Shown: positions 1 through 64,000 of the stretch, in pieces
How positions within the stretch are numbered: position 1 is the first letter of the stretch
Layout: each line of letters starts with the position of its first letter
Assembly: GCA_020241865.1 (NCBI GenBank)
Contig: GCA_020241865.1_4709.1
Source of the DNA: a phage
Reading direction: 5' to 3' (one strand)
DNA: 64,000 nucleotides
Notes under the pieces: generated by a model
Database searches by the model: none
Told to the model about the DNA's origin: nothing
Seen by the model: only the letters and a program-made list of their open reading frames with translations
Position numbers and translations under genes: made by a program

Positions 1-132
1 ATTCCTCCGGTTGGTTCTGGTTGCGGTAATATCGGTTACGGACAATCCGAAACAATCCAGCCTCAGTGGGTACGCGCACAAATCAAACAGTATCTTGCCA
101 CCGTACCGAACGTTCATTTCTACTTGTTCTAA
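1..132 (+). CDS. 3' end of a gene truncated by the window edge; C-terminal fragment related to the C-termini of 3808..4449 and 4561..5277
   Basis: Frame 1 is open from nt 1 to TAA at 130-132 (IPPVGSGCGNIGYGQSETIQPQWVRAQIKQYLATVPNVHFYLF); shares a G-x-CGNI ... P-x-WV-x-Q motif with the two minus-strand paralogs; convergent with gene 198..572 across hairpin 149..180. Confidence 0.4.
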   Translation: MPPVGSGCGNIGYGQSETIQPQWVRAQIKQYLATVPNVHFYLF

Positions 133-148
133 CGCAACGGTAACATAA

Positions 149-180
149 CCCTCTCCCTTCCCTGCTGGGTTGGGAGAGGG
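149..180. terminator. GC-rich hairpin (9-bp stem CCCTCTCCC/GGGAGAGGG, 14-nt loop) between convergent genes; member of the recurrent hairpin family
   Basis: Perfect inverted repeat 149-157/172-180; loop ttccctgctgggtt nearly identical to loops at 5290-5303 and 43785-43798; followed by CTTATGCTGTTATG. Confidence 0.6.
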
Positions 181-197
181 CTTATGCTGTTATGCTA

Positions 198-572
198 TTA
201 ATGTTCGTTCCAGATGGCATCTTCCGGTGGAACAATAGGATCTTTCTTCGGCATTGATGGCACTTCATGGCGATGTTTACGGAACTGCCTATCAATAACC
301 TCACGAAGCCGGTACGCATCAACCCATGTTGATTTATTGAACAGCTCCAATGTCACAGTTAATCGTGTTCTTGACATTGAATAGCTTTTCTTTGCAATCA
401 AATTGGGATAATTCAGTTGAGCGAACCACGCACGTATTTGTGCTTCGGTAAAAGCGATGCTGTAATAACTAAGTTTACCGTCATTAAAATCGTGCGCGTG
501 GGTGTAACGTCCAGCGTAACGCCAGACAAGATGCACATTCAGATCGATCCATGGTGGGGTGGTATCAGCCAT
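198..572 (-). CDS. hypothetical protein
   Basis: 124-aa ORF with ATG start, tightly packed with co-oriented neighbours; no recognisable motif. Confidence 0.5.
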   Translation of the reverse strand: MADTTPPWIDLNVHLVWRYAGRYTHAHDFNDGKLSYYSIAFTEAQIRAWFAQLNYPNLIAKKSYSMSRTRLTVTLELFNKSTWVDAYRLREVIDRQFRKHRHEVPSMPKKDPIVPPEDAIWNEH

Positions 573-581
573 GTGTTACCC

Positions 582-1151
582 TCAACGATTCTTCATCACT
601 TTACCCAGGCTTTCGATATTATCCCAAAAGCGATTTTTACTTGGCGCATCGCCGACGATAACCGACATCAAATCACGACGTTCGCGACTGATGATGCCTT
701 GTGATTTCCAGATCACCATCGTCCAGCAAGCGGCCAGAACGAACAGATGGTTAATGCTCGGTTTGGTTTGCGCGATGAACGCAAGCCATGCCCAGATACC
801 GGTGTATACTAGCGTCACTAAAAAGAGCGAGATTGTTGCAACGACAACAACGAAGTTTTGGACAGCGGGTTGATTAGCGTTATCATGAATAGCGGTAAGA
901 TCAGGAAGATTACCTTCAACTGAACTCGTTTCATCGATTTCCAATTCTTCGATTTCTTTTCGTGTGTCAGGAGCTAATCCAGCATCATCGAGATGCTTTT
1001 TTAACCGCTGTATGCTTAATCGTTGACCGACAGGAATGTTGATGTTGTCGTAACTATTAAGCGCATCAACCAGGGAGCGTCCATCAACGAGAACCAAGCT
1101 CGCGGTACCCATCGTTTGCGGTTTTATTTTGTAAAGGTCTTTTACTTTCAT
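582..1151 (-). CDS. hypothetical membrane protein
   Basis: 189-aa ORF; long hydrophobic stretch (VVVVATISLFLVTLVYTGIWAWLAFIA ... FVLAACWTMVIW) consistent with two transmembrane helices. Confidence 0.5.
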   Translation of the reverse strand: MKVKDLYKIKPQTMGTASLVLVDGRSLVDALNSYDNINIPVGQRLSIQRLKKHLDDAGLAPDTRKEIEELEIDETSSVEGNLPDLTAIHDNANQPAVQNFVVVVATISLFLVTLVYTGIWAWLAFIAQTKPSINHLFVLAACWTMVIWKSQGIISRERRDLMSVIVGDAPSKNRFWDNIESLGKVMKNR

Positions 1152-1172
1152 GTAGACACCACCTCCAACGTG

Positions 1173-3785
1173 TTAAGCGTCCGGCGTAAAATCAAAAGGA
1201 ATGTCCGTACGAATGATATCATAACGTTTTCCGAGGAAATAAAACTCTTCGGGAACCTGACCGGGAATAATGCTATCACCGATGAACTGCGGATACGCCC
1301 AGATGTACTGAGTGAGTCCTTCGAACATATCCAGGTTATTTGCGTGGTTACCCATGATACGTTTCCAGAGTTCGCGTTTATACGGCGTTTTAACATCGAA
1401 ACCATAAAGCGGTGCAAGATCTTCACCAGGAACAAATCCCAGGTAATAGTGAATCTGACTAACCGGGAAACCAAGCGTATCTCGCGGAATGGTGATCGCT
1501 TGCTCAGCTTTGGTGACATGCGTTTCAATAATCCAGTCGTAACACTCTGAATAGAACCGATCGAATTTCTCTGGATTATACCACGCTTTGGGAAGATTCA
1601 GTTTCTCCGTGAACGCATTCGACATGATCGTCGGTAAGAACGGAAGAACACCGGTTTTGATCTGCGTGTATTTCGATTTTACCCGGTTAGCCAAATTCCA
1701 GCAACTGTATCCTAACTGTTCGTTACAAAACTCAACGTAGAGATCGTAATCACCGCCGGATAATGGGTTGTTGATATCACCAATGTCTGCAGCGTATTTG
1801 TTGGGATATCGGTTATTGAAAGCCAGTTTGGTTTGGTAATCGTAGATACACGGTTTGTTGTTCGCTGTATTGATCCACCACCAGGGTTCACCCACCTGTA
1901 CACAAATGTCCTGGACATGAGGGTAAATAATATCGGCAAACGCGGTTAACACATCCCCTAACCACGCCATCGCCTGTTGGTTACATGGAGACAGCAACCA
2001 GGATGGTGGTGTATATCCGGTTGCTGCGATGTTTCCTTCCCAATCCTGCTGCGCCCACTCGAACGGGCATGCTGTACTCATCAATTCGTAACTTAAACTG
2101 ATGGTGACAGAGAAATGGTGTTTTGCAGCATATGCGGCGAAAGCTTCATGCCACGCGATACAGGGTGGATTTAATACATCCGTGGTGTTCACCAGTAACT
2201 TACCCGCACTTGGCGTCCAGACAGTATCGTAGAAATGCGACATTCCAACATAATGCACTAATTCATCTTGATACCCCGCATAAACCAGGTTCTCAAATAC
2301 GCGCTCCGGCGTGATGTTGTAATGGTCATCATAAGCGGTTATCGCACGAAGTTCGTGTGGTGTACAGTGGTGACGATTAACCGTCATTTCCTGATACACC
2401 CCATCGATAGGAAGAATCTCGAGGGTTAAACCGAGGTCGATTGGCGTTTCCAGATAGGTCGTTTCAGTCGCACCTTCCTTATAATGTCGAGAACTCATGC
2501 TGAACATCAACGATGCTACCGATTCGAGTTCGATAGGCTCGTCAGCATAGAACCCCGCCATTGCGTCATTGAAATCGATCGTTACGATTGCGCTTCTACC
2601 GTCTTCAGAGACATCGGTGGCGTATCGGGTTAATGAGATATACTGACGGCTATCGTCTTTGTGTACGACGGTTAAAACCGGCGGGTTTTCGGTATCTGCA
2701 AAGTTACGCTGATCGCCAGTAAACGTGATCTTCGCTTTAAAGATCAAACCGAATAACGACGTCATGGGATCATACGCAATACAACCGTGATCCAGCGTAT
2801 CCGTTGTCCGCCATTCTATCCCGACCAACCCGTTAGCGGTATGGCATCGCATATACGCATTAAGTACCATGTCTTCACTGACAACCGCGAAGTTCTCTGT
2901 TGACTGACCGTTGATAATCCAATACATCGGTTGCCAGAGGTTACGCGTACCTTTTGCGTAGCGGTAGGTTGGTGCGCCTTTGGGGTTGCCATTATTAAGA
3001 TGGAATACTGCAGTACCTTGATAATGGTCGTTCGTATTAATCGGAACACTGTAAGCGTCACCGAGGTCCGTACGTTCCACCTTCGTGACCGTTGCGTTTT
3101 CAAATAACCCACGCAGCGCGGGTAAACCGATATCTTCAGGCGCGTTTTCTCGACGAATCGCATCCGCGATGCGATGGGCTAAGGCGGGGTAAATAGCTTC
3201 ACCCTGTTGTAGGTTTGCAAGACCTACAAAGCGATCAGGGTCGATACCAGCAATCAATAACTCAACATCACCCTTCGTTCTATCGTCGTTAAGATATTTC
3301 AGTCCGGTAAGGTCAAGATGCTGAATAAGCGACAACAGGTTGTATTTACGGTTTTCAACAGTTAGTACAAGATCGCCTGCCCAAACCAAACTTCCCTCAT
3401 CCGCTGTTACTTTAACAGATTGTCGGCCTGTGGTAGACGTTGTTGTCGTTTTATTTAATTGTCCTTGTAGGAAGTCGGTTGCGAGGTCAAAGGCAATGCC
3501 GTAACGGTCAGCGACCGCTTGCATGATTTCACGTAACTGGGTATCTTCTTCAATGATAATCTTGACAGGTATTCCCAGGAACGCTTTAGCGAGGTCTCGT
3601 TTAACCAACGAGACGAATACGGATTTGTAGTATCGGCTTCCATCTTTCCCTTTAAAAAGAATGGAGGTTGTTTCGGGTGCCGATAGAACACGTGCAAATA
3701 CAACATCGTCGGAAGTAAGAGAAAGTCCGTTTTTCTCGTTGACCAATCCTAGTATTTCATTTTGCGCGGTTTCATGTAACTTCAT
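1173..3785 (-). CDS. tail fibre/tailspike protein with shared N-terminal anchor module
   Basis: 870-aa ORF; N-terminal ~150 aa (VKRDLAKAFLGIPVKII ... YGIAFDLATDFL) paralogous to the N-termini of 9406..9954, 10090..11859, 15493..16323 and 54310..55764; large unrelated C-terminal domain. Confidence 0.7.
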   Translation of the reverse strand: MKLHETAQNEILGLVNEKNGLSLTSDDVVFARVLSAPETTSILFKGKDGSRYYKSVFVSLVKRDLAKAFLGIPVKIIIEEDTQLREIMQAVADRYGIAFDLATDFLQGQLNKTTTTSTTGRQSVKVTADEGSLVWAGDLVLTVENRKYNLLSLIQHLDLTGLKYLNDDRTKGDVELLIAGIDPDRFVGLANLQQGEAIYPALAHRIADAIRRENAPEDIGLPALRGLFENATVTKVERTDLGDAYSVPINTNDHYQGTAVFHLNNGNPKGAPTYRYAKGTRNLWQPMYWIINGQSTENFAVVSEDMVLNAYMRCHTANGLVGIEWRTTDTLDHGCIAYDPMTSLFGLIFKAKITFTGDQRNFADTENPPVLTVVHKDDSRQYISLTRYATDVSEDGRSAIVTIDFNDAMAGFYADEPIELESVASLMFSMSSRHYKEGATETTYLETPIDLGLTLEILPIDGVYQEMTVNRHHCTPHELRAITAYDDHYNITPERVFENLVYAGYQDELVHYVGMSHFYDTVWTPSAGKLLVNTTDVLNPPCIAWHEAFAAYAAKHHFSVTISLSYELMSTACPFEWAQQDWEGNIAATGYTPPSWLLSPCNQQAMAWLGDVLTAFADIIYPHVQDICVQVGEPWWWINTANNKPCIYDYQTKLAFNNRYPNKYAADIGDINNPLSGGDYDLYVEFCNEQLGYSCWNLANRVKSKYTQIKTGVLPFLPTIMSNAFTEKLNLPKAWYNPEKFDRFYSECYDWIIETHVTKAEQAITIPRDTLGFPVSQIHYYLGFVPGEDLAPLYGFDVKTPYKRELWKRIMGNHANNLDMFEGLTQYIWAYPQFIGDSIIPGQVPEEFYFLGKRYDIIRTDIPFDFTPDA

Positions 3786-3807
3786 TAAAAACCTCAGCCC
3801 TTTAGAA

Positions 3808-4449
3808 TTAAATGTACTGCTTACCGCCCACGAAGGAAGTTAACCAGTTCCCGCTGACGAGTTGTGATACCCAGCCTGGAACGGCTCTACCATTCTGGCT
3901 CATGATGTTACCACACCAACCAGGGAATCCGGGACGGATGTAATAGAAAGTTAAATTGTAGAGATGGCAATTCCATACCGCAACGTTATGTTTACCAGAA
4001 ACCGCTTTAAAGACAAACGCGACAGGTAACGGAGACGATAACAATTCGGTCACAGGGACGGCTGACCAGTTCGCATTCGCGTTCCATGGTTGCCAGGTAT
4101 GGCTGCGCGAGTCGCAATATACGTTACCGTTGTTACCGCGCCCACCCGCATTCCACCACAGCGACGGACTCATGTTCTTAAGTGAGGTAAATTGCTGCGG
4201 TGGAATATTAGGAATAATAACAGGGTTGGTACCTTGCCCATGTTTCTTTTCTTTTGCGTTCACATACCCGCTTATCGATTCGAGGTATTTGACACCAGGA
4301 TAATTATTCTGGACTTGTGTCGCAATATCACGAACATCGAACGTCCAGCAGATCATGGTGTTGTAGTAAGCATCGGTGTTGTCGTACCATGCGTTACCAT
4401 CTTGTAAACGTGCGCCACTATTCGGTGTTTTATCTGTGTTTATAGCCAT
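3808..4449 (-). CDS. small protein of the tail-fibre locus, paralog of 4561..5277
   Basis: 213-aa ORF; C-terminal 40 aa (GFPGWCGNIMSQNGRAVPGWVSQLVSGNWLTSFVGGKQYI) nearly identical to the C-terminus of 4561..5277. Confidence 0.55.
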   Translation of the reverse strand: MAINTDKTPNSGARLQDGNAWYDNTDAYYNTMICWTFDVRDIATQVQNNYPGVKYLESISGYVNAKEKKHGQGTNPVIIPNIPPQQFTSLKNMSPSLWWNAGGRGNNGNVYCDSRSHTWQPWNANANWSAVPVTELLSSPLPVAFVFKAVSGKHNVAVWNCHLYNLTFYYIRPGFPGWCGNIMSQNGRAVPGWVSQLVSGNWLTSFVGGKQYI

Positions 4450-4547
4450 AGTGTTGTCCTATACTGCGATGATTGAGATATCGGATGCCGGATGTGTGTT
4501 GCCATCAGGTGGTACGTACAGAAACACCCACAGATAAAACAGTAGCT

Positions 4548-4578
4548 TATCTAACTTCAATTAAATTGAAGTTAGATA
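4548..4578 (-). terminator. 31-bp perfect palindrome (15-bp arms) overlapping the stop codon of 4561..5277; terminator or operator-like site
   Basis: tATCTAACTTCAATT-A-AATTGAAGTTAGATa with every position paired; on the minus strand it is followed by a U-rich tract (CUGUUUUAUCUG). Confidence 0.4.
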
Positions 4579-5277
4579 TTGTTTACCTCCAACAAACGAC
4601 GTTAACCAATTACCTGAAACAAGTTGCGATGCCCAGCCAGGCACTGCCCTACCGTTCTGGCTCATCACGTTACCTGCCCATCCCGGAAAACCAGGTCGGA
4701 AAATATATACTTGAATATGTGTTAAAGCGTTATCATTACCACCGCCAACAGCAACGTTACGACTCCCAGATGACGGGAAATATTCTTTTAAGAACAGAGG
4801 ATCGGTTGCTAATAAAGATGCGGGCCAAGGGTTCGCAGATGCATCAACATCGAATTCGGTCCATCGCCATTTACGTCCCGTGTCGAACCATGTCGATGTA
4901 CCACCACCCCTCACGACAAGATTGCGCGCATCATGGACATTATAAATTGATTCGATGTTACGCCATCCACCTTTTGCAGCGTTTGCTGCATAGCAAACCG
5001 CATTACCACCATTCTTCTTCTCGTAAACGGTTCGTTTGATATGAACACGGTCGATGAACGCTTCACCGTATTTGTTGACGAGCGTTTGTGCGATATCACG
5101 AAGATCGTGCATGTGAAAAGCGATGTCTTCGTTATGGAACCATGTTGTCTGGTTCCAGACGGTACCGTTTGGTTCGGCACACATCGATCGGATATTGTTG
5201 CGTTGATTAATCGCGATAAAACCCATTGTATACCTCGTTCCTATTCTCAAAAAGGAAATTTCATACGATGACGCCAT
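4561..5277 (-). CDS. small protein of the tail-fibre locus, paralog of 3808..4449
   Basis: Track ORF 4561..5313 trimmed to ATG at 5277 (MASSYEISF), because the first 12 codons are the translation of hairpin 5282..5311; the 3' arm of that hairpin (GGAGGAGC) sits 4 nt upstream of this ATG as a Shine-Dalgarno sequence. Confidence 0.55.
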   Translation of the reverse strand: MASSYEISFLRIGTRYTMGFIAINQRNNIRSMCAEPNGTVWNQTTWFHNEDIAFHMHDLRDIAQTLVNKYGEAFIDRVHIKRTVYEKKNGGNAVCYAANAAKGGWRNIESIYNVHDARNLVVRGGGTSTWFDTGRKWRWTEFDVDASANPWPASLLATDPLFLKEYFPSSGSRNVAVGGGNDNALTHIQVYIFRPGFPGWAGNVMSQNGRAVPGWASQLVSGNWLTSFVGGKQYLTSI

Positions 5278-5281
5278 AGCA

Positions 5282-5311
5282 GCTCCTCCTTCCCTTACGG
5301 GTTGGAGGAGC
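5282..5311 (-). terminator. GC-rich hairpin (8-bp stem GCTCCTCC/GGAGGAGC, 14-nt loop) between genes; its purine arm doubles as the ribosome-binding site of 4561..5277
   Basis: Inverted repeat 5282-5289/5304-5311; loop ttcccttacgggtt matches the loops of the hairpins at 149 and 43776. Confidence 0.55.
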
Positions 5312-5319
5312 ATACTTAA

Positions 5320-5826
5320 TTACTTACTGATAACCTCAACGGAGTTGGGATCAGCGATCAATGCACGATCGGTAGAACAGTTGAAGAAGACCATACCAAC
5401 ACCATCACCGTTCGAGTTCAGGGTTGAACTTACATAAGACAGGGTTGGTTTATTCATGCGGTAGAAGCGTTCGCTGGTAGTGGTATTGAACCCCAGATCA
5501 ACGTAGTCTTTCACCGTGGTGTACAACTGTGTGGACTCGAAAACGGTTACCGGAGAGTCAACGGTAAACTGACTGCCTTCATCCACAACCAGAACTTTAT
5601 CGTTCCAGATTTCAGTGGTTGAAAACTTCGGTTTCCAGTGTTCGAATTCCTGGGTTGCGCCCCAGCAAGAATAAACAGCGAGATTGCTGTTCTTCTCAAC
5701 AGGTTTCAACCCCACCAGTTGTGTCAGGTCTTTATCCAGGTTCGGTAAGCCTTCCAGCGTAGCGCACCCACCCAGAGAAAGTACCATCAACATACCAAGA
5801 ACGATCGCGCAGAGTTTTTTCATCAT
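5320..5826 (-). CDS. putative lipoprotein (candidate receptor-blocking or superinfection-exclusion protein)
   Basis: Start placed at tandem ATG ATG (5821..5826) preceded by AAGGAAA; signal peptide MMKKLCAIVLGMLMVLSLGGC with lipobox-like LGGC; sits inside the receptor-binding locus. Confidence 0.6.
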   Translation of the reverse strand: MMKKLCAIVLGMLMVLSLGGCATLEGLPNLDKDLTQLVGLKPVEKNSNLAVYSCWGATQEFEHWKPKFSTTEIWNDKVLVVDEGSQFTVDSPVTVFESTQLYTTVKDYVDLGFNTTTSERFYRMNKPTLSYVSSTLNSNGDGVGMVFFNCSTDRALIADPNSVEVISK

Positions 5827-5874
5827 TAGATTTCCTTGTGTGTTAACGGAAGTGACTTCCATAAGGATTGATGA

Positions 5875-8800
5875 TTACTTTTTGAGCGCTTTAAGTTCTT
5901 CTTCCAACGCTTCCACTTTTGCCGTAAGCTTCTGTACTTGTTTGATTAATGGAACCACCAAACGTTCGTACATGACACCTTCAGCGACGAGTCCGTTAGA
6001 AGAAACGATAGCGGGGTCATCTTCTTCTGTTGCATCACGCCAGTGCACGTACTGCGGTGCGATCTCGCCAACCTCTTCAGCAATCAACCCATACCAACCC
6101 CAATCCTTGTTGTCTGCTTCACATGTAGAACGATACCACACAGGACGCATCTCCAATACTTTATCCGCTTGTTCATCCGTGATATTCTCGATATCTTTCT
6201 TATAGCGACGCGACGACGTTGAACGAAACACATTGTTGATCCCAGAAACAGGACTGATATACATGTTAGCCCCGCTGGTTGTAGTGCTAATGTCCCATAC
6301 CGCAAATCCGCCGTTACTCCCATTTTTTACGATCAATGTGTTGGCAATAATGTCCAGGTTATTGTCGTAACCGGTTAATTGTCTTTCCGTTACATAACTG
6401 GATAGATTGACCGAGTAGTTCTTACTGTTATAACAACGACGCCATCCTGGGCTGTTGGTACTGCCATTATAGTTGTCGTAGCTATAAATGAACTCGGAGT
6501 TGGTTTTCGCACCACTGACGGAAGACGTGGTTGCGGTCGTAACACGGATGGTATAGTTTGTCATCCCGAAGCTAACGACCTCGATAACAGCACCAGCCAG
6601 AGGGATAATACCGCACTTGGTTTCACTGTCTGGGATGTATGCGCTGTCGGCAGCTGCGAAGGAGCAACGTGCGACCCAGGCGCGGGTATTGAATGCACCT
6701 TGGTTTTGCAACAACGTGATAAACGATGAGGTCGTAATCGAGCTGTTATTATCACCGGTGATCAACCAGCCGGTCGGGCATGCGGTTGCGCCAACGTTTT
6801 TCGCTGTTAACGTGATGTTCTGCGATCCGTCGAAGGCTACGCCACTGATAGTACGCGCAGTCTGCAGTTTCGTCGCCGTTGCTGCGTTCCCTGATGTGTT
6901 CTGGTTCCCTGCGGCGTTAACACCCGGCAGATTGATATTCGCACTACCGTCGAAAGACACCCCACCAATGGTGCGGGCGGTTTTCAGTTTTGTCGCCGTG
7001 GCGGCATTACCGGTCGTGTCTTGGTTACCGGTGGTGTTTACCCCAGGTAGGTTGATATTGGCCGTTCCGTTAAATGAAACACCACCAATCGTCCGTGCCG
7101 TTTGCAACTTCGTTGCGGATGCCGCATTCCCCGTGGTGTTTTGGTTACCTGTTGTATTCACACCTGGGATACTATCCTTAGATGTGTAGATCTGTGCCCA
7201 TTCCGACCAGTTCGCATCTGATGCATCACGACGCGAACGTAGGTAAGCTGGAGCGTGTGCGCCTGAAGTACCTGACCATCCAATAAGGATCTCACCTTCA
7301 CCTACTGCGGTTGCTCCTTTAAGATGAACAACGTTACCGTAGGCTGTAGGGTATCCGTTATTGTACGCTTCATACATCTGGATACCCGTATTGCTGCCCT
7401 GGGTCGCATTAGCTAAAGCGGTGACCCGTCCCTTGGAAGCGAGCACGTTAATGCTAAAGCTAATATCGGTTGTACCGTCAAAGGCGACCCCATTAATCCT
7501 CCGCGCTGTTTGGAGTTTCGTGGCAGTAGCCGCATTACCAGAGGTACTCTGATTGCCTGCTTTGTTCACACCTGGTAAATCAATGTTGGCGGTTCCATCA
7601 AAGGACACGCCCCCTATGGTTCTCGCCGTCTGAAGTTTTGTTGCTGAACCAGCGTTTCCGGAAGTGCTTTGATTACCCGCCGCGTTGACACCTGGTAGGT
7701 TAATGCTAGCAGAACCATCAAAAGAAACTCCACCGATCGTAATAGCTGTTCGCAACTTCGTGGCTGTCGCAGCGTTACCCGTCGTATTCTGATTACCAGC
7801 TGCATTGACGCCAGGTAATGCGATATCAGCTGTGCCATCGAACGCGACACCTCCGATTTTACGGGCGGTTTGTAGCTTGGTTGCTGTAGCAGCATTACCG
7901 CTGGTATTTTGCGTACCGGCTTTATTTACACCAGGAAGATCGATGTTAGCAGAACCATCGAAGCTGACGCCACCTATCGTTCTTGCAGTAGCAAGTTTAG
8001 CGGCTGTAGCAGCGACGTTACCGACTTTTAACCATTCTCCCCATGGACCATCCACACCGTTCCATGATGCCGTTAAACTGCGCACGTATATGTTTCCTGT
8101 ACGTACTGTGTAACGTTGTGTTCCACCGAATTGACCGGCTGGGAGCACTTCGATGTAACCTACAGCATTTGCTTCAGGGAAATTGTGGGCAGCATCGGCA
8201 TTCGTTGATGTTTGTTTGGACCAAATACCCACAGACGCTTCAACCGGACCGTAGGTATTCAGGTTTGCATCGGTTGGGAGTTGTCCTCTGAAACGACGGA
8301 ACGACGAGGCGTTAATTCCCAATATCGTTTGCATCCCTTCAACACCGGACTGCTGTAAGAGAGCGCGTGCGGTAGAAGTGATCGTTGCAAGCGCTACTTT
8401 ATCAGCACCTGTGAAATACGGTAATTTATTCGCTGATGTTGTTAGTCCAGAAAGGGCTGTGAGCAAAGCGTTCAGCGGTTGTTTGCCAGCTAAAGCGTTT
8501 GTTACAGTTGTCGCGAAGTTAGGATCGTTACCTAACGCTTGCGCCAATTCATTGAGTGTGTCCAACGCTTCAGGAGACGATCCGACAAGCGCTGCGATAG
8601 CACGCATCACAAATTCGGTATTCGCAATCTGCTGACTTTTATCGCCTTCGGCTGCGGTTGGTGTTGTCGGCTTATCGGTAAATGCCGGGCTAGAAAGATC
8701 CGCTTTAGCGCTAATTTGTGTTGCTAGGACTTTCCCGGCTTTCGCGGATAGTGCGAGTACTTCACTATCACTGTTCGTCGCCGAGGTTAACTGAACTAAC

Positions 8801-9399
8801 CCTTTACGTGTGGTACTAGCGTCCACTGCTGTGTACTTTCCTTTCGCAACATCCATCACAGCTTTAACTGCTTTTGATGTTGCGGCTTTGGTTTCGTCGT
8901 CACTATTTGTTTCGCTGCTAAGGATCGTTAATCCCCGTTTCTCGGTGGTCGCATCTGGTAAGAATGCGTCACTAACAACCTTCAATTCGATCGCATCGGT
9001 ATTGCTTACGACAACAAATACCTGACAATTTAACACACGTCCTGCCCCTTCGGAAGGCAGTGGTTTGTACCCTTCTGGCGCATTGCCGACAACGACAAGT
9101 TCACCCTGATCGTCGTACAGACCGATCTCACGCACCCAGAACCCACCTTGACTGGCGGGAATAATGCCTTCAACAACAATCCGGGTTGTGTCGTCAACAT
9201 CAATGTGGATGTTAGAAACTTCCCCACGATAAACTTCGTGTACGAGCGCTGTTTGGCTAACATCGGGGGTTGGTGTAGAGCCGTTTCCGTCACCAACAGC
9301 AAAATGTGTGATTCTTAGTTTCTCACCGTCAGGAAGTAGCGCTGCGGCAATACGTTCAGCGCCTTTATCGGTAATGACCGTTTTATAAGTTGTACTCAT
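5875..9399 (-). CDS. long tail fibre: P2 gpH/Stf-like N-terminus, Phage_fiber_2 tandem repeats, C-terminal S74-type intramolecular chaperone
   Basis: 1174-aa ORF; N-terminus MSTTYKTVITDKGAERIAAALLPDGEKLRITHFAVGDGNG is collinear with P2 H / lambda Stf N-termini; eight ~40-aa repeats (ATATKLQTARTIGGVSFDGSANI(D/N)LPGVN); C-terminus has the STSSRRYKKDIENI motif and a coiled-coil tail typical of self-cleaving chaperone domains. Confidence 0.85.
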   Translation of the reverse strand: MSTTYKTVITDKGAERIAAALLPDGEKLRITHFAVGDGNGSTPTPDVSQTALVHEVYRGEVSNIHIDVDDTTRIVVEGIIPASQGGFWVREIGLYDDQGELVVVGNAPEGYKPLPSEGAGRVLNCQVFVVVSNTDAIELKVVSDAFLPDATTEKRGLTILSSETNSDDETKAATSKAVKAVMDVAKGKYTAVDASTTRKGLVQLTSATNSDSEVLALSAKAGKVLATQISAKADLSSPAFTDKPTTPTAAEGDKSQQIANTEFVMRAIAALVGSSPEALDTLNELAQALGNDPNFATTVTNALAGKQPLNALLTALSGLTTSANKLPYFTGADKVALATITSTARALLQQSGVEGMQTILGINASSFRRFRGQLPTDANLNTYGPVEASVGIWSKQTSTNADAAHNFPEANAVGYIEVLPAGQFGGTQRYTVRTGNIYVRSLTASWNGVDGPWGEWLKVGNVAATAAKLATARTIGGVSFDGSANIDLPGVNKAGTQNTSGNAATATKLQTARKIGGVAFDGTADIALPGVNAAGNQNTTGNAATATKLRTAITIGGVSFDGSASINLPGVNAAGNQSTSGNAGSATKLQTARTIGGVSFDGTANIDLPGVNKAGNQSTSGNAATATKLQTARRINGVAFDGTTDISFSINVLASKGRVTALANATQGSNTGIQMYEAYNNGYPTAYGNVVHLKGATAVGEGEILIGWSGTSGAHAPAYLRSRRDASDANWSEWAQIYTSKDSIPGVNTTGNQNTTGNAASATKLQTARTIGGVSFNGTANINLPGVNTTGNQDTTGNAATATKLKTARTIGGVSFDGSANINLPGVNAAGNQNTSGNAATATKLQTARTISGVAFDGSQNITLTAKNVGATACPTGWLITGDNNSSITTSSFITLLQNQGAFNTRAWVARCSFAAADSAYIPDSETKCGIIPLAGAVIEVVSFGMTNYTIRVTTATTSSVSGAKTNSEFIYSYDNYNGSTNSPGWRRCYNSKNYSVNLSSYVTERQLTGYDNNLDIIANTLIVKNGSNGGFAVWDISTTTSGANMYISPVSGINNVFRSTSSRRYKKDIENITDEQADKVLEMRPVWYRSTCEADNKDWGWYGLIAEEVGEIAPQYVHWRDATEEDDPAIVSSNGLVAEGVMYERLVVPLIKQVQKLTAKVEALEEELKALKK
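6620..8100 (-). repeat. diverged tandem coding repeats (Phage_fiber_2-type) inside the fibre gene
   Basis: Five plus three ~120-nt units encoding the GNAATATKLQTARTIGGVSFDGS motif; they generate the antisense pseudo-ORFs at 6617..7189 and 7805..8113; boundaries approximate. Confidence 0.7.
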
Positions 9400-9405
9400 G
9401 GCGTT

Positions 9406-9954
9406 TTATCCCGGGTAAATAGTGATGACATCACCGATGACAGTTGCCGCACCGGCGCAAAGATACGCTGGTGATGTATCACGCTGGTTTGTCACGATAA
9501 GATCCAATTGCCCACGCCAAACCATGGAGGTATTCGCGATGGGAATCGAGATCTTCTTGGATGTGTCGTCACGAAAATCAATGACAGTAGCAAGGATAGC
9601 TGAATCAAAATCAGCATCGGTTTCAAAGATGAATCCGTACTGATCTGAAATAGCTTGAATAACCGCTCTTATAGTTGTTGTTTCAACCGACTCCAAAACG
9701 ATTTTCATCGGTATCCCTAGAAACGCTTTCGCGATATCACGTCGTGTGTAAGTGATAAAACTTTCACCACACCACCTTGTTCCTTCATTTGCTGTGACGA
9801 TCACTTTTGCCCTGTTAGCACCAGAACTCCTATCCAGGGTTAAAGTGAGATCGGAGTTGCTGAACACGCTACCGTTACGTTGGTTTATCAACGTAATCAG
9901 TTCGTCTTTCCACGGCAGGTAAAGTGAACGCATAAGCGCACCCTCCTCCAACAA
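9406..9954 (-). CDS. anchor-module-only protein (N-terminal fibre domain with no distal domain)
   Basis: 182-aa ORF; contains the shared module (YTRRDIAKAFLGIPMKIVL ... YGFIFETDADF) and ends 6 nt before the start of fibre gene 5875..9399. Confidence 0.6.
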   Translation of the reverse strand: MLEEGALMRSLYLPWKDELITLINQRNGSVFSNSDLTLTLDRSSGANRAKVIVTANEGTRWCGESFITYTRRDIAKAFLGIPMKIVLESVETTTIRAVIQAISDQYGFIFETDADFDSAILATVIDFRDDTSKKISIPIANTSMVWRGQLDLIVTNQRDTSPAYLCAGAATVIGDVITIYPG

Positions 9955-9973
9955 TCAAATTAAGATGCAAAAC

Positions 9974-10001
9974 GCCTCGAAACCGGAGTGCGATTCGAGG
10001 C
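9974..10001 (-). terminator. rho-independent terminator (8-bp stem, 12-nt loop) downstream of fibre gene 10090..11859
   Basis: GCCTCGAA/TTCGAGGC inverted repeat; on the minus strand it is followed by GUUUUGCAUCUUAAUUU. Confidence 0.6.
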
Positions 10002-10046
10002 AAACGTAAACAGTCTTAACGACCGCATAAAATTCCGCGCATATTA

Positions 10047-10058
10047 CCCCCCCCCCCC
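10047..10058. repeat. C12 homopolymer (G12 on the minus strand) in an intergenic hairpin context
   Basis: 12 consecutive C, followed by TCGCTTCGTCGAGGTAGGGGAGG, which can pair with the C tract; 32 nt downstream of the stop of 10090..11859. Confidence 0.9.
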
Positions 10059-10089
10059 TCGCTTCGTCGAGGTAGGGGAGGATAACACT

Positions 10090-11859
10090 TTATGCCGCTA
10101 CATACCCAGGCCAACGTTCTCTTGGCCAGTTTGTTGCGCCCTGTCCAACGTTGTCCTTACCAGAAGTTACATTACTTACGTCCCAACCACTAAGATCCTG
10201 GTTAAATGCGGTGTTGTTGCGCATCATGAGGTCGATCCTACGTAACGATTGGGTATTCCAGCCGGAAATGTCTTGGTTGAATGCCGCGTTGTAAGCAAAC
10301 ATGTTAACAACGTCTTGTAATTTTGAAGTGTTCCAGCCGCTTATATCGCTATTGAACCGCATGTTCGAGAACATACTGCTAGCGTTGACAAGACTACCTG
10401 TTTTCCAGTTAACCAGCTTGTCCCCATCAAGTGCATAGCAGCTACTGAACATGTAACTCATGTCGTTAACTTTGGATACATCCCATTTATCTAACCCGTT
10501 ACCAACGAACTTGCGACAATCTTGGAACATCGAGCTCATATCGGTAACCTGGCTCACATTCCATTTGCTAAAGTCGAGGTTGAGGTTTGTGCATCCGGAG
10601 AAGGTTTGATACATACTGGTGATACGACTAACATCCCATTCTTGAATGTTAGGATCATTAAGTATAGATAAGAATTTGAACAATTCGTCTAACGACGTCC
10701 ATTTCTCTGGGATACGGTTTGGTACGGTACGGAGTGATAAAAGGTAACTGGTTGACGGAGAGCGGAACATACCGTTATCCCAATTTACGATTTCTGTAAT
10801 GTTGGACCCACGGATCGTTTGGCGTCCGTTACCATTATACACAGACCCTGTTGCAGTTATTGTATATTCGTTTGTATCAGCATACGTATATTCAGCCTGT
10901 GTAGGCCACTCACCTATTACATCCCTATTCCCATCGCCCCAATCAATGGAAATATCTATCCAACCATCAAGATCTAGGGTAACGGTCCCGCCATTGGTCT
11001 TCAGGACGTATTTACCTGCATTGTCGGTATAATAACAAACAATCATCGCACCGTACAGGTTACCAATTTGCCAATCATCCTTTTGAGTTACCGCGATATG
11101 TGCTGTGCCACGTTGTAGGAAAAGAACCGTACGGTTCTCGTCAGTCTGTAATGTGGTTAATGCTTGAGCCTTATCATCGTCGGTAATTTCACCAGCTTCC
11201 ACTAAAGCACTTAACATTCTTTCGAAGTATTCGATGGGTAATTGGCGTCCTACAGACATATCAACTGATGGAACAGCGAGATCATCCAATGCGGCGGCAG
11301 TTGCAAGCACTAATGATCCATTGGTGGTGTCTGTTTCTTGGAGGTAATGCAGTCCCGTAATCTGGTACGCTTGAATGATTGTAATCAGATCCAGCGTATC
11401 GTTAATGACCTGTACTTGTAAATGTCCAGACCAAACATAGCTGCTTTCAGCAATCGGTAATTCGACCGACTGAATACCCGATGTTTCAAAACTGATCTTC
11501 TTATTAAGATCGGCTTCCAGGAAATCAACCGCGAGGTCGAAATTTATACCGTACTTTTCAGCGATGGAATCTATGATGTTCCTGAAAGCAACATCGGTAC
11601 TTACGATGAATCGTAAAGGGATTCCTGTGAACGCATTAGCAATATCTCGACGAACATACGTAAGTGATTGTTCGAAGAAATAGGGACTGTTATCTCCAGG
11701 TTTGATGGTTACCTGACACATTTCAGGATGTTCAGCTGGGATGAACGATTCAAATTTAACATCGGATTCCTTCAACGAAAGCATGTTCTTCCGGTTTACC
11801 AGCGCCAGAAGATCGGCTTTCCATCCAGGATAAACAGTAGACATAAGCACTCCAATCAT
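10090..11859 (-). CDS. tail fibre with shared N-terminal anchor module and C-terminal DUF285 (BspA-like) repeats
   Basis: 589-aa ORF; N-terminus YVRRDIANAFTGIPLRFIV ... YGINFDLAVDFL; C-terminal repeats such as WNVSQVTDMSSMF, WDVSKVNDMSYMF and FNQDISGWNT match the DUF285 repeat pattern. Confidence 0.75.
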   Translation of the reverse strand: MIGVLMSTVYPGWKADLLALVNRKNMLSLKESDVKFESFIPAEHPEMCQVTIKPGDNSPYFFEQSLTYVRRDIANAFTGIPLRFIVSTDVAFRNIIDSIAEKYGINFDLAVDFLEADLNKKISFETSGIQSVELPIAESSYVWSGHLQVQVINDTLDLITIIQAYQITGLHYLQETDTTNGSLVLATAAALDDLAVPSVDMSVGRQLPIEYFERMLSALVEAGEITDDDKAQALTTLQTDENRTVLFLQRGTAHIAVTQKDDWQIGNLYGAMIVCYYTDNAGKYVLKTNGGTVTLDLDGWIDISIDWGDGNRDVIGEWPTQAEYTYADTNEYTITATGSVYNGNGRQTIRGSNITEIVNWDNGMFRSPSTSYLLSLRTVPNRIPEKWTSLDELFKFLSILNDPNIQEWDVSRITSMYQTFSGCTNLNLDFSKWNVSQVTDMSSMFQDCRKFVGNGLDKWDVSKVNDMSYMFSSCYALDGDKLVNWKTGSLVNASSMFSNMRFNSDISGWNTSKLQDVVNMFAYNAAFNQDISGWNTQSLRRIDLMMRNNTAFNQDLSGWDVSNVTSGKDNVGQGATNWPRERWPGYVAA

Positions 11860-11882
11860 GGGGCGGTAACCGCCCCCATCAG

Positions 11883-14800
11883 TTAAATTGTCGGTTTCAC
11901 GTCGCGTAATAGGGCAATATAATAGCCTAATCCTCGGAGGATCTCCCCACTCCAGAAACCAAAATACATTCCGTCTCTGCCGAGATTAGCACTATCTGGT
12001 GCAGGACTCCACCCACCATTCATTGCGTCATCAACGGTGTAGCGGTTGATGTAGTTTTCAACGATTTCATTATAAACGTTAACGGCAACAGGATAGCCTT
12101 TATCGTTGGGATGCCCATACAACATCGCTAACGACGCACCCGCTAACCATAATCCTGCCATATGACCAGTAAAGTCATTAGGGATAAAAGCAGGGGGTTT
12201 ATCCATCGGAAAATCCGTAGGAGATTGATAAGCGTTTTCCTGTTGATACGTAAACAAGAAATCGATCCAATGGCTGATGTAAGTGGTTAACTTCTCAGGG
12301 ACAGCCAAACCACGATCAAGCAGTCCGGCATAAAGCCTCACCACTGAAAAGAAAGCCCTCGGCTGATAACCAGGCCATGCTGTCTGATCGCCGAAGTGGT
12401 ACATCGTAAAATCATTAACTTTCGATCCGCTTGGCGCATCCCAACGATCCCACACGTACGCACTTGCTCCTGGCCCTAAAACCCCGAATTTCTGATAATA
12501 CCACTGCTGCGAGTCATACCAGAAATTCACAACATTCTGAATCATGAGGTCACGTCGTTCAGCCGATACGTCCATATCCAGGAAGACCCATGGATGTTGG
12601 TAGCCGGGATAAGGCTGACCACGCCAGCTGTCGAACGTCGGTGCGTTAGGGATATAGTTGTTCGAGAACGGAATAATACCCGGAGTATAAGGCAATGGAT
12701 CCAGACGTTGGTTGACAATCGTACAATCGCCAACACGCAATGTGCCCTCTGCCTCAAAGATTGCTTTTAACGTAAACAGCATGGTATATCCGTCATCCGT
12801 GGTGTAAGTTGACGGTGGATTGTTGATGGCGTAAAGCTTAAATACCCCTTCAGCGATATCGCTGTCATCAGGCAAGAACAGAATTTCAGTTGAACCGTCG
12901 CCCCACACAGGTGCGGAAGGTTTAGGGTCAGTATCAGCATGGCCAGGTTGATACCCTGAGAGCCTCCATCCGTTCGCCGAAAGCGTCAATGTATTTCTTG
13001 CTGTGGTGGCCGGTAGCATATACCACCATCGCCAACCATTTGCATCTTCTACACGAACGTTGTAGTCAATCGACGCGAAATAACTGACCTGCCTTACGAT
13101 CTGTTTTGCGGTTGGATTGAATTCAAATTGTCCGCCTGCCGCAGTAAGCTGCGCTTTTAGGAACAACCCATCCCAGGAATCTTCCACTGCTTCGCTGAAT
13201 TCTGTTGTGATTGCGATATCGTCTTTCCAGCCGACTTTATCAGCCGACATCAACACCGAACCTGTAACAGCATCACCGGTTGGTATTGAAGCTTCATCAA
13301 CCGCATCAGCGGGAATCAACGAGCCTATTTTGAAATCCCATCCTTTCGGTTCAACGCTGGAAGGTAATACCAGCTTGTACGTTTTGGCTTTCGCTTCGGT
13401 TTTGTCCAAAGAAAGCGATAATGAGATCTCAACCGGAATTGCAACGCCTGTCGTATCTTTACCGCCGCAGGTTACCCGAAGAATTGAATCACGATTGACG
13501 CGGAACGGAATGGCCTGCTGTTCAAGGTAAATTTGTGCTGAAGATGCTTGAATCACGATCCAACCATCGGTATCACGCGTGATTGTGAACGGCGCTTTCG
13601 ACGGGTATGTATACGTGTAAGCGATACCGTCGGTGTCGTAACGATCGGTTCCTTTTACTTGACGGAAGAACTTATCGTTAGCGTCAATACGGGTATATTC
13701 TTCAATCGTAAACAAAGACGCCTTGTACGCTTTCTGATAACGCTCCTGCTGCGTTAAACGGTATAAGGTGTAGGCTGCTTCACAAAACCACTGTTCAGCG
13801 TCTGACGCGTTTCCCATGTAGTCTCTGGTGACCGGCACCTGGATCGGTCGGTTATGCTGACACTCGTTCGTTTTGATAAGGTATCCGCCATATTCAACAG
13901 GAACACGCGGTGCCCATGCAACCAAGTAAGAACCGCTGACGGATTTATTTTTGAGTACGATAGTACCTACTTCATCGTCAGTACACGCTTCAAGATCGTC
14001 CCCGTCAGCACTTACGTAACGTTTTGTGCGTAACGCAACTTTCTCGATAGGGAACACCGTACCCTTTGTATCCCAGTCAATCGTCCCATCATCATTGGTT
14101 TTGAACACATCCGCGTTCAAATTCTGCCAGCCGAGTTTACCTTCATAGACCTGAACAACAAGATCCATGTATTCCCCGAACGTTGGTGCCCCATGTGTTA
14201 TTTTCCCGATACCGTTGGTGAATGTAACCGCTGTGTCATGGAAACCGCCATGTGTTGGGTAATCGTCTTTTGCAAGAGGATAATGGGCCAACACAGGTTG
14301 TTTACCATTAACAATCCAGTTAGCGATCCAGCGTGCCGGTGTATCCGGTGGTTCAAGGCCTGCATAGAACGCTTTTATATACGCATCGAACGATGCCTCT
14401 GCTAATGTGAGATAGTGCGCTTTAAGCTTGGTATCATCCGTTGTATGACTGAATATACCCGCACCCAGAATTAACAACGACTGTCCTTCTGTTGTTGCGT
14501 CACCATCCGGTTGTGCTTCTTGTCGTGTTGCTGCAATGAAATGACGGTTGTTTACCATGACCCCGCTTTCATTTAACACGTAATGATCGGTTTCTGGGTC
14601 GGTAAACGTTCCTGTGTTTCGGGTTAAGAATCTTGCATGGCCATAACCAACGAAATTAACCGGCGACGCTGTAATCATCCATTTACCGATAAGTTGAGCA
14701 ACATCATTATAACGCTCGGATGCGGTGATTTGTTTCACGTACCAGTCTTTATGGTTAAATGTCCAAAGCAGGAAGTAATAAGTTGTATCGATTTCCATCA

Positions 14801-15479
14801 CTGGGAACGTCGGCGTTAACGGCTCCAGCGTTAAGTAGTTGCTCCAGTCAATCTGTCCGCCAACCACCGATGGGGTAATCTCTAATAACTGACACCATTC
14901 ATAACGGTCCGGTACACTACTGGACGTTGTTGGTAAAGGTAACTTGTATACGCCAGTACGATTCAGATCGAACGCTTTTCTAGCCGATCCTAAATCAACA
15001 TAAATACTCGATGATGCGCTTGCACTATATGCCCCCAAAGCACCTAGCGTTGACCGATACATTGAGATGAACAACGTATCTTTCCAGTAAGGGTTATCCT
15101 TGGTTGGTTCTAAAGCGATTTGTGCGGAGATGCTGTTCCATGTCCCTAACTGGTATGTCGCATTTAAAGATTCTTCTGTGAAATAACTTTCTGCAATCGT
15201 CAGATGGAACTGCTCGTTCAATAACGCGAGTGCGGCGCGGCCAGTAACATCCTCGTTACCGGTTTCTTTTTTCACGATCGCGCCGAACGGAAACAGTGTC
15301 GCGAATGACCGTTTTGGTTTATTAACCGTAACCGTCCCTGTGTAATTTCCAACACCGTCGAGTTTTTGACTATCGCCAACAGCAGTGACTGCGATACCAT
15401 CAACCGGGATATCTGTTTTATTTAGTATATTGAGTTGGTCAACCAGATCCTGCTTATCGTCAGGTAAGAATGTCGCCAT
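11883..15479 (-). CDS. large tail/baseplate-associated structural protein (possible tailspike)
   Basis: 1198-aa ORF inside the fibre locus; the N-terminal ~80 aa resemble the shared anchor module only weakly; no catalytic motif recognised. Confidence 0.55.
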   Translation of the reverse strand: MATFLPDDKQDLVDQLNILNKTDIPVDGIAVTAVGDSQKLDGVGNYTGTVTVNKPKRSFATLFPFGAIVKKETGNEDVTGRAALALLNEQFHLTIAESYFTEESLNATYQLGTWNSISAQIALEPTKDNPYWKDTLFISMYRSTLGALGAYSASASSSIYVDLGSARKAFDLNRTGVYKLPLPTTSSSVPDRYEWCQLLEITPSVVGGQIDWSNYLTLEPLTPTFPVMEIDTTYYFLLWTFNHKDWYVKQITASERYNDVAQLIGKWMITASPVNFVGYGHARFLTRNTGTFTDPETDHYVLNESGVMVNNRHFIAATRQEAQPDGDATTEGQSLLILGAGIFSHTTDDTKLKAHYLTLAEASFDAYIKAFYAGLEPPDTPARWIANWIVNGKQPVLAHYPLAKDDYPTHGGFHDTAVTFTNGIGKITHGAPTFGEYMDLVVQVYEGKLGWQNLNADVFKTNDDGTIDWDTKGTVFPIEKVALRTKRYVSADGDDLEACTDDEVGTIVLKNKSVSGSYLVAWAPRVPVEYGGYLIKTNECQHNRPIQVPVTRDYMGNASDAEQWFCEAAYTLYRLTQQERYQKAYKASLFTIEEYTRIDANDKFFRQVKGTDRYDTDGIAYTYTYPSKAPFTITRDTDGWIVIQASSAQIYLEQQAIPFRVNRDSILRVTCGGKDTTGVAIPVEISLSLSLDKTEAKAKTYKLVLPSSVEPKGWDFKIGSLIPADAVDEASIPTGDAVTGSVLMSADKVGWKDDIAITTEFSEAVEDSWDGLFLKAQLTAAGGQFEFNPTAKQIVRQVSYFASIDYNVRVEDANGWRWWYMLPATTARNTLTLSANGWRLSGYQPGHADTDPKPSAPVWGDGSTEILFLPDDSDIAEGVFKLYAINNPPSTYTTDDGYTMLFTLKAIFEAEGTLRVGDCTIVNQRLDPLPYTPGIIPFSNNYIPNAPTFDSWRGQPYPGYQHPWVFLDMDVSAERRDLMIQNVVNFWYDSQQWYYQKFGVLGPGASAYVWDRWDAPSGSKVNDFTMYHFGDQTAWPGYQPRAFFSVVRLYAGLLDRGLAVPEKLTTYISHWIDFLFTYQQENAYQSPTDFPMDKPPAFIPNDFTGHMAGLWLAGASLAMLYGHPNDKGYPVAVNVYNEIVENYINRYTVDDAMNGGWSPAPDSANLGRDGMYFGFWSGEILRGLGYYIALLRDVKPTI

Positions 15480-15492
15480 TATTTACTCCACC

Positions 15493-16323
15493 TTAATCGT
15501 AACTAAAATAAAGTTTGCTGCTGACGCCGCTATCGGAATGAGGTTTTAATACCAGAACAGAGCTTCCGAACGACGGAAGTATTGGAACATCTAAATCGTT
15601 CGCATCGGCAACTTTTCCATTATAAACGACATTGGCTGTTGTGATGAGTTCCCAGGCTAAGGTATAACTCATTGAAATCAGCGACGAGGCTAAACGGAAC
15701 GCATTGTATCCTTCTGGAGTATCTCCAACCGACATCGAACGTATCGCATCTTGCGGCGGTAAATTTAGCTTGATGCCGTATGTACTGAATGTGTGGAAAT
15801 CCCCTTGTTTACTATCTTCTGGATAATACGAGGTTAGCGGTTCTCGTACCGTAAACAGTTCGCTAATATCGGTACTTACCGCTTTTCGTGCGAGGAATTG
15901 AAACGTACCGTACCACGATGCCGATGCATCAGAATGAACGGGAACAGATATGGTTTTCTCGCCGCTTTCGAATTTAACCTGTGACGCTAACGCTGAAGAA
16001 TCAAAGATCGTTAAATCGATCTTCAACCCATACTTCTTAAACAGCTGCGTTAAGCAGTCTGCTATCGTCGTCATATCAGCAACGACAATAAAAGGTTGGT
16101 GTTTGATAAAGAGCTTATTAATGTCTCGACGTTGAAGATAAACCTGTACGGAGTCTTCGATATAGTAAGTCGATTGTGGTGTGGGGACTATAGAAAGGCG
16201 TAACCGACCCGATGCACCATACCAGGCTGGCGTTAACATAATGTCTGACAGGGATAATGGATGCTGGAGATAGGTGTTTATTTTAGATAACACTTCCTCC
16301 TGCCATGATGCTTCAGGATACAT
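15493..16323 (-). CDS. tail fibre-like protein with divergent copy of the shared N-terminal anchor module
   Basis: 276-aa ORF; YLQRRDINKLF ... YGLKIDLTIFD matches the module pattern (W-x-EE-L, RRDI, YG-x-x-D) of the other fibre genes. Confidence 0.55.
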   Translation of the reverse strand: MYPEASWQEEVLSKINTYLQHPLSLSDIMLTPAWYGASGRLRLSIVPTPQSTYYIEDSVQVYLQRRDINKLFIKHQPFIVVADMTTIADCLTQLFKKYGLKIDLTIFDSSALASQVKFESGEKTISVPVHSDASASWYGTFQFLARKAVSTDISELFTVREPLTSYYPEDSKQGDFHTFSTYGIKLNLPPQDAIRSMSVGDTPEGYNAFRLASSLISMSYTLAWELITTANVVYNGKVADANDLDVPILPSFGSSVLVLKPHSDSGVSSKLYFSYD

Positions 16324-16382
16324 GCTGACCTCATAGATGATCGTTGATAGGAAAGAAACCTAATTCATACCATGGGAACCTC

Positions 16383-16439
16383 AAAAAAAAAACGAAAAAA
16401 TAGGAAAACGGTGTTCATCCTTTTTAGGGATGAACACCG
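16383..16439 (-). terminator. strong rho-independent terminator closing the fibre-locus transcription unit
   Basis: 12-bp perfect stem (16409-16420/16428-16439, loop tttttag) followed on the minus strand by a U tract (A10 at 16383-16392 on plus). Confidence 0.8.
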
Positions 16440-16459
16440 CGTACCGTTATATCGAACGA

Positions 16460-17035
16460 TTAGTAAGGAATCAGATCATTAAGCTTTTCTTCTTCAATGA
16501 CAAAGAAGTTGTTCTGGTCGTCTAAATCTGTTAACAGGACTTGTCCGACAGTAAAGCACGTACCGCCCTTCTTAGGCACCCATACCGGCTCATTCGTTAC
16601 CTTATCGGGATACCATTTGAAACGATTGGTATCCAAGAAGAACGCTGCTTTGTTTGCTTTATCGGTTGAACGATAGCTAACCAATGCAGGCCACTCAATC
16701 CAGGTGTTTGTGCATGGTACATGTAAAGGATACCATGCGCGCCAGCGTTTGCCCGGACTGTTAGGATCAACCCAATACTCGGCAGTCAATACAGCATCTT
16801 TATAATGTTTCTGCATTAACATTTCGAGCACAAGCTCATTGCCTTTTGATGCGTCTAAAGTCACTTCCGTCATATAAAGAGATTTAGGTAATTCAGACTG
16901 TTTTGCGGGTGTTACAACACCGGTAACCAACGGTCTGCTCGGTTTACGTTTCTGTTCTTTCCGACGTGTGTAAAAGAATAGTCCGATAGATACAGCAACA
17001 AGTATAATAAACAACACTACCTTAATCCAATTCAT
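16460..17035 (-). CDS. membrane-anchored protein (N-terminal signal-anchor)
   Basis: 191-aa ORF; N-terminal hydrophobic helix MNWIKVVLFIILVAVSIGLFFYTRRK followed by a soluble domain. Confidence 0.5.
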   Translation of the reverse strand: MNWIKVVLFIILVAVSIGLFFYTRRKEQKRKPSRPLVTGVVTPAKQSELPKSLYMTEVTLDASKGNELVLEMLMQKHYKDAVLTAEYWVDPNSPGKRWRAWYPLHVPCTNTWIEWPALVSYRSTDKANKAAFFLDTNRFKWYPDKVTNEPVWVPKKGGTCFTVGQVLLTDLDDQNNFFVIEEEKLNDLIPY

Positions 17036-17781
17036 TCGTCAATATCTCCTTCCACAAACAGAGTCAATTTGATTTCAGGATCATAGAACATGGTAATCAC
17101 ATCATCTTGCTCTACTGAACGCTGTGCTGTCCATATTAACTGTTCATCCCGAATATCAAATTTATGTCGTTCGTCACTCACCACAGCTTCCGCATCAACG
17201 TAATGGTAAACATCACCGAGAGGATTCTCAATCCAGCCGCGTACCATCAAACGTTCTTTTTGTTTACGTGTAAAGAAGCGATAGGGATCTTCGCACGTGC
17301 GCCATACGTCCCCCTTCTCGCTAACCAGTTCATCATAAACTTTAGAGAGTTCGTCAGGCACCGGAATCAAAATGTTATCTTGATAGTTCGACCAGAAACG
17401 ACGTACGTCTTGGATCAACTCATCGTCTGGGAGTTTAGTCGCTATGTTACTATAATCGATTTCAACAGTATCGATATCAAGACGGGTAAACGGAAGAGCG
17501 TCTAGGTTTCCCACCATGACCTCGATCTGATCATGATGGACACGAATCCATCCATCGAACCATCTGTACCCATCAGCTTGATATAACGTTGTGTGATAAG
17601 TGACGACGTTAATATCCTCGAACGATTCTAATAAGGCTTTAGCGGCTAAAAGCGGTGAAAAGTTCTTCGATTGTCCTGGTTTACGTATTTCTTCTTTGAT
17701 AAACAATTTACCGAGCAGTGGGTGTTCGATAACAAAACCACAGGAAAGCATGATGCTTCCTTGATAACGTGCTTCTTGCAT
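17032..17781 (-). CDS. hypothetical protein
   Basis: 249-aa ORF overlapping the downstream gene by 4 nt (ATGA coupling); no motif recognised. Confidence 0.5.
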   Translation of the reverse strand: MQEARYQGSIMLSCGFVIEHPLLGKLFIKEEIRKPGQSKNFSPLLAAKALLESFEDINVVTYHTTLYQADGYRWFDGWIRVHHDQIEVMVGNLDALPFTRLDIDTVEIDYSNIATKLPDDELIQDVRRFWSNYQDNILIPVPDELSKVYDELVSEKGDVWRTCEDPYRFFTRKQKERLMVRGWIENPLGDVYHYVDAEAVVSDERHKFDIRDEQLIWTAQRSVEQDDVITMFYDPEIKLTLFVEGDIDE

Positions 17782-17956
17782 TTTTTATTCCTTAAACAAA
17801 AGATTGTCTTTTACGCGACATGATTACAAGTACACAGGTTACTGAATTTCTGTAAAAGTTAATTTTCGTAAACTAAAAGAAAATGTATCCGTGTTTCCTG
17901 GTTCTTCCCCTCCACAGCCTCAGGAAGAGAAGAACCGTTTGCTAAGTTGTTATGTA

Positions 17957-18205
17957 TTAAAATGCATTGATTGGACTGTTCAACGCTTTATCACGGATTT
18001 GAATCGCCGCCAGCATTGCTTTCTGGTACGAATCGTAGGCATCGACAGAAACAGTCGTATCAACCAATTCCTTTAATGCGGATTCAGCCGCTTTTACACG
18101 GACGCGGAACTTGGTGATTGCGTTATCTTTGTTACGATAAACCGTGATATGGTGCAGCGGTTGAACTTTGGTTTTAACAGATTTAGTTGCTTTGATCGTT
18201 TTCAT
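17957..18205 (-). CDS. hypothetical small protein
   Basis: 82-aa ORF with ATG start preceded by AAGGAAA. Confidence 0.45.
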   Translation of the reverse strand: MKTIKATKSVKTKVQPLHHITVYRNKDNAITKFRVRVKAAESALKELVDTTVSVDAYDSYQKAMLAAIQIRDKALNSPINAF

Positions 18206-18259
18206 GATGATTTCCTTCTTTATTAGGATGATTACGTTTAGTCAGTTTAACAGCATAAA

Positions 18260-18284
18260 CCCTTCCCGCCTTACGCAGGAAGGG
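18260..18284 (-). terminator. hairpin of the recurrent family (CCCTTCC/GGAAGGG) followed on the minus strand by GTTTATGCTG
   Basis: 7-bp stem 18260-18266/18278-18284; the same pyrimidine-arm/purine-arm/TTTATGCTG arrangement as the other family members. Confidence 0.55.
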
Positions 18285-18298
18285 CATACGGATTTGTT

Positions 18299-18796
18299 TT
18301 ACGTGTGTCGTCGTTTACCAAAGAAAATGTGGCTATCTACCACGGTGATATTGGTAGCATGTTTTCTGAAATGTTTAGGGCGAAGATGTTTCGCGTTAAA
18401 GAATACGGCTCCTCGTGTTGGGTCGGCTTTATGGTAAGCCGCAATGTCAGTATAACGTAATGTTGCGACCTCTCGTGCTATTGCTCTTGCTCGCTCAAAA
18501 GCAGCATGATCGCGTATGACAATACGCCTTTGTTTTGTCCAGGGGAATTGACCTCTTTGCAGTACGACGTCTCTGACGTTCGTAGGGAATCGGTAGTCCA
18601 TAGATCGATTATGTATTAAAAACGCCACGGAGTATTGCCCTTTTACAGATTCGCCTCTGGCTTCCATATACACCGCACATGCGACGATCTCTTTCCGGCA
18701 ATCGATTCTAGGTCCTGCGTTCACCGATGCTTGACTGAACGGTGTAATAAGCAACATAACAAGCCCTAAAATCAACGTGTGTAAAATACCTTGCAT
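18299..18796 (-). CDS. secreted cell wall hydrolase, SleB/Hydrolase_2-like (endolysin candidate)
   Basis: 165-aa ORF; N-terminal signal peptide (MQGILHTLILGLVMLLITPFSQA) and the VACAVYMEARGES motif characteristic of SleB-type hydrolases. Confidence 0.6.
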   Translation of the reverse strand: MQGILHTLILGLVMLLITPFSQASVNAGPRIDCRKEIVACAVYMEARGESVKGQYSVAFLIHNRSMDYRFPTNVRDVVLQRGQFPWTKQRRIVIRDHAAFERARAIAREVATLRYTDIAAYHKADPTRGAVFFNAKHLRPKHFRKHATNITVVDSHIFFGKRRHT

Positions 18797-19337
18797 CTTA
18801 ATAACCTCACGATAAGGTGCTGTCCACTGGCGTCTTGATAACGCATCCCGTCATCGGGTTGTTCTATTCAGCGGGCAGCAGGTTAGCGTCAGATGTTTGC
18901 CCGACATCCACGACAGAAATAAACGGTACTGAAATTACGGTCTCCTCTGGTTTGGCAATAAACATAACGTTGGATAACAGAACCCATTTCCCGCATCCAA
19001 CGCGGTAAAGGTGTACATCGTTTGAATTCATATAGTTTCTCAAAGATGTTAACCTCTACCGTCAAGCCATAGGTTGTATTTATCCCGAACATACGGATCG
19101 CGATAAATACGTCGATAGACTTGATGTGGTATAAACTCGCAATGTACGAGTTCGTCGCTTAATTTATGCCGTCGCTCCATACCGTTGTGAATACGACGTA
19201 TCTCCCGGATATTAAAGGTTGTTTTATTCAAGAGAATAGACATAATGGCAGATCGATGATCCAGATTAAAGATCGCCATCACGCTTCGTATCTCGCGTAA
19301 AACAACTTCTCTATCGACAAGGATGCGATTAGTTAAC

Positions 19338-19709
19338 TTAAGATTCTCCGTGATACCCATAACCTTCATCCTCGACACGTCGACACATCGGTAAAAATAA
19401 ACACCAGCTTGTTGCACTGAGGATCGCCGTTGCGATGATATTTGCGATATCACTCAATCGAGCATCGGCTTGCCACATAACAAGCATGAAAAGAACGTAC
19501 GCGAACCCATACACGACAAACCGTCTGATGTTACGCGTCGACCACGTACAAATATACAAAAGGGGAAGCTGCCCTATAACACAAACGATGGTTCGGATAA
19601 CGTAATAAACGCGTTCCGTCGTTGTTTCAAAATCGATATTCGTTGCAGAAATCCCAATCATTATAAAAGTGAAAATGAAATAGATTTTTGCGTATGCTTT
19701 TAAACTCAT
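19338..19709 (-). CDS. small multi-pass membrane protein (holin candidate)
   Basis: 123-aa ORF with 3-4 hydrophobic helices; overlaps track ORF 19049..19453, one of which is probably spurious. Confidence 0.4.
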   Translation of the reverse strand: MSLKAYAKIYFIFTFIMIGISATNIDFETTTERVYYVIRTIVCVIGQLPLLYICTWSTRNIRRFVVYGFAYVLFMLVMWQADARLSDIANIIATAILSATSWCLFLPMCRRVEDEGYGYHGES

Positions 19710-19725
19710 GGCTTTTCCCGATCGT

Positions 19726-19959
19726 TTATTTGTGTTTTCCTACATTCCTCAACAAGGTAACGATAACGAATACCGCTATCATCAAGAAGACGAACCATAA
19801 CCCTACGTTAATTCGGGCAGCAGGTTCATCGACCATGAAGAACATCATCCCACAAAACCCAATGACCATCCATGCTAGAACCATCCCCGTTAATCCCCGT
19901 AGTAGCATATGTCCCATCATGAACTCCTTCTTACTTTTTCTGATAAAGCGATGATTCAA
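19726..19959 (-). CDS. small membrane protein with two transmembrane helices (holin-like)
   Basis: 77-aa ORF; helices LTGMVLAWMVIGFCGMMFFMV and LWFVFLMIAVFVIVTLL; charged C-terminus. Confidence 0.45.
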   Translation of the reverse strand: MNHRFIRKSKKEFMMGHMLLRGLTGMVLAWMVIGFCGMMFFMVDEPAARINVGLWFVFLMIAVFVIVTLLRNVGKHK

Positions 19960-20093
19960 ATTTTAGAAACATCACTAACGCGAATGCGAGTAATAACGCA
20001 CGTACCCACATACCTCCTTGACAACTGTTGTACAACATAAAGACCAGAGCGATGCCGCCCATATGCAGGCGGCACTTATCGAACAGTGTTGGT

Positions 20094-20321
20094 TTATACA
20101 TAAGAGATCAATCGTTGAATGATTTTTACTTTGCCTTTGCCTGGACCTTTCTTGCGGCGATTCAACAGACGGATACTGTTTCCAGTTACGGTGTCGCCAT
20201 CATAATCAGCCCGGAACTGTGATAAAAAAGCAGGTTGTATCTGATCGACACCAGGATTGCTGTGGAAAGGATTGAGACTTAAAAGAGGGTTAGCTGGAAT
20301 CATCGTATTGTCCTTACTCAA
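20094..20321 (-). CDS. small basic protein with KKGPGKGK motif
   Basis: 75-aa ORF abutting the stop of 20322..20672; the C-terminal RRKKGPGKGKVKII motif is shared with the three small proteins at 38985..39551. Confidence 0.4.
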   Translation of the reverse strand: MSKDNTMIPANPLLSLNPFHSNPGVDQIQPAFLSQFRADYDGDTVTGNSIRLLNRRKKGPGKGKVKIIQRLISYV

Positions 20322-20672
20322 TTATTTACCCAGATAGAGATATTCACCGCCCTGAACAACACCGGTTGCTGGATCAACAAGTATACGAACCCTCGCGTAG
20401 GTCTTGAAAGAGGGGTTGAAAACTTCGAAGTCTGCCACTTTCAATTTCACGCTGGGGTTGGTAGGGTTCTTAACTCCGGGAAGTTCTTTCGGGGTACCGA
20501 AATCAACACCGCATTCTTCAAGGTCTGCTGGCGTCATGCTCTCCATGGCCATGTAGATTGCTTTTGCTTTATCGTAAACTTCTGGGCTATCCAGCAATCC
20601 AGCCTGCGCCGAACCGACAACACTACCGAACAGAATAGCAACAGCAACAAACAATTTAGTTAACGTTTTCAT
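20322..20672 (-). CDS. secreted/periplasmic protein
   Basis: 116-aa ORF; signal peptide MKTLTKLFVAVAILFGSVVGSAQA. Confidence 0.5.
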   Translation of the reverse strand: MKTLTKLFVAVAILFGSVVGSAQAGLLDSPEVYDKAKAIYMAMESMTPADLEECGVDFGTPKELPGVKNPTNPSVKLKVADFEVFNPSFKTYARVRILVDPATGVVQGGEYLYLGK

Positions 20673-20708
20673 GATATTTTCCTCGAAAGTAAAATGTTAC
20701 AATACCTA

Positions 20709-21131
20709 TTAACGTACGGCCGCTACGCTGTTAGCGCATGCCTGAATATCATCGGTATTTACGATGATGGTTTCGTTAAACGCACGAATACGTGCACGAC
20801 GTGCTTCTTTAAGGCTGGCGATTGCGCTAGCAGCTTGATCTGTATTCGCGAGGCTAATAACCGGGATCAAACGCATGTCAGGACTGCAGATATTCAATGC
20901 TTGGTATACACGTCCATTGATTCCTACGGTATCAGACATCGGATAGTGCGCACGGCATTGAAATTGACCCATGACAACAAGCGAACGATCTGAGATACCA
21001 ATCTGATAACGACCATCTTCACTGTAGGCGTAGCAGTTATTCCCACGAGCCATCCAGTTAGCCTGTGCTTGCGTGCTAACAAAAGCCAGGGTGGTGACGA
21101 TAGCGAATACGATATTTTTGAACAGTTTCAT
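20709..21131 (-). CDS. secreted/periplasmic protein
   Basis: 140-aa ORF; signal peptide MKLFKNIVFAIVTTLAFVSTQAQA; several Cys residues. Confidence 0.5.
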   Translation of the reverse strand: MKLFKNIVFAIVTTLAFVSTQAQANWMARGNNCYAYSEDGRYQIGISDRSLVVMGQFQCRAHYPMSDTVGINGRVYQALNICSPDMRLIPVISLANTDQAASAIASLKEARRARIRAFNETIIVNTDDIQACANSVAAVR

Positions 21132-21191
21132 GATAAAGATCCTTATTGAAATAAAATCGGTATAAAGGCCCCCCCATTTAGGGGGACCTGA

Positions 21192-21509
21192 TTAGTTTGC
21201 ACGTAAGAAATGACCTAGAACCGTTACAATTGGAAACAGTCCTGTAACCGTATTATCACCCGAAAACATCATCTTTGAGTCGTTAACGGTGATGAAACGG
21301 ATGTCGGTTGCGGATCCGTCGATAGCGACAAAACGCATTGAGTTCGGTGGAAGATCCTCAACAACTTCCACGAGGTGTTCACGATTTTCAAAGGCTTCTT
21401 TAACACGACGCATGAAACGAATCAATGTTCCTTCAGCGTCGGCTTCCAAATGACCTAAGATATCGCGATTATTGCGAATAGCGAATACAGACATTTTAAA
21501 CATACACAT
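21192..21509 (-). CDS. hypothetical protein
   Basis: 105-aa ORF downstream of the conserved 25-nt motif. Confidence 0.45.
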   Translation of the reverse strand: MCMFKMSVFAIRNNRDILGHLEADAEGTLIRFMRRVKEAFENREHLVEVVEDLPPNSMRFVAIDGSATDIRFITVNDSKMMFSGDNTVTGLFPIVTVLGHFLRAN

Positions 21510-21574
21510 CTTGACATCCTTTTATATTGGATTGATTGCTAATAGTTCAAGGTGAAGCTGATTACTGCATTGCT

Positions 21575-21599
21575 TCACCTAGGTAATATAGCCGTGAAA
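21575..21599. promoter_or_regulatory. conserved 25-nt intergenic motif TCACCTAGGTAATATAGCCGTGAAA (copy 1), candidate phage promoter
   Basis: 24/25 identical to 51961..51985; both lie 41-66 nt upstream of a minus-strand start codon; contains a TATATT (-10-like) element on the minus strand; flanked by inverted repeat 21551-58/21572-79. Confidence 0.45.
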
Positions 21600-21617
21600 A
21601 TTAATGCATTAATTTAT

Positions 21618-22643
21618 TCACGACTTCGCCATGTAGGGTTGAATCGCATGGAAGCGTTTAACCACAACTTCAGGAAAAAGTTTGATGATTTCATCAGGCG
21701 GTGCTGCACCTTCTGTCCAACGATAGCGTTCAACCTTCTCGATGCGTGGACTCCCTCCGACGTCAGCGATACGAAAGATACAGGCGATGCCTAAATCAAA
21801 ACACACGCTGTAAATATCTTCCGTGCCTCCTTTATCAGCAAGTATTTTCGCAAAATGCTCGTTATCAGGAAGAATGGCTAAATTACGTATACGCCAAACA
21901 TTATTACCCATTTCTTCAAGGATTGGGTATGTTAAAGTGTGTCCGTGTCGTGTTAACCATCGATGATTTTCGAGGTAGAAGTCCTTATCCCCTGGCCGGT
22001 AACCCATAATCACTCCCGTGTAGAAGAGATTGGGCATATCGAGCAGTTCTTGAATCGTTGGGCCGGTATACTCCCAGAGACAGATTTGTTTGCGGTCTAT
22101 ATCGTAATCTGTGACGTTACTCACCTCCCAACTTATCGTAAGTTCGTCGATAACATGCCAACCTAAAGTGTGTTCGCAACAAAATAGATTAACAATGGCT
22201 GATATCTCATACTTGTCAAATACCCCCAAATTACACGGTGGTTGCATCGTACGTAACGGCTCCCATAACGCACTGTAATCATAGAGCAAGTGCCGACACA
22301 AACTTTTTGTTAGTGGTGTCTGTTCAGTAAACAGTGGAAGAATCACCTTATCCAATAACAGACGTAACGGATGGTCGTCTGGTGGTAGAGGAGCAACTAG
22401 ACGACCTCCTTCTTTAGGGTAATCAAGGCCAAACCCGTAACGCTCCGAAATGAGTGCAATCAACACTTTTGCTACGCGATTACGTAGCATGCGATGGATA
22501 TCATCACTGTAACTGAATTTCGGTTTATTTCCGCAAACGAAGGTGAAGTATCTAGGTGATAGCTTAACCATAATCTTTTCCTTAATCCAAATAGTACGTG
22601 ATGGATAGGTCTTTTCCATCGAATACAATATCCGTGCAGTCAT
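21618..22643 (-). CDS. hypothetical protein
   Basis: 341-aa ORF; no motif recognised. Confidence 0.5.
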   Translation of the reverse strand: MTARILYSMEKTYPSRTIWIKEKIMVKLSPRYFTFVCGNKPKFSYSDDIHRMLRNRVAKVLIALISERYGFGLDYPKEGGRLVAPLPPDDHPLRLLLDKVILPLFTEQTPLTKSLCRHLLYDYSALWEPLRTMQPPCNLGVFDKYEISAIVNLFCCEHTLGWHVIDELTISWEVSNVTDYDIDRKQICLWEYTGPTIQELLDMPNLFYTGVIMGYRPGDKDFYLENHRWLTRHGHTLTYPILEEMGNNVWRIRNLAILPDNEHFAKILADKGGTEDIYSVCFDLGIACIFRIADVGGSPRIEKVERYRWTEGAAPPDEIIKLFPEVVVKRFHAIQPYMAKS

Positions 22644-23028
22644 GGATGGTCGGTAATACCATTTTTGCTGCTATTGGGACGTATGCCTGCAGTTCCATGA
22701 AGTTGTTCATACGGAACGCACGACGTACCATCAACGGCGTTAAAGTAAACGTTACGCTAACGTTACCGCTTGGGAGCAGGTGCATTATCGCATGTCCGTG
22801 ATCGCACCAGCAATGGTTTTCGATCCATCCGGTGTAAATCAGAATGTCTTTATCTTCGTCGTAATAAGCAATGCCAGTCTGCTTTAAACGGCTGGTAAAT
22901 CGAGAGGCCTGCTCATAGCCCGCACGCAACATTCGAGCAACCAGGCGAGTGTTGTTAGCGATTCGATTCTGTTCGTTGGTTTTTGTGGTTTTGAAAAGTT
23001 CGATACGTTCTGCTTTTGTAATTTGCAT
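22582..23028 (-). CDS. hypothetical protein
   Basis: 148-aa ORF; overlaps the 5' end of the downstream ORF, so the start is uncertain. Confidence 0.4.
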   Translation of the reverse strand: MQITKAERIELFKTTKTNEQNRIANNTRLVARMLRAGYEQASRFTSRLKQTGIAYYDEDKDILIYTGWIENHCWCDHGHAIMHLLPSGNVSVTFTLTPLMVRRAFRMNNFMELQAYVPIAAKMVLPTIHDCTDIVFDGKDLSITYYLD

Positions 23029-23033
23029 GATTA

Positions 23034-23399
23034 CTAACCTAATGAATTGCGTTTAAATAATTGGATGTATGGGGTACCAAATAAAGGACTGTATGAATGT
23101 ATTCGGTTCTCCTCTGATTCGTAATACTCGATAGGCCACGATATTGGTTTAGGTAAACGATCTAACGCTTGCAACACGGCGAGTTTAACGCTATTACTTT
23201 CGATCGGATACGGAAGTACCGTTGACGAACAGAACACACGTGTTCGATGTAAATAAATGAGATGCTGCTGTAGCTTAGACAAACGCCTACGCTTGATTAA
23301 GAAACCAGTTACGCGGCAATCGGAGTGATCGTAGTGATAACGTGCGCTATCGAAATAAACCTGTTCTCCTCTAACAATGAGATACTTTATCGCTTGCAT
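23034..23399 (-). CDS. hypothetical protein
   Basis: 121-aa ORF. Confidence 0.4.
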   Translation of the reverse strand: MQAIKYLIVRGEQVYFDSARYHYDHSDCRVTGFLIKRRRLSKLQQHLIYLHRTRVFCSSTVLPYPIESNSVKLAVLQALDRLPKPISWPIEYYESEENRIHSYSPLFGTPYIQLFKRNSLG

Positions 23400-23446
23400 G
23401 AAAGAGTAACGGCGTAATTATCCATTAGCCAACATGACACGAATCA

Positions 23447-24046
23447 TTACTTATGTTCCAGTGTTGGTCCAAACAACCAGAATGTCAGGCGCTGATAGAC
23501 CTGTTCGCTGACCGCGGCTTCTGTTTGCTCTTCTAGTGATTTCCCTTTTTTATGCTGTATTTCTGGCGGGATGTCGCCCGTGTAAACATACCCTGTTGAG
23601 AAGTCCCACGCCAGCCGTTTACCGAATGTGGGTAAGAACACCTCTTCGAATCGGAACGCTTTCGAATTCCAATGAAGCAGCTGATCGGATTCAACACGTA
23701 ATGCTTTATTACGTTTGCTTGGCATGTTTCCGAAGTACTGAACGATGGCTGACTTCATAACCCGATCAGCGAAGTCTTTGGCTTCGGTCTCATCGAGGGG
23801 AGGCAGGCGATGCGATAGATTCAGCTTGCGTTGTTCAACATCAATCTTACGCATCGCTTTAATCAAATCACTAGGGACGATTTTACCCTTATGTCCTTCC
23901 TGTCGGTGTATGAAACACCCCTGGAATAACACGCAAAGTTCTTGAGGTGCGGTACTTTCCATTCGTCCGTAAGCAACGATCACCGAACGGCGACGGTCGA
24001 TAACTTCGCGGATAAACCGCGGCTCAGTAATACTCACCACTGTCAT
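23447..24046 (-). CDS. hypothetical protein
   Basis: 199-aa ORF. Confidence 0.45.
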   Translation of the reverse strand: MTVVSITEPRFIREVIDRRRSVIVAYGRMESTAPQELCVLFQGCFIHRQEGHKGKIVPSDLIKAMRKIDVEQRKLNLSHRLPPLDETEAKDFADRVMKSAIVQYFGNMPSKRNKALRVESDQLLHWNSKAFRFEEVFLPTFGKRLAWDFSTGYVYTGDIPPEIQHKKGKSLEEQTEAAVSEQVYQRLTFWLFGPTLEHK

Positions 24047-24090
24047 TTAAAGCCCTCTTTATCTTTTTCCATTTCTCTTTACATAACCAC

Positions 24091-24816
24091 TTAAGACGTT
24101 GCCATCTTATCTTCCAGAGACTTCTTCGGTAAACCATGGATAACTCCTTCCGGGGTTAAGAACACACAGTCTGGATTCTGCGTTCGCGAACGGTCGTCTG
24201 GAGTGTTCAACGAGAACAACAACGCAGAAATACCTTTCGTCCGGTTTAACGTCGCTACGATCACGTCAAGCTGCCGTAGTGCATCCGATACCGTTCGATG
24301 AGGAACGATACGTGACTGTTTGAAGCTGGCTAACCGCCAAGTCTCGAACAAACAACGCAGTTTAAACACGTCAGACGGAACAGCAGTAGATCCCTGTTCG
24401 ATAACCTCAACCCGATCAGCTTCAGGATAACCTACGGCAACCGCACTAAAGTGTCTTACCCCATTATGAAAATCATCGATAGATGCTTCAGCGTATTTAC
24501 ATACCGTGCCAGAAACGACCATCACTTTTGCTAAACCGCGATAATTGATCGTCAACGGAATACGAAATACACGTAAAGCATGTTCCGGATTTAATGAGAC
24601 GTCGTTAACCTTCGTTGCGGTCAGCTTACCACGCTCGTAACGTGCGGTGAACGGCAGCCCGTCATAAACGGGATTGATTACAACGCCCCCTGGGGAGGCG
24701 TTAGCGTTAAGATGGACATTAAGCCAATCGGATACTTCCTGTCTACTAGTTACGATTAACATAAAACGGTCCTCCATTTCTTTTCCTTTATTCATGACGA
24801 GTATCTTCCAAATCAT
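24091..24816 (-). CDS. hypothetical protein
   Basis: 241-aa ORF; a degenerate copy of the 25-nt motif core (TATATGCCGTGAAAG, 24866..24880) lies about 50 nt upstream of its start, inside the preceding gene. Confidence 0.45.
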   Translation of the reverse strand: MIWKILVMNKGKEMEDRFMLIVTSRQEVSDWLNVHLNANASPGGVVINPVYDGLPFTARYERGKLTATKVNDVSLNPEHALRVFRIPLTINYRGLAKVMVVSGTVCKYAEASIDDFHNGVRHFSAVAVGYPEADRVEVIEQGSTAVPSDVFKLRCLFETWRLASFKQSRIVPHRTVSDALRQLDVIVATLNRTKGISALLFSLNTPDDRSRTQNPDCVFLTPEGVIHGLPKKSLEDKMATS

Positions 24817-25438
24817 CCCTTTGTTTTGTAAATTCTGATTGCTTGCGATAAACCGTCCACGAATCGTATATGCCGTGAAAGTTCAAATGACGTGCATTTA
24901 AGTTAACGGTGAATTCTTCCACAGAGGAGAAATCCGAACGAAGCATCGAATGGAAGGCGTCATCTCCGGTGCAGCCCCCGTATCCCTCACCCTGATAGAT
25001 CAAAAGCTGATGTGGTTGAATACGCGCGGCAACCAGCGCAGCTTGTGGTTCGCAGTAAGGCGGCCACGACAGTAAAATAACATCGTACTGTGAAAGATCG
25101 ATGTTCGTGTAGTCGACCTGCTGAATGTCCTCGATAAACGGGTGGGGATGTAATTCCGTATCGTAGGCGGTAACGTCCTCAACACCAAGTTTACGTAGTA
25201 CATAAGTCAGGTAACCTGTCCCACAACCCAAATCAGCGACACGTCGCCCGTAACAGATATTCGCTAACTGGAGCGCGGTATCCATGGTTAACAACGACCA
25301 TCCAATGTGCTGGGTACATTCTTCACGCACACTCCATTGTTGATGGTACGTCATGGGTTCTATGATACTAGCAAGCTGCTGGTACGGCAATGGCATTCTG
25401 GTTTCGCCTTGCGTGAGTAATGCAATAACGTTGTTCAT
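24788..25438 (-). CDS. class I SAM-dependent methyltransferase
   Basis: 216-aa ORF; SAM-binding motif I VADLGCGTGYLT followed by an acidic residue at the end of beta-2 (YDTE); substrate not inferable. Confidence 0.6.
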   Translation of the reverse strand: MNNVIALLTQGETRMPLPYQQLASIIEPMTYHQQWSVREECTQHIGWSLLTMDTALQLANICYGRRVADLGCGTGYLTYVLRKLGVEDVTAYDTELHPHPFIEDIQQVDYTNIDLSQYDVILLSWPPYCEPQAALVAARIQPHQLLIYQGEGYGGCTGDDAFHSMLRSDFSSVEEFTVNLNARHLNFHGIYDSWTVYRKQSEFTKQRDDLEDTRHE

Positions 25439-25463
25439 TTTGTTTCCTTTTTTATCAGCATAA

Positions 25464-25484
25464 ACCCTCCCGTGCCGGGAGGGT
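25464..25484 (-). terminator. hairpin of the recurrent family (ACCCTCCC/GGGAGGGT) followed on the minus strand by GTTTATGCTG and an 8-codon mini-ORF
   Basis: 8-bp stem with loop gtgcc; downstream ATG CTG ATA AAA AAG GAA ACA AAA TGA ends in an ATGA overlap with the start of 24788..25438. Confidence 0.55.
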
Positions 25485-25488
25485 ACGA

Positions 25489-25917
25489 TTATTCATTTTC
25501 AATAACTTTAAGATTCGGCGTACCGAGTGTTTTCTTGACCAACGCCTCAGCAACGCGTTTCTCGATGAAATCGGTCGCATTGCTTCCGTCTATCGTGCGC
25601 ATGTCACCACGGAAGTTATTGAAGACCATAAACAAGTCGCAACCGTCGATAGGTATCGCAAGATCATAACTGACTTGTGATGCCGTGAAATGGACACCGA
25701 CGACAACGGCGGGAACGAATTTAACCGCTGTGTTATCTCCTTCTTCTCCGGTTCCGAACGGAAGCTCAACCCGATCACCGATAGAAAATTGCGCAACATC
25801 ACCAATGATGCGAGTTAATGCTGCTCGTTGCATGTCGGCGATATTTTCCTTATTCGCGTCGCAAGGTAGGTCTAAGACTTCTTCCAACGTGAAGAATTTA
25901 CGATCGAACCAGCTCAT
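25489..25917 (-). CDS. hypothetical protein
   Basis: 142-aa ORF; start 2 nt after the stop of the GNAT gene. Confidence 0.45.
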   Translation of the reverse strand: MSWFDRKFFTLEEVLDLPCDANKENIADMQRAALTRIIGDVAQFSIGDRVELPFGTGEEGDNTAVKFVPAVVVGVHFTASQVSYDLAIPIDGCDLFMVFNNFRGDMRTIDGSNATDFIEKRVAEALVKKTLGTPNLKVIENE

Positions 25918-25918
25918 G

Positions 25919-26452
25919 TTAAGCTCCTTTCTGTTTGATTGATGATGTTAACCACGATGATCTTACCGTGAAACCCTCGGACTCGTAGAACGCCTGGGCT
26001 TCGTCGTTATCAGCACGAACATCCAGGCCGATAGAATGCCCGCCGCATCGGTAAGCGATGTTACGTGCTTCGTTCATCAAGGCGTGGCCGATCCCGCGTC
26101 CACGGTATTTCGGTTTTACAACAATCGATGTAACATCATGAATGCCCATATGGCTCTCTGTATTCACTTCCAAGAGGCCTACCGGTATCGAAGCGATGGT
26201 GTCGATCATAACGACCAACTTTGCGGTGTCCGGTAAACGCTTCTCTAATTCTAAGGCATCGTACTCGCGTTTTAAATCGGGGATATTCTCAAACATAAAC
26301 GTGGTTGCCCATGCCTCTGATTCTACATCATCGAGAATACGGTACAGCTCACGAATCTGTCGTTTATGTGGGTAAAGGTGTGGATCGGCAGCCGTTGAGG
26401 CGATAACGCAATAGAACGGCCGTTCATTAATAACTACTGTTTTGATGCTCAT
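25919..26452 (-). CDS. GNAT-family N-acetyltransferase
   Basis: 177-aa ORF; acetyl-CoA-binding motif A (VVKPKYRGRGIGHALMNEA) and C-terminal motif B (AFYESEGFTV). Confidence 0.65.
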   Translation of the reverse strand: MSIKTVVINERPFYCVIASTAADPHLYPHKRQIRELYRILDDVESEAWATTFMFENIPDLKREYDALELEKRLPDTAKLVVMIDTIASIPVGLLEVNTESHMGIHDVTSIVVKPKYRGRGIGHALMNEARNIAYRCGGHSIGLDVRADNDEAQAFYESEGFTVRSSWLTSSIKQKGA

Positions 26453-26955
26453 GCTAAAATTCCCTCATTACCTAACAGTCGATTACGGTGACGTCGGTAC
26501 ATTTGACAAAGTGTTGTGATTTGATAAAGTTTGTTATAACGTAATTCGATACGTTTTTGCACCTCTTTCCATGAAAGTTTATCATATTGCCGATAACGAT
26601 GGATTTCATTCAACATCCGAAGACGCGTAGGATCGGTATTCTTTATTGTTACGAGCTTCACGCGTTGGTATCCGCGCTGCAACCCCGATTCAGAATACGT
26701 AATGCCGAACTCATCCTGAATGATAGTAATGATCTCCCGCCATCGGCGCTTCTCGCCGTCACGTAAATGGACAACCCGCGATAAGATATCGTTCCGATTA
26801 CGATGACTCAGTTTAATGTTAAGCATTGAAGCAATCGCGCTAATTGCTCTCTGACTCCGCCCTAACGCCTCACCGATCTCTTTCGATGTCATGACGCCAG
26901 CGTTTCGACGTATGAATGCGATTTCGGTTGTTGTGTATTCTTTACCTGCCGCCAT
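26449..26955 (-). CDS. GcrA-like / sigma-70 region-4-like HTH protein, paralog 1 of 6
   Basis: 168-aa ORF; repeated HTH modules (TTTEIAFIRRNAGVMTSKEIGEALGRSQRAISAI ...) matching the W-x-EE-D...L...IA..LGRT...V...R pattern of paralogs 2-6. Confidence 0.6.
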   Translation of the reverse strand: MAAGKEYTTTEIAFIRRNAGVMTSKEIGEALGRSQRAISAIASMLNIKLSHRNRNDILSRVVHLRDGEKRRWREIITIIQDEFGITYSESGLQRGYQRVKLVTIKNTDPTRLRMLNEIHRYRQYDKLSWKEVQKRIELRYNKLYQITTLCQMYRRHRNRLLGNEGILA

Positions 26956-27419
26956 TTCTTACCACGCGTGTTATAATAGTAACGTTGACAAAGATGTGTG
27001 TGATGGTACTCCCGTTTGAACTCGACATTGATAATGCGAGCAACTTCTCTCCAGCTAACCCCTTCATGTCGAAGTGTCGTGATACGGTCTGAAATTTTGC
27101 ACCATTCACCAGGATCGTATCGTCGCAGTTTATGACGTCGTATTACGGAGGCGACGCTCGCTTTCGAGCGACCAAGATGATTCGACATTCGTTTAATCGA
27201 GTATCTATGGATATTATCGCGAATATAGGAAAGCTCGTTGTCTGTATACGTCGCGTTGGTTCTCGGCGAAGGGAACAATACGTATAACTTATTCTTAATC
27301 GCGCTTTCTGTGCGTTGAAACACGGTAACCAGTTCACTAATCGATGGTCTAGGTATTTGATACGCGTAATTCTCGAGGCGTGAGAGTTCCTCATCTGTCC
27401 AGCGGCGGTATTTGCGCAT
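26889..27419 (-). CDS. GcrA-like HTH protein, paralog 2 of 6
   Basis: Start placed at the internal ATG (MRKYRRWTDEELSRLENY); the track ORF extends to 27503 and would overlap paralog 3; 3' end overlaps paralog 1 by 67 nt. Confidence 0.55.
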   Translation of the reverse strand: MRKYRRWTDEELSRLENYAYQIPRPSISELVTVFQRTESAIKNKLYVLFPSPRTNATYTDNELSYIRDNIHRYSIKRMSNHLGRSKASVASVIRRHKLRRYDPGEWCKISDRITTLRHEGVSWREVARIINVEFKREYHHTHLCQRYYYNTRGKKWRQVKNTQQPKSHSYVETLAS

Positions 27420-27894
27420 GGGCAACTCCTTTGTTTTTCGTGTAATAACACCAACGTTGATACAACGCATGTTTATTCGTTGTAATCCCAAATTTAACAA
27501 CAACGTCGTATGTGATAATATTCCAATTTTGGGTGACGTTAAGTCGTTCCGCGATAAACGCGATAATCGCTTCCCGTTCTTGCTTGGTTAACGCACGACG
27601 AATTCCATTAAGCCGTATAAACTGACGAACCGAGTCATACGAACGGTTTAAATCATACGCAATCTCCCTCAGCGATTTTTGTTTGATTACGGACTTGATG
27701 TACGCACGTTCTTCTTCCGTATACGGTCGATGCTTCTGGCGTTGACGTATTCCCAAACGCCCCAGACACGCGTCGATGCTGGCGTATGTTCGTCCTGTCC
27801 GTTGTGCGATTTCATCAATCGTCAGCGGCGTGTTCAAGTACATGTGTGTAACATCTTTTAACTCATCGTTACGCCACGGCCGAGGTCGTCGCAT
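27391..27894 (-). CDS. GcrA-like HTH protein, paralog 3 of 6
   Basis: 167-aa ORF; WRNDELKDVTHMYLNTPLTIDEIAQRTGRTYASIDACLGRLGI plus a second HTH repeat. Confidence 0.6.
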   Translation of the reverse strand: MRRPRPWRNDELKDVTHMYLNTPLTIDEIAQRTGRTYASIDACLGRLGIRQRQKHRPYTEEERAYIKSVIKQKSLREIAYDLNRSYDSVRQFIRLNGIRRALTKQEREAIIAFIAERLNVTQNWNIITYDVVVKFGITTNKHALYQRWCYYTKNKGVAHAQIPPLDR

Positions 27895-28372
27895 CTTGTA
27901 TCCCTCTTTTCTTTCTATGATGCCACCAACGCTGATAAACAGCTTGCTTCGTCCGTGTTATGCCAAAATGCGCATTAACCCGTTCAGCAATGTGGTACCA
28001 ATCCTGCGTTTCTTCTAACAATGCATCAACGAAGGCTATGAAGATCTTAGTATCATCCTCGCTTAACCGCTTGAAGCCATGGCGGTGTGCTATTGTTCGA
28101 ATACTGTTTGGATCTCTGTTTAAATCGCGTGCGAGCTGTTTGTAACTTTTGTGCTTACAGTGTAGTCTGATATGTTCTAATTCATCGACGCTGAAACGTT
28201 TATGCGGTTTACGGCGTTCGACGTTTAAGTACCTCAACCTTGATTCGATTGCACCGTACGTCGTTTCCATGATTTCCGCGATTTCACGGATTTTTAATTT
28301 CGGGCGACGATCGTATAGTTTCAGCAACTGCTCATCGTACTTACGATTCCATCGTCGTACTGGGGGTTTCAC
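27869..28372 (-). CDS. GcrA-like HTH protein, paralog 4 of 6
   Basis: 167-aa ORF; WNRKYDEQLLKLYDRRPKLKIREIAEIMETTYGAIESRLRYL plus a second repeat. Confidence 0.6.
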   Translation of the reverse strand: MKPPVRRWNRKYDEQLLKLYDRRPKLKIREIAEIMETTYGAIESRLRYLNVERRKPHKRFSVDELEHIRLHCKHKSYKQLARDLNRDPNSIRTIAHRHGFKRLSEDDTKIFIAFVDALLEETQDWYHIAERVNAHFGITRTKQAVYQRWWHHRKKRGIQDATTSAVA

Positions 28373-28374
28373 AA

Positions 28375-28854
28375 CTAGATTTCTCCTGTTCTACGCGTTT
28401 TTAATGCTTGAGTGTAGTAAAGGGTATGAACACCGCTTAACGTGTAATGGGTGTTAAATTCGTTATTGATGATATTCTGTATTCTCTCCCAGGTTTTCTT
28501 CTCTTTTCTAAGAGTATGTATTCGGTGATAGATCATCTCTCGACGTTGCGCTTTGCACGCGATAATACCGTAGCGGTAGCAGAGTTTAGCGATCGCATCC
28601 ACGCTACGATTGAACATTACCGCGGCTTCTTTCACGCTGTGCGTCTTGAGATAATCGGCTAACATCACGCGTTCTTCGAAACAACAATAGCGGTGACGCG
28701 ACGTGAGTTTCCAGCGCTTGCGATTACGGTTAATTCGACCTTGAACCGAACCTTCCGTTCGGCCAAGTCGTACCGCAATCTCTTGCATCGGTATACCGTT
28801 TCGGTACAGGGTAATCAACATCGCATCTTCTTCGGGTGTCCAGTCCTTGACCAT
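28375..28854 (-). CDS. GcrA-like HTH protein, paralog 5 of 6
   Basis: 159-aa ORF; WTPEEDAMLITLYRNGIPMQEIAVRLGRTEGSVQGRINR, the closest match to the GcrA N-terminal domain pattern (W-T-D-E ... L ... G-x-S-x-x-x-I-A-x-x-L-G). Confidence 0.6.
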   Translation of the reverse strand: MVKDWTPEEDAMLITLYRNGIPMQEIAVRLGRTEGSVQGRINRNRKRWKLTSRHRYCCFEERVMLADYLKTHSVKEAAVMFNRSVDAIAKLCYRYGIIACKAQRREMIYHRIHTLRKEKKTWERIQNIINNEFNTHYTLSGVHTLYYTQALKTRRTGEI

Positions 28855-28866
28855 AATGCCACCCCA

Positions 28867-31557
<2,691 letters not shown>

Positions 31558-31637
31558 AAAATTGTCAAAATGTACATCGGCATAACGCCCGTGCCCGCCC
31601 GTGATGGGAGGGACACAGGCAATACGCTTTTATTTCA

Positions 31638-32270
31638 TCAAGACTTCACAACGCATTCGACTTCGTCGTTCATATAGGCTTCGTATAAAGACAGTACTTC
31701 CTTCATTTTAATTTCAGGTAACGCAACAGAACGAATCGCTTTCAGGATATTCCGTGTCTGATGATGTTTAACCTTCGCTTCACGTAGTTTACAGAATTGA
31801 CGGATGCAGGTATTAACTTTACCACCTTCCGCACGTTCGAGGGCGACGTGCAGTTTCAGATCCAGTAATACTTCCGTGAGTTCCTGGGTGGCAGGATCGT
31901 TACGAATAAGTCGCACCGTCCGTTCATCCGGATTCAACATCGTGAGGAACTGAAGCTTGATCTGTTCAGGTACGGGTTTCGTGTTCATCATGATGGCGTC
32001 AAACTGTTCCTTAACATCCAACTCATTGAACACATAACGTTCGATGTGTACGACGTGTGCTTTTCCCGACTCACCGTAAATCGCCATCGCACGATAGTCA
32101 TCGAACAACACGACATACATCAGATCTTGTTCCGGTCCGATGGTACCATCCATGAGCTTCGGGGCGTGTTTCCTAAAGAAGCCGTAGCGAACCGCTTCAT
32201 CCGGCATGAGCGTCCACGCATTAACGGGCTGTTTTACGAGTTCCATGTAACACCTCATCAAGATTATCAC
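31638..32270 (-). CDS. hypothetical protein
   Basis: 210-aa ORF. Confidence 0.45.
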   Translation of the reverse strand: MIILMRCYMELVKQPVNAWTLMPDEAVRYGFFRKHAPKLMDGTIGPEQDLMYVVLFDDYRAMAIYGESGKAHVVHIERYVFNELDVKEQFDAIMMNTKPVPEQIKLQFLTMLNPDERTVRLIRNDPATQELTEVLLDLKLHVALERAEGGKVNTCIRQFCKLREAKVKHHQTRNILKAIRSVALPEIKMKEVLSLYEAYMNDEVECVVKS

Positions 32271-32529
32271 TTACGCCAGGCGGTACCACAATACCGGTAC
32301 GAATCACAGCAGCAACTTCCTGCATGCCCTTACCCTTCAACGCATAGGTTTCATGTACCACATTACGTCGAGTCGTTAATCCAACAAATTTACATACAAC
32401 CATGTTGTTTTCTGAAAGATAAGCGGTGTCGAGTTCACCGTGCAACAATTCTTTTTCTTTGGTATCAATACCTAATAACGCAATTTGATAAGCAGAAAGT
32501 TTCCAATAACGCATAATCGTCCTATTCAT
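32221..32529 (-). CDS. hypothetical protein
   Basis: 102-aa ORF; overlaps the downstream gene, so the start is uncertain. Confidence 0.35.
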   Translation of the reverse strand: MNRTIMRYWKLSAYQIALLGIDTKEKELLHGELDTAYLSENNMVVCKFVGLTTRRNVVHETYALKGKGMQEVAAVIRTGIVVPPGVSDNLDEVLHGTRKTAR

Positions 32530-33350
32530 AAACTATCAAATATTCTGAAACCAAGTTTCTTGTTTCTACTTTTGCCGAAATCGTTCTTCGTACAGTTACA
32601 GGGTACAATTTTGTCGCCGAACTATAAATCTCTTCAGTCAACGCACAAGCACTGTTGCTAATGATTGTAGGAATTCCCCGCGAGCGCAAGTTGTCAGCCT
32701 TTTCTGCAAGATAACGATGATCGTCTAATGTAAACCCCTCTTGAGTATAGCCCGTAAACGATGCGGTGGGGGAAATGGGAATATAAGGAGGGTCGCAATA
32801 AACGACGTCACCCGGAACCACCTTTTCAAGATGCTTCTGGAACCCACCACTTACAATTTCTACCCCCCCCCCCCTCGACGAAGGCAGCCTGAAGATGGTT
32901 CGCTGCCAGACGCAATTCCTGTTTCGGGAAATAGACGGTCTTATACCGCCCATGCGCAACATTAAATAAACCATCACGATTATAACGACATAAGCCATTG
33001 AAACCGTAACGGTTTAAATACATGAAGCAAACTGCGCGTTCCCACGGATCTTCAGCGCGGTTAAAACGTTCACGTATCTCGTAGTAGCTTCTGACGTCGG
33101 TAGGATCCGTTTGAAAAAGACGTTCCACTTCTTCGATGAAAGATTCTGGACGCGCTAGCAACGCAGACCATACTGAGAGAATATCCTCATTCGCATCACC
33201 TATCGAATACGCTGGGTACTTAAGAGCAAGCGTAACAGCGCCGGAACCAACGAATGGTTCAACAAGACGCTTTCCTTTAGGTAACACTTTTTCAATCTCA
33301 GGGATAAGCCTGGTTTTGTTCCCAAGCCATTTAAGAAATGTTCTGCTCAT
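32522..33350 (-). CDS. dam: DNA adenine (N6) methyltransferase, Dam family, reading frame interrupted at a G12 homopolymer
   Basis: Two overlapping ORFs (32826..33350 and 32522..32998) whose frames differ by 1 are together collinear with E. coli/T4 Dam: N-terminal KWLGNKTRL ... EPFVGSGAV SAM-binding region in the first, catalytic DPPY motif in the second; the junction is the G12 run (C12 at 32863..32874 on plus); one fewer G would fuse the frames. Confidence 0.8.
32863..32874. repeat. C12 homopolymer (G12 on the coding strand) inside the dam coding sequence
   Basis: 12 consecutive C counted directly; encodes GGGG in the upstream frame; same length and same TCG 3' flank as the tract at 10047..10058. 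Confidence 0.9.
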
Positions 33351-33765
33351 CGATTGGCGTTCCGATAATGTTGATGACTATTTCCGTTCGAACCGGATTG
33401 GTCAGTACGGCCTGCATGCATTCAAGCATTGTTGGGTTATCCGTAACCACCACATCGGCGTAACACAACGGATGGCTTTCGAACGCTTCGGTATCACTTA
33501 CTAACAGAACACCCATCATATTTACGTATTGCGGTATGCGACCACGAATGCGTTGCCACATGTCTTGAGTAAGGTCCTCGCTTTCTAATGCAACCACAAC
33601 AACAGGACTGATATTTACCGGAAAACGCGGATGCACCGTACGACGAAATGTTATCCAGTTTTCGATGTGGGATAATGCAAGTTCGAGAGAACAGCATTTT
33701 GGAGAAATCTGTATGTTTATTTGTTGAATCAATGAAAGGGGGTTTTGTACAGTCGCTTCAGCCAT
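33331..33765 (-). CDS. hypothetical protein
   Basis: 144-aa ORF. Confidence 0.45.
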   Translation of the reverse strand: MAEATVQNPLSLIQQINIQISPKCCSLELALSHIENWITFRRTVHPRFPVNISPVVVVALESEDLTQDMWQRIRGRIPQYVNMMGVLLVSDTEAFESHPLCYADVVVTDNPTMLECMQAVLTNPVRTEIVINIIGTPIDEQNIS

Positions 33766-34743
33766 TTACTTTTTCCTGAAAATTAATGTTGGTAAGCCGT
33801 TTCTTACAGCATAATACAACACTAAGAGGTTAATCTTACCTGCGGATACCGTAAGCATTTTACGACGACGTGGTAAACTAACCGGTACGGTAGATGCCAT
33901 CGTTGCGCTGTTCTTGAACGTTTGGGAATAACGTCGCAGCGACGCTTCACCTAACAATGGAAGGAACAGATCCTCAGTAAGAATATCATCGCAGATATAC
34001 GTAATCGCAAGTAACGGTGGATTCCACTCGTTCAGGAACTCGAAAATCTCGTTTGCGATACCCAGCGCGTTATTGGGAAGCGGAACCTCACGAACGTATT
34101 TCTGATTGCCTTTATCCAGCAGGATTCTTGACATACAGTAATCGTGGATTATACCCGCAACATCATCCGCTGTTTCTGCGTTCTGCATCAACGCCCGTGC
34201 TTCTTCCCAGGTCAGCTGACGTTTTGTTTCGTAGTAGGTTGGTTTCAAAACCGCGTAAAAATCGCGGATTAAGCGACCAACATCCCCACGGGTTTTCTCT
34301 GCCAACGCGATCGCGTACGCTTTCTTCTCCGCATCCGTTAAGATCTGATTACGCCACAGTTCGTATTCGTCTAACAGCTCGGTGTATTTGGCTGTCCATT
34401 CAGAGGAAAGATAATAACCAATACTGTCAATCAATGCGTGCGTTAAAACACCCAGACGCTCGCGTTTTGGATCGACTGACGGCTCATAGACAAAAGGTAG
34501 CTTCGGTTTTTCAAAGCCGCTGGCTACGACGGTATCTGAAAAAGCGTTAGCGAAAACACCCATCGGTTTCCATGACGTAAGGAGATCCTGATATAGCATC
34601 GGATGAACGTTATTAATCGCTGTGAGTTTATCATCGAAAAGACTCACGCTTGGATGTTCAGCATTCGCAAGCTCAAAATAAATTCTTTCGAGCAACGCCT
34701 TTACCGCATCGCGTGTCTTATCGATTGGGCCAATAGAAGCCAT
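33766..34743 (-). CDS. hypothetical protein
   Basis: 325-aa ORF. Confidence 0.5.
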   Translation of the reverse strand: MASIGPIDKTRDAVKALLERIYFELANAEHPSVSLFDDKLTAINNVHPMLYQDLLTSWKPMGVFANAFSDTVVASGFEKPKLPFVYEPSVDPKRERLGVLTHALIDSIGYYLSSEWTAKYTELLDEYELWRNQILTDAEKKAYAIALAEKTRGDVGRLIRDFYAVLKPTYYETKRQLTWEEARALMQNAETADDVAGIIHDYCMSRILLDKGNQKYVREVPLPNNALGIANEIFEFLNEWNPPLLAITYICDDILTEDLFLPLLGEASLRRYSQTFKNSATMASTVPVSLPRRRKMLTVSAGKINLLVLYYAVRNGLPTLIFRKK

Positions 34744-34757
34744 GTAAATTATCCTCG

Positions 34758-35024
34758 TTAAAAAGTACCCATGATCGATAGGGCAATATGGTCTTTGTTC
34801 ACACGCGCATTTAACGACATATCGAGACCGTTTTTCTTAATATGCCAGCGTGCCACCAGTTCCGGTTGGTCAACGGAATACAGCCCTTCTCGATGTTGAT
34901 TCAACCATTTAGCAATTGGATGCAGTTTATCGGGATTGACCACACCCAATTCCAACCCACCGGGTGTTAATGGTTTAGAATAAAAGTCAAGTGCGTTCCG
35001 TAAAAAGTCATCCTCGATGCTCAT
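34758..35024 (-). CDS. hypothetical protein
   Basis: 88-aa ORF. Confidence 0.45.
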   Translation of the reverse strand: MSIEDDFLRNALDFYSKPLTPGGLELGVVNPDKLHPIAKWLNQHREGLYSVDQPELVARWHIKKNGLDMSLNARVNKDHIALSIMGTF

Positions 35025-35137
35025 CGTAGCATACCTACCATGCCGATTACAGCAAACAGTACGCCGACAGCGCTATACGCAAGCAGCGCTTTAGCAACCC
35101 AAGATTTTATTTCCGTATACTCTTCATTATTCACCAT
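35021..35137 (-). CDS. small hydrophobic peptide (38 aa, one transmembrane helix), absent from the ORF track
   Basis: ATG at 35135..35137 preceded by GAGGTGA; encodes MVNNEEYTEIKSWVAKALLAYSAVGVLFAVIGMVGMLR; its TGA stop overlaps the ATG of 34758..35024 (ATGA). Confidence 0.5.
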   Translation of the reverse strand: MVNNEEYTEIKSWVAKALLAYSAVGVLFAVIGMVGMLR

Positions 35138-35214
35138 GTCTCACCTCGTTCGGTTATTGTCTGATCTCATACCTTTACTTAAGCGTATCCCCCGTCATTA
35201 AGACGGGGTGTTTA

Positions 35215-35589
35215 TCACCAGAGACGATTACCTTCCTCGTCCCACCAAGCAATCGCTCGTGTCGACTCGAATGTGTTAGGGCGTAACGTCATGCCCTTGC
35301 GGTCAACGATTAACCGCAACTCAGTACCGAACCACTCAATCGAGATAAACAAACCCTTCCGAATGATTGCTTGATAACCTGATAGCCGCTCAAAGAGTCG
35401 TTGAAAGATCTCATCATGCCCACACGACACTAATGCTTCTGAATAGCGTCGCATCGATTTTGCATCGCTAGGTAAACGTGTTTTACAATCCCACCATAAC
35501 ACAGCGTACATCAGTGCAGCATTACGCAATCGTAACGATTGAACTGGTGTTAGCTGTCGTCCTTCAACATCATCGATAATGACATACAT
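35215..35589 (-). CDS. hypothetical protein
   Basis: 124-aa ORF, followed by a 7-bp GC hairpin at 35190..35208. Confidence 0.45.
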   Translation of the reverse strand: MYVIIDDVEGRQLTPVQSLRLRNAALMYAVLWWDCKTRLPSDAKSMRRYSEALVSCGHDEIFQRLFERLSGYQAIIRKGLFISIEWFGTELRLIVDRKGMTLRPNTFESTRAIAWWDEEGNRLW

Positions 35590-35822
35590 CGCATCTTATT
35601 CCGCGCTTGTTTCCTTAACATGGACACATTCCGCATCGATAGTCACACCGGTAGAACGATGGGTCTCGTTGGTAGAATCAAATCCGCTGTTGAACAACAC
35701 TGCGAATGTGTTATTATCCATACGAGCAAAGGTCTCCGCAATACGATCGGGATGAAAATCAGTGCGGCTGATGGTCGATTTCACAAAAACTCCTATAAAC
35801 AATTTAATTATTGGTATTAAGA

Positions 35823-36308
35823 TTAAAGCAGGATCTGCGGACAGCAGCATGATTCGTAACCACCTTCATGTGGTAACGTATTGCTGGTGTCAGGCCAAAC
35901 GAGCTGAATACCCGCAACCTTTTTACCATATCGAGCGAAAGCCGCTATCGCATACACTTCGTTGAAGGATTCAATATCCTCTATTTCACGCACGTCAAGA
36001 CGCAAGGTTTCACCCGTACCTTTCAGAGTTAGATTGCCATCGAACGCGCCTAACGGGATGGTCTTTGCCTTCACCATGAAGTTACCCAGTTTGTTGATTG
36101 CTGAACCGAGAGCAGGGCAATAACCGGATACGAAGATTTCCGGCATTCCGTGTTCGGTTAGACCAACAGTATACATAAAGCCAGGCTCGTCGCTTCCCTC
36201 ATCAGGAGCGACACTGATAATAGCCCATTGCTTTTTCTCGATATATTCTTCGATAAAATCGTCCAGTTTTGAAAAATTGTTTTCATTAAGTTTAACTGTG
36301 TTACTCAT
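35823..36308 (-). CDS. DUF4262-like protein
   Basis: 161-aa ORF; PGFMYTVGLTEHGMPEIFVSG and GIQLVWPD motifs resemble the DUF4262 family signature; recalled from memory, not searched. Confidence 0.45.
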   Translation of the reverse strand: MSNTVKLNENNFSKLDDFIEEYIEKKQWAIISVAPDEGSDEPGFMYTVGLTEHGMPEIFVSGYCPALGSAINKLGNFMVKAKTIPLGAFDGNLTLKGTGETLRLDVREIEDIESFNEVYAIAAFARYGKKVAGIQLVWPDTSNTLPHEGGYESCCCPQILL

Positions 36309-36594
36309 GTTCTTTATCCTTTAATGCGTTTTCTAACCAGCGGACATAACTTTCACGATAAAGGTGAATATGTCTTTTACCGTCGCGAAAGTTAGGGTCA
36401 ATAAGATGAATCGCAGCATGGGTTGAGGTCGTCGCATGCTGTAAATGTTTTCGTGTTAATCGCCCAAGTTTTACCCAACGTTGAATATACCGTGCGTCTG
36501 CCGCTAAACAGGTACGTTCATCGATGAAAGGTACCAATACCTGAACGATACTACCGTAATACACCATCGAACTGTTGAACATCTGCGTCTCCAT
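36301..36594 (-). CDS. hypothetical protein
   Basis: 97-aa ORF, 8-nt overlap with neighbour. Confidence 0.4.
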   Translation of the reverse strand: METQMFNSSMVYYGSIVQVLVPFIDERTCLAADARYIQRWVKLGRLTRKHLQHATTSTHAAIHLIDPNFRDGKRHIHLYRESYVRWLENALKDKEHE

Positions 36595-36612
36595 GCAAAT
36601 GGATGGGGCGGA

Positions 36613-36921
36613 TTAGTGAAGAATTACCGTTTGCGATCCGTTCTCGTATTCGGTAAGTAACTCGTCATACCGACGATCGACTACCTTGATTGCATTATCG
36701 ATCTCTGTCGTGTCTGATACAACAGATCGTTTCGCTTCCAGTCGATATACTAACGCATCACGCATACCCTCGGCTGCAGCGAGTTCACAGGTTGCTTGAT
36801 GTTTATTATCCGAAAAGACGAAGAATGGTTTGTTCTCTTCATCGGCCAGGAAGTAGTTACGAATCTCAACCAACCTTTCATCTGGAACCAGTTCACATTT
36901 GTTTTCGTTCATTTTCATCAT
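36613..36921 (-). CDS. hypothetical protein
   Basis: 102-aa ORF. Confidence 0.4.
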   Translation of the reverse strand: MMKMNENKCELVPDERLVEIRNYFLADEENKPFFVFSDNKHQATCELAAAEGMRDALVYRLEAKRSVVSDTTEIDNAIKVVDRRYDELLTEYENGSQTVILH

Positions 36922-36926
36922 CTCTC

Positions 36927-37259
36927 TTAAAGTTTTAACGTATTGACGCCGCTTATAAAGGCGTTGATTTCATTGTCAATATTACCAGTTTGCTCGATAA
37001 TCTTCTCCACGGTCAATCTTGGTTTGTTGTAAGCGATACATACAGCATCGGGACCATTTCCATACATGCTCGCGACGTAAATTCGAAGTTCTTTTAAACG
37101 ATCAAGTAACAACTGTGTGATATCCAGAACTTCTTCTGTGGCGGTCTGTGTGTTGCATTCGCGTAACTTGTGTTCTAACAGCGAAGTCGCAGCATCGAGC
37201 ATGGATGTGTATTTACGGTAGTTATAAATATCAATTATAGCTGTCTGATTCATATACAC
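36927..37259 (-). CDS. hypothetical protein
   Basis: 110-aa ORF. Confidence 0.4.
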   Translation of the reverse strand: MYMNQTAIIDIYNYRKYTSMLDAATSLLEHKLRECNTQTATEEVLDITQLLLDRLKELRIYVASMYGNGPDAVCIAYNKPRLTVEKIIEQTGNIDNEINAFISGVNTLKL

Positions 37260-37264
37260 GTTAT

Positions 37265-37633
37265 TTATTTATCGGGGTCTGGAAAATAGTAAAATCGCCA
37301 ATGCAACATAGAAATCGCATTTCTTATTCGATTCGCACGAACACGGCGTCCGAGAAAGGACTTGTAGCAAGAATCGCAATCCATAAACAACTCATGGCTC
37401 GATTTCATCAGAACCACGATATCTCTTATATACGAATTGCAGTACTCGATAAACGGGTCTGTATCGTACGTATATTTCCTCGCACTACCTATCCCCAACC
37501 CTCTATTTAACTCACGACAATTTATCATGAGCTTCACATAACGGATAAGCCGAACGAAGTCACGTAAATTACGATTAAACCAATATCGATACCAAAATGA
37601 CTGTATACTCCGAACAGTTCTATTTAACTTCAT
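37265..37633 (-). CDS. hypothetical protein
   Basis: 122-aa ORF. Confidence 0.4.
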   Translation of the reverse strand: MKLNRTVRSIQSFWYRYWFNRNLRDFVRLIRYVKLMINCRELNRGLGIGSARKYTYDTDPFIEYCNSYIRDIVVLMKSSHELFMDCDSCYKSFLGRRVRANRIRNAISMLHWRFYYFPDPDK

Positions 37634-38261
37634 TGATACCTTCTATTAGTTGTACAGCAACTTCTTTTTCGGTGCTATAAAAGAACTTGCGATGGAACTG
37701 AACAAGAAGTTTTTCGAATTTACATTGAACGATCTTTTTGCGTTCGATATGACCCAGGGAGAGCAAAGCACCCATGCAACGTACCGCTTGTTCGAGAACT
37801 TGTTTCGCGGTATCGTGATCGTCCGGTAACGGTAAATCTTCCTCATCGTCTTTAGCGATAAGGCGTCTGATGATGTTATCGATACGTATCTCATCACCGT
37901 TAATAAAAGCCCCCTTCTCCCAGTCATCGAATCGTTGATGGATTCGACGTTGTAAGTTGGCCCTGTCTTCCATTAACTCTTTCAACTGGCTTTCTAAATG
38001 GGATACGGTACGGCGGTCGGTTTCAGTGAAGTTTTCCGATTCTTTGTACCACCAATCATTACGCGATAGTAAATCGTTAACGCGCGAAATCGTCCGACGA
38101 CACTCACTAACAAGCCCGTCACCATTCGGTAGCTCTGTACCAAAATAGCATTTGTATTTATAACGCATAACACGGATTAAACGTTTCGCTAGAAAACCTT
38201 GCCTTTCCAGTTTCTTCTTCAGTTGTGTGTATTTCTCTTCTTTTGTTTCCATTAATTCCAT
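37620..38261 (-). CDS. hypothetical protein
   Basis: 213-aa ORF. Confidence 0.45.
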   Translation of the reverse strand: MELMETKEEKYTQLKKKLERQGFLAKRLIRVMRYKYKCYFGTELPNGDGLVSECRRTISRVNDLLSRNDWWYKESENFTETDRRTVSHLESQLKELMEDRANLQRRIHQRFDDWEKGAFINGDEIRIDNIIRRLIAKDDEEDLPLPDDHDTAKQVLEQAVRCMGALLSLGHIERKKIVQCKFEKLLVQFHRKFFYSTEKEVAVQLIEGINEVK

Positions 38262-38650
38262 GATGTTGTACCTCGTTCAGCAATCAGGAGAGTCGTGGTT
38301 GTGCTTTTCACTAATCTATTAAAGTCTTGATATATCCGCCTGAGGGATGATTTCAAATCACAATAACGGCTGAAATAAACCTTCAAGTCATCTTTTGTCA
38401 CAGTCTCCGTATTTATTTTCGTAGAAACACCGAGATCGATAAACTCTTTTCTTAATTGGGATAATTCATCAAGAAGTCGATGATGGCTTAGATAAATAAC
38501 AGATTTATCGGATAACAACTCGCCGGTTATCCGGCTCTGGCGTTCATCGAAATATTGGAGCCGCCATTCAATTCGCTTACGTAATTTATCAAGTAAATCA
38601 ACAAAAGCGGTATAGCTGTTAACGGCTAGGTTAACTTGACTCGTTATCAT
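38252..38650 (-). CDS. hypothetical protein
   Basis: 132-aa ORF. Confidence 0.4.
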   Translation of the reverse strand: MITSQVNLAVNSYTAFVDLLDKLRKRIEWRLQYFDERQSRITGELLSDKSVIYLSHHRLLDELSQLRKEFIDLGVSTKINTETVTKDDLKVYFSRYCDLKSSLRRIYQDFNRLVKSTTTTLLIAERGTTSWN

Positions 38651-38997
38651 TCCACTTTCTCCGTTATATGCTTTAAACTGTTACGTATACTTTTCAATCG
38701 ATGGTTAAATCCGGAACGATAACATTTCCGTACATCCCGTGCTGATCGCGCTTTATTCGCCTGATTAAGCTGCTCATTCACCTGCGACGCTATACGTAAA
38801 CGCTCTAATAAAGACCTCAACCGAACGACAACCAACGGCTGTTCTTTCACCTTCTCTAGTTTGAGTAAAGAGTCAATATGAAACTTTATTTCGATAATCT
38901 GATTCCTGTTTTTGCGGTACTGATGAATATACCAACATCGACGAAAATAGGCGATGTTTAGCATCGGGTAGATCCTTTTCAACGCTACCTCCAACAA
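38647..38997 (-). CDS. hypothetical protein
   Basis: 116-aa ORF, basic. Confidence 0.4.
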   Translation of the reverse strand: MLEVALKRIYPMLNIAYFRRCWYIHQYRKNRNQIIEIKFHIDSLLKLEKVKEQPLVVVRLRSLLERLRIASQVNEQLNQANKARSARDVRKCYRSGFNHRLKSIRNSLKHITEKVE

Positions 38998-39182
38998 TAC
39001 ATCGGATTAGGCGCTTTATGGTATTTATAGATACCTACTTTCTTCTGTCTGCCTTTACCCGGGCCTCGTTTAATACGTTTGTTATAAACACGATCCAAAT
39101 ATCGATCAACGATAAATCGGGATAAATACACCGGATCGATATAAGCCAGGGTACCCGCTTCTGTTTCTTCGAGACATTGCAT
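38985..39182 (-). CDS. small basic protein with KRGPGKGRQKK motif
   Basis: 65-aa ORF; motif shared with 39209..39412, 39405..39551 and 20094..20321. Confidence 0.45.
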   Translation of the reverse strand: MQCLEETEAGTLAYIDPVYLSRFIVDRYLDRVYNKRIKRGPGKGRQKKVGIYKYHKAPNPMYCWR

Positions 39183-39208
39183 GCGTAACCTCTCTTTCCT
39201 CTAAAAAG

Positions 39209-39412
39209 TCAGTCCAACATAAGCCATGGCATCGCTTTCGCGATAGAATCCACCGCAGCATTTGCGATCCTTCGTTCGGTGGTTGGTACCACATGCGCCA
39301 CGAACCGTTTTCCTTTATTGCAACCTTTCTTGTGTTTTCCTTTGACTAAACGAACACCAATCATGTCGTTGATAACATGATTTAGTATATGGCGCTGTAG
39401 AGAATTAATCAT
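39209..39412 (-). CDS. small basic protein with KGKHKKGCNKGKR motif
   Basis: ATG at 39410..39412 (the track start is a GTG one codon upstream); paralog of the neighbouring small basic proteins. Confidence 0.45.
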   Translation of the reverse strand: MINSLQRHILNHVINDMIGVRLVKGKHKKGCNKGKRFVAHVVPTTERRIANAAVDSIAKAMPWLMLD

Positions 39413-39551
39413 CACTTTTACTCCAGGCCGAGAAGATTCTCGGTTTTAGTTCTATCTGTCCGCATATCCAGGTGTATCTCCATTTACCTTTACGAGGACC
39501 TTTCTTATTTTTAACACCTATCAGAATACGATAGGGATATGACCAAGCCAT
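39405..39551 (-). CDS. small basic protein (48 aa) with KNKKGPRKGK motif, absent from the ORF track
   Basis: ATG at 39549..39551 preceded by AGGAG; encodes MAWSYPYRILIGVKNKKGPRKGKWRYTWICGQIELKPRIFSAWSKSDD; stop overlaps the start of 39209..39412. Confidence 0.5.
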   Translation of the reverse strand: MAWSYPYRILIGVKNKKGPRKGKWRYTWICGQIELKPRIFSAWSKSDD

Positions 39552-39581
39552 TCTAAACTCCTAAAATAAATCTCGATATTC

Positions 39582-39908
39582 TTAATGCAGTTGCTTCTTA
39601 AAACCTAATTTAAGAAGCGTCATTCTCTTGTCGATGGTATCTAATGCTTCCAGCAAGGATTCACGCTGTTCTTTCGTAAGCATATCGACGCGTAGACGTT
39701 CGTTAATTTCCGCTTTAAGCTGTATAGGAAGGGTTTGTGTAAGTATGCTATCAGCCTCCATCTCGTAACTATTTTTCGGTGTGGGTAATGCTTCAGTAAC
39801 ACCAGTGAGATAAAAACCGATAGTGGTTACTCGTTCATCCATTGCTTCTAGCAGTTCAGAACTTACCTCATCCACGATAGTTCTCCGTATTAGGGTGGGC
39901 GTACCCAC
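39582..39908 (-). CDS. hypothetical protein
   Basis: 108-aa ORF. Confidence 0.45.
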   Translation of the reverse strand: MGTPTLIRRTIVDEVSSELLEAMDERVTTIGFYLTGVTEALPTPKNSYEMEADSILTQTLPIQLKAEINERLRVDMLTKEQRESLLEALDTIDKRMTLLKLGFKKQLH

Positions 39909-39922
39909 CCTCAGTTGTTAAT

Positions 39923-40942
39923 TTACACCGCCACCTTAGCCTTGATAGCGGGGTGTGATTGATATCCGACGAACACAAAGTCTTCGTAACGGTAATCCGT
40001 AATACTTTCTGGTTTACGTACGATTGTTAGCTTCGGTAATGGATACGGCTCACGACTAAGTTGTTCTTTAACCTGTTCGAAATGGTTGTGATAGATATGA
40101 CAATCTCCACCTGTCCACACGAACTCACCAACGTCCATATTCAGCTGTTGGGCAAGCATATGTGTTAACAACGAGTATGATGCGACGTTAAAGCTCCAAC
40201 CCAAGAGCGTGTCGCACGAACGTTGATAAAGCTGACAGGATAAAGCACGTGTTGGTACGTTATGCGCATTCAACCAGAGTTCTGTTTCACTGTGTCGTAC
40301 ATCATCCGTAACCCACTGGGTTCTTAGTACGTCATTGCGCTGGACATAATCAACGCGTTCATCGATCGTGAGTTCGTGGGTATAGAACTGATAGAATGAA
40401 TGGCACGGAGCGAGATGCATATCGTCTAAATCACCTACGTTCCACGCGCTAACGATGATTCGTCGAGAATCAGGATCTTCTTTGAGTTGACGCATCATGT
40501 TTGCGATTTGGTCGTGGTGTTTAACATACAAGAGATGTTTGACCATACCGGCGTCAACAACACCGCAATACTCATAGCCGCGTTGCATCAACTCACGAGT
40601 ACGTTCTGTATCATGCGGAACAACCACTTTGTAGTCAATCCATTCTCGCCATTGTCTGCCGTAAATCGGTCCTAGATTCCCTTCCTTATCAGCCCATTCA
40701 TTCCAAATACGAACACCGTTATCTTGAAGATAAGCAACGTTTGTGTCGCCGTTAAGAAACCAGAGCAGTTCGTGGATAACGCTCTTAAGGTGAATCTTCT
40801 TGGTGGTTACCAGCGGAAATCCTTTCTTCAAGTCAAAACGCATCTGACGCCCGAATACCGAACGGGTCCCGGTGCCCGTGCGGTCGGCCTTATCGCGACC
40901 GTTATCCATGATGTCTTGCAAAAGGTCCAAATACTGTTTCAT
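39923..40942 (-). CDS. thyA: thymidylate synthase (ThyA type) with two insertions
   Basis: 339-aa ORF collinear with E. coli ThyA ([27 protein letters not shown], active-site [35 protein letters not shown]); two inserts of roughly 30-40 aa after QWREW and after FYQFY. Confidence 0.92.
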
Positions 40943-41151
40943 TTTAATCCTCTAAGTGTTTCGAGTAGTTCCTGAAATTTATAACGATATTTAGGATTGC
41001 TTAACGTGTAACAGCAGCCATGTAACACGTTATACGCGTAATCAACTTGTAAACCACGAACCTTCGGATCCGATGATAGATTCAATGGCACATCATCAAA
41101 AATCCACGCTTCAATGTTCTTCTTAGATTCCTTCGTTAACATCGTTTTCAC
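40939..41151 (-). CDS. hypothetical protein
   Basis: 70-aa ORF overlapping the thyA start by 4 nt. Confidence 0.45.
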
Positions 41152-41215
41152 CTCGTAGTAAAAATAAATAGAGTTTTTGTCGAGACGCCCTAATTACTTA
41201 CAACGTAGGTTATCC

Positions 41216-42100
41216 TCAATAACGACCGTAGCGTTCCTCGAGCCGTTTTGGTTTTCTCAGAAGGCTATCTTTAAGTGGTACGACGTCGATATCAACACTC
41301 TCTGAGTAATAGCCGTTAGAACTACCATACCAACGGATAACAACACAACCCTTTGCAGTACGGATATGGTAGAATGTCCATTGTGTACGTTCGCTATAAT
41401 AGCCGTAGTCATCGGTTCTTTCCTCGGTTCTTTCTTCAGCACTGAGTATCTTTTCACCGATGATATCATTAATATCGCCGTCAATGTCTTCAAGATACAC
41501 CTCTTCGCAGCAATCCTGCTGATGACAGAATTCGACAACGTTTCCATCACCACGATAGAAAAGAAGGGCGATACCGTTTCGTAATTGCTCGCTCGTTACA
41601 TCAGACACACAATGCAAACTTTTATCGTCGGTAATCACCAAGACGTTGTTGATTACATGTCCGGCAAGCGCTCCGATCTTATTTACCGTGATAATCGGAC
41701 GAACCGGTTCAGATTGAACGATAGGAATACGGACACAACCAATTAAAGCCATCCGTCCTTTCTTTGGTCTAACCGCAAGATACGGTGATTTTCTTGGGTG
41801 GTTATGTAGTCGTATTTCTACTTCGTTGAATTTAATCCCGTATGAACACAGAAAATAATTGAATAGTTTACGGAATTCCTCGGTTGCTTCTTGCAACGTG
41901 ATGTTATTTACTGTGAGTTTATGTCCCCTGAACACCCGGGTTAGATCGATAACATCCAGCGTTTTGAAATATATTTCCGTAAGGGGATGACCTGTGTATT
42001 CCAGGCAAGTAATTGTTCTTTGAACCACGATTTTAGGTTGTGCACCTTTAAAACGTTTCAGGTATTTAACACGATAGCGTGTATGATCTGATGTTAACAT
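41216..42100 (-). CDS. hypothetical protein
   Basis: Track ORF trimmed to ATG 42098..42100 (MLTSDHTRY), which is preceded by GGGAGAGGAG; the longer track start translates hairpin 42174..42196. Confidence 0.5.
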   Translation of the reverse strand: MLTSDHTRYRVKYLKRFKGAQPKIVVQRTITCLEYTGHPLTEIYFKTLDVIDLTRVFRGHKLTVNNITLQEATEEFRKLFNYFLCSYGIKFNEVEIRLHNHPRKSPYLAVRPKKGRMALIGCVRIPIVQSEPVRPIITVNKIGALAGHVINNVLVITDDKSLHCVSDVTSEQLRNGIALLFYRGDGNVVEFCHQQDCCEEVYLEDIDGDINDIIGEKILSAEERTEERTDDYGYYSERTQWTFYHIRTAKGCVVIRWYGSSNGYYSESVDIDVVPLKDSLLRKPKRLEERYGRY

Positions 42101-42173
42101 TTTAATCTCCTCTCCCGACTTCAGAGAATTCTTAAAATCCGTTAGTTTTGATAGATAGGGTAAGACGGCATAA

Positions 42174-42196
42174 AAGCCTCCCATTACGGGAGGCTT
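42174..42196 (-). terminator. hairpin of the recurrent family (AAGCCTCCC/GGGAGGCTT, loop attac) followed on the minus strand by TTATGCC
   Basis: 9-bp perfect stem; lies between the stop of 42208..42756 and the start of 41216..42100. Confidence 0.55.
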
Positions 42197-42207
42197 CATT
42201 AATCAGC

Positions 42208-42756
42208 TTATTTCACAAGAACAGCGAATTCGAGAACATGAATAGCTTCATCGTCCATCGGATTTGTCGCGGTATAACCAACGAAGCAATAGCCCATATC
42301 CACGATAAACTCGCTAAGTTTATCGATGACTGATACCCCGATACGATCGTCAACAGACAGACGACATTTACGGGTTATGTTTTGCCCGCGAGGAACGCCA
42401 GCTAACACGGATAGGAAATGTACGATCCGGTTATTGGTTGCGAACTGCATGTAATCATCGTAGTACTTAAGGTCTTTCATCGCAGACTCTACCGTCATAC
42501 GACGACCAGGTGACACATACTCAGAATAAGAATAAGCTGCGATCGTACGACGATCTTCAGTAAGGTAAGTATTCCCTTCGGGATGATAACTCTCGACTGT
42601 TCCGTCTTCATGGGTGACGGTCACAACAGGTGCGCCGTACTCGTCGCGACCGAATTCAATCTTACATTTATCCGAAAGCGGTAGAATCGTACAAGGCTTT
42701 GCGTTGTTCTCATCAGGGAGATTGTAACCGCTCATCATTTTCAAAAAGATAGACAT
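42208..42756 (-). CDS. hypothetical protein, paralog of 42843..43376
   Basis: 182-aa ORF; N-terminus MSIFLKMMSGYNLPDENNAKPCT ... IEFGRDEYGAPV parallels MSVIVKVMGNCDTSDRNNAKPFT ... IEFNRDSMGRPT of the neighbour. Confidence 0.5.
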   Translation of the reverse strand: MSIFLKMMSGYNLPDENNAKPCTILPLSDKCKIEFGRDEYGAPVVTVTHEDGTVESYHPEGNTYLTEDRRTIAAYSYSEYVSPGRRMTVESAMKDLKYYDDYMQFATNNRIVHFLSVLAGVPRGQNITRKCRLSVDDRIGVSVIDKLSEFIVDMGYCFVGYTATNPMDDEAIHVLEFAVLVK

Positions 42757-42842
42757 AATAGAACCTCATGATAATAGATAATAGAAATGATAGATAGTAC
42801 AACAAATTGAGGGGGTATTATCCCACCCCCTCGTAGGGATTA

Positions 42843-43376
42843 CTACTTAACGACCGCGATGATTTTGCCGCTCGCACCGGCGTAATATGCCGTTAATTCA
42901 CCAGTAAACAACTCTTGTAAAAGACGATTTACATGACTAACAAAGTTAGGATTGTCTGATTTTACAAACTCGATATTGCGCGTTTGTTTTATATCACGAT
43001 CGATTAAACGTATTTCCAACAACGCACAAATAAGGCGATCGTCGAGTTTACCACTCGTATCCAACACTTCCCCATACGTCGTAGCACGGACGTCCGCATA
43101 CATACGGTCAACATCATCCTTCCCAAAACCACAGGAATAGGCGTACGTTGCGATGGTATTACCGTTGTCCATCACGTAAACGTTACCGCCCGGGTAATCG
43201 ATAAATCGTTGATCCTTATCGCCATGAGCGACGAACTCCAGTGTCGGTCTACCCATCGAATCACGGTTGAATTCAATTGTGGTCAAACGGTCAGGCACCA
43301 CATGCAACGTAAACGGTTTCGCGTTGTTACGATCGCTAGTATCGCAGTTACCCATTACTTTTACGATAACACTCAT
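42843..43376 (-). CDS. hypothetical protein, paralog of 42208..42756
   Basis: 177-aa ORF; see the paralog. Confidence 0.5.
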   Translation of the reverse strand: MSVIVKVMGNCDTSDRNNAKPFTLHVVPDRLTTIEFNRDSMGRPTLEFVAHGDKDQRFIDYPGGNVYVMDNGNTIATYAYSCGFGKDDVDRMYADVRATTYGEVLDTSGKLDDRLICALLEIRLIDRDIKQTRNIEFVKSDNPNFVSHVNRLLQELFTGELTAYYAGASGKIIAVVK

Positions 43377-43453
43377 GTTTTATTCCTTAGTAGTCCTAGT
43401 AGTAGTAGTATTGAGGAATTTCACCTCATTAGATAGTCTATTTTGGTAATGTT

Positions 43454-43753
43454 TTACTGAAACAAGACATTAAATTCGACAAGATACCCATCGGATCTAT
43501 CACCACGATATCTGTTGCAGAAAACACCGAATTTCATCAAGAACGCACATAACTCTTCGGCTTTGTATAACGGAATACGATTTTCGTCGAGCAGAGGGCA
43601 ACTATGGCTAACCCGCTCCGACGAATCAACGCAACACAAATAAAGAAGGAACCGAACAATAGCTCGGTTCTTAGTGAAGCTCTCGAATTCACCCGCAGTT
43701 CTGAACTCATCGAGGAGCTTTGTCGTTTTCTTCAATCGTTCACGATCGAGCAT
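43454..43753 (-). CDS. hypothetical protein
   Basis: 99-aa ORF, Cys-rich. Confidence 0.45.
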   Translation of the reverse strand: MLDRERLKKTTKLLDEFRTAGEFESFTKNRAIVRFLLYLCCVDSSERVSHSCPLLDENRIPLYKAEELCAFLMKFGVFCNRYRGDRSDGYLVEFNVLFQ

Positions 43754-43775
43754 GTTAACCTCAATACGAACATAA

Positions 43776-43807
43776 CCCTCCTCCTTCCCTGTTGGGTTGG
43801 AGGAGGG
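43776..43807. terminator. hairpin of the recurrent family (CCCTCCTCC/GGAGGAGGG, 14-nt loop); covarying copy of the hairpin at 149..180
   Basis: 9-bp stem; loop ttccctgttgggtt; flanks ACATAA ... ATATGCTGTTAT are conserved with site 149 while the stem differs by compensatory changes. Confidence 0.6.
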
Positions 43808-43816
43808 AATATGCTG

Positions 43817-44131
43817 TTATTCTGTTTTCGGTGTTGAACCGTTCTTCTTGAAGTCGGATTCGTATTTCACGTTAGAATCGAGAACCTCACGAACGGTTTT
43901 ATCCGTACAACCACGAGCGATGTATGCATTAAGATCATCACGTAATTTACGCATCGTTGTTTTATCCGCATCAGAAACATCTGACTTGGTAAGACGGAAT
44001 GCGATTGCATCGCGAATTTTATTCAACGTTGCTGGGTTATTACGCTGTTCTGCAAATACCGCTTTGATGAACTTATCGCTATCTTTCGAAGCAATAGCAG
44101 CATCAAGAATCTCAATATGCTTTTCAGACAT
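43817..44131 (-). CDS. hypothetical protein
   Basis: 104-aa ORF. Confidence 0.45.
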   Translation of the reverse strand: MSEKHIEILDAAIASKDSDKFIKAVFAEQRNNPATLNKIRDAIAFRLTKSDVSDADKTTMRKLRDDLNAYIARGCTDKTVREVLDSNVKYESDFKKNGSTPKTE

Positions 44132-44182
44132 CTTCTTTCCTTTAATAAACGATCATCGTCATATTCATTGCGCGTGACGTCG

Positions 44183-45436
44183 TCACTTCAGAAGCTTAGA
44201 CGCCGCCATGCTTCGCGCCTTCGCAACGTCATACGCATCCATGATTGCGTCACCGATAGCGGTATGACGGATCAACGGAATACCCATATCTGGATACTCT
44301 TTGGTACCTAAGATGGATACCGGTTTGTCTTGATATGCGGCAATCATCGAACGGATATCCTGAACCTGGTTATAACGACAAACTGGCTTAAAGCCTGCTT
44401 TACGGAACCAATGCTCTAATTGAGGCCAATCTGTTTCACCGCGAGCAAGATAATAGAAGGCATCCTTACCGTAATATTCGGTCATTTCATCACGGATATT
44501 GTTAACAAACGCATTCACTGTGGTAATGGCTTCTTTATAGTCCATCACTCCGTCATGCTGAAAACAATAGTCGCGCGCTTCCTTCGGTGCTTTGGTTTGC
44601 CACCATTCTACCGTGGACTTACTAATATCACCACCATCAGCGATTTGACCATAAACGTCAGGGAAGATATCTATACGTGGGCCGTTAATAACAGATTCTG
44701 GATTAGCTAGATCAAAGAACAAGATGCCGATTTCCAGCAGTACCCCGTTCTTTTCCAGACTGAGATTCTCCACATCCAGGCAAAACGCAGGTTTCTCTAC
44801 CGCTGAAAAATCAAAATATCCTTCGAAACGTGGCGTTGGTTCAGCAGCGAGAAACGTCTCATGGACGAACTGAGAGAATGTCTTATTCTCTGCTACTAAG
44901 TCAATGCCCAATTTACTTAGCAGTGGTATAAGCGCACGGTCGTTCTGCTCGATTATCACCAACTCTTGGTTTTTGATATAACGACCAATTGAGTAAAAAA
45001 GATGAACGATATCTAACGGTTTATACGGAGCCCCAAATGTTGTTCCCTGGAACGACTGAGCTAGCGCCTTATGCGTTTCTTCGCGATGATTCATCAGTTG
45101 GATAATAGCGCAGCGCAGATAATACCGTAATGTTATCTCGTGAAGATGCGACGTATCTTCCTGAAATAACGTCATGAAACCGTGATACGTATAATACTCT
45201 CCTCTTTTAATTTCTTCGAGGAGTTCTTTGTCCCCATTTATTTCCTCTGGTGTTATCGGTTCGATTTGATCGTGGATAATGTTGAGCAGGTCACTGCCGT
45301 GTACCTTAAACAGTTTTTCAACGTCAAGATTAGGTAAAGTCGCAATCGCCGCGTACATTAATGTTTCTGCGGGATTAAGTTCTTTATTGTCAATTGTGAT
45401 GGTTAAAGCCATTTTGTTATACCTCATCGAAATCAA
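44183..45436 (-). CDS. putative DEDDh-type 3'-5' exonuclease with N-terminal extension
   Basis: 417-aa ORF; Exo I-like motif FCLDVENLSLE (D-x-E) and Exo III-like motif HTAIGDAIMDAYD (H-x4-D) in the C-terminal half. Confidence 0.5.
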   Translation of the reverse strand: MISMRYNKMALTITIDNKELNPAETLMYAAIATLPNLDVEKLFKVHGSDLLNIIHDQIEPITPEEINGDKELLEEIKRGEYYTYHGFMTLFQEDTSHLHEITLRYYLRCAIIQLMNHREETHKALAQSFQGTTFGAPYKPLDIVHLFYSIGRYIKNQELVIIEQNDRALIPLLSKLGIDLVAENKTFSQFVHETFLAAEPTPRFEGYFDFSAVEKPAFCLDVENLSLEKNGVLLEIGILFFDLANPESVINGPRIDIFPDVYGQIADGGDISKSTVEWWQTKAPKEARDYCFQHDGVMDYKEAITTVNAFVNNIRDEMTEYYGKDAFYYLARGETDWPQLEHWFRKAGFKPVCRYNQVQDIRSMIAAYQDKPVSILGTKEYPDMGIPLIRHTAIGDAIMDAYDVAKARSMAASKLLK

Positions 45437-45437
45437 A

Positions 45438-45779
45438 TTAGTTCAGTTCTGGTTTATTAGCAGCCAAACCAAGTCCAGCTAATATCACGTAGTCGTACCA
45501 AGCTTTTACTTTTGCTTTCGCCTCATCTAAACTATCTGCGTTGATGTGCGAAAACTCATCGTTGACTGGGAAAGGTAAATCGCAGTCGTAGCTTGTATAG
45601 TCTTTCCAACCTTTCCATTCGATAGTTAGAGAACCAAAAACGGTCTCAGCAACAACGTGGTTATAGCGACATTCTTCACATGGCGAGCGCTCTTCCGACC
45701 AAACAAGCTCATGCTGCGCTAAAAGTTGTTGTACGACCGATAACGGTTGCTCTTCATTAAGTTCGATGCTGTCTATCAT
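45438..45779 (-). CDS. hypothetical protein
   Basis: 113-aa ORF. Confidence 0.4.
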   Translation of the reverse strand: MIDSIELNEEQPLSVVQQLLAQHELVWSEERSPCEECRYNHVVAETVFGSLTIEWKGWKDYTSYDCDLPFPVNDEFSHINADSLDEAKAKVKAWYDYVILAGLGLAANKPELN

Positions 45780-46372
45780 CGTATACCCTCCTTTTCCTTA
45801 TCGTAATCGCTGCAAATATTGACAAACGCAGTATTATCAGACAGCGTGGCGACCATCTGACGGATTGCGGCCAACGGTTCAAGTTTAGGATTGATTGATT
45901 CACCGGTCAACGCGCTTATTGCTCGTGTGATCTCAACCAAATCAACGTTCGGGTCGTTATCATCGATGATGAGCAGACTCTTCGCTGGTTTCTGACGACG
46001 TTTGATGATCAACAAATACGTGATGAGGTTCTCACGCCAAGCATCAGAATCCAGATTGCGTATCAGGGTTAACGCGCGACGTTCTTCCGCCCACGATGGT
46101 TTCTCACGGATAACAGGCATGTAAGATAATTGCTCAGCAAGCCCTTTCAAGCTAACACGGTTGGTGCCGCCAGGATGCTCGCTAATCCGCAACATCTCGG
46201 TTAACAAACGGACATAGGCGGCTGTTGTCGAAACACCCCGCAACGGCAGGAACACATTATGTCCTGGAACCCCATCATGACTCAGTGGTGCGATATATGC
46301 CATGAATCGCCGAATATCATCGTCGGTCTGTTCTCCAGCAACGAACTTAAACGCTTCCCGTAGAACGCTCAC
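45776..46372 (-). CDS. hypothetical protein
   Basis: 198-aa ORF. Confidence 0.45.
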   Translation of the reverse strand: MSVLREAFKFVAGEQTDDDIRRFMAYIAPLSHDGVPGHNVFLPLRGVSTTAAYVRLLTEMLRISEHPGGTNRVSLKGLAEQLSYMPVIREKPSWAEERRALTLIRNLDSDAWRENLITYLLIIKRRQKPAKSLLIIDDNDPNVDLVEITRAISALTGESINPKLEPLAAIRQMVATLSDNTAFVNICSDYDKEKEGIR

Positions 46373-46658
46373 TATGAAGTCTCCTTAATGTTTCTTGTAT
46401 ACGCAGTCTCTCCGGCAGGTACAGACGTTTGTATAGATCAACTAACAGATAACGCATAACGGAAGCAACCACCAGGTATTCGCCTTCGGCTTCCGAGTAG
46501 CGTATCATGTTAATCGGGTAGTTCAAATAAGAATAAGAAAAGAGATCATCGTTGGTGAGGCGATGATCTTCAAGATACTGACGAAACAATTTTGCTAAGG
46601 CATCGTACTCCATTCCGTAATAACACAACGACACCTGTCTTGCAGATAATCGTTTCAT
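46347..46658 (-). CDS. hypothetical protein
   Basis: 103-aa ORF. Confidence 0.4.
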   Translation of the reverse strand: MKRLSARQVSLCYYGMEYDALAKLFRQYLEDHRLTNDDLFSYSYLNYPINMIRYSEAEGEYLVVASVMRYLLVDLYKRLYLPERLRIQETLRRLHSERSTGSV

Positions 46659-47497
46659 GCTGGGTTACCTTTTAGTTTTTCGCGTATCGCATCGACAACG
46701 CCTGAAGGGTTAGTAATAATAGCAGCGATAAGGTAATCAATAGGCAAGTCAAGAATGATTTTCTTCAGCTGGAAAGTCGTATCTTTACGACGTACGCCGT
46801 AGAACACACCATCTTTAAACACAACTTCGTACGAAATTGATAGCTGACTGATAATAGTGTTAGCGTAATCGCCCAACCACATCGACCCCGCCATCAGATG
46901 CGCACAAATCGCATGACTGATGCGCACATCTTTGTTCTTCTGGCTAACATCTTTTATTTTCGACATGTTGACCAGAAGCTCGCCGATCTTACTCAACATA
47001 TCGTCATATACCCCAAAGAACTTAATCAGTTGCCGGACACCTAACACCATATACGTTTCTCGTGGTAAGACACAACACACCTGCGGTAGAGTTCCAACCC
47101 CATAGACACAACTGTGTGGTGACAATGGGAGCAATTCAGCAACCGCGTTTTTGATGTTGTTATACTCAACGATATCATTGAACGGTGAAAGGCCTTTCGT
47201 AATCGGTTTATCAAGCGTTACATCAAACTCTGCGAATGTCCATGCTGCTTTACGGGGTTCCCCCTTCTGGTACGGTGGAGCCAATACCGCAACAACGCGA
47301 AGCCGATATTCATGGGTATCACGTAACTTAAGTTGGACCCCATCATCGTCTCCTTCACGCACCAGTATGTAGCGGCTTGCGCAGTCATCACATACCACCG
47401 TTGGTTCGTGTTGACCGTATGCTGCAAGCATCGGTTTACTAAGATCTTTATCACAGTGTTTACAGCGATGATCCTGTTCCTGATAACTAATTTTCAC
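46655..47497 (-). CDS. hypothetical protein with N-terminal zinc-ribbon-like Cys pairs
   Basis: 280-aa ORF; CKHCDK ... CDDCAS. Confidence 0.45.
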   Translation of the reverse strand: MKISYQEQDHRCKHCDKDLSKPMLAAYGQHEPTVVCDDCASRYILVREGDDDGVQLKLRDTHEYRLRVVAVLAPPYQKGEPRKAAWTFAEFDVTLDKPITKGLSPFNDIVEYNNIKNAVAELLPLSPHSCVYGVGTLPQVCCVLPRETYMVLGVRQLIKFFGVYDDMLSKIGELLVNMSKIKDVSQKNKDVRISHAICAHLMAGSMWLGDYANTIISQLSISYEVVFKDGVFYGVRRKDTTFQLKKIILDLPIDYLIAAIITNPSGVVDAIREKLKGNPA

Positions 47498-47512
47498 ACC
47501 GAGACCCCTTTG

Positions 47513-48469
47513 TTAATGCAAGACACGATCTGCTGGAATTATCGAGGCATTGCTGTCGGACAGATTCGTCGCTTTACGATCAGGACTGAATCGACGAGCG
47601 TTCTCTTCATGGTGGTTGACGGGGTTATCCTGTTTTAACAGTTCCATTGCCTCATCAAACGTTAGTTCCCGAAATCCTCTTGGATAGAGGAACAGGGGTT
47701 CATCAACATCCAACCCTTTAACAAACCCGTGCGACAACCAGACGCTACCATCAGCACTGTAAAGAACCGGCTCAACGTCGTAATCCAAGACGTATTGATA
47801 CCAATAATTAAACAGTTGAGCAATCCACCGATTACGTAATAAGTAATCGATCATAACCGCACTACGCACGCTATGACACCAGCCGATCTTACCATCAACT
47901 TTCTGCAGCAACGTACCCTCATTTGCTTGATGAATAACCGCATTAAATAACCACGCAAGATCGGTTGCGAAAAGTGCGGCTTCTTGAATATCGCTAATGT
48001 AACGCATGGGTATCGTCAGATGCGTGCGGTAATGCGACATTGCCTCTTCGTAGTTGTCTCCTTCGATGCAGAGAGTCCCGTTTGGTGACAGATGTCCCTG
48101 ATTCAACGACTGGCCAATATAAAGATCAGCGATCGCGTTAATATGTTCGACGGTACCCAAGGTTAACTCAGACATAAAACAATCGACATCAACAGCCATC
48201 GATGTGCTGGAAACAAACGGATTGGTTGGGCGAGTTGTATTAGAGAAAATAATCGACCAAATCGCTTCGTGTTTTTCATCCGATGGCATAAACGAAATAT
48301 GGCGTTCTGCGCTATTATCGACAACAAATACCTTAACGGTTTTCAAACAGCTAGTACAAACATAGCACGTGTTCGGCAACGGCATATCCGAAAACATATC
48401 GTAACGAATCGATGCCAGCGAAATGTCATGTCCGCAATGAGGGCATGTCGTATCAATAAGCGTTTTCAT
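47513..48469 (-). CDS. hypothetical protein with N-terminal zinc-ribbon-like Cys pairs
   Basis: 318-aa ORF; CPHCGH ... CYVCTSC. Confidence 0.45.
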   Translation of the reverse strand: MKTLIDTTCPHCGHDISLASIRYDMFSDMPLPNTCYVCTSCLKTVKVFVVDNSAERHISFMPSDEKHEAIWSIIFSNTTRPTNPFVSSTSMAVDVDCFMSELTLGTVEHINAIADLYIGQSLNQGHLSPNGTLCIEGDNYEEAMSHYRTHLTIPMRYISDIQEAALFATDLAWLFNAVIHQANEGTLLQKVDGKIGWCHSVRSAVMIDYLLRNRWIAQLFNYWYQYVLDYDVEPVLYSADGSVWLSHGFVKGLDVDEPLFLYPRGFRELTFDEAMELLKQDNPVNHHEENARRFSPDRKATNLSDSNASIIPADRVLH

Positions 48470-48732
48470 TATTGAATTCCTTTTGATAAGAATAACTGAA
48501 TATCGGTAAACTGTTCTTCGGGAACATCGTCAGCAGCCGTTAGAACCTTAGAGCCATGTTCATTGAGGTAAGCTTCCCGTAGACAACGATGACGTCGATT
48601 GGCTTCCTGGAACTCAGTGTCCGTCATGTAAACCAGCGTAAACTTCGAACGTTTATTCGGATTGTATCTCTTATTACGTTTCTTTGGTTTCTTCGCCATA
48701 ATAGCCTCGTGAAGGTGGATGGATACACCCAT
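48469..48732 (-). CDS. hypothetical basic protein
   Basis: 87-aa ORF; the real start may be the internal MAKKPKKRNKR. Confidence 0.4.
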   Translation of the reverse strand: MGVSIHLHEAIMAKKPKKRNKRYNPNKRSKFTLVYMTDTEFQEANRRHRCLREAYLNEHGSKVLTAADDVPEEQFTDIQLFLSKGIQ

Positions 48733-48747
48733 CCACCTTCCTCCATG

Positions 48748-49269
48748 TTAAAGTGCGTTCAATTCTTCAGGTGTACGTACGGTACGCGTGTTGGGATCAA
48801 CCATTGCTGGCACGCCCGCTGGACATTTACGGACATCGATCCGCATCTCCGGCTCGATCGGACGAACGCGATACGTTTTGCCGTCATCGGTTAACACCGA
48901 AATGGTCAACGCTTGATTCAACTCACTAACGAAGTTCACCAAACGCTGTTGTCCGCCCTTCGACCAGAAGTTAAGATCGGTTTCTCCATTGAAATAACTG
49001 ATTCCATCAGCGGTTCCAATCGTGATTTTAACGATACCCGGATAGTCACGAAGAAGAGGTGCCTGATAACCTTCATCTTCCGTATCCAGTTTTACCCACG
49101 CGCCTCCCGTAGACAAGCAGTTAACTTCCAGGGCGGTTGGTGCACTGACTTCTGCTGATGACCAGGTATACATCGTGCCTAGTTTAGCGTGTCCGGTTTC
49201 CAGTTCGCTATAATCCCAAGCATGTGCTGATGCCGTAATAAAGAAAGCCGCAAGAAATAACTTTTTCAT
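48748..49269 (-). CDS. secreted protein
   Basis: 173-aa ORF; signal peptide MKKLFLAAFFITASAHA. Confidence 0.5.
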   Translation of the reverse strand: MKKLFLAAFFITASAHAWDYSELETGHAKLGTMYTWSSAEVSAPTALEVNCLSTGGAWVKLDTEDEGYQAPLLRDYPGIVKITIGTADGISYFNGETDLNFWSKGGQQRLVNFVSELNQALTISVLTDDGKTYRVRPIEPEMRIDVRKCPAGVPAMVDPNTRTVRTPEELNAL

Positions 49270-49323
49270 TCTTTCGATTCCTATTAAAAGTGACCGATTT
49301 CTGTGGTCGAGATTGCTAATAAA

Positions 49324-49785
49324 TTAATTCCGGTTTTGTTTCCGTATTGCACGGTTACGTTTACGTTCTTGGTCTTTGACTGCACCAAGAAACTTCTTTA
49401 ATTCTGATGGTTCGAGTGTACCCTCACGTACCACACCGTTTTGTTCGATATGGTACGACCAATAACCAACTTCAGCCGTTAAGGATAACGTTGTCGGTTG
49501 CTCATCAGGTAACGATCGGGGTGAAAAAATAAAGAGTAATTCAAAAGGCGTTTCTCGGCTGATGGTGGGACGGATACTCACATCGAGTCCCTCCCATCGC
49601 TGAGGTTTAAATATTCCTCCGGCGGCGATGATTGTCTCCGAGCGCTGGTCTACAAGCTCAGCTAATTCACGATCATCATTGAAATAAATATCGTGAAGGA
49701 TATCCGTATCGATAAAAAACCCGCGATCCGAATCGTGACGAACAATGGAATTCTTCATTCTAACGCCTTTATTGTTTGTTTTCAT
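49324..49785 (-). CDS. hypothetical protein
   Basis: 153-aa ORF. Confidence 0.45.
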   Translation of the reverse strand: MKTNNKGVRMKNSIVRHDSDRGFFIDTDILHDIYFNDDRELAELVDQRSETIIAAGGIFKPQRWEGLDVSIRPTISRETPFELLFIFSPRSLPDEQPTTLSLTAEVGYWSYHIEQNGVVREGTLEPSELKKFLGAVKDQERKRNRAIRKQNRN

Positions 49786-49832
49786 GTCCTATACGAACAT
49801 GAAAAACCGTTAATTTTTACCGTAGTCGCGTG

Positions 49833-50108
49833 TTAAAAATCCACCCCGCGACCCGTCATCGACGAAGGAAGCGCGCGATAATAGAAGTAGATGTAATGGT
49901 CGCGATGGCTAAAACAGTTTTTGCAAGCATAGAACTCTCCAGATCCAATGAATGATTTAATACGTGTAACTTGAGGGTGTCGTGCGAGTAACGCCCGTAG
50001 GACGATTTCCATTTGGTGTGCGCTCAAACCGGGTCGAGCTGCGACATGATAATGAAGCTCCGTAAGAAATCGTTTCCAGGGATCAGTTTGTGTCGATGAT
50101 CGAGACAT
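49833..50108 (-). CDS. hypothetical protein
   Basis: 91-aa ORF; preceded by a 10-codon mini-ORF that starts at the TTTATGCTG tail of hairpin 50147..50164. Confidence 0.45.
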   Translation of the reverse strand: MSRSSTQTDPWKRFLTELHYHVAARPGLSAHQMEIVLRALLARHPQVTRIKSFIGSGEFYACKNCFSHRDHYIYFYYRALPSSMTGRGVDF

Positions 50109-50146
50109 CTTTATCTCCTTAACAGGTGCTGGTAACGCAGCATAAA

Positions 50147-50164
50147 CCCTCCCCGAAGGGAGGG
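50147..50164 (-). terminator. hairpin of the recurrent family (CCCTCCC/GGGAGGG, loop cgaa) followed on the minus strand by TTTATGCTG
   Basis: 7-bp stem; 11 nt downstream of the stop of 50175..50732. Confidence 0.55.
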
Positions 50165-50174
50165 CGATTAACGA

Positions 50175-50732
50175 TTACTCCATCCATACTTCTTCGTCGT
50201 AATGATTTTCTATCGCATTACGCCAAAAACGCACGGTGTCCAAACTAATCGGTGCATAAAAATGCTGATCAACGCCGACATTAAGTCCGTTGGCCTTCGC
50301 TAACATACAGCGATGAATATGACCGAATAAATTAAAGTAGCCTGGGTTTCTTTCGCTGGGCTTATGGCAGAGCCAGTAGGATTCGTCATTGCTAATCGGT
50401 AGCACCAACGGATGTTCATAAACCGCAGCAAACCCCATACCGAGCAGTTTATCACGCCAAGCTTCGAAGCTTAACCCTGTTGCTCTGCATGCGTCTTCGT
50501 CCCAATTCCCCAATACCAATTGAACCTGGATATCAGAACGAATGGCTTCCACGAACTCGAACTTACCCCAATCACCTAAATGCCATAACACACTGTTCTT
50601 TGGAAGCTTATTGATGGCTTTCAGCATATGCTGGTTCATATCGGCGACGCTTGCGAACGGACGGCGTGAATACGTCCATGTACGCTCGCTATCAAAATGG
50701 GTATCCGATATAAAGAAGATGGGTGAGGTCAT
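50175..50732 (-). CDS. calcineurin-like metallophosphoesterase (Ser/Thr phosphatase-like)
   Basis: 185-aa ORF; ordered motifs DTHF (D-x-H), HLGDW (GD), GNWD (GNH(D/E)-like) and FGHIH (GH-x-H). Confidence 0.7.
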   Translation of the reverse strand: MTSPIFFISDTHFDSERTWTYSRRPFASVADMNQHMLKAINKLPKNSVLWHLGDWGKFEFVEAIRSDIQVQLVLGNWDEDACRATGLSFEAWRDKLLGMGFAAVYEHPLVLPISNDESYWLCHKPSERNPGYFNLFGHIHRCMLAKANGLNVGVDQHFYAPISLDTVRFWRNAIENHYDEEVWME

Positions 50733-51211
50733 TGATCTAATTGCTCCAGAAACGCACGACCCGATTTACTTGCTTTTAAATGCTGTTCTGCGGAAGTAAG
50801 CAGAAGATCGGTTGGTGTGAACGCAGCGCTACCTTTCCATGCTGTTTTCAGTTTACCCTTTTCGATACTGAACTGAATCAGTTGTTGGGTACCGAAGTTA
50901 AGCGTGTTCGTCGCGGCGCTAAATACACCACCAATCATGCTGTAACCAAAGACTTTCACATTTTCCGTGTAGAAGTCATTGTCGATCAGTTTGTTCTGGA
51001 GCTCGAGTTGGTCGGACGGCAGCAATCCCCCATCAAAGACACTTAAAATACCAGCCAGGCGATACATACTCACCTTTCCTGAAACGCCCACAACGTAATT
51101 GCCGTACAGGGTTTCTTCCAGTTTAGCAACAACGGTGCGATCGTCGGAGGTTTTCATCGAAACCTCAATACCATCACCAATTTCTGTTAACGTTAAATCA
51201 ACGATACTCAT
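50729..51211 (-). CDS. hypothetical protein
   Basis: 160-aa ORF, 4-nt overlap with the phosphoesterase gene. Confidence 0.45.
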   Translation of the reverse strand: MSIVDLTLTEIGDGIEVSMKTSDDRTVVAKLEETLYGNYVVGVSGKVSMYRLAGILSVFDGGLLPSDQLELQNKLIDNDFYTENVKVFGYSMIGGVFSAATNTLNFGTQQLIQFSIEKGKLKTAWKGSAAFTPTDLLLTSAEQHLKASKSGRAFLEQLDQ

Positions 51212-51233
51212 TCATTATTCTCCGCTTTCATGT

Positions 51234-51920
51234 TTAACACATGATTTCACCATGTTTCTTTTCGACATACGTATAAACATCATCCAAATAAGCAATGAGT
51301 TTATCACGATCCGCACAAAGCGATTTAATCGCCGCAATCTCTTTCATATAAAGCTGCTGACCTAACGCTGGATACGTAATCCAAGCGTAGCCGTCAGGCG
51401 CAAATTTAGAAATAAGATAATCGGCGGTTTCCTGTAATGCGAACTCTTTGCTCATCTGACCGTAACGATGTTCGATTGCGCGGATACCAAAACGTTCGCT
51501 ATCAAGACGACCCATATCCGCCAGACGAAGCACCTGAGAAGCAACCGAGCTGCGTGGACCAGAGTACGAGGCACGATGTTCAGCAATAAGTACACGTATC
51601 TCTTCGATGTCTTCCGGTGTGAAAATATGCTGCTCGTTACGAAGCAGAATAACCGACGCACGAATACCCCCGATAAGGTGGTGGTAGGTTCTGTTTTCAT
51701 GGCAAGCGATATCATGCATAAAAGCAGCTGTTAATAGACGGCGGCGTTCGGTAGGTCTAATAATCCCAACCACATCAGCAAGTTCATTTGCCAGTTCAAC
51801 AACAGCAAGCACATGTTCTTCTTGATGTGCAAGATCGTTCTTCCGAATATTTTCAATTACTTCAGCGCGTGTTTCCTGAGATAAGAAATTTAAACAATCC
51901 AACGAATATAAAGATTTCAT
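51234..51920 (-). CDS. HD-domain phosphohydrolase
   Basis: 228-aa ORF; H ... HD ... D pattern (EEHVLAV, AAFMHDIACH, RLADMGRLD). Confidence 0.5.
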   Translation of the reverse strand: MKSLYSLDCLNFLSQETRAEVIENIRKNDLAHQEEHVLAVVELANELADVVGIIRPTERRRLLTAAFMHDIACHENRTYHHLIGGIRASVILLRNEQHIFTPEDIEEIRVLIAEHRASYSGPRSSVASQVLRLADMGRLDSERFGIRAIEHRYGQMSKEFALQETADYLISKFAPDGYAWITYPALGQQLYMKEIAAIKSLCADRDKLIAYLDDVYTYVEKKHGEIMC

Positions 51921-51960
51921 CGCACGTACCTCTTTGAATCTATTAATAAATTTTCTTTAC

Positions 51961-51985
51961 TCACCTAAGTAATATAGCCGTGAAA
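51961..51985. promoter_or_regulatory. conserved 25-nt intergenic motif TCACCTAAGTAATATAGCCGTGAAA (copy 2), candidate phage promoter in a divergent region
   Basis: 24/25 identical to 21575..21599; 41 nt upstream of minus-strand start 51920 and 144 nt upstream of plus-strand start 52129. Confidence 0.45.
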
Positions 51986-52064
51986 GGATTTGTGTTGGCC
52001 CGTTTCGATGCCCATCGTATTTTATGGATTGTCGAATGACGTCATTTTAAGGGACATCCCCGGC

Positions 52065-52100
52065 CTCCTCCCCAGGAAAGGTGTGGGGAGGAGTTTTTAT
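52065..52100 (+). promoter_or_regulatory. terminator-like GC hairpin plus T5 tract in the 5' leader of the plus-strand helicase gene
   Basis: 9-bp stem CTCCTCCCC/GGGGAGGAG (52065-52073/52085-52093) followed by TTTTTAT; no plus-strand gene upstream, so an attenuator, insulator or leader structure is more likely than a gene-end terminator. Confidence 0.45.
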
Positions 52101-52128
52101 CATACATTCTATTAAATCGAGCGCGATT

Positions 52129-54210
52129 ATGTTGGATAGAATCAATCGTCTAATGAACCGAATAACGGTTAAAAATCAGAGTAACAATACCGTGCATATC
52201 GGGGGTATCGATGCCTGGCGTCTTTCAGATGACATTCAGCGAATATGGGGTACCTCCCGATTTATGAAACATATGTTTCGTAATTTCTCTTCTAGTGGAC
52301 TCAGCCTCCACAACTTTTACCTCCCCGATTTCGTTTATATTCTCGAGACGATCATCGAAGCAAAGAATACCCGCAGTAACAAACGCATGCTGAAACACCT
52401 TATTGAGGTACTGCTACAGGAAACCTGGTTGCAAAATACCACAATCGAGCAACCTGCAATCCTCGATAAAGCACGCATGAACAAAATGCTAACGCTCTCT
52501 TTGTTCGATTATCAAGATGAGTTTATCGACATCTATAACCGTAACGTACCTAAATATCGACTGAAAGGATACGTGTGCGCGATGGGTGCCGGTGCGGGTA
52601 AAACGATCACCGCGTTGGCATTAAGCGCCGCAATGAACGTCGATGTATTTGTGGTCTGCTGTCCTAAGAACACGATGCGTTCAGCATGGCAATCCGATGT
52701 ACACAAAGCCATCGTTGACCCTGCAACAGAAACCGCGTTCTGGTCAGATACGATGCCACCATCACAGCTGCAGAAAAGCGATAAGTACTATTTTCTGCAT
52801 TACGAATCGATGGGTTTATTAAACGATGTAATGATCAAGCATAAACGCACAGCGAAGCGCGTGTTGATCGTGGTTGATGAAAGCCATAACTTCAACGACA
52901 AGAACAGCCAACGTTCCCAACGACTGGTCGATCTCGTACAGACGATGCGTCAAACCATGAATGCGGATGTGCATGTCTTGTTTATGTCAGGTACGCCCGT
53001 TAAACAGATGGGTTCTGAGATGATCCCCTGTTTAGGTTGTATCGACCCGATGTTCCAAGGACAGGTGGTTGATAGCTTCAAAGCAATTTACGGTTTAACC
53101 AGCAGTCGCGCTAACGATATCCTCAGACATCGTCTTGGGTTCATGATGCATGTCGTACCTAAAGAAGCTTATCGTAAAACCCGGCCGGAAGTTCAGGATG
53201 TTTACGTGAAGCTCCCTAACGGTAGCGATTATACCATCTCAAGTATCCGCGACGACATGGCGATATTTGTACGCGATCGGGCGAAGTATTACAAGGATAA
53301 CTGGGGACACTACAGAAAGATTTTTGATGACGCCTTGGACTACTATCGTAAGACTATTCGTACCGACGGAGAACGTAAAGAGCTATCTCGATACGAATCG
53401 ATCGTCGCTCGTTTCCAGAAAGGTTACGATCCCGTCAGAGACAAAGAAGATGCGATGTTCTGCAATGCGTTTGAAAAACGTTCTATCATGCCGGTTCTTC
53501 CTTCCGATTTAAGGATTGCTTTCAAAGACGCCAAGAGTGTCATCAAGTACGTTGGGTTGAAAATTCAGGGTGAGGCGTTGGCCCGTGTTCTAGGTGCAGC
53601 CCGCATTCGGTGTCATGTCGATATGGTGGAGTACATCGACTTCGAGGGGTATATCAACAACGCTGAAGCCAAGGTGTTGATCTTCACGTCGTACGTTCAG
53701 GTGGTTGAGCGCGTCGACAACCTGCTTCGTGATGCGGGTTTCTTACCTGAACCCATTTACGGGAAGACCAACAAAAACATCAACCAGATACTTGCTCGCT
53801 TACGGGACGATCCTGACAGCGGTCCCGCTATCGCAACATTTGATAGTTTAGCTGAAGGGGTTCCAATGTTGATGTGTAACGTGGGTCTCTTCTTGAACAA
53901 TCCGTGGCGCTCATCCGATGAAATCCAGGCCATCAGCCGTCTCGACCGTGTAGGGCAAACACAACCCGTTCGGATTTATCGTTTCATGTTAGATACAGGA
54001 AGCGAGGGTAACGTTTCTACACGCAGCCACGAAATCATGGAGTTAAGCCGACAGCTTGTTGAAGAAATCACGGGTGTCAAATACGTGGTGAACAAGCAAG
54101 ACGATGTTAACTTGCAAGAAACGTTGGCGATGGAAGGATACGATCAATACGTTACCGTAAACACCACGGAATACGATATTAAACCACGACCTGCGTTCTT
54201 GGAATGGTGA
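52129..54210 (+). CDS. SNF2-family (SF2) helicase-like ATPase
   Basis: Walker A GAGAGKT, motif II DESH (VIVVDESHNF), motif III-like LFMSGTP, and SNF2-type motif VI QAISRLDRVGQ; start set at the first ATG after the leader hairpin (the track start is a GTG inside the hairpin). Confidence 0.7.
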   Translation: MLDRINRLMNRITVKNQSNNTVHIGGIDAWRLSDDIQRIWGTSRFMKHMFRNFSSSGLSLHNFYLPDFVYILETIIEAKNTRSNKRMLKHLIEVLLQETWLQNTTIEQPAILDKARMNKMLTLSLFDYQDEFIDIYNRNVPKYRLKGYVCAMGAGAGKTITALALSAAMNVDVFVVCCPKNTMRSAWQSDVHKAIVDPATETAFWSDTMPPSQLQKSDKYYFLHYESMGLLNDVMIKHKRTAKRVLIVVDESHNFNDKNSQRSQRLVDLVQTMRQTMNADVHVLFMSGTPVKQMGSEMIPCLGCIDPMFQGQVVDSFKAIYGLTSSRANDILRHRLGFMMHVVPKEAYRKTRPEVQDVYVKLPNGSDYTISSIRDDMAIFVRDRAKYYKDNWGHYRKIFDDALDYYRKTIRTDGERKELSRYESIVARFQKGYDPVRDKEDAMFCNAFEKRSIMPVLPSDLRIAFKDAKSVIKYVGLKIQGEALARVLGAARIRCHVDMVEYIDFEGYINNAEAKVLIFTSYVQVVERVDNLLRDAGFLPEPIYGKTNKNINQILARLRDDPDSGPAIATFDSLAEGVPMLMCNVGLFLNNPWRSSDEIQAISRLDRVGQTQPVRIYRFMLDTGSEGNVSTRSHEIMELSRQLVEEITGVKYVVNKQDDVNLQETLAMEGYDQYVTVNTTEYDIKPRPAFLEW

Positions 54211-54215
54211 TTAAG

Positions 54216-54250
54216 AAGCTCTGCCTGACATCAGGCAGAGCTTTATGCTG
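54216..54250 (+). terminator. hairpin immediately after the helicase stop, followed by TTTATGCTGTAT and a 22-codon mini-ORF
   Basis: 10-12-bp stem GCTCTGCCTG/CAGGCAGAGC; downstream ATG at 54245 opens an ORF (MLYLLQDRMTYMRCIYLIRQNK) whose TGA overlaps the ATG of the fibre gene at 54310. Confidence 0.55.
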
Positions 54251-54309
54251 TATTTGTTGCAAGATCGTATGACGTATATGCGTTGTATTTATTTAATAAG
54301 GCAGAATAA

Positions 54310-55764
54310 ATGAAACTTAAACAAAGCTGGAAAGACGAACTTCTCGCGTTAGTAAACAGCAAAAACAGTTTACAACTGACATTAGACGATGTAAAATTTG
54401 AACTAACGGCACCGGTAAGCGAAGTGCCTGGAACGGTCGTTGTTACAATCAAACCGAACGATAATAGTCGCTACTTTAACGAGCAGTCTCTGACCTACAT
54501 CCGTCGAGACATCGCTAAAAACTTCACTGGGATCCCGTTACGGGTCATCGTTAAAAAAGATACCGCTGTAAGGGATATCATCAATACGATTGCTGAACGT
54601 TACGGATTGGTATTTGACACAGCCGTCGACTTCCTCGAATCCGAGCTGAATAAACAAATTACGTTCGCAGACACCGGTATTAAAGACATTACGGTTCCGG
54701 TTGCAAACACGTCTTATGTTTGGGCGGGTAATCTTCAGTTCAATATTGCTAACGATACGTTAAGCTTGATTACTATCATCAAGAAAACCGATCTTACGAA
54801 TCTGGTTTATCTGGATGGTGTTGAAGCTGACACATCTGGTTCGTTACTATTAGCAACCGCAGCACTTGTTAACGAACACGTAAATGAACCGATGGTTGAA
54901 AACGAAGATATCGTTAATGAATTTATTAACGTTCTTAATACTCTAGCCAAATATGGTGACATAACCGGCGATGAATTAGATGCCGCCTTACAAGCGTACG
55001 ATGAAGCAGAAAACAGGAATAAAACCACGGTAATAACTCTTGGTGATATCCAGTGTGTTGCAACAGAAAAAGACGATTGGGAAATTGGACGTTTACGCGG
55101 TCAGATGGTTCTCGCGCTCAAATCCGATAAATACCCGGAGCCCGATAACACGTTCAGGTTGTTTACGAATGGTGGTGACGTATCGCTAACGTTAAACACA
55201 ATGAAAGATATAAGTATCGATTGGGGTGATGGGAATAAAGTAACGTTGGATGCTGAAGAAAGATACGCGCACCACACATACGCCGACAATAACCAGTACC
55301 AAATCGAAATTGTGTCTCGTACGGACCCAGATGTGCTGCGACCAAATTATATTTCTGGGAGTGAGATAACCGAAGTAATTCACTGGGCTACTACTTCAAC
55401 AATAGCTCTGAATTTTGTTGGATGCGATAATTTAGCGACTGTTCCAGATGAGATCCCAACTTCGTGGACAACGTTGGACAGCATGTTTGAAAGTTGTACG
55501 AATTTGAATGATCCGTCTATCTCTAACTGGAATACAAGTAACATCACATCAATGAATGGTATGTTCGGCGGATGCACTAAATTTAACCAACCTTTAGCTG
55601 CCTGGGATGTCAGCTCAGTAACTGACATTGGTGGTATGTTTAACGGATGCAACAGTTTTAACCAAGATTTAAGTGGGTGGCGATTACCGTCAGGAGTAAC
55701 CCACGACAATTACGATAGTGGTGCTTTCTCGTGGCAGACGGAACATAAACCGACGTTCCAGTAA
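54310..55764 (+). CDS. tail fibre with shared N-terminal anchor module and C-terminal DUF285 (BspA-like) repeats, displaced from the main fibre locus
   Basis: 484-aa ORF; N-terminus SWKDELLALVNSKNSLQLT ... YIRRDIAKNFTGIPLRVIV ... YGLVFDTAVDFL; C-terminus FESCTNLNDPSISNWNTSNITSMNGMF, WDVSSVTDIGGMFNGCNSFNQDLSGW. Confidence 0.75.
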   Translation: MKLKQSWKDELLALVNSKNSLQLTLDDVKFELTAPVSEVPGTVVVTIKPNDNSRYFNEQSLTYIRRDIAKNFTGIPLRVIVKKDTAVRDIINTIAERYGLVFDTAVDFLESELNKQITFADTGIKDITVPVANTSYVWAGNLQFNIANDTLSLITIIKKTDLTNLVYLDGVEADTSGSLLLATAALVNEHVNEPMVENEDIVNEFINVLNTLAKYGDITGDELDAALQAYDEAENRNKTTVITLGDIQCVATEKDDWEIGRLRGQMVLALKSDKYPEPDNTFRLFTNGGDVSLTLNTMKDISIDWGDGNKVTLDAEERYAHHTYADNNQYQIEIVSRTDPDVLRPNYISGSEITEVIHWATTSTIALNFVGCDNLATVPDEIPTSWTTLDSMFESCTNLNDPSISNWNTSNITSMNGMFGGCTKFNQPLAAWDVSSVTDIGGMFNGCNSFNQDLSGWRLPSGVTHDNYDSGAFSWQTEHKPTFQ

Positions 55765-55818
55765 AAAAAAAAATAGTTAGCATATCTTCCTCCCTACCCA
55801 TAACGGGCGGGGAGGAAG
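55763..55818. terminator. bidirectional terminator between convergent genes (A11 tract plus GC hairpin plus GTTTTATGG)
   Basis: A11 at 55763-55773 (U11 for minus-strand transcripts), then stem CTTCCTCCC/GGGAGGAAG (55786-55794/55810-55818) with an inner CCC/GGG pair, followed by T-rich sequence on plus. Confidence 0.7.
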
Positions 55819-55836
55819 GTTTTATGGCGTTATGAC

Positions 55837-56175
55837 TTAGAACCAGAGTTCTTTCATGAAGTAGGCTTCCGTATCGTAGATAAGCCACTCATCAGGGATT
55901 TCTAAAGGATCGTCTTCGGTTAAGGTGAGCATGTGCAGGGCGAACGCACGCTTAATATCTTCCAACAGCTTATCATCACCGTAACCTTCGGGTAGTTTAC
56001 GGTCAGCCAGCTGAGTTTGTTTATAGACATCGCGGAACGCTTCAGGGCTGTGTTTATCCATCGGAAATTGTTCAGCAGCCTGAACCATAGAAAGCGTCCA
56101 GCTTACAACATTGTAACGCTCACCGTTAATTTCACTGAACTTATCATCGATTAAACAGATTTGTTGTATATTCAT
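55837..56175 (-). CDS. hypothetical protein
   Basis: 112-aa ORF; ATGA overlap with the upstream gene. Confidence 0.45.
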   Translation of the reverse strand: MNIQQICLIDDKFSEINGERYNVVSWTLSMVQAAEQFPMDKHSPEAFRDVYKQTQLADRKLPEGYGDDKLLEDIKRAFALHMLTLTEDDPLEIPDEWLIYDTEAYFMKELWF

Positions 56176-57065
56176 TCATTTTCTCCATTCTTATCTTGGT
56201 CGCAATCGCACTCTTCGACGTCTTTCTTACTTAAACGTAAGACACCGAGTGCGGCATGCTTGAGTTCTTGCAACGCGCTTTTCAGCTGACCTTCTTCATC
56301 GAAATCAAAATACTTCTCGTTGTAGCTTAATGCTGGAATCATATTTACGAGAGGCTCGATGGCAGGCATCAACATTTCGATGACGACCTTAGGATCAACA
56401 AAGCGATCGAACCCTTCAGGAAGTTTGCTCGCTACAACCTTATCGTTCTTGATGAAGAATTTGTTCTTGAACAAATCGTCAAGAATAGCGTTCTCTTCAT
56501 CCGTACGTTTTGCGTGGGGACGATCGATCATCTGAACGAAAACACCACTCAACGCTTCAGGCAAAGTCGGATTTTCACGAAGAGAAGTTCCAGCCGGAAT
56601 TTCAATATCGATCTTTGCCCACTCAACAACCTGGTGATCTCGTGTGTAGATAACGTCTACTTCCCACGCCAGGCCGTCCGGACTTTCCACGGTGTAACGT
56701 GTTTTCGCTTGACCTTCCGGAGCCATACGCTCAATGGCATCAAACATCTCGACTGGAATTTCTACCTCGCTTTCCGTTGCATCACCTGGACCACGATACA
56801 CCTTCGTGGTCATGATGTATTTCGGTTCTTCGTTATCGATCTGTATAGCTCGTGCTCGTACTTGACCTTTCACACCACCAACGGCCGTGTTATCAAACAA
56901 CCATTGATGTTGCACCATATGTTCAATTTTTGATGCTACTTGACGAAGACGTTCAACACCATCCTCAGCCAGTTTGCCAAAGAAGACCAACTCACGTTCC
57001 TGCTGTGTCTCACCACTTAACATCATTAAATTGGCGATTTGTTTCACGCCTCTTACTTTTGACAT
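56172..57065 (-). CDS. hypothetical protein (acidic C-terminus)
   Basis: 297-aa ORF; start preceded by GGAG; no motif recognised. Confidence 0.5.
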   Translation of the reverse strand: MSKVRGVKQIANLMMLSGETQQERELVFFGKLAEDGVERLRQVASKIEHMVQHQWLFDNTAVGGVKGQVRARAIQIDNEEPKYIMTTKVYRGPGDATESEVEIPVEMFDAIERMAPEGQAKTRYTVESPDGLAWEVDVIYTRDHQVVEWAKIDIEIPAGTSLRENPTLPEALSGVFVQMIDRPHAKRTDEENAILDDLFKNKFFIKNDKVVASKLPEGFDRFVDPKVVIEMLMPAIEPLVNMIPALSYNEKYFDFDEEGQLKSALQELKHAALGVLRLSKKDVEECDCDQDKNGENE

Positions 57066-57133
57066 ACATGCTCCGGTTATAAGGGCCTGCTTCGAGGCCC
57101 TTCATTGATTTTTGATTCCACCAAACGCTATCG

Positions 57134-59395
57134 TTACAATTCAAAATCTTCATCGATAACGCGCTGGGTAAGCACTTTGTCGCTGAAGAACTCCACCTTG
57201 CGCTGATGGTATTTACGATGTGCTTCTATCGAAGTACATACCAGATACCAGAACGTTGGTGTCATTCCTTCAAACTTCCCTTTCAGCTGACGTAGCCGTC
57301 CCAACACCTGAATGTTACCGGTTCGTGACCCCATCGCTAACGTCATGAACGTCATCACCAAGTCAGGAAGGTCGATGCCCGTACCTGCCGATTTCACGGT
57401 TGTAACGCTAATATCGTTATCCAACAAGACCATGAAATCTTCTTCAGCAGTATAAGGACCAATCTCTAACTCAGGAATACGTTCACTGAGATAATGCGAC
57501 AACGACTTACACATATCGACGGTTGCACAATACACCAGCATCTTCATACCTTCCTGATACTGGTTCATGAAACCTTTGATTATAACGGTATAGATGAAGT
57601 TAAAGTACGCGAGTTTGAGTTGCTTGTTCTTCATGATAGACTGTTCGAATATCGTGTGAGAATAAGAACCCCCAAAGCCTTTGTATCTGACTTTATCTGT
57701 ACTGCGTAGTCGATACGTCACGGCATTTACCGCAATGTATTTCTTGTATTCGCCTTTTGCATAACGGGCTTCTTTCGGATACATCAAATACAACATCCGC
57801 TCGATGAATGGATCGTCGGACACCGCCGTTGCTGACAGATAGATGATTTCCGGAATACTAGCGTAACACTTGACCTTAAACAAGAAATGCAATGCTTCAT
57901 GGCACTCGTCATGAATCAGAAGGCCTATGCCGGTCTTTTCCCAAAACTCGGCGGGATGGAAGGCATATGGCGCAACGCAGTTATTCTTCTCGTAGTCCGC
58001 AATATAACGTTGGAACATGTTCAAGGAGAACAATGCGATTTTGAAGTCGAGTTCACCTTGTTCAACCAAGGTTTGAAACTCCAACATACTGTAACGAGGA
58101 ATGTCGGGATGCGGTGGATCCTCCTTAGCGTTCCCGCGTATCTCGATAACATCCCCTGGTTCCATCCCGAAGAAGTTCAGCAGTGAGCTTCGCCAACCTG
58201 GCATATACCGCGGAGAAAGTATAATACCTGTGCGTACACCCCGCCTAAACACGATTTCCTGCGACATCGCGGTGTTATGCGTGACGATGTGGTCTTTAAT
58301 AACATAAAGGCTTTCGTCATTGTCCACCGTGATACAACGTGCTTTCGATTTCACCGTCGGCACGATGCTATCAATCGCTAAACCAGGAAGTCGGTTAACG
58401 GGGAGATCGTCTGGAATCTCAATGTCGTCAGGAATAAGCTTACGCAAATCGGAATGGTAAATTAATGTCACCATTATGTAACTATCAATGGGGTATTTAT
58501 ACGCAATTCCTCCTAACTGATAAGCCAACTCCCAGACCTTGGCTGTTATCTGCGAATTGACGGTTCTGACCGCAAGGTGAGCTTCCCCGTTTTTGATTCT
58601 CAGTTCACAACGACCTTTGATTACCGCCTTAAATTCCTCGAGACCGACGAGTTCTTTCGGTTCGTAAAGTCGGATTCTTACTGGACGAGATCGAGCAGGT
58701 CTGTCGTAAATACATTCCATGATTTCGTCCGTACTGAGAACTTTATCAGGGTCAGTACACTGCCAGAGATGATCACCACACGCTTCAACCATCCTACCGT
58801 CCTCAAAGAAGATAGCATAAAGCTGAATATCGTCATGATCAAATATAGCGGTTACGTTCGTCGGTAACCCATCCGCACCAATAACCTGATCCCCTAACTG
58901 AAGCTCGCCAATCGGCTTCCAACCGCCTGGAACCTTCACAGGTGTATTAAGCGGAATTGCTTTTCCTGACCCTGTTTGAGCGGTGTTTAGGCTCATTCTG
59001 AAGGGGGTATCCTTACCCCCGTCCATGTACTCCAACCATTCTTGCTGATCTTGACGCCATGGAAACTTCCATTTCTTTACGAACTCCACTTCTTTACCTG
59101 GTACCGGATCGTGATAGACGATTTCCAACCACTCTTTTCGTATCCCTCGAGAAAAGATAAAATCCAAAAACGATTTCAACTGTTCACGGAGTAAGTATAC
59201 CTCGCTATAATCGCTTCTTGCCGCGGCATACGTGTTTATGGTATCGGTAACCATTCTCCGTGTACGAGGGTCACGCCGTTTCCTCAGATGCAAACAACGG
59301 TCTCGAAGGTAATGGCCGATAAGATGGGCAAATCGAAGTCCGTATCCGCTCAGCCTCATGCCATGCGAGAAGACGTCGATACGAGCTAACTTCAT
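57134..59395 (-). CDS. SF2 DExH-box helicase/ATPase interrupted by an in-frame intein in the Walker A motif
   Basis: 753-aa ORF; Walker A is split as TGSGK / intein / T, which would read TGSGKT after splicing; motif II LLIHDECHEA downstream; start overlaps the stop of the upstream gene (ATGA). Confidence 0.75.
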   Translation of the reverse strand: MKLARIDVFSHGMRLSGYGLRFAHLIGHYLRDRCLHLRKRRDPRTRRMVTDTINTYAAARSDYSEVYLLREQLKSFLDFIFSRGIRKEWLEIVYHDPVPGKEVEFVKKWKFPWRQDQQEWLEYMDGGKDTPFRMSLNTAQTGSGKAIPLNTPVKVPGGWKPIGELQLGDQVIGADGLPTNVTAIFDHDDIQLYAIFFEDGRMVEACGDHLWQCTDPDKVLSTDEIMECIYDRPARSRPVRIRLYEPKELVGLEEFKAVIKGRCELRIKNGEAHLAVRTVNSQITAKVWELAYQLGGIAYKYPIDSYIMVTLIYHSDLRKLIPDDIEIPDDLPVNRLPGLAIDSIVPTVKSKARCITVDNDESLYVIKDHIVTHNTAMSQEIVFRRGVRTGIILSPRYMPGWRSSLLNFFGMEPGDVIEIRGNAKEDPPHPDIPRYSMLEFQTLVEQGELDFKIALFSLNMFQRYIADYEKNNCVAPYAFHPAEFWEKTGIGLLIHDECHEALHFLFKVKCYASIPEIIYLSATAVSDDPFIERMLYLMYPKEARYAKGEYKKYIAVNAVTYRLRSTDKVRYKGFGGSYSHTIFEQSIMKNKQLKLAYFNFIYTVIIKGFMNQYQEGMKMLVYCATVDMCKSLSHYLSERIPELEIGPYTAEEDFMVLLDNDISVTTVKSAGTGIDLPDLVMTFMTLAMGSRTGNIQVLGRLRQLKGKFEGMTPTFWYLVCTSIEAHRKYHQRKVEFFSDKVLTQRVIDEDFEL
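58274..58960 (-). mobile_element. intein (about 229 aa, Ala1 ... His-Asn, +1 Thr) inserted in the helicase P-loop
   Basis: Begins AIPLNTPVKVPGGWKPIGELQLGDQVIG (Hint block A-like) and ends ITVDNDESLYVIKDHIVTHN followed by T (blocks F/G with terminal HN); no LAGLIDADG or HNH motif recognised in the middle. Confidence 0.7.
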
Positions 59396-61398
59396 AACGT
59401 GATTACATCCTCCGGTTTAGGTTCTTTACGCGGTAACAGCATGTAGTCGATCGGATGATCCGGCTTCATGGTTGGGATATAACTGTTCGGGTTTTGGAAC
59501 GCATCCAGTTGCTCTTGGTGAGCGAACTTCATACTCAAGGAGCGCATGTTCATGTTCTTCTTGAAGGTACTGAAGTATCGTGTTGTTCCCTGTTTCGGCA
59601 TGCGATAATCTTTCGTGTGTGGCGAACGAATCATGCTGGCGTAGAGAATAACGTCGAGATGCGAAAGGTTCATTCGCAGACGCTGGGCACACAGACGATG
59701 CCAATAATACAGCACGTTTGCAACTTCTTCCGGTGTTGCTTCGTCTTCCGAGAGGAATCCGGCACTGAAAGAACCTTTCCCGAATTTGAACTCACGTTCG
59801 ATTTCTTTTGCGTATTCCATCATGTTTTTGTGGATTAACGGCATCTGGAATAACGTACGTGAATTGTCCCAATGTTTCAAGTCGAAAATCACAATCCCGT
59901 CAGACGTCACTTCCCAGCTATGGCGTTTAAGATAACGGATAAACGCTTTACTCGGTACAACAGGACGACCGCAGAAATCGAAATTGACTTTGAGCTTACG
60001 ATAGCTTTCATCTTTCCTGTCGTAAATCTCCATATCGCAAAGCGTCATGTTAAACAAACGTTGCGGTATCAGCGAACTGATTTCTTCCGCTTCGGCTACA
60101 TCGTACAACATGTTCGCAAGACCTAACTTCATCTTAATCAGCACGTGTTTACCTTTCAGCTCACGTGCGAGTTTGATGTCGTTCATGTTCTGGCTGTAGC
60201 GAAGGATATGTTGATATTCAGGTGGGATTGGTGCTGTGGATACCGTTGACGAACCATCGTGGTGTTTGGTAGAAAGAATGTTCTGCGTTACCTGTTGCGA
60301 GCAGGTACGCGCTGCACCATCGCCGACATTATCGGTTAGTGCGAAGTTATGACTTAATTCACCGTAACACGTTGTACATACCCCAGCAGGATCGGGATGA
60401 TGGCAATAGTTAACGGAGCGCATGCGTACCGTCGTACCAATCAATTCTTTCATGTGTGGTTGTATCGCTACCAACGAACCGTCATCACGAATAATGAATC
60501 GACCATGGAAGCCACGCAGGTCGGTCTCATCGCGGATTGGCATCGGGATGGTCTCTTTACTACCACAATCACCAGGATGGAGTCGTTGCACGACCGCTGT
60601 CGCTATCTGAAGTTCACGACCGAAGTATTCAGACTTCTTGATCTGCTCTTTGTTAAACAACAACGATTTTGCCGCAGAACGGCTTTCTTTCAAGCTGTCG
60701 GGAAGAGAGATCAAACCTGCCGCGTATGACCGCATTACTGGATCACGGAATATCTCGGAGTTAATATCAGTCAAGAATCCACGCATCCCAATACACTGTA
60801 GCACCTGCCCAATCGAAACGTGTTCGGTTCTTACCGCACGTGCAATAGGGTTTGCATGTAACGTTTTATCGGTGCTCAGTACCTTGGTCAGTTTCTTGTA
60901 TGCGCTTTCGATACCTTCACGGGTGGGTTCCGCTTCGGCGATGATTTTCTTAACTTCGGGGTGTACAGTAATCTGATAAAAATCATCCGCGCAAATCGTT
61001 GTTACGTATTCCTCCAACGCATACGTAAAGAAGTTATACACATTGTTAAACATATCGAACAATGCTTTCCAGAGAACCTCACGATTCTCTTGTGGGTAAG
61101 CATACATGCATTGACGATACGCGGCGCTTTGCAACGCAACCGATGAACCCGCTGTGAACTTGCGTTTATCAACCAGGTTCTCTTTTGTCAGTGGTGTCTC
61201 AGGATACATGCGATGCACAGACCAGTGCATGTAACTAAAGAAAATGCGTCGCGCACGTAATTCATGAACGCCATCGTCCATCTCGATATATACGCGGTCA
61301 TTAGGCTGTGCCCACTCGAATACCTCATCAACCGGCCAGTGCATAAGCTCGCGTGCCCTCACACGACGTTTCGTGGTGGTCGTCTGTGTTGTAGTCAT
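59392..61398 (-). CDS. large hypothetical protein with Cys/His cluster, translationally coupled to the helicase
   Basis: 668-aa ORF; CHHPDPAGVCTTCYG cluster; function not recognised. Confidence 0.5.
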   Translation of the reverse strand: MTTTQTTTTKRRVRARELMHWPVDEVFEWAQPNDRVYIEMDDGVHELRARRIFFSYMHWSVHRMYPETPLTKENLVDKRKFTAGSSVALQSAAYRQCMYAYPQENREVLWKALFDMFNNVYNFFTYALEEYVTTICADDFYQITVHPEVKKIIAEAEPTREGIESAYKKLTKVLSTDKTLHANPIARAVRTEHVSIGQVLQCIGMRGFLTDINSEIFRDPVMRSYAAGLISLPDSLKESRSAAKSLLFNKEQIKKSEYFGRELQIATAVVQRLHPGDCGSKETIPMPIRDETDLRGFHGRFIIRDDGSLVAIQPHMKELIGTTVRMRSVNYCHHPDPAGVCTTCYGELSHNFALTDNVGDGAARTCSQQVTQNILSTKHHDGSSTVSTAPIPPEYQHILRYSQNMNDIKLARELKGKHVLIKMKLGLANMLYDVAEAEEISSLIPQRLFNMTLCDMEIYDRKDESYRKLKVNFDFCGRPVVPSKAFIRYLKRHSWEVTSDGIVIFDLKHWDNSRTLFQMPLIHKNMMEYAKEIEREFKFGKGSFSAGFLSEDEATPEEVANVLYYWHRLCAQRLRMNLSHLDVILYASMIRSPHTKDYRMPKQGTTRYFSTFKKNMNMRSLSMKFAHQEQLDAFQNPNSYIPTMKPDHPIDYMLLPRKEPKPEDVITL

Positions 61399-61543
61399 TA
61401 TTGCTTTCCGATTTAAATGGTTTTATCATACGGTTTACCAAATCCGTTGGACTTTACTATCGTTGTGATAGCATCGGGAATCCCTTCCCTTAGGTTATGT
61501 AGGTGTTAATATATCTCCACTGCTGACCTTTATGTCGGCAGCA

Positions 61544-62029
61544 TTATCCAGCTTTCTGTTGTAAAGCGTATGGATCCATAGCGTCAGACATATCCGCAAA
61601 AACGGTGAGAATAAACCCCTTTATCTGTCTCACCTCGGTTACACGAAGCCCTTTATCATTGCGATATACGTTTTCTTCACCGACTAACTTTGGTCGAATA
61701 ACATAAACTCCATCAACAAGCGGGAATGTCGGATACGGATAAATACCGATACGAATGATGTTTGGGTGATCGCCTAGAAGGTCACGTCCAAACTTATCGA
61801 CTCGACCATAAATCGTTCCATCCGCACCTTCCACCTCAATGAGATCATTTCGAATATCCTGAAATAGCTGTTCTAACGTGTCGGTGGGATACGCATATGC
61901 GACGCCTAACGCTGGATCCTCAATGGTTTTGACACTGAATCCGTTAAGCCAAACAATCCGTTCATCCGCCCATGTTTCTTCATATACCGTTAACCCATCG
62001 CCGTATATGTTGGCGTGTGCTATCTCCAT
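61544..62029 (-). CDS. hypothetical protein
   Basis: 161-aa ORF; preceded by a 31-codon mini-ORF that starts just after hairpin 62144..62173. Confidence 0.45.
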   Translation of the reverse strand: MEIAHANIYGDGLTVYEETWADERIVWLNGFSVKTIEDPALGVAYAYPTDTLEQLFQDIRNDLIEVEGADGTIYGRVDKFGRDLLGDHPNIIRIGIYPYPTFPLVDGVYVIRPKLVGEENVYRNDKGLRVTEVRQIKGFILTVFADMSDAMDPYALQQKAG

Positions 62030-62143
62030 AATCTCATTTCCTCTTATACGTTAGGATAGATGACATGTTGGATATACGTTGCCTTTGCATATATTGCTTT
62101 ATTTCCGTCAGAAATAACGGAAAATAAAAACAACGACATAGTT

Positions 62144-62173
62144 CCCTCCCACCTCCACATGGGAGAGGGAGGG
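62144..62173 (-). terminator. hairpin of the recurrent family (CCCTCCC/GGGAGGG with inner CC/GG pairing)
   Basis: 7-bp stem 62144-62150/62167-62173; on plus it is followed by TATTCGTGTTTATTACTCTATGCTG. Confidence 0.5.
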
Positions 62174-62186
62174 CTATTCGTGTTTA

Positions 62187-62549
62187 TTACTCTATGCTGT
62201 CTTCTTCAGCACAATCCTCTTCTGAACCGTCGAACGTTTTCTGCACTGCAGTGGTATCCCAGTTGGCAGCGTAATCAGCCATCGCTTCGCGCAGCGCTTC
62301 TTCACCGGCATCACCAGCCAGGTCAAGCACAACCAAACCTTGCGCGACGTTTTGAGCAACTGTATCAATAACGGTTGCATCTTCTTCAAAACTACGTACC
62401 GGTTCAATGGTGCCTACATCAACAGCATAGTTCGTGGTCGCTGTAAGCACGGCGACTTGTAGCGCATCGCTATCTTCATCATGCAATGCTGCTTCAATAC
62501 CGATTGGACGGACCAGTTCTTGCAGAGTTAATTTGCGAATTAAGTTCAT
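62187..62549 (-). CDS. small highly acidic protein, paralog of 63041..63451
   Basis: 120-aa ORF rich in D/E; the AQGLVVLDLAGDAGEEALREAM segment parallels ARGLMLLELFGEQGRTELQSEL in 63041..63451. Confidence 0.5.
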   Translation of the reverse strand: MNLIRKLTLQELVRPIGIEAALHDEDSDALQVAVLTATTNYAVDVGTIEPVRSFEEDATVIDTVAQNVAQGLVVLDLAGDAGEEALREAMADYAANWDTTAVQKTFDGSEEDCAEEDSIE

Positions 62550-62570
62550 TATATTTTCCTCAGGTGAATG

Positions 62571-62921
62571 TTAGCAATCGTTTAAAACTTTTTCGATACG
62601 ATGGTTGACGAATTCATTGAACGACTCTTCGGCTTGTTCGATAATTTCATCAACGTCGATATCTAATTGTTGGGGTTGGATAACATGCTCTTTCATGGTT
62701 TCTAGCCAGTATTCGGCTTTAACCATAACGTTAGCGACTTGTTCGACCTGACTGCGTATGTCGACGATCTGGCAATCAGGATTGTTAATATCGATGATGT
62801 GTCCGTGGTGTTTGATAAACCCTAACTTATTCGACGCCCTTACCGCATCGCGGGCAAGCTCTTGCAAGATTAAATTATTTACATAGTTCACTGCTATGGA
62901 ACGATTTTCTTTATCACTCAT
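62571..62921 (-). CDS. small acidic protein
   Basis: 116-aa ORF. Confidence 0.45.
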   Translation of the reverse strand: MSDKENRSIAVNYVNNLILQELARDAVRASNKLGFIKHHGHIIDINNPDCQIVDIRSQVEQVANVMVKAEYWLETMKEHVIQPQQLDIDVDEIIEQAEESFNEFVNHRIEKVLNDC

Positions 62922-63000
62922 ACCAGGGATCCTCTTTTAAGTGTTCACATTCTAGTGTTAAGCAGTTAAAATAAACCGTCCCTTTAATCAGCATAAACAT

Positions 63001-63029
63001 CCTCCTCCCACCACATAGGCAGGAGGAGG
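63001..63029 (-). terminator. hairpin of the recurrent family (CCTCCTCC/GGAGGAGG) followed on the minus strand by ATGTTTATGCTG
   Basis: 8-bp stem; a 28-codon mini-ORF starting at ATGTTTATGCTG ends overlapping the start of 62571..62921. Confidence 0.55.
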
Positions 63030-63040
63030 CGTAATATGCA

Positions 63041-63451
63041 TCAGAAAGGAGGACGATCTTTAAATTCTAGCAACGTGTCTTCGAAGCAAGCGATGAGTTC
63101 AGACTGCAATTCGGTACGGCCTTGTTCACCGAAGAGTTCCAGCAACATTAACCCCCGAGCGGTCTTCGTAGCAACCTCTTCGCAGATGCGGAGATCGTGA
63201 ACTTCATCATCGTTGACATCTTTACGTAACTGCGCTGCAATGAGCTTAAGATTGCCGTTTTCATCGTACTCGTCACGAAATGCATCATAAGCCGCATCGA
63301 TGTTCGCTATCCGTGTCAACCCTTCAGAATCCCGCCAGTCTCGATATAATCCAAGCAGGCGATTATGATTCTTCGTTTTGATGTTCGGTGCTGGAAGGTT
63401 GCGCAACAGATGTGGTGTAATCATTGCTATCACGCTATCCGAATGATCCAT
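63041..63451 (-). CDS. small acidic protein, paralog of 62187..62549
   Basis: 136-aa ORF. Confidence 0.5.
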   Translation of the reverse strand: MDHSDSVIAMITPHLLRNLPAPNIKTKNHNRLLGLYRDWRDSEGLTRIANIDAAYDAFRDEYDENGNLKLIAAQLRKDVNDDEVHDLRICEEVATKTARGLMLLELFGEQGRTELQSELIACFEDTLLEFKDRPPF

Positions 63452-63462
63452 CGTATACCTCG

Positions 63463-63969
63463 TTAGCTTTCGCAGTCATCTGCGTCGATGATTTGTCCGC
63501 CAGCAACGTTCAGTTGATGATACAGAATCCTCAACGCACGGTTGCCACCAATGGGATACTTCTCGAAGTTGGTTGCGATAGGAATCGCTGACGGCTTATC
63601 GGTCGCATAGATGCTTTCAGTGATGCTATCCACCTGTTTTGGATTGTTCGCATAATCCATAAAGACGCTTGCGAACCATCCGCCAGCAAAGGCGGTCACT
63701 TCGCGATGTTCAGATTCACCACAGTAACGAGTCGGTTGCTCTTTACCCGGAGAACTGTATTTATCGCTATTACTGAGCTTCGACGGTAATCCATGCGCCT
63801 GCAATTTAGGGATACCCACAGCTGACCAATCGTTCGCCGTCTTCTCCAACATCATGATGTACGTGTCACCGATCGCAATATCGTTCTTGGTTGTCCGCCA
63901 CTGCCCAGAACGTCCACGATACCGTACAGGACCTTTCTTCAACGGGAACTCACGAATCAGATTCTCCAT
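63463..63969 (-). CDS. hypothetical protein
   Basis: 168-aa ORF with ATG at 63967..63969. Confidence 0.45.
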   Translation of the reverse strand: MENLIREFPLKKGPVRYRGRSGQWRTTKNDIAIGDTYIMMLEKTANDWSAVGIPKLQAHGLPSKLSNSDKYSSPGKEQPTRYCGESEHREVTAFAGGWFASVFMDYANNPKQVDSITESIYATDKPSAIPIATNFEKYPIGGNRALRILYHQLNVAGGQIIDADDCES

Positions 63970-64000
63970 ACGTTCTGAACCGGCTGCGATACTGTCCGTT

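Follow-up and report, generated by a model that had tools for sequence, protein, structure and literature searches.

The 64-kb stretch of phage DNA analysed here (64,000 nucleotides; hereafter the window) carries on its minus strand, at 5826..5320 including the stop codon, a gene whose 168-aa product is almost certainly a lipid-anchored lipoprotein. At the DNA level, the region shares 92.5% identity with its closest relative, Escherichia phage Goslar (a jumbo phage of 237 kb that forms a nucleus), and the protein is 98% identical to Goslar_00088 (HOV27_gp088 in RefSeq, or gp88). As far as the sequence tells, this is a real, functional and exported lipoprotein gene, so the observation from which the work started stands. 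Together with its relatives, the protein appears to form a previously undescribed outer-membrane lipoprotein family of enteric jumbo phages. Our best guess as to its function, a tentative one, is a late envelope-masking or exclusion factor directed against a conserved envelope component.

Signal sequence, fold and distribution of the family

The translated product of 5826..5320 (minus strand) begins with MMKKLCAIVLGMLMVLSLGGC, followed by ATLEG; the residues after MMKKLCAIVLGMLMVLSLGGC in the same 168-aa product read ATLEGLPNLDKD. A ribosome-binding site read off the sequence, AAGGAA (5837..5832, minus strand), lies 5 nt 5′ of the first ATG. An alternative start at 5862, giving a 180-aa protein, is unlikely; the proteins of Goslar and its relatives begin with MKK or MTKK. 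Residues 1-20 (5767..5826, minus strand) constitute the predicted signal peptide, made of an MMKK n-region, the h-region LCAIVLGMLMVL and a lipobox, S-L-G-G, before Cys21. This cysteine (codon at 5764..5766, minus strand) is the predicted site of diacylglyceryl/acyl attachment and is the same in every aligned member; Ala follows it at +2.

An earlier note on this DNA had pointed to a signal peptide with an LGGC lipobox and proposed a dedicated prediction of it. Such a prediction was made with a script that applies a PROSITE PS51257-type rule: a Lys or Arg among the first seven residues (n-region), six uncharged residues and then the lipobox, in the form [LVI][ASTVIG][GAS]C, with the Cys at position 15-35. 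The protein matches the rule at GMLMVLSLGGC, with Cys21 as the modified residue, which bears out the original reading. The match is nearly unique in the window, where 516 Met-initiated open reading frames of at least 60 aa include one further, obviously non-genic, match; in the Goslar genome the gp88 homolog is the sole annotated gene with a signal of this type. The rule is also passed by 32 of 33 family members, which argues that the signal is not a chance match. LAGC is the most frequent of the lipoboxes in the family (14 times), ahead of LSGC (7 times) and LGGC (5 times), and LTGC and similar forms also occur. The hydropathy profile has one hydrophobic segment, at the N-terminus, and no C-terminal transmembrane domain (TMD); cleavage at the lipobox would leave a mature protein of 148 aa. 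In E. coli, the residue after the lipobox Cys decides sorting by the Lol system, lipoproteins lacking Asp at +2 being sent to the outer membrane. Because the +2 residue is Ala here and A, S, K, T, Q or V across the family, never Asp, the protein is predicted to be sorted to the outer membrane.

Alignments reveal twelve invariant residues (L18, C21, C54, D82, G84, L101, R120, Y122, S134, G140, G142 and C150). In a set of 26 sequences, L18 and C21 never vary and the conservation of G20 is 90% or more. Across 33 sequences, the most distant at 25% identity, the lipobox Cys is always kept, as are two Cys of the mature domain; the mature part of every listed member has exactly two Cys. The signal sequence itself drifts freely among relatives, retaining the lipobox: about half of the signal-peptide positions, and few in the mature domain, differ between the window protein and one such relative (P0002). 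The gene is under strong purifying selection, with a dN/dS of 0.04 against Goslar and of 0.09 against a more distant relative, L005 (86% identical protein), values that resemble those of the endolysin and other neighbouring genes.

The protein matches the PHROG 9559 profile (E 1.5e-21, its residues 1-153 aligning with positions 1-148 of the 166 in the profile) and is a member of a small family. Among 5.8 billion proteins, a word-indexed search returned 6 matches when queried with the single sequence and 26 clusters when queried with a profile; HMMER, run exhaustively with a profile over 1.84 billion representatives, returned just 15 matches. A tblastn search against 50,697 phage records matched 55, each of them a phage of Erwinia, Salmonella, Escherichia or Proteus, and those inspected were all jumbo phages (Goslar, Seoulvirus, Erwinia Machinavirus and their relatives). 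In these searches the family was confined to jumbo phages and jumbo-phage-sized contigs of enteric-bacterial assemblies, and no match in a bacterial chromosomal context was seen. The groups that carry it are the Goslar-like phages, Seoulvirus (SPN3US gp159), Erwinia Machinavirus and the Wellington-like phages; Seoulvirus and Erwinia phage members are 28-36% identical to the window protein. The exact window protein occurs in 33 contigs, up to 241 kb long, some of them from sources labelled E. coli O157 and Salmonella Enteritidis; assemblies of E. coli, Salmonella and Shigella supply other members of its 90%-identity cluster, and every entry is named "hypothetical protein".

Elsewhere in the family, database names are "hypothetical protein", an automatic "Lipoprotein" (among Erwinia phages: Kwan, Huxley and Wellington), one "DUF2846" and one "adhesin". 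The "DUF2846" label that one homolog bears in GenBank could not be confirmed for the Goslar-like members, which gave no Pfam match at E<=10. Searches of Pfam, NCBIfam and PADLOC with the lipoprotein yielded no meaningful match, the one NCBIfam match, to entericidin A, covering the signal peptide alone; a sequence search of the PDB yielded no match.

AlphaFold2 run on seven close homologs produced a useless model (pLDDT 35), and widening the alignment to 26 sequences produced a usable one, with a mean pLDDT of 79 and values of 82-95 over residues 41-150. The model consists of the signal helix, a low-confidence tether and nine beta-strands. The flexible tether (residues 22-45; 5692..5763, minus strand) has a pLDDT of 48-61 and a length that varies between clades; it leads to an all-beta barrel domain (residues 46-151; 5374..5691, minus strand). 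The invariant Cys54 (5665-5667) falls on the first strand and the invariant Cys150 (5377-5379) on the last, an arrangement in which a disulfide between the two probably closes the barrel and which would fit the oxidising periplasm. The mature protein is thus modelled as a tether of about 25 residues plus a compact small beta-barrel. Foldseek found nothing significant for the model in the PDB and hence no close solved relative of the fold. Among predicted viral structures it recovered the "Lipoprotein" members of the family (Kwan and Huxley) and, more weakly, putative lipoproteins of Pectobacterium phage Possum and Erwinia phage Joad and an uncharacterized protein of Xanthomonas phage DIBBI.

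The modelled domain bears a likeness to MliC, PliC and PhiA, at the fold level only. This raises the idea of an outer-membrane-tethered inhibitor of peptidoglycan hydrolases, working in the manner of these proteins. It would either keep a superinfecting phage's tail lysin from acting, in the way of T4 Spackle, or hold back the phage's own exported endolysin until lysis. Pfam gave no match to any family, those of MliC/PliC/PhiA-type inhibitors included, and we regard such a role as improbable. T4 Spackle is itself of unrelated fold and is not a lipoprotein.

Gene neighbourhood and fibre exchange

The genes of the minus strand follow each other in the order gp93-like (DUF7941), gp92-like (1198 aa), a DUF7941-DUF285 protein that is absent from Goslar, gp91-like (DUF7941) and a long tail fibre; after the fibre come the lipoprotein, two gp87 paralogs, gp86-like (DUF7941 plus TIM barrel), a gp85-like membrane protein and gp84-like. 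The fibre (9399..5875, minus strand; 1174 aa) has Phage_tail_fib and Phage_fiber_2 domains and a C-terminal Peptidase_S74 intramolecular chaperone, and its stop codon lies 48 nt before the lipoprotein start. The lipoprotein gene closes the tail-fibre transcription unit and also has a TATG-type promoter-like site of its own. The gp87 paralog directly downstream (4561..5277, minus strand), whose likely start is the ATG of MASSYE..., preceded by GGAGGAG, had no family match in any library. Goslar gp86, the homolog of the DUF7941/TIM-barrel protein, has been assigned to host recognition (10.64898/2026.04.21.720040). The gene had been described in the earlier note as lying between fibre genes, and it does lie there, with the tail fibre upstream and the two gp87-like open reading frames and the gp86-like host-recognition protein downstream.

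Set against Goslar gp90, the window fibre is a mosaic, with 80-91% identity in the N-terminus and shaft and a different tip: the fibre ends in a Peptidase_S74 chaperone in the window as against a P1-S-like tip plus a separate Tfa in Goslar. The L005 fibre differs from both in its tip and carries a DUF4376 chaperone. The lipoprotein gene adjoins the fibre gene or its chaperone in both Goslar and L005, and between the window and Goslar its product is 98% identical despite the swap of fibre tip and chaperone. Identity falls to 86% in L005 and to 48% in a still more distant relative, L004, where the long fibre is missing at the site and the lipoprotein gene lies between the gp92-like and gp85-like membrane-protein genes. 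In each comparison the divergence equals that of the neighbouring genes. Since it keeps pace with its neighbours while fibres are swapped, the lipoprotein is a stable resident of the host-recognition module, around which fibres are exchanged. The same data, 98% identity across a tip swap and divergence that tracks the neighbours, show that it does not co-evolve with this receptor-binding protein. Of the receptor matching expected for an Llp-type protein, the adjacency to fibre and DUF7941 genes holds up; a correspondence with the fibre tip does not, the lipoprotein having stayed nearly constant while the tip was replaced.

A different arrangement is seen in the Seoulvirus and Erwinia clades. 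There the homolog is a stand-alone gene, divergent from a DUF7941 host-recognition gene, followed by a strong hairpin-plus-T terminator and converging on a cassette that comprises a GH108/PG_binding_3 hydrolase gene, a 34-44-aa open reading frame with a single TMD and a DUF1353 gene. The hydrolase cassette adjoins the homolog in Wellington-like phages and is separated from it by one gene in SPN3US-like phages and by two to three DUF7941 genes in Machinavirus. By tblastn, the lipoprotein and weak DUF7941 similarity alone are common to these loci and the window. DUF7941 "fibre-cloud" genes lie next to the lipoprotein gene in every clade.

The closeness of this cassette in the Wellington-like and SPN3US-like phages favours a role in lysis, as does the position of the gp85-like membrane-protein gene (582..1151, minus strand, in the window) directly after the lipoprotein gene in L004. 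The protein would then be an outer-membrane factor (non-canonical o-spanin-like, outer-membrane-destabilising, or a regulator of lysis timing) acting with the endolysin at the last step. A genome-wide scan of Goslar adds to the case, the gp88 gene being the sole lipobox gene there and neither a canonical spanin pair nor any other spanin candidate being found; spanins such as the lambda Rz1 o-spanin and the T1 gp11 u-spanin are likewise phage-encoded outer-membrane lipoproteins made late, and late, abundant expression would suit lysis. Against this, the homolog in the Seoul-like and Erwinia phages is on the strand opposite to the cassette and has a promoter-like motif and a terminator to itself. 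The Hydrolase_2 endolysin and holin-like genes of the window are about 12.5 kb away from the lipoprotein gene, and in Goslar the GH108 gene, gp24, is about 80 kb from gp88; in Goslar-like phages the protein is encoded outside the lysis cluster. No i-spanin gene (for a type-II membrane protein whose periplasmic part forms a coiled coil), whether adjoining, overlapping or embedded, was found in the window, SPN3US or ChrisDB; the missing C-terminal TMD argues against a u-spanin, and the modelled folded beta-barrel, probably closed by a disulfide, contrasts with the short Pro-rich segment of an o-spanin and, more generally, with the extended, periplasm-spanning shape of spanins. On balance, we consider a lysis function rather unlikely, though it is the foremost of the alternatives.

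Two other candidates for spanin components were discarded. An embedded open reading frame with a lipobox (47775..47662, present in the window and in Goslar) would give a mature o-spanin of about 25 aa, and no TMD-containing open reading frame of at least 80 aa is found there on its strand. A 191-aa protein with an N-terminal TMD (17035..16460) has positive charges after the TMD, implying an N-out, C-in topology that does not suit an i-spanin.

Late-type promoter motif and presence in virion preparations

A TATG motif (5863..5860, minus strand) lies 34 nt upstream of the ATG and may serve the phage non-virion RNA polymerase as a late promoter and transcription start. Upstream of it the window and Goslar have different genes, and it is at about the TATG that the two become homologous again; a TATG is found 34-60 nt upstream of the lipoprotein gene in nine out of ten loci, from five lineages. 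The same motif precedes late genes of Goslar, those for the major capsid protein (MCP), gp23, gp30 and gp217, and also the gp93 and gp248 genes. The early chmA gene of Goslar is preceded instead by TATATTAC, which matches the phiKZ early-promoter consensus; this early motif is absent upstream of the lipoprotein gene. In phiKZ, the late-promoter consensus, defined experimentally, is TATG, with the G as transcription start (PMC4666361). Short as the motif is, these observations are suggestive of TATG being the late promoter of the lipoprotein gene.

Evidence at the level of protein, independent of the motif, comes from mass spectrometry of Goslar virions, with which gp88 co-purifies in several hundred copies per virion equivalent. 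A 2026 preprint on the Goslar particle lists gp88 among ten proteins of unknown function present at more than 200 copies per virion equivalent, and label-free quantification (LFQ) of PEG/CsCl-purified virions ranks it between gp214 and gp22 (about 580 copies) (10.64898/2026.04.21.720040). These values could mean that gp88 is a genuine virion-associated protein, part of or bound to the particle (for example in the DUF7941 fibre cloud), the lipobox being incidental or used in some other way; its rank above gp22 and the DUF7941 genes adjoining the lipoprotein gene both favour this. Against it, gp88 is outside the cryo-EM atomic model, was not among the proteins checked as GFP fusions, and comes from preparations that, as the authors state, also hold fragments of the phage nucleus (chimallin) and PhuZ as contaminants (10.64898/2026.04.21.720040). 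Co-purifying outer-membrane fragments would explain the signal. Nowhere does the preprint use the terms "outer membrane", "signal peptide" or "lipoprotein" (10.64898/2026.04.21.720040).

The related phage SPN3US offers a useful comparison. The mass spectrometry of its CsCl-purified virions (Table S4) lists gp155 and gp160 and does not list gp156-159 (PMC5105663). The DUF7941 proteins gp155 and gp160 are abundant in these particles; the absence of gp159, the family member, fits an exported, non-structural protein. Further, virions assemble in the cytoplasm, and the invariant lipobox and conserved Cys pair argue for export. With these points weighed, a place for gp88 in the virion seems highly improbable. 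In our reading, the protein is made late and abundantly and, we infer, reaches Goslar virion preparations on outer-membrane material.

Comparison with Llp and Cor, and possible function

The earlier note had likened the gene to those of phage lipoproteins that block the phage's own receptor after infection, of the T5 Llp type. T5 llp encodes a 77-aa protein, T5.158 in RefSeq (the lytic conversion lipoprotein, labelled there "Cor superinfection exclusion protein"), which begins with MKKLFLAMAVVLLSAC followed by S. The likeness is real in several respects: both are phage-encoded lipoproteins with a classical SPase II signal (MKKLFLAMAVVLLSAC in Llp), both come from virulent phages, and llp, which lies beside the receptor-binding gene oad and is transcribed divergently from it, finds a counterpart in the Seoulvirus and Erwinia homologs, divergent from a DUF7941 gene. 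It does not extend to homology of sequence or fold, as looked for by BLASTP, hhalign and Foldseek: BLASTP gave no alignment with Llp at E<=100, and hhalign aligned 11 signal-peptide columns and nothing beyond. The gene arrangement beside a receptor-binding gene is what survives of the proposed kinship. The protein is larger than Llp, as had been said, with a mature part of 148 aa against 61 aa.

T5 llp is an early gene and Llp is specific for FhuA; the window protein, in contrast, appears to be expressed late and is not linked to changes of the fibre tip. The occurrence of the identical protein in E. coli- and Salmonella-labelled assemblies, and of near-identical ones in Shigella, likewise counts against an Llp-type reading. 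Cor, of phages of the phi80/N15/HK022 type, is a small protein that acts in exclusion and whose gene adjoins tail-fibre genes. It differs from the window protein in size and fold, and nowhere is a link to FhuA indicated; no Cor-carrying lambdoid or T5-like phage was among the tblastn matches in the 50,697 phage records. The family is unrelated to Llp in sequence and is distinct from both Llp and Cor, in another group of phages.

What the protein might share with Llp and Cor is the effect. The sequence predicts export by Sec and cleavage by signal peptidase II, with Cys21 then bearing the lipid anchor and the Lol pathway placing the protein in the outer membrane, at its inner leaflet. Under the masking/exclusion model that we tentatively prefer, it would fill this membrane late in infection. 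From the periplasmic face, it might bind a conserved envelope component needed for irreversible adsorption or DNA delivery; such a target would be distinct from the variable receptor that the exchangeable fibre tip recognises. The infected cell, and the envelope debris left after lysis, would become non-receptive to phage. Progeny, proposed to bear a very large adhesive fibre cloud, would be spared, and superinfection would be limited. The lipoprotein would do the work of T5 Llp and phi80 Cor while belonging to another protein family.

Several observations are consistent with this masking/exclusion model. The gene sits by the long fibre in Goslar-like phages and by DUF7941 genes in every clade, as llp adjoins oad in the T5 precedent. 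The lipoprotein signal, the Cys conservation, the dN/dS of 0.04-0.09, the lack of gp159 in SPN3US virions, the abundance, the late-type TATG and the persistent infections in which these phages are mostly met are also in keeping with it. Other observations weigh against it: the lack of Llp homology and of any match in Pfam, NCBIfam or PADLOC; the absence of co-evolution with the fibre tip and, in L004, the position of the gene away from a long fibre; the endolysin-like cassette near the gene in the Seoulvirus and Erwinia clades, which favours the lysis alternative; and late expression itself, which would leave early superinfection unblocked. A periplasm-facing lipoprotein, moreover, could not mask primary receptors if these are surface glycans. 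DUF7941 proteins have predicted glycosidase and carbohydrate-binding domains, hinting at glycan receptors (10.64898/2026.04.21.720040). Literature searches on SPN3US gp159, SPN3US spanins, jumbo-phage lipoproteins or superinfection exclusion found nothing specific. The probability left by the readings weighed here goes to something not yet considered.

Goslar-like and Seoul-like phages are known mostly as persistent infections in bacterial isolate assemblies (preprint), and the contigs that carry the window protein agree with this. An unlikely extension of the masking/exclusion model is that an abundant outer-membrane lipoprotein makes infected cells, their daughters and debris refractory to adsorption, and so aids a carrier-state, persistent virulent lifestyle. 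If true, this would explain the high-copy gp88 of Goslar virion preparations.

The exported proteins of chimalliviruses seem little explored, since a 2026 review of jumbo-phage biology is without the words "lipoprotein", "superinfection" and "spanin". Goslar's sole predicted lipoprotein is conserved over several genera, under strong purifying selection, and abundant. A "high-copy virion-associated protein of unknown function" can now be re-read as one whose mass-spectrometry signal is probably envelope material, or else something odd. The family provides a concrete candidate for exclusion, for protection from debris or for the missing outer-membrane step of lysis in jumbo phages, and may offer a testable handle on the persistence of Goslar-like and Seoul-like phages in bacterial isolates.

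Variable genes around the lipoprotein gene

The window carries two paralogs of Goslar gp87 (3808-4449 and 4561-5313, both on the minus strand), whereas Escherichia phage Goslar, its closest relative, has a single copy. The two proteins are 36% identical over the aligned region; their N-terminal parts differ, and they have in common a C-terminus of about 45 amino acids (FPGW.GN.MSQNGRAVPGW.SQLVSGNWLTSFVGGKQY). L005, a metagenomic relative, has a gene with 93% identity to the second copy. Searches of Pfam, PHROGs, NCBIfam and PADLOC returned no match to either paralog. The two may be exchangeable host-recognition modules. A perfect palindrome with a 14-bp stem (TATCTAACTTCAATTAAATTGAAGTTAGATA, 4548-4578) overlaps a gp87-paralog stop codon; it may act as a terminator in both directions or mark a recombination boundary of the paralog that was inserted.

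The tail fibre gene (5875-9399, minus strand) is mosaic by comparison with Goslar gp90. The N-terminus and shaft of its product are 80-91% identical to gp90, and the distal 300 or so amino acids are a replacement module with an intramolecular chaperone of the Peptidase_S74 family at its end; the Goslar counterpart of this module consists, instead, of a P1 S-like tip and a separate Tfa gene. A further gene (10090-11859, minus strand) encodes a 589-aa protein combining DUF285 with DUF7941, the "fibre-cloud" host-recognition family. Goslar lacks this gene and has a 205-bp gap at the site; L005 has it (74% identity).

DUF7941 proteins in SPN3US particles

Mass spectrometry of SPN3US virions showed that tailless particles (am27 sup-) lose the tail proteins and retain the DUF7941 proteins gp155 and gp160 (Table S4, PMC5105663). 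Besides DUF7941, gp155 harbors a GP38 adhesin domain. Retention of both proteins without a tail is hard to square with the proposed attachment of DUF7941 filaments to the peripheral baseplate alone; these proteins may instead be free, co-purifying filaments or be bound to the head or neck.

Membrane and lysis-like genes

The gp85-like protein of the window (582-1151, minus strand; 99% identical to Goslar gp85) has a soluble N-terminal domain of about 98 amino acids followed by hydrophobic segments. Because its homolog in the more distant relative L004 (10644-11210) comes directly after the lipoprotein gene, it may be a functional partner of the lipoprotein.

The Seoul-like and Erwinia phage loci (L002, L006, L016 and L018) have a conserved cassette of three genes close to the lipoprotein gene, in a block surrounded by DUF7941 genes. 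It encodes a GH108/PG_binding_3 hydrolase (gp156 in SPN3US, not a virion protein), a 34-44-aa ORF with a single TMD and a DUF1353 protein. The window has a lysis-like cluster of four ORFs (18299-18796, 19338-19709, 20322-20672 and 20709-21131, all on the minus strand), comprising a Hydrolase_2 (SleB-type) endolysin whose N-terminus carries a hydrophobic segment of the signal or SAR-like type, a holin-like 123-aa ORF with three predicted TMDs, and two small proteins whose Sec signal peptides look cleavable (...SAQA/G and ...TQAQA/N). No spanin pair was found near this cluster (18299-21131).

Promoter motifs in Goslar

Regions upstream of gp41, gp23, gp30, gp217, gp93, gp248 and gp189 of Goslar (L008-L012) were inspected for promoter motifs. 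Several late structural genes are preceded by TATG motifs at a distance of 36-76 nt, and TATATTAC, which matches the phiKZ early-promoter consensus, is found upstream of chmA (gp189). Together, these sequence motifs suggest that early and late promoter logic of the phiKZ type is kept in Goslar-like phages.

Follow-up and report, generated by a model that had tools for sequence, protein, structure and literature searches.

A small DUF7941 protein with a P2 gpI-type C-terminal tail as a candidate two-part fibre adaptor in a Goslar-like chimallivirus

We have found that a small gene directly upstream of a P2-type tail fibre gene encodes a protein assembled from two unrelated phage protein families. 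Its first 150 residues are the N-terminal subdomain of DUF7941, and its C-terminal tail is, on sequence grounds, homologous to the C-terminal tail of the P2 protein gpI, which is a new result. The 64,000-nucleotide stretch of DNA analysed here (the window) comes from a Goslar-like chimallivirus, and the small open reading frame (ORF) is the orthologue of Goslar gp91. The protein is best read as a chimeric two-part adaptor derived from a P2-type I'-H cassette that recombined into a DUF7941 gene, a reading to which we assign a probability of roughly 0.6. Residues 1-150 are proposed to anchor the protein to the chimallivirus peripheral baseplate or DUF7941 network, while the tail is proposed to serve as a docking peptide for the fibre. 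The initial annotation had suggested a separate adaptor supplying the attachment site of the fibre, and this suggestion gains support from the DUF7941 and gpI-tail homologies and from the P2 gene order. Both recent virion structures lack models of the Goslar fibres and of a large part of the peripheral baseplate; for this one fibre class, the adaptor model would give chimalliviruses (nucleus-forming jumbo phages) a concrete and testable fibre connection, pinpointed to 25 residues.

The small gene occupies positions 9406..9933 on the minus strand, with an ATG at 9933, a TAA at 9408..9406 and a product of 175 amino acids. It had been annotated as an ORF of 182 amino acids at 9406..9954; the ORF is present, but its length is not retained, as position 9954 is merely the first possible TTG. 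We place the start at ATG 9933 because a Shine-Dalgarno-like GGAGGAGGG (9942..9950, minus strand) stands 8 nt before it and because Goslar gp91 and the full-length orthologues begin there. Goslar gp91 (HOV27_gp091, YP_009820776) shares 85% amino acid identity, is also 175 amino acids long, also lies 6 nt upstream of its fibre gene (gp90), and shows no difference in kind from the window's protein. Full-length orthologues have 175-176 amino acids, with 173 in L029, the most divergent lineage.

The small ORF is a real gene under purifying selection. It is intact in more than 20 related genomes, its dN/dS of 0.19-0.34 is the same as that of DUF7941 domains in known virion proteins, and 56 columns are invariant among 25 orthologues. 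These values, and the peptides of gp91 found in Goslar virions, argue against its being a non-functional remnant or a leader ORF that gives translational coupling for the fibre gene. Such a role would suit the fibre gene, whose own Shine-Dalgarno sequence is weak and whose start lies 6-8 nt after the small-ORF stop. In L029, however, the spacer is 68 nt and the ORF with its ...ILPG end is still retained, and we consider a remnant or leader very improbable.

The anchor half of the protein (residues 1-150; 9484..9933, minus strand) has an alpha/beta fold and was delineated with Pfam, AF2 and Foldseek. Residues 4-149 match DUF7941 (PF25613) with an E-value of 1.5e-16 and 61.2 bits against a gathering score of 27, although this match covers only profile positions 3-153 of 276. 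The AF2 model has a pLDDT of ~87-90 over residues 1-151, and the sole significant PDB match found by Foldseek was the N-terminal domain of phiKZ gp127 (9xqd_0; E 1.1e-6, probability 1.00, TM 0.55/0.63; profile E 0.03). In phiKZ, this domain is located in the outer baseplate, at the tip of each of six lobes. The same N-terminal fold occurs in other chimallivirus proteins, namely Goslar gp22, gp23, gp31, gp33, gp34, gp86, gp92, gp93 and gp161.

The module had been described as shared, and it does begin five other proteins of the window. These are a full DUF7941 protein with N4 gp64/gp65-like domains (1173..3785, minus strand; Goslar gp86), a DUF7941 N-terminal domain with linker and DUF285 repeats (10090..11859, minus strand; absent from Goslar), a weak DUF7941 N-terminus on a large tail-protein body (11883..15479, minus strand; Goslar gp92), a DUF7941-only protein of 276 amino acids (15493..16323, minus strand; Goslar gp93) and a DUF7941 N-terminus followed by DUF285/LRR (54310..55764, plus strand; Goslar gp161-like). 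The further claim that the small gene encodes just this module applies to the DUF7941 N-terminal match and not to residues ~151-175, which add the P2 gpI-derived tail. Relative to the DUF7941 family, the small protein is without the linker, the C-terminal globular subdomain (as in gp22) and the cargo, and its tail comes from another protein family. A chimeric origin would explain why this particular DUF7941 protein has no cargo domain. In Goslar, gp91 is listed among ten DUF7941 proteins with no specific role assigned; head-to-tail chaining has been proposed for the family and a DUF7941-DUF7941 contact network predicted (bioRxiv 10.64898/2026.04.21.720040). Head-to-tail oligomerisation or attachment to the peripheral baseplate has been published only for gp22, gp23 and gp126-gp127.

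The tail (residues 151-175, …SPAYLCAGAATVIGDVITIYPG-COOH; 9409..9483, minus strand) was analysed using AF2, hhalign, hidden Markov models (HMMs), tblastn and sequence shuffles. Residues 149-175 of the small protein align with gpI 150-176, both to the last residue (hhalign E 2.5e-6), and the similarity to gpI is limited to these last 27 residues. The extreme C-terminus shared with P2 gpI reads RDxxPxYLxAGxxxxxGDVITxYPG-COOH, and the two tails are ~50-60% identical. When a 32-aa tail was searched against 50,697 phage genomes with tblastn, the matches were Goslar and P2-like phages, and the P2-like matches listed all fell on the I/tail-protein gene. Against P2 itself, identity was 61.9% over 21 amino acids, corresponding on checking to the last 21 codons of gene I. 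The Smith-Waterman score of the tail against P2 gpI was 72, a value reached by 0 of 2000 shuffles. Three independent boundaries coincide at the start of the tail: the last residue of the Pfam DUF7941 match is 149, the AF2 fold extends to 151 and the gpI homology starts at 149. With a pLDDT below 50 for residues 152-175, the tail is predicted to be disordered on its own, and the gpI tail is likewise unstructured in AF2.

Pfam Tail_P2_I covers gpI residues 7-143 of 176, and because the tail lies outside this range, domain scans miss the tail homology; PF09684 (Tail_P2_I) gave no match in the small protein even at E<=10. The Pfam family omits a segment of gpI that seems to be important for fibre retention. 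The gpI tail is strongly conserved across 120 gpI homologues. PA0619, the pyocin R2 homologue, has a tail of the same type (…DGDTLEIFP), which is not resolved in pyocin R2, where only 151 of 177 residues of the protein are modelled (6u5b).

A different interpretation makes the small protein a generic, low-copy link in a DUF7941 chain, similar to Goslar gp23 and independent of the fibre, with a tail that is either a fossil of the junction or a dock for other DUF7941 domains. Its size and layout are those of gp23, it matches phrog_2935 (a virion-protein family of ~180 amino acids), and the contact network predicted in the Goslar preprint, the low copy number of gp91 in Goslar virions and the retention of the small gene in fibre-less genomes would all agree with such a link. 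A loose alignment can also be made between the tail and the phi-phi-(S/T)-Y motif in the linkers of gp22, gp31, gp33 and gp34. On the basis of this kind of loose alignment (the phi-phi-T-Y-P motif of gp22), the tail was considered to be the start of a DUF7941 linker, a candidate that was replaced by the stronger, end-anchored gpI match. An HMM built solely from 47 gpI tails gave every gp91-type protein 18.4-32 bits over its last 19 residues, whereas ~2,900 other ORFs and proteins, all DUF7941 paralogues among them, scored 7.8 bits at most. The linker interpretation was rejected because no DUF7941 paralogue exceeded 8 bits. The pN/pS of the tail is 0.37, compared with 0.30-0.34 for the folded domain, indicating purifying selection on both, which a fossil should not show. 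As a whole, the tail is not more conserved than the folded domain, and only its last nine residues are near-invariant; the residues kept invariant, despite divergence that saturates synonymous sites, are GDxITxYPG, those shared with gpI. The gp91-type subtype was also found only beside gpH-type fibres or their remnants. In light of these data, a fibre-independent chain link seems unlikely.

The gene that follows (5875..9399, minus strand) encodes a P2/P1-type tail fibre of 1174 amino acids with matches to PF12571, PF03406 and PF13884, and it has the make-up of a P2 gpH-type fibre, with an N-terminal domain, fibre repeats and a C-terminal chaperone. Its N-terminus had been called P2 gpH-like, and this was confirmed by a PF12571 match over residues 1-141 (E 6.9e-43) and by an alignment of 185 columns with P2 gpH that shows 42% identity (42-44% as a range). 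This N-terminal attachment domain of gpH type, with which the tail is proposed to pair, spans residues 1-181 (8857..9399, minus strand) and is 66-96% identical among Goslar-like relatives. At its N-terminus the fibre is the orthologue of Goslar gp90, while its distal part is different: the window's fibre ends in a Peptidase_S74 intramolecular chaperone domain identified by Pfam (6046..6216, minus strand), so that it carries an S74 self-chaperone where Goslar has a separate Tfa. The 6-nt gap noted between the two genes is also correct, as the TAA at 9408..9406 is followed by AACGCC (9400..9405, minus strand) and then by the fibre ATG.

This arrangement is that of P2, in which gene I (176 amino acids) is followed by a 10-nt gap and gene H; in the window, the small gene (175 amino acids) is followed by 6 nt and the fibre gene. 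The same layout, with a 10-nt gap, is seen in the bacterial sequence most closely related to the fibre N-terminus, from an E. coli prophage. P2 and the window phage share a collinear block made up of the gpI tail, a stop, 6-10 nt and a gpH-like N-terminal domain. The identity of the tail is comparable to that of the fibre N-terminal domain, which fits acquisition as a single block. We place the recombination junction within the P2-type gene I, some 25-27 codons ahead of its stop. A fibre gene split by an ancestral recombination that imported a P2-type fibre had been offered as an alternative to a two-piece fibre; the recombination is upheld, but the split is not, given a junction inside gene I. 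In our proposal, a P2-like cassette comprising the 3' end of gene I, gene H and downstream genes would have recombined in frame into a DUF7941 gene, with the junction just after the DUF7941 N-terminal domain, so that the native linker and cargo would have been replaced. A junction within the baseplate gene means that the incoming fibre would bring its own docking peptide, and would make this gene pair a clear example of evolution by exchange of modules between phage families.

In the window, Goslar, L005, L009 and others, the fibre ORF continues the reading frame of the small ORF after the TAA and two codons, an arrangement that could yield a single anchor-fibre fusion through stop-codon readthrough or recoding. 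Spacers of 7 nt (L012, L010), 8 nt (L002-4, L016, L024, L026/27) and 68 nt (L029) break this frame, and the variation among 6, 7, 8 and 68 nt rules readthrough out. In addition, the stop of the small gene is always TAA, and in P2, too, I and H are distinct genes; these comparative data refute a recoded fusion, and its probability is negligible.

Nor was a fused gene encountered in related phages, where it had been suggested to look for one. A DUF7941 search yielded 77 cluster representatives out of 1.84 billion, and all 41 long proteins among them were scanned; they carried DUF285, LRR_5, an N4-gp65-like TIM barrel, Laminin_G_3 or similar cargo, and never PF12571. DUF7941 was absent from 32 homologues of the fibre N-terminus, all of which had at most 317 amino acids. 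The 35 close homologues of the small protein measured 109-176 amino acids, the complete ones being 175-176, and none was fused. The distant chimalliviruses Erwinia phage Asesino and Serratia phage 2050HW had full-length DUF7941 arrays only and no equivalent pair.

Wherever a lineage has the fibre, the pair is conserved, even in L029, where the small protein is only 42% and the fibre 53% identical. The identities of the small protein and the fibre N-terminal domain are uncoupled among relatives, for example 93% vs 66% and 61% vs 85% (r about 0.3), which counts against the adaptor model. Natural hybrids of the small protein occur in relatives, in which the first ~75 residues have been swapped with those of the paralogue at 10090..11859, and the C-terminal half and tail beside the fibre are kept. 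In a fibre-less lineage the small gene is intact. There the whole receptor-binding cluster is decaying, gp92 being truncated and a DUF285 gene split, and the members are closely related, so the lineage, which was considered as proof of a fibre-independent function, is weak evidence for one.

Goslar gp91 was detected in virions by two peptides, and the estimated copies per virion are ~1.2 for gp91, ~43 for gp90 and ~52 for the Tfa gp89 (LC-MS/MS, Table S4, bioRxiv 10.64898/2026.04.21.720040). Binding of one tail per fibre trimer would need ~14 copies of gp91. Among proteins whose copy number is known, the mass spectrometry (MS) signal per copy differs 30-fold, and a protein that had been modelled went undetected; because quantitation is this noisy, the difference between gp91 and gp90 weakens the adaptor model without excluding it. 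Absence of the small protein from virions had been named as an outcome that would speak against an adaptor, and gp91 is present, albeit at an estimated level relative to the fibre that comes close to absence.

Low occupancy could also point to a transient factor for assembly or attachment of the fibre, whose gpI tail would bind the fibre N-terminus, for example to nucleate trimerisation or in a hand-over, and which would then be mostly released. The strong ribosome-binding site and the fibre start 6-8 nt after the stop suggest that synthesis of the small protein is at least on a par with that of the fibre, whereas the estimate for Goslar virions is only ~1 copy each; a tail of gpI type would serve such a factor. 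DUF7941 N-terminal domains are otherwise structural, however, catalytic action of gpI is without precedent and the MS estimate is noisy, and we judge a transient role to be quite improbable.

In the adaptor model that we prefer, the DUF7941 domain would plug into the peripheral baseplate or DUF7941 network native to the phage, and the gpI tail would bind the trimeric gpH-type N-terminal domain of the fibre, one tail per trimer. Both binding events, their stoichiometry and the virion location of the small protein are what we infer. The gpI protein is a single-copy baseplate wedge protein of the BW3 class whose gene directly precedes fibre gene H in P2-like phages, and P2-type fibres have been reported to hang from it. 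Receptor-binding proteins attach to BW3 (T4 gp7, PA0619, P2 gpI) (PMC10811340), and the single-copy triplex protein of diffocin has a C-terminal region that 'connects to the tail fiber' and is not resolved (PMC10996793). That the gpI tail itself contacts gpH may be reasoned by analogy from such statements on gpI-class proteins. The Goslar preprint mentions neither gpI nor P2, and the tail fibres are not resolved in it (bioRxiv 10.64898/2026.04.21.720040).

The small protein resembles P2 gpI and PA0619 in its last ~24-27 residues, in its length (175 vs 176 amino acids), in its slot upstream of a gpH-type fibre gene and in having a tail that is unstructured alone. It differs in its body, which is unrelated, with DUF7941 in place of the wedge-forming Tail_P2_I domain, and for this reason it cannot join a (gpJ)2-gpI wedge triplex. 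Adaptor or branching proteins such as T4 gp9/gp10, G7C gp66 and CBA120 TSP2/TSP4 use a separate protein to link a fibre or spike to the particle. The likeness to these proteins of phages with multiple receptor-binding proteins is one of principle, with no sequence or fold relationship detected, and unlike them the window's connector would be a domain-plus-peptide chimera spanning two unrelated phage lineages. A511 gp105 and T4 gp8, which belong to the same group of linking proteins, have been termed 'BW3-tail-fibre-network connectors' (PMC10811340). A precedent for one peptide serving a trimer comes from E217, in which the 'fiber attachment loop' of gp45 is an extended BW3 peptide that sits in the three-fold interface of the fibre N-termini and resolves the 1:3 symmetry mismatch (PMC10329688). 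The E217 peptide differs in being an internal loop with a coiled-coil fibre N-terminus as its partner, and the proteins are not homologous to those of the window.

We lean slightly towards regarding the gpI tail as a portable 'fibre plug' that a chimallivirus grafted onto a lineage-specific anchor domain. If so, a peptide of ~25 residues would be enough to transfer the capacity to carry a fibre between phage families, and a foreign fibre class would have been wired into an unrelated and far larger baseplate. With such a plug, fibres could be engineered onto other scaffolds, and similar grafts could be looked for elsewhere.

Upstream of the small gene there is a conserved block, GAATTTTATG. It was considered as a candidate phage promoter, and it shows no enrichment in the window (4 matches vs 7.6 expected). 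Between the upstream gene and the small gene lies a strong conserved stem-loop (10041..10088, minus strand; -34.2 kcal/mol, z -4.6); relatives have a stem-forming sequence at the equivalent place whose stem sequences differ, the window copy alone having been folded. This stem-loop is likely a transcription-unit boundary, which would place the small gene and the fibre gene in one unit behind the conserved hairpin, where they are probably translated together.

The small protein encoded directly before the fibre gene is best described, from its sequence, as a chimera of a chimallivirus anchor domain and the C-terminal tail of the P2 baseplate protein gpI. The initial annotation had taken it to be anchor-only; the additional gpI tail means that it is not an anchor-only leftover. 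Bases 5000-17000 of the window share 92.6% identity with Escherichia phage Goslar over 68% of the query. Goslar is a 237-kb nucleus-forming jumbo phage of the Chimalliviridae. The small gene is the counterpart of Goslar gp091, annotated as 'hypothetical protein', and the gene after it is the counterpart of gp090, annotated as 'tail fiber protein'. The layout first described, a small anchor-module gene directly before a P2-H-like fibre, was confirmed together with its domains, and the TTG start at 9954 of the mechanical ORF (9406..9954, minus strand) was replaced. The true start is the ATG at 9933, 8 nt 3' of GGAGGAGGG, giving a 175-aa product; this is also the start of Goslar gp91 and of those homologues that are full-length (175-176 aa). 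The TAA stop at 9408..9406 is followed by six bases and then by the ATG of the fibre gene (5875..9399, minus strand). In the fibre protein, Pfam identifies a domain of the P2 gpH type at the N-terminus (PF12571, E 6.9e-43), followed by fibre repeats and, at the C-terminus, a self-chaperone of the S74 type.

Among bacterial sequences, the fibre N-terminal domain is closest (44% identity) to one from a P2-like prophage of E. coli, in which a 176-aa gpI (Tail_P2_I) is encoded directly upstream of the fibre gene with a 10-nt gap. A profile of small-protein orthologues gave a single match to this gpI, residues 149-175 against gpI 150-176 (48% identity, E 2.5e-6), which reaches the last residue of both proteins. 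This tail is strongly conserved across 120 gpI homologues (…NIIQDIPGYLYTGALTYDGDIITVYPG). The Pfam Tail_P2_I model (PF09684) covers residues 7-143 of the 176 (gpI of locus L030, 4460-4990) and excludes the tail, which is therefore unseen by domain scans; domain-based annotation is thus unable to detect grafts of it. An HMM made from 47 distinct gpI tails and nothing else was run over the window and every locus retrieved (~2,900 ORFs and proteins). It gave each gp91-type protein 18.4-32 bits, aligned to the final 19 residues, and at most 7.8 bits to any unrelated sequence; no DUF7941 paralogue exceeded that value. When the window tail (32 residues) was compared by tblastn with 50,697 phage genomes, 76 records matched, comprising two Goslar copies, P2-like phages and two Arthrobacter phages that look like chance hits. 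Among the matches listed, every P2-like one lands on a gene annotated as I, tail protein or baseplate protein. The position was checked for P2, in which the match (61.9% over 21 residues) runs to 12720, with the end of gene I at 12723 and the start of H at 12734. The E-values are individually marginal (0.2-6) because the query is so short, and it is the consistency of the matches that carries weight. The Smith-Waterman score of the tail against P2 gpI was 72, which none of 2000 shuffles reached. The most divergent orthologue (L029, 42% identical) retains a different subset of gpI residues (…VGAATYRHQRFAILPG vs …TGALTYDGDIITVYPG), which fits common descent from a gpI tail. Some E. coli prophage gpI proteins (P0174, P0180 and P0181; 203-217 aa without the N-terminal extension of P0181) have a longer tail (…GDALTVYPYTPEAIIVGGDYFPAS…), in which the docking-type motif is followed by ~27 further residues with a second GDYFP-like motif; this extension may serve a second fibre or a different fibre type.

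The remainder of the small protein is the proposed anchor domain. It matches the Pfam family DUF7941, the anchor module, over profile positions 3-153 of 276 only, and the module is also N-terminal in five other window proteins. AlphaFold2 predicted a confident alpha/beta domain at residues 1-151 (pLDDT ~87-90) and left residues 152-175 unstructured (pLDDT <50). The sole significant PDB match was the N-terminal domain of phiKZ gp127 (9xqd chain 0; Foldseek E 1.1e-6, TM 0.55/0.63), which the sequence profile also matches weakly (E 0.03). That domain is located in the outer peripheral baseplate, with one gp127 per 'star lobe' ending the band of gp139 dimers (PMC13250141). The available portion of a Goslar preprint from 2026 (bioRxiv 10.64898/2026.04.21.720040) describes DUF7941 as an N-terminal domain, linker and C-terminal domain that chain head-to-tail, and shows that gp22 forms filaments. 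It lists gp91 among ten family members and gives it no role, and the tail fibres and most of the peripheral baseplate are not resolved in its virion structure. The gene family and the Goslar orthologue are thus already described; the gpI-derived tail and its implication do not appear in that portion of the text. It is unlikely that the small protein is a generic DUF7941 link in such a chain, carrying its tail as a relic.

The boundaries of the two parts coincide: the DUF7941 profile match stops at residue 149, where the gpI homology starts, and the predicted fold runs to 151. The fibre N-domain is 42% identical to P2 gpH, similar to the identity between the tail and gpI, and the order of tail, stop, short spacer and gpH-type domain is common to P2 and the window. 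The simplest history would be a single recombination through which H and the 3' end of a P2-type gene I were acquired together, the incoming end of gene I being fused in frame behind a DUF7941 N-terminal domain.

A protein search found 35 homologues of the small protein (109-176 aa), the complete ones being 175-176 aa with 58-99% identity, and the same gene occupies the same place in loci from metagenomes, IMG/VR and one Salmonella assembly. Its dN/dS is 0.19-0.34, on a par with 0.12-0.48 for the DUF7941 domain of an 870-aa paralogue and 0.16-0.31 for gp93-like proteins. On these comparisons, the small gene is a real gene under constraint. It precedes a gpH-type fibre in every fibre-bearing lineage, and the distal part of the fibre is freely exchanged (complete fibres of 1174-1324 aa, which have either their own S74 domain or a Tfa protein encoded separately). 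Among relatives, the identity of the small protein does not track that of the fibre N-domain (e.g. 93% vs 66%, 61% vs 85%). Nothing separates the small gene from the fibre gene, unlike on its upstream side, where a strong conserved hairpin is found (10041..10088, minus strand; -34 kcal/mol, z -4.6). The 3' arm of the hairpin has a run of 13 G in the window, 10-11 G in L002, L012 and L013, and mixed sequence in Goslar; this reflects either a homopolymer of variable length or noise in the assemblies. The conserved block TATGCGCGGAATTTTATG, located 3' of the hairpin, is not enriched elsewhere in the window. A recoded fusion of the small ORF and the fibre was also considered and rejected: the two share a frame in the window and Goslar, but the spacer in relatives varies (7 nt in L012 and L010; 8 nt in L002-4, L016, L024 and L026/27; 68 nt in L029).

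In their home systems, receptor-binding proteins attach to the BW3 protein, namely T4 gp7, A511 gp104, pyocin PA0619 and P2 gpI (Sonani et al., PMC10811340). The diffocin triplex protein that occurs as a single copy 'connects to the tail fiber' through its C-terminal region, which is not resolved (PMC10996793). PA0619 is clearly homologous to gpI (E 1.3e-39) and shares its tail type (…DGDTLEIFP), and 151 of its 177 residues are modelled in 6u5b. AlphaFold2 left the gpI tail (154-176) unstructured after the final strand, like the tail of the small protein. There is a precedent in E217, where a single BW3 peptide sits in the three-fold interface of the fibre N-termini (PMC10329688). We infer from this literature that the gpI tail would contact gpH directly.

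The earlier proposal that a separate adaptor supplies the fibre with its virion attachment site is supported and sharpened by the gpI-tail homology, the coinciding boundaries and the collinearity with P2, which, together with the selection on the gene, are direct observations. We give an adaptor mechanism a probability of about 0.6; that each half of the protein binds its proposed partner, in what ratio and at which site of the virion, are predictions of the model. One tail per fibre trimer predicts ~14 copies of gp91. The label-free MS data in the Goslar preprint, as far as available (bioRxiv 10.64898/2026.04.21.720040), give ~43 copies per virion of gp90 (29-68), ~52 of the Tfa gp89 and ~1.2 of gp91 (0.8-1.9, from two peptides with 17% coverage); gp92 and gp93, by contrast, both come to ~4.8-4.9. 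Where the copy number of a protein is known, its signal per copy in these data lies between 1.8e-5 and 5.5e-4, a 30-fold spread, and one modelled structural protein went undetected. Set against this spread, the ~12-fold shortfall of gp91 weakens a simple structural-adaptor model without excluding it. The shortfall leaves room for a transient role in assembly, which we regard as more doubtful than a relic-bearing link; trivial explanations take up the small remainder.

The cluster has been reworked in relatives. Hybrid small proteins (L005 5426-5956, L010 3889-4419, L023 2024-2554; proteins P0032 and P0033) derive from a DUF7941-DUF285 paralogue in residues 1-~75 and from the gp91 type thereafter. 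The crossover falls at a conserved YxRRDIAKAFLGIP motif and shows homologous recombination between DUF7941 modules within the cluster. In several relatives, the C-terminal half and tail of the hybrid remain adjacent to the fibre gene. The fibre gene is wholly absent from four contigs of different samples (L006 3702-4653, L010 3889-4843, L021 3641-4592, L023 2024-2978), where Tfa directly follows the small gene and the small ORF is intact in all four. The fibre and Tfa genes share an initial ATGAGTACA (MST.Y), suggesting that the fibre was lost when the DNA between two short direct repeats was deleted. In L006 the start codon of Tfa has mutated to ACG. Decay of the cluster in this lineage is also evident from gp92, of which only the C-terminal 456 aa are left, and from the DUF285 gene, which is split. 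In another lineage, whose fibre N-domain is 66% identical to that of the window, the fibre is called as three pieces of 280, 735 and 626 aa, the first two overlapping by 52 nt (L026 2952-8049, L027 2784-6612). The 280/735 break occurs in each of the two independent assemblies. L027 stops within the third piece, which is complete in L026 alone. Possible explanations are a frameshifted pseudogene, a genuine multi-piece fibre and programmed frameshifting.

The neighbouring genes described here are on the minus strand. The DUF7941-DUF285 paralogue (10090..11859, 589 aa; DUF7941 N-terminal domain, linker and DUF285/BspA-like repeats) lies between the gp92 and gp91 homologues, where Goslar has no gene. 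Some relatives have it whole, others as two pieces of 280 and 249 aa or as a recombinant with the small gene. Translation probably begins after the first five codons (MIGVL), since orthologues and hybrids start at MSTVYPGW. A second pair consists of a DUF7941-only protein (15493..16323, gp93 in Goslar) followed by a large tail protein (11883..15479, gp92); their equal copy numbers in the available MS data of the same preprint (4.8 and 4.9 per virion) suggest a 1:1 complex at about six per virion. The gp88 homologue (5320..5862) carries a signal resembling that of lipoproteins (…VLSLGGC), evolves under very strong purifying selection (dN/dS 0.02-0.06) and is directly downstream of the fibre/Tfa genes in all relatives. 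In these data, Goslar gp88, at ~737 copies per virion, is among the most abundant unmodelled virion-associated proteins, and gp87 is present at ~19. Two paralogues with 38% identity (3808..4449 and 4561..5313) are near-identical over their C-terminal ~40 residues (39/41; RPGFPGWxGNxMSQNGRAVPGWxSQLVSGNWLTSFVGGKQY) and have no match in Pfam or PHROG; Goslar has the first only (gp87). Besides a full DUF7941, the gp86 homologue (1173..3785) has domains with a relationship to gp64 of phage N4 (E 2.4e-30 to PDB 9lc0_M) and to the N4 'non-contractile sheath' gp65, so N4-type receptor-binding hardware has also been grafted onto a DUF7941 anchor.

Follow-up and report, generated by a model that had tools for sequence, protein, structure and literature searches.

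A length-variable poly-G run in a terminator-type hairpin that separates fibre genes in a jumbo phage related to Goslar

The stretch of DNA analysed here (the window, 64,000 nt) comes from a phage related to Goslar, a jumbo phage of E. coli, and is 82-96 % identical to it. The genes at the locus lie on the minus strand. The upstream one (10090..11859, minus strand) encodes a 589-aa fibre protein in which Pfam recognizes DUF7941 and the LRR-like DUF285; it is absent from Goslar. Downstream are a gene for a 175-aa DUF7941 protein, a homologue of Goslar gp91 according to Pfam and the Goslar annotation (9406..9933, minus strand), and a tail-fibre gene for a 1174-aa homologue of Goslar gp90, with Pfam matches to Phage_tail_fib, Phage_fiber_2 and Peptidase_S74 (5875..9399, minus strand). 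DUF7941 "fibre cloud" proteins are treated in a preprint (10.64898/2026.04.21.720040). These neighbours bear out the fibre-gene setting proposed in a preliminary description of this DNA, with one correction: the gp91-like gene had been drawn as 9406..9954, from a TTG at 9954, but its start is the ATG at 9933. The ribosome-binding site of this gene, GGAGGAGGG, is at 9941-9949.

Between the first two genes lies a homopolymer of twelve C residues on the plus strand (10047..10058). Because the genes run along the minus strand, it appears in the mRNA as a run of G (G12), which occupies the distal portion of a hairpin's purine 3' arm; this hairpin is hereafter called hairpin 1. The preliminary description had correctly placed a hairpin between fibre genes, but had taken the tract for its pyrimidine arm; its position relative to the DUF285 gene was also right, although the distance to the stop codon (TTA at 10090-10092) is 31 nt rather than the 32 nt given. 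As had been noticed, the window contains two 12-nt G/C homopolymers, each followed by TCG. Apart from this tract and a second C12 at 32863-32874, both preceded by TA on the plus strand, no G/C run exceeds 7 nt. The third-longest G/C run is a single C7 (21169-21175), and G runs on the plus strand never exceed 5 nt. By chance, the window would be expected to contain about 2e-3 runs of C or G that reach 12 nt if bases are drawn independently, and 7e-4 if they follow a first-order Markov model. The tract occurs in many independent public assemblies and is therefore no artefact of the window's assembly, an eventuality raised in the preliminary description.

Hairpin 1 (10041..10088, minus strand) is of terminator type and lies directly 3' of the DUF7941-DUF285 gene. 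On the sense strand, it comprises the 5' arm CCUCCCCUACCUCG (10068-10081), the loop ACGAAG (10062-10067) and a 3' arm of CGA followed by G12 (10047-10061). The GGGGAGG segment previously put forward as the partner of the tract is found at 10075-10081, and such pairing is indeed possible. Outside this stem, GUGUUAU (10082-10088) can also pair with UAAUAU (10041-10046) as an A/U extension, and the outer stem (10088) then adjoins the TAA of ORF 10090..11859 on the same strand. The energy calculated with ViennaRNA is -32.7 kcal/mol with this extension and -25.1 kcal/mol for the core. In 10 of 11 hairpin variants the sense-strand fold is stronger than the antisense fold by 4-14 kcal/mol, owing to wobble pairs. 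Across relatives, 95 % of cells retain the pairing, as against 52-67 % when slid. A covariation test on the 11 distinct variants found one compensatory pair and gave no statistical proof of the structure, 176 of 500 shuffles scoring as high.

Directly 3' of the tract lies a 22-mer, AATATGCGCGGAATTTTATGCG on the sense strand (10024..10045, minus strand), which is identical in some 25 relatives. The first nine of these had been retrieved with the 22-mer itself as search pattern; its invariance is independently supported by about 14 loci that were found through protein identity, each of which shares 97.7 % identity or more with the window. Among the relatives retrieved with the pattern, the coding flanks differ by up to 17 %. 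It holds a degenerate "TTAT" box of the terminator motif described below and two TATG motifs, which by analogy are possible cores of late promoters for the non-virion RNA polymerase (nvRNAP). Hairpin 2 follows (9962..10001, minus strand): GCCUCGAA, a 12-nt loop and UUCGAGGC, then GUUUUGCAUCUU, with an energy of -13.4 kcal/mol. Its stem-loop (9974-10001) sits 45 nt downstream of hairpin 1, has a U tract (GUUUUGC), and is conserved throughout the relatives, in which sense-strand wobble changes occur; it could be a canonical-looking intrinsic terminator or a hairpin in the 5' UTR. A generic sigma-70/terminator scan called neither structure, hairpin 1 having no T run and hairpin 2 a loop longer than 8 nt, and an Rfam covariance-model scan of 9700-10300 returned chance-level matches only (E > 5). 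We also considered a mini-ORF 3' of the tract (ATG CGC GGA ATT TTA TGC GGT CGT TAA), with the G run as its Shine-Dalgarno sequence; it was rejected, because the stretch that contains its stop is variable and because Goslar continues the frame out of phase with gp91.

Hairpin 1 has many counterparts in the window. About 13 sense-strand hairpins have the form CCCUCCC-loop-GGGAGGG-UUAUGCUG, the arms being followed by (T)TATG, and TTATGCTG occurs 9 times against 1.8 expected. In phiKZ, 61 terminators mapped by ONT-cappable-seq define the motif 5'-BCCYCCCCHWWDGGGRRGGBYTTATKYYGT-3' (Putzeys et al. 2024, PMC10914365), and a similar motif A exists in 201phi2-1 (PMC11512511). The 3' half of the phiKZ motif, GGGRRGGBYTTATKY, has 18 matches in the window against 3.6 expected; the full 30-nt motif has one (42165-42194). 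The suspected GC-hairpin family is thus real, and it fits a mapped terminator motif. The tract region, GGGGGGGTAATATGC, is one of the 18 matches to the 3' half, with two mismatches, both inside the TTAT box; given these and the poor U tract UAAUAU, hairpin 1 may be a weak or atypical member. By analogy with phiKZ and 201phi2-1, hairpin 1 would terminate phage RNA polymerase transcription, the enzyme probably being the phage's own multisubunit RNA polymerase. A search of the literature for the transcriptome of a Goslar-like phage found none.

Comparison with related phages, as the preliminary description had advised, revealed a variable tract. Run length ranges from G9 to G13 among genomes 97.7-99.96 % identical, all tract-length calls coming from short-read assemblies: G9 in L028 and L117, G10 in L007, G11 in L009, L027, L118, L120 and L121, G12 in the window, L025, L030 and L123, and G13 in L119 and L122. 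L119 differs from the window by one extra G and by nothing else in 2528 nt. Length is not all that varies. The loop is found in either orientation, as exact reverse complements (CTTCGT vs ACGAAG), among genomes 99.2-99.5 % identical; three genomes (L026, L114, L115) carry GGTA insertions by which the 3' arm becomes a perfect complement of the 5' arm; and a G-to-A interruption also occurs. The hairpin 1 site is a real mutational hot spot.

The long G run is kept across roughly 8-12 % divergence (window, L007, L009), a persistence that would fit selection acting on the run as such just as it would fit constraint on the stem. In Goslar-type relatives the arm is interrupted (CGGGGUAGAGGGG) where the window's clade has a pure G run; Goslar, L004, L008 and L010 carry CGGGGTAGAGGGG at the tract position, and the arm of L006 is a perfectly paired CGAGATAGAGGG. 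Since the corresponding segment of Goslar is also 12 nt, CCCCTCTACCCC, the homopolymer arose mainly by substitution towards G. The earlier proposal that it derives from a family arm holds, but not the expansion by which this was thought to have happened. The tract does not mark the boundary of the inserted DUF285 gene, an idea that we rejected because the indel relative to Goslar spans 10103-11847 and the hairpin region is homologous in Goslar. Relatives carrying the DUF285 gene show either hairpin type (L005 and L010 vs L007).

The second tract, likewise G12 on the sense strand (32863..32874, minus strand), lies 22.8 kb away within a Dam methyltransferase gene (32522-33350), where G12 shifts the frame and G11 or G14 would be in frame. 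Its alleles range from G10 to G13 on otherwise identical sequence. G11 is found on three different flanking haplotypes, and so is G12, with no mismatch elsewhere; one sample series contains G11, G12 and G13, and identical contigs come from several samples. Judged from its sequence, this tract toggles the reading frame of dam. It is also the stronger lead of the two, as public data show G10, G11, G12 and G13 repeatedly on identical backgrounds. A search of IMG/VR found neither CTTCGTCGAG9 nor a close Dam relative. One sample, SRR29676570, is common to both loci; its hairpin tract is G13 and its dam contig is broken at the tract. The preliminary description had taken the equal lengths of the two tracts as a hint of a shared slippage-based switch, but the tracts vary independently (9-13 at the hairpin, 10-13 in dam), so that the 12/12 match is a coincidence. 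In relatives with the non-inverted loop, the flank common to both tracts reaches 9 nt (TCGACGAAG), a similarity indicating that the two loci are related in sequence rather than controlled together.

What would a change in length do to hairpin 1? Calculated core energies run from -20.1 kcal/mol for G9 to -25.1 kcal/mol for G12 and G13, and the GGTA alleles reach -29 to -30 kcal/mol; by comparison, Goslar-type hairpins span -20 to -25 and other family members -16 to -25 kcal/mol. In canonical terminators, the spacing between stem and tail matters as well. Here 1-2 unpaired G's separate the two in alleles of G12 and above, and 4-5 in the GGTA alleles. The prediction that length changes would alter stability, and with it termination or read-through, finds little support in the natural alleles: all of them fold at -20 to -30 kcal/mol, those from G9 to G13 stay within the family range at -20 to -25 kcal/mol, and none looks "off". 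As these alleles are as stable as the Goslar and family hairpins, and a second terminator-like hairpin lies 45 nt downstream, an on/off switch driven by drift of tract length is unsupported.

We think it fairly probable that the tract is the purine arm of an intrinsic-terminator hairpin of the chimallivirus type and that it is a hypermutable, near-neutral side effect of how such terminators are built, with no dedicated switch. Members of the family carry, on the sense strand, a CCYCCCC 5' arm, a loop, a GGGRRGG 3' arm and a (U)UAUG box. Since G pairs with both C and U, an all-pyrimidine 5' arm tolerates A-to-G changes in its partner, and such changes may have turned the 3' arm into a pure G run in the window's clade. 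A run of about nine or more G:C pairs would slip at replication, and the quasi-palindrome around it would promote template switching; slippage and quasi-palindrome together would account for the hot spot, with its lengths of 9-13, repeated loop inversion and templated GGTA insertion. The consequences would be largely buffered: the 3' end of the run stays beside the A/U-rich tail, extra G's can bulge or dangle, loss of G's only shortens a very long stem, and another terminator-like hairpin comes next. It is from this buffering that we infer near-neutrality.

One could instead envision the G run as a selected contingency locus, in which slippage alters stem length and the number of unpaired G's and so tunes termination against read-through into the gp91-like and gp90-like genes, the progeny varying in fibre stoichiometry. 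Near-identical genomes do differ in tract length, the locus stands between genes for receptor-binding structures, and the same genome harbours a clearly frame-switching dam tract. Core energy does rise on going from G12 (-25.1 kcal/mol) to G9 (-20.1 kcal/mol), and the spacing between stem and tail grows from 0 to 1-2 nt (G12, G13) or 4-5 nt (GGTA alleles). Phage contingency loci are moreover documented, the homopolymers of T2 agt and T4 rIIA among them (PMC12633550). If tract length did tune the fibre genes, the locus would be a terminator-stem rheostat for receptor-binding proteins and a new kind of phage contingency locus. We nonetheless regard this as unlikely: no natural allele leaves the stability range of Goslar or other family hairpins, hairpin 2 offers a better U tract 45 nt downstream, the 22-mer with its TATG motifs may give the downstream genes their own promoter, and Goslar-type relatives handle the same gene junction with no homopolymer at all. 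Rather less credible still is an effect on initiation, whereby an nvRNAP late promoter would lie at the TATG nearest to the run (G12-TAA-TATG), with transcription starting at its G; the run would then sit at about -7 to -18, and its length, or extrusion of a DNA hairpin, would modulate initiation for the fibre genes downstream. The late promoter core of the phiKZ nvRNAP is indeed TATG with +1 at the G (PMC4666361; PMC12809450), a hairpin followed by TATG is the rule in the window, and the 22-mer with its two TATG motifs is invariant in the relatives, for nine of which it served as search pattern. The TTATK box, however, belongs to the mapped phiKZ terminator motif, and TATG thus needs no promoter to explain it; upstream, the phiKZ nvRNAP recognizes no specific sequence and contacts only the backbone, at -17 to -24 (PMC12809450); and the 3' end of the run is fixed relative to TATG, so that a change in length shifts only non-conserved upstream DNA.

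We give equally little credence to the view that the tract is real but its length differences are mostly sequencing or assembly error, with no biological hypermutability. All relatives come from short-read assemblies, and contigs ending in or beside hairpin 1 (two, L029 and L030) or at the dam tract (six) indicate that such runs are hard to sequence and assemble. Yet the differences reach 4 nt (G9 vs G13), and the loop inversion, GGTA insertion and G-to-A interruption at the site are not homopolymer errors; nor would error readily place dam G11 and G12 each on three haplotypes, or G11-G13 in one series with the same contigs across samples. A bolder scheme, and an improbable one in our estimation, would treat the two loci jointly: Goslar-like phages would possess a few related hypermutable poly-G tracts with the flank CTTCGTCGA-Gn-TA, one toggling an orphan Dam methylase and the other tuning termination or initiation before the tail-fibre genes, and the hairpin tract might descend from the dam tract through homopolymer-mediated template switching. 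Were this so, one burst would yield progeny differing in DNA methylation and fibre expression, a form of bet-hedging in a nucleus-forming phage.

Returning to the hairpin as a terminator arm with near-neutral variation, its affinities with known systems can be set out. With phiKZ terminators it shares a sense-strand CCYCCCC 5' arm (here CCTCCCC, complementary to 10075-10081), a G-rich purine 3' arm, a place just after a gene and a (T)TATG-type box next to it, and the phiKZ motif is hereby extended to the Goslar group of E. coli and Salmonella. It departs from them in a stem twice as long (14-15 pairs, with an inner CCUCG/CGAGG helix), in a 6-nt loop (phiKZ terminators have a 4-nt HWWD loop and 7-nt arms), in a 3' arm that is a pure G run of 9-13 and in a degenerate TTAT box (TAATAT). 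A canonical bacterial Rho-independent terminator also has a GC-rich stem-loop at a gene end, but the stem of hairpin 1 leads into no direct U tract, its tail being UAAUAUGC (UAAUAU).

Quasi-palindrome template-switch mutagenesis, with its "flip-flop" loop inversions, is known from quasipalindromes of E. coli and T4 and from intergenic hairpins of chloroplasts. The locus shares with these systems the exact reverse-complementation of the loop and a GGTA insertion that perfects the 3' arm, and from the mutation spectrum alone we infer the same mechanism here. That a chimallivirus terminator hairpin can degenerate into a slippage-prone homopolymer is a modest result on its own; more generally, degenerate terminator hairpins would turn into sites where slippage, loop inversion and templated repair are concentrated, at which short-read assemblies break and variant calls can be wrong.

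Bacterial poly-G tracts, and those that Campylobacter phages carry in their receptor-binding genes, are examples of contingency loci, or phase-variable simple sequence repeats. The hairpin tract has in common with such loci a long homopolymer that slips among otherwise identical genomes, beside host-recognition genes. Known contingency loci lie in reading frames or promoter spacers, where one unit turns expression on or off; the hairpin tract, in contrast, is intergenic and part of a terminator stem, and its changes in length are predicted to be buffered. It is the dam tract that fits the classic definition of a contingency locus.

Only two long G/C runs occur in the window, C12 at 10047-10058 and C12 at 32863-32874 on the plus strand; the next is a single C7. 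With both runs preceded by TA and followed by TCG, and with about 0.002 runs of at least 12 expected from independent bases (0.0007 from a first-order Markov model), the observation made in the preliminary description holds far beyond chance. As 79 of the 89 large ORFs lie on the minus strand, the first run is a G12 in the transcript. In sense (minus-strand) order, the genes around it encode a gp92-like DUF7941 protein (11883..15479), a 589-aa DUF7941+DUF285 protein (10090..11859) and, after the intergenic region, a 175-aa DUF7941 protein homologous to gp91 of the Escherichia jumbo phage Goslar (9406..9933) and a gp90-like tail fibre (5875..9399). Goslar (Chimalliviridae) is a relative of the phage in the window, with 82-96 % nucleotide identity in the region compared; a recent preprint (10.64898/2026.04.21.720040) proposes that DUF7941 proteins make up a "fibre cloud" on it that serves host recognition. 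The 589-aa gene, an extra LRR-type host-recognition module in the DUF7941 fibre gene cluster, is absent from Goslar, the indel (10103-11847) being bounded by the microhomology CTACA..CC; the hairpin-bearing intergenic region has a homologous counterpart there. Long A/T runs are limited to A11 at 55763-55773, which starts at the TAA stop of a plus-strand ORF and flanks a putative bidirectional terminator hairpin (55786-55818), and A10 at 16383-16392, a T10 on the sense strand that follows a putative terminator hairpin (16403-16445).

The sense strand of the intergenic region leads from TAA through AGUGUUAU into hairpin 1 (10041..10088, minus strand), which consists of CCUCCCCUACCUCG-ACGAAG-CGA-G12, and continues as U-AAUAUGCGCGGAAUUUUAUGCG. 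Hairpin 2 (9962..10001, minus strand; GCCUCGAA-12 nt-UUCGAGGC) lies 45 nt downstream with a proper U tract, and is followed by GUUUUGCAUCUU-...-GGAGGAGGG-...-AUG. The core of hairpin 1 has a predicted energy of -25.1 kcal/mol, or -32.7 with the A/U flanks also paired. Because several pairs are G-U, the sense strand folds better than the antisense strand, by 4-14 kcal/mol in 10 of 11 natural variants, which argues that the structure is a feature of the RNA (or of the sense strand). The earlier reading of an intergenic hairpin belonging to a GC-hairpin family was largely right, except for the strand: it is a G run that the transcript carries.

Comparison with relatives, proposed beforehand, revealed that the tract at 10047-10058 is variable. 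Exact-protein look-ups returned a large number of independent assemblies that share 97.7-99.96 % identity with the window; the run extends from G9 to G13 (L numbers denote related phage loci or contigs from public assemblies): G9 in L028 and L117, G10 in L007, G11 in L009, L027, L118, L120 and L121, G12 in the window, L025/L116, L030 and L123, and G13 in L119 and L122. Run length is the sole difference between L119 and the window in 2528 nt, and L027 and L028 are one substitution and two G's apart in 2729 nt. The 6-nt loop (10062-10067) is exactly inverted, CUUCGU versus ACGAAG, between genomes 99.2-99.5 % identical and must therefore have flipped more than once; the loop observation draws on L114, L115, L121, L122, L007 and L009. 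A GGUA insertion in L026 and L114, and CGAGGUAGGGGAGGGGGG in L115, bring the 3' arm into exact complementarity with the 5' arm. Length, loop and GGUA changes read as signatures of slippage and quasi-palindrome template switching; homopolymer read errors cannot be their source. The site is also technically difficult, and two contigs end in or beside hairpin 1.

Surveillance projects have deposited many assemblies of E. coli, Salmonella and Shigella isolates (NCBI GCA_ accessions) that include near-complete contigs of this virulent jumbo phage, about 238-243 kb long; L020, L026, L031, L032, L034, L036 and L118 are among them. Their proteins carry annotations to E. coli O157, Salmonella enterica and Shigella flexneri, which points to a carrier state, to pseudolysogeny or to contaminated cultures.

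The first relatives were retrieved with an invariant 22-mer lying directly 3' of the tract as search pattern. Among these, the arm at the tract position is interrupted: it reads CGGGGUAGAGGGG in Goslar, L004, L008 and L010, CGAGAUAGAGGG in L006 and L011, forming a perfect 12-bp stem, and CGGGGUAGAGGGGG in L005. Expansion of the arm had been invoked to explain the homopolymer; however, the Goslar plus strand (CCCCTCTACCCC) likewise has 12 nt at this place, and the G run appears to have arisen mostly through changes towards G. Such changes would be cheap in RNA, since G pairs with both C and U, the only bases of the 5' arm.

The second run lies inside a Dam methyltransferase gene (32522-33350, minus strand), which its G12 splits into a 174-aa and a C-terminal ORF; G11 or G14 yields an in-frame protein of 275/276 aa. 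The identical dam allele occurs in public assemblies with G10, G11, G12 and G13, confirmed at the DNA level. G11 and G12 each recur on three distinct flanking haplotypes, without any further mismatch and with the C-terminal ORF intact in all, and a single sample series contains G11, G12 and G13. In alleles further removed the tract is interrupted (GGGAGGAGGGG and GGGGGGAGGGG), and one such allele is frameshifted as well; Goslar lacks the gene. From these alleles, the dam tract would seem to be a genuine contingency locus that turns an orphan methylase of this nucleus-forming jumbo phage on and off. The idea that both tracts form a shared slippage-based switch is not supported: their lengths vary independently, and the 12/12 match in the window is therefore a coincidence. 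In L007, L009, L121 and L122, relatives whose loop is not inverted, the hairpin sense strand reads CTTCGTCGA-Gn-TA, exactly as at dam. The stretches concerned in the window are 10059-10070 and 32875-32883, and the 9-mer CTTCGTCGA occurs only three times in the window, two of them at the tracts; two given sites would agree in 11 flank bases by chance with a probability of about 2e-7. Part of this flank (CTTTGTCGA in L006) is older than the homopolymer. The shared flank may plausibly stem from ectopic gene conversion, or from template switching, linking the two runs.

One could envision the tract in the fibre cluster as a weak rheostat, its length modestly affecting termination. The G's left dangling between stem and tail (1-2 from G12 upward, 4-5 in the GGUA alleles) might have such an effect. 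The run's 3' end abuts the same tail in every allele. Core energies move from -20.1 (G9), -21.9 (G10) and -24.0 (G11) to -25.1 kcal/mol (G12 and longer) and -29 to -30 (GGUA alleles), as against -20 to -25 for Goslar-type hairpins and -16 to -25 for other family members in the window, so that the folding predicts no obvious "off" state among natural alleles; hairpin 2 also stands behind hairpin 1. The length-driven switch envisaged in the preliminary description is thus unsupported, and the expression effect of tract length is probably buffered. It is also worth considering the 22-mer itself (10024-10045; sense AATATGCGCGGAATTTTATGCG), which holds two TATG motifs and is identical in all ~25 relatives, beside coding sequence diverging by up to 17 %. 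This invariance is partly built in, the first nine relatives having been retrieved with the 22-mer as query; independent support comes only from the remaining ones, all close to the window. In phiKZ, late promoters have TATG as their core, with +1 at its G (PMC4666361), so the downstream gp91/gp90 fibre genes may have their own promoter, and the 22-mer could be a late promoter or other regulatory site for them. Caution is needed here, as this box belongs to the terminator motif too; at the tract locus, roles in termination and in promotion and neutrality of the length changes are all putative.

Some 13 sense-strand hairpins in intergenic regions of the window have the form CCCUCCC-loop-GGGAGGG followed by (U)UAUGCUG (for example at 18251, 25464, 50146, 43776, 55786, 62144, 62991, 148, 5282, 42173, 31584 and 21166), and TTATGCTG occurs 9 times versus 1.8 expected. 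The phiKZ terminator motif, 5'-BCCYCCCCHWWDGGGRRGGBYTTATKYYGT-3', comes from 61 terminators mapped by ONT-cappable-seq (PMC10914365), and 201phi2-1 has a similar one (PMC11512511). Its 3' half has 18 matches in the window versus 3.6 expected, the tract being one of them with 2 mismatches in the TTAT box. This match argues that the "GC-hairpin family" is the conserved chimallivirus terminator. The tract is real, non-random and hypermutable, and the best explanation for it is a terminator hairpin of this kind whose G-rich arm has turned into a slippery homopolymer. A family member at 21166-21189 has G7 in its 3' arm (AGGUCCCCCUAAAUGGGGGGGCCU then UUAUACCG; C7 on the plus strand) and could represent this homopolymerisation at an earlier point. 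Hairpin 1 belongs to the chimallivirus family, but as an atypical, long-stemmed member. Several others (149-180, 43776-43807, 54216-54243, 55786-55818) have (T)TATG beside them on both strands, as at 147 (minus) and 183 (plus), and look like bidirectional terminators, similar to those reported for phiKZ and 201phi2-1.

Follow-up and report, generated by a model that had tools for sequence, protein, structure and literature searches.

Two copies of a 25-nt element lie upstream of minus-strand genes

By the window we mean the whole 64,000-nt stretch of phage DNA analysed here, in which the original prediction had commented on a pair of near-identical 25-nt motifs as a candidate phage-specific promoter. 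A pattern search of these 64 kb found two occurrences of TCACCTARGTAATATAGCCGTGAAA and no more, one at 21575-21599 and one at 51961-51985, identical to each other at 24 of 25 bases (one difference), and in 100 dinucleotide shuffles there were no matches even with up to three mismatches. The first copy lies in the intergenic gap that separates two minus-strand ORFs, 21192..21509 and 21618..22643, and the second in a divergent intergenic gap between ORF 51234..51920 (minus) and a plus-strand helicase gene. From the low end of the motif to the minus-strand ATG we measured 66 nt (ATG at 21509) and 41 nt (ATG at 51920), in agreement with the intergenic placement first described (41-66 nt upstream of minus-strand starts). 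The minus strand carries nearly all genes of the window, so the motif is to be read on that strand and has the form TTTCACGGC-TATATTAC-YTAGGT-G-A. The features at the two sites, with the promoter parts given as predicted, are as follows:

21192..21509, minus: first gene after P1, 105 aa, homologue of Goslar_00105 (ORF list, Goslar annotation)
21568..21617, minus: putative early (virion-RNAP type) promoter P1, full conserved extent, with an A/T-rich element at its upstream end (exact motif, profile, PWM)
21599-21591, minus: TTTCACGGC of P1
21590-21583, minus: core TATATTAC of P1
21582-21577, minus: 6-nt spacer CTAGGT of P1
21576, minus: predicted +1 G of P1
51234..51920, minus: first gene after P2, HD-domain phosphohydrolase, 228 aa, homologue of Goslar_00159 (Pfam HD, E 5.6e-8)
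51954..52003, minus: putative early promoter P2, in the divergent intergenic region (exact motif, profile, PWM)
51985-51977, minus: TTTCACGGC of P2
51976-51969, minus: core TATATTAC of P2
51968-51963, minus: spacer TTAGGT of P2
51962, minus: predicted +1 G of P2
59392..61398, minus: gene for a subunit of the nvRNAP (non-virion multisubunit RNAP), homologue of PHIKZ074 (gp74) (phmmer against PDB)

The phosphohydrolase gene stands at the head of a long run of minus-strand genes, and a Pfam search of the 105-aa ORF at 21192..21509 found no family. The flanks of the two copies had been described as unrelated, which is correct beyond ~45-50 nt, where similarity ends, but upstream the similarity extends past the 25-mer and takes in an A/T-rich element, TTAAT.CA..., also visible at the family level (see below). 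Likewise, there is no conserved -35 hexamer, as was stated, but a conserved upstream element does exist.

The window derives from a Goslar-like jumbo phage

Escherichia phage vB_EcoM_Goslar is a nucleus-forming jumbo phage of the Chimalliviridae and the E. coli model for nucleus-forming jumbo phages. Members of the phiKZ-like family carry in the virion a multisubunit RNA polymerase (vRNAP), which enters the cell along with the DNA and needs no host RNAP to transcribe early genes. Identity between the window and Goslar (MK327938, 237,307 bp) is 93-97%, and the window corresponds to ~93-154 kb of that genome, with 93.7% and 96.4% identity in the DNA around the two sites. All five vRNAP subunits have been detected in Goslar virions (bioRxiv 10.64898/2026.04.21.720040). 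While the vRNAP genes are located outside the window, a homologue of an nvRNAP subunit is inside it, the best PDB match to ORF 59392..61398 by phmmer being 7OGP chain D (PHIKZ074; E 1.3e-86). Because this PHIKZ074 homologue is encoded there, a phiKZ-type transcription system is present in the window's phage; the gene is no part of the promoter element itself.

A family of sites on the coding strand of the Goslar genome

By itself TATATTAC was not enriched in the window (2 found, 2.39 expected), and a promoter signal was clear only once the flanks and the whole Goslar genome were taken in. Scanning the full 237-kb Goslar genome, with the GenBank annotation used for gene positions, we found ten copies of TATATTAC, all ten on the minus strand. 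Eight of these are intergenic and share ~40 nt of flanking consensus; the two intragenic copies have nothing in common beyond the octamer. A sequence-only profile (R1) trained on the eight Goslar and two window sites identified 12 strong Goslar sites with E-values of 1e-12 to 1e-4; each is on the minus (coding) strand, 25-205 nt upstream of an ORF start. The search beyond the window suggested in the original prediction thus returned a dozen strong copies. Four of them had not been used in training (minus strand, TACATTAC cores, E 1e-7 to 1e-4). Scores from a PWM built from Goslar sites only were bimodal in that genome, with 12 sites at 45 bits or more, then 12.5 and 11.2, and all else at 8 or less. 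Counting two weak sites along with the 12 strong ones, Goslar has 14, every one on the coding strand; the window holds exactly two. In the window, R1 with filters off recovered P1 (45.7 bits, E 2.8e-13) and P2 (40.8 bits, E 9.7e-12) only, the next best match having an E-value of 0.11, and the Goslar-only PWM gave them 49.8 and 49.2 bits; because both models were built from the family that they detect, scores at training sites are inflated, and support independent of training comes from the four untrained Goslar sites together with four chmA loci from other genera.

The pattern TAYATTACYTNNNTG had 13 matches in Goslar where 0.19 were expected from mononucleotide shuffles, 13/13 on the minus strand. 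By the annotation twelve were intergenic, with a minus-strand start codon 25-152 nt downstream, and the remaining one was inside the 62-aa ORF call gp47. A strong promoter copy at Goslar 49710-49759 (minus) falls within this annotated Goslar_00047, making the gene call, or its start, doubtful. The genes after the sites are gp4, gp21, gp40, gp46/47, gp75, gp105, gp159, gp175, gp182, gp189, gp210 (weak site), gp221, and gp236, the site upstream of gp159 being orthologous to P2. Goslar_00189 is chimallin (chmA), with a full-length match to PDB 7SQT (E = 0, 1433.9 bits), and thus one strong site precedes the nuclear-shell gene; in Goslar, transcription in the early infection vesicle, where the vRNAP is located, includes that of chmA (bioRxiv 10.1101/2023.09.20.558163).

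Alignment of the sites showed TAYATTAC to be invariant in 12/12 strong sites, about a third of which have the TACATTAC core, and the sixth and seventh bases after it to be T and G in 14/14 aligned sites. Upstream, TTT at -23 to -21 shows almost no variation and is preceded by an A-rich tract at -30 to -24. The resulting Goslar consensus is TTAATnCAAAAnnTTTCACGGCTAYATTACCTAnGTGA (also written TTAATnCAAAAAtTTTCACGGCTATATTACYTAnGTGA). Three sequence subclasses can be told apart: one with the exact 17-mer TTTCACGGCTATATTAC (the window and four Goslar sites), one of the A7-TTTCAGGG type that includes chmA, and one with the TACATTAC core.

Two degenerate cores in the window, at 24873-24880 and 25966-25973, had also been proposed as promoters, which we could not uphold, as they lie inside ORFs 24788..25438 and 25919..26452 and have no TAYATTAC downstream, the sequence there being ATATACGA... 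and TAAGATCA..., respectively. With filters off, R1 gave the first 3.1 bits (E 7.8) and the second nothing, as for chance matches. The TTTCACGG block that they contain occurs seven times in the window against 3.07 expected, a count reached in 4 of 100 shuffles, and the motif itself accounts for two of the seven. Separately, the gap upstream of the nvRNAP gene (59392..61398) contains a weak promoter-like site at 61479-61528 (minus; CCTACATAACCTAAGGG, overlapping ATATATTAAC), which is the same in Goslar, has two invariant positions broken, and scores 11.2 bits by PWM against at least 45 for true sites.

Conservation among Goslar-like genomes

We compared conservation in three genomes: the window, Goslar, and a metagenomic relative. 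At site 1, the only substitution in the block CATTAATTTTCACGGCTATATTACYTAGGTGAAGCAATG (CATTAAT to GCAATG) is at the Y position, whereas the 44 upstream columns have many. At site 2 the three genomes agree at ~99% over the entire intergenic region, so conservation there is uninformative; with the compared sequences 93-100% identical overall, site 1 is the only one at which conservation informs. An IMG/VR scan for the 17-mer TTTCACGGCTATATTAC found Goslar, two Goslar-like contigs (90-97% identity), and one unrelated 42-kb contig, and no deeper comparative set was obtained from it. The unrelated contig was rejected as a family member, since the flanks of its 17-mer misfit the consensus.

The element precedes chmA in other genera

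To look outside Goslar-like phages we located chmA by tblastn in phiKZ, PhiPA3, RAY, and Eowyn and read the upstream DNA. All four have a common architecture, AAAAAAATTT....TATATTAC-N5-T-G, and with Goslar the element stands upstream of chmA in five genera:

phiKZ, upstream of chmA (gp54): TAATGAAAAAAATTTGAGATT TATATTAC TAAATT G
PhiPA3, upstream of chmA: ATTGAAAAAAATCTCACATC TATATCAC AGGTGT G
RAY, upstream of chmA: AAATTCAAAAAAATTACAAGTC TATATTAC GTATGT G
Eowyn, upstream of chmA: TATATTAC TTAGGT G A
Goslar, upstream of chmA: TATTGAAAAAAATTTCAGGGT TATATTAC CTAGGT G

The chmA site was the top R1 match in the RAY (E 1.1e-6), phiKZ (E 2.2e-5), and PhiPA3 (E 2.9e-3) loci. In Eowyn the chmA core ranked second (E 3.2e-4), virtually tied with another plus-strand site further upstream (E 2.5e-4). 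This other site, at 1000-1026 (+) of the Klebsiella phage Eowyn locus and ~200 nt upstream of the chmA core, matches only the upstream half of the profile.

PHIKZ054 is reported to have the early promoter motif, with a primary transcription start site (TSS) mapped there by dRNA-seq (PMC8244752). More generally, according to Sokolova et al. (PMC7598289), a conserved motif stands before presumed early operons in all jumbo phages that encode an RNAP. It is a ~10-nt A/T-rich block centred near -10, presumed to be read by the vRNAP, and wherever transcripts have been profiled this motif is the early promoter consensus (PMC7598289).

The two sites as probable early promoters

Taken together, we consider that both copies in the window are very probably early promoters of a Goslar-like Chimalliviridae jumbo phage, read by the injected virion RNAP. 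The original prediction that the promoter depends on an RNAP or factor of the phage and not on sigma-70 was well founded given the phiKZ-type core, the 12-site family in sense orientation, the copies at chmA, and the lack of a sigma-70 match, and its reading is sharpened here, with support, to a virion-RNAP early promoter. Recognition by the vRNAP, early timing, and a start 6 nt past the core are carried over from published relatives and would apply to the window's phage by extension. In such a scheme the vRNAP packaged in the virion and injected with the DNA would recognise both promoters directly. As this established model has the injected polymerase itself recognise the promoter, the GcrA-like HTH proteins first suggested for a gel-shift become superfluous.

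Reading along the minus strand, the predicted promoter would comprise an A/T-rich stretch from about -36 to -24, TTTCACGGC at -23 to -15, TATATTAC at -14 to -7, and then six variable to semi-conserved bases, the last being the invariant T, with the next, invariant G as +1; the 25-mer described originally would span -23 to +2. AR9 early promoters have the form AAATATATATTAT-(6N)-G+1, and the TSSs of phiKZ and phiR1-37 are 6 nt downstream of the element (PMC5312081). Because transcription starts 6 nt after the element in these three phages, we predict starts at the invariant G, i.e., at 21576 and 51962 on the minus strand, which would give leaders of 67 nt (P1) and 42 nt (P2). The corresponding predicted starts of the 12 strong Goslar sites are 2553, 15053, 43252, 49718, 86691, 113783, 142786, 160777, 166055, 172964, 201930, and 226681.

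From these starts P1 and P2 would drive the runs of minus-strand genes downstream. Possible ends of the two units, from a consensus scan, are:

16408..16440, minus: terminator-like hairpin, 13 pairs and a T-run, possible end of the P1 unit
42809..42832, minus: terminator-like hairpin, 9 pairs (6 G-C), possible end of the P2 unit

These ends are putative, and since terminator-like sites were no commoner than in shuffles the hairpins are weak evidence for them. Two annotated Goslar terminators (132985-133005 and 133619-133642) are within the stretch that aligns near 42809..42832, a correspondence at the level of the stretch only.

Two further structures were seen near the sites. A 9-bp inverted repeat, AGGTGAAGC / GCTTCACCT, at 21550-21580 (minus) spans the predicted site-1 start, and in the three Goslar-like genomes it has four substitutions in its 13-nt loop and none in its arms; it may be a 5'-terminal stem-loop, of which the RNA would contain only 5 bp with +1 at 21576. 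On the plus strand, a strong hairpin (GGCCTCCTCCCCA...TGGGGAGGAG) followed by TTTTT at ~52062-52098 is 31 nt away from the helicase ATG (52129) downstream of it. It is annotated as a terminator in Goslar, though without a preceding plus-strand gene, and may be a stop for antisense or read-through transcripts or a structure of the 5' UTR.

With 175 of 249 Goslar genes detected at 5 min and only 12-14 sites in the genome, either the transcription units are very long or the profile misses some early promoters. A bolder idea, tentative and on balance doubtful, is that Goslar-type phages might run their whole early programme from ~12 vRNAP promoters in sequence subclasses, with the G/C-containing -23 to -15 block as a lineage-specific promoter extension that could set strength or timing or be read by a candidate vRNAP specificity subunit or co-injected factor.

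Alternative readings of the element

It is improbable, in our judgement, that the sites are instead middle or late promoters for the non-virion RNAP, or dual early/middle promoters, although the phage does encode an nvRNAP and in phiKZ a middle start accompanies the early one at gp54 (PMC8244752). The late promoters of phiKZ are TATG at the start and the middle ones a weak AT-rich/TACT motif near -22 to -24 (PMC7598289, PMC8244752), and neither copy has TATG in it, just downstream of it, or near the predicted start. Moreover, the middle and late classes are poorly conserved and, according to a review, cannot be found bioinformatically (PMC7598289), whereas the motif here resembles the early class in its length and high conservation.

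We regard as quite improbable that the conserved block is an operator, i.e., the site for a phage DNA-binding regulator such as an HTH protein from the window rather than the element of the polymerase. ORFs 26449..26955 and 26889..27503 match HTH domains weakly, below threshold, and a 14-nt palindrome, ATTAATGCATTAAT, is present in the upstream part of site 1; however, conservation of the palindrome extends neither to Goslar nor to the metagenomic relative, and the motif is asymmetric, oriented with the genes in 13/13 cases, and common to genera in which its role as an early promoter is established. Nothing requires an operator overlapping the promoter.

That E. coli RNAP transcribes from the sites as host sigma-70 promoters, with TATATT as the -10 hexamer, seems very improbable. 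TATATT is one mismatch from TATAAT and some copies have a weak TTAAT(C) ~16-17 nt upstream, but a scan for TTGACA-/TATAAT-like pairs 16-18 nt apart found no site in 21400-21800 or 51800-52200, and sigma-70 requires neither the conserved TTTCACGGC in the position of a spacer, nor the C after TATATTA, nor T-G at +1. The same motif is used by phages of Pseudomonas, Erwinia, and Klebsiella, and phiKZ and its relatives encode their own RNAPs, rifampicin leaving the infection unaffected (PMC13282480). Sigma-70-like sites were in fact rarer than in dinucleotide shuffles (28 against 37.7 +/- 5.3 in 9000-28900; 21 against 40.8 +/- 7.0 in 36000-55900), a deficit in keeping with a phage that makes no use of host RNAP, though it could also reflect coding constraints.

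Lastly, a structured RNA element or a non-regulatory remnant of duplicated or mobile sequence is hardly credible: the two copies, at 24/25 bases, are closer than the family average, but they have no shared fold (z-scores of -1.59 and +0.24, with different structures), an Rfam search of the window found no family, their similarity is over after ~45-50 nt, family members have only the consensus positions in common, and position and strand are tied to gene starts.

Other features of the window

A D12/Dam-class N6-adenine DNA methyltransferase gene is split between overlapping minus-strand ORFs in different frames, 32826..33350 and 32522..32998, which match positions 1-159 and 158-253 of Pfam PF02086. 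The 852-nt block that contains it (32514-33366) is absent from Goslar, in which just 34 nt separate the flanks; the split could represent a frameshifted pseudogene, a sequencing error, or recoding. A 327-aa ORF at 41216-42199 (minus) has a DUF7448 domain (E 3.9e-24) and is in a stretch without Goslar alignment. The tail-fibre gene at 5875-9399 (minus; 1174 aa, with Phage_tail_fib, Phage_fiber_2, and Peptidase_S74 domains) is 83-90% identical to Goslar gp90 or does not align, far more diverged than the rest, and this divergence suggests a different receptor specificity.

Comparison with known promoters

The kind of element described here is already known, as TATATTAC is the predicted promoter of phiKZ (PMC7058600 Table 2), and what we report is its occurrence in a Goslar relative. 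We found no published promoter consensus for Goslar-type phages: the Goslar genome paper never uses the word "promoter", the GenBank record annotates terminators and no promoters, and the Goslar RNA-seq paper reports no motif. Biologically, then, a known rule is confirmed and no new rule is added; points for the specialist are the small number of sites relative to phiKZ, the three subclasses, and the strongly conserved, G/C-containing -23 to -15 block TTTCACGGC. In nucleus-forming jumbo phages the vRNAP finds promoters without a known sigma factor, and the consensus, ~12 genomic sites, and predicted starts are templates for in vitro transcription and structural work on this enzyme. The consensus also helps to delimit early operons and flags one doubtful ORF call.

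With sigma-70 promoters the window sites share an A/T-rich element ~10 nt upstream of the start, but they are without a -35/-10 pair at 16-18 nt spacing. Like promoters of T7-type RNAPs they have a long contiguous conserved block running into the start site; in contrast, the polymerase here is multisubunit, without a known sigma, and in a plus-strand T7-like frame all copies would be antisense to genes.

Against the predicted consensus sequences of PMC7058600 Table 2, the Goslar consensus is a near position-for-position match. These are TTAWTAVAA_HYWTTTRARR_BTATATTACDWHDGTG for 201phi2-1, BSHAWWWWWTTTYARRYAKATATTATYWWADTG for OBP, TBYAWWWWWTTTCARRYAKATATTATYWAAGTGWA for N1M2 (the last two also given in short as ...TTTCARRYAKATATTATYWAAGTG), and WTTTYAAACCTACATTATY for EL, whose TACATTA variant is the one seen in Goslar. 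The 201phi2-1, OBP, and N1M2 sequences have TTTCA at ~-23 and GTG at the start, as in Goslar; they are bioinformatic predictions from other genera, and OBP and N1M2 differ in having TATTAT in place of TATTAC.

AR9 shares the TATATTA core, the six bases, and the G start, and in this phage recognition by an injected multisubunit vRNAP has been shown experimentally (chloramphenicol-insensitive; PMC5312081). It differs in that it is no chimallivirus and has uracil-containing DNA, and the upstream part of its promoter is purely A/T, without the TTTCACGG block.

The early promoters of phiKZ differ from those of Goslar, whose host is E. coli, in the -23 to -15 block, which in Goslar is more G/C and more conserved (TTTCACGGC vs TTTGAGATT at phiKZ gp54), in number (12-14 copies per genome in Goslar vs ~28-32), and in that a third of the Goslar sites use TACATTAC. 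They are alike in the identical 8-nt core, the A/T tract and TTT block upstream of it, the T-G 6-7 nt after it, the sense orientation upstream of operons, and the copy before chmA/gp54 (PMC7058600, PMC8244752, PMC7598289).
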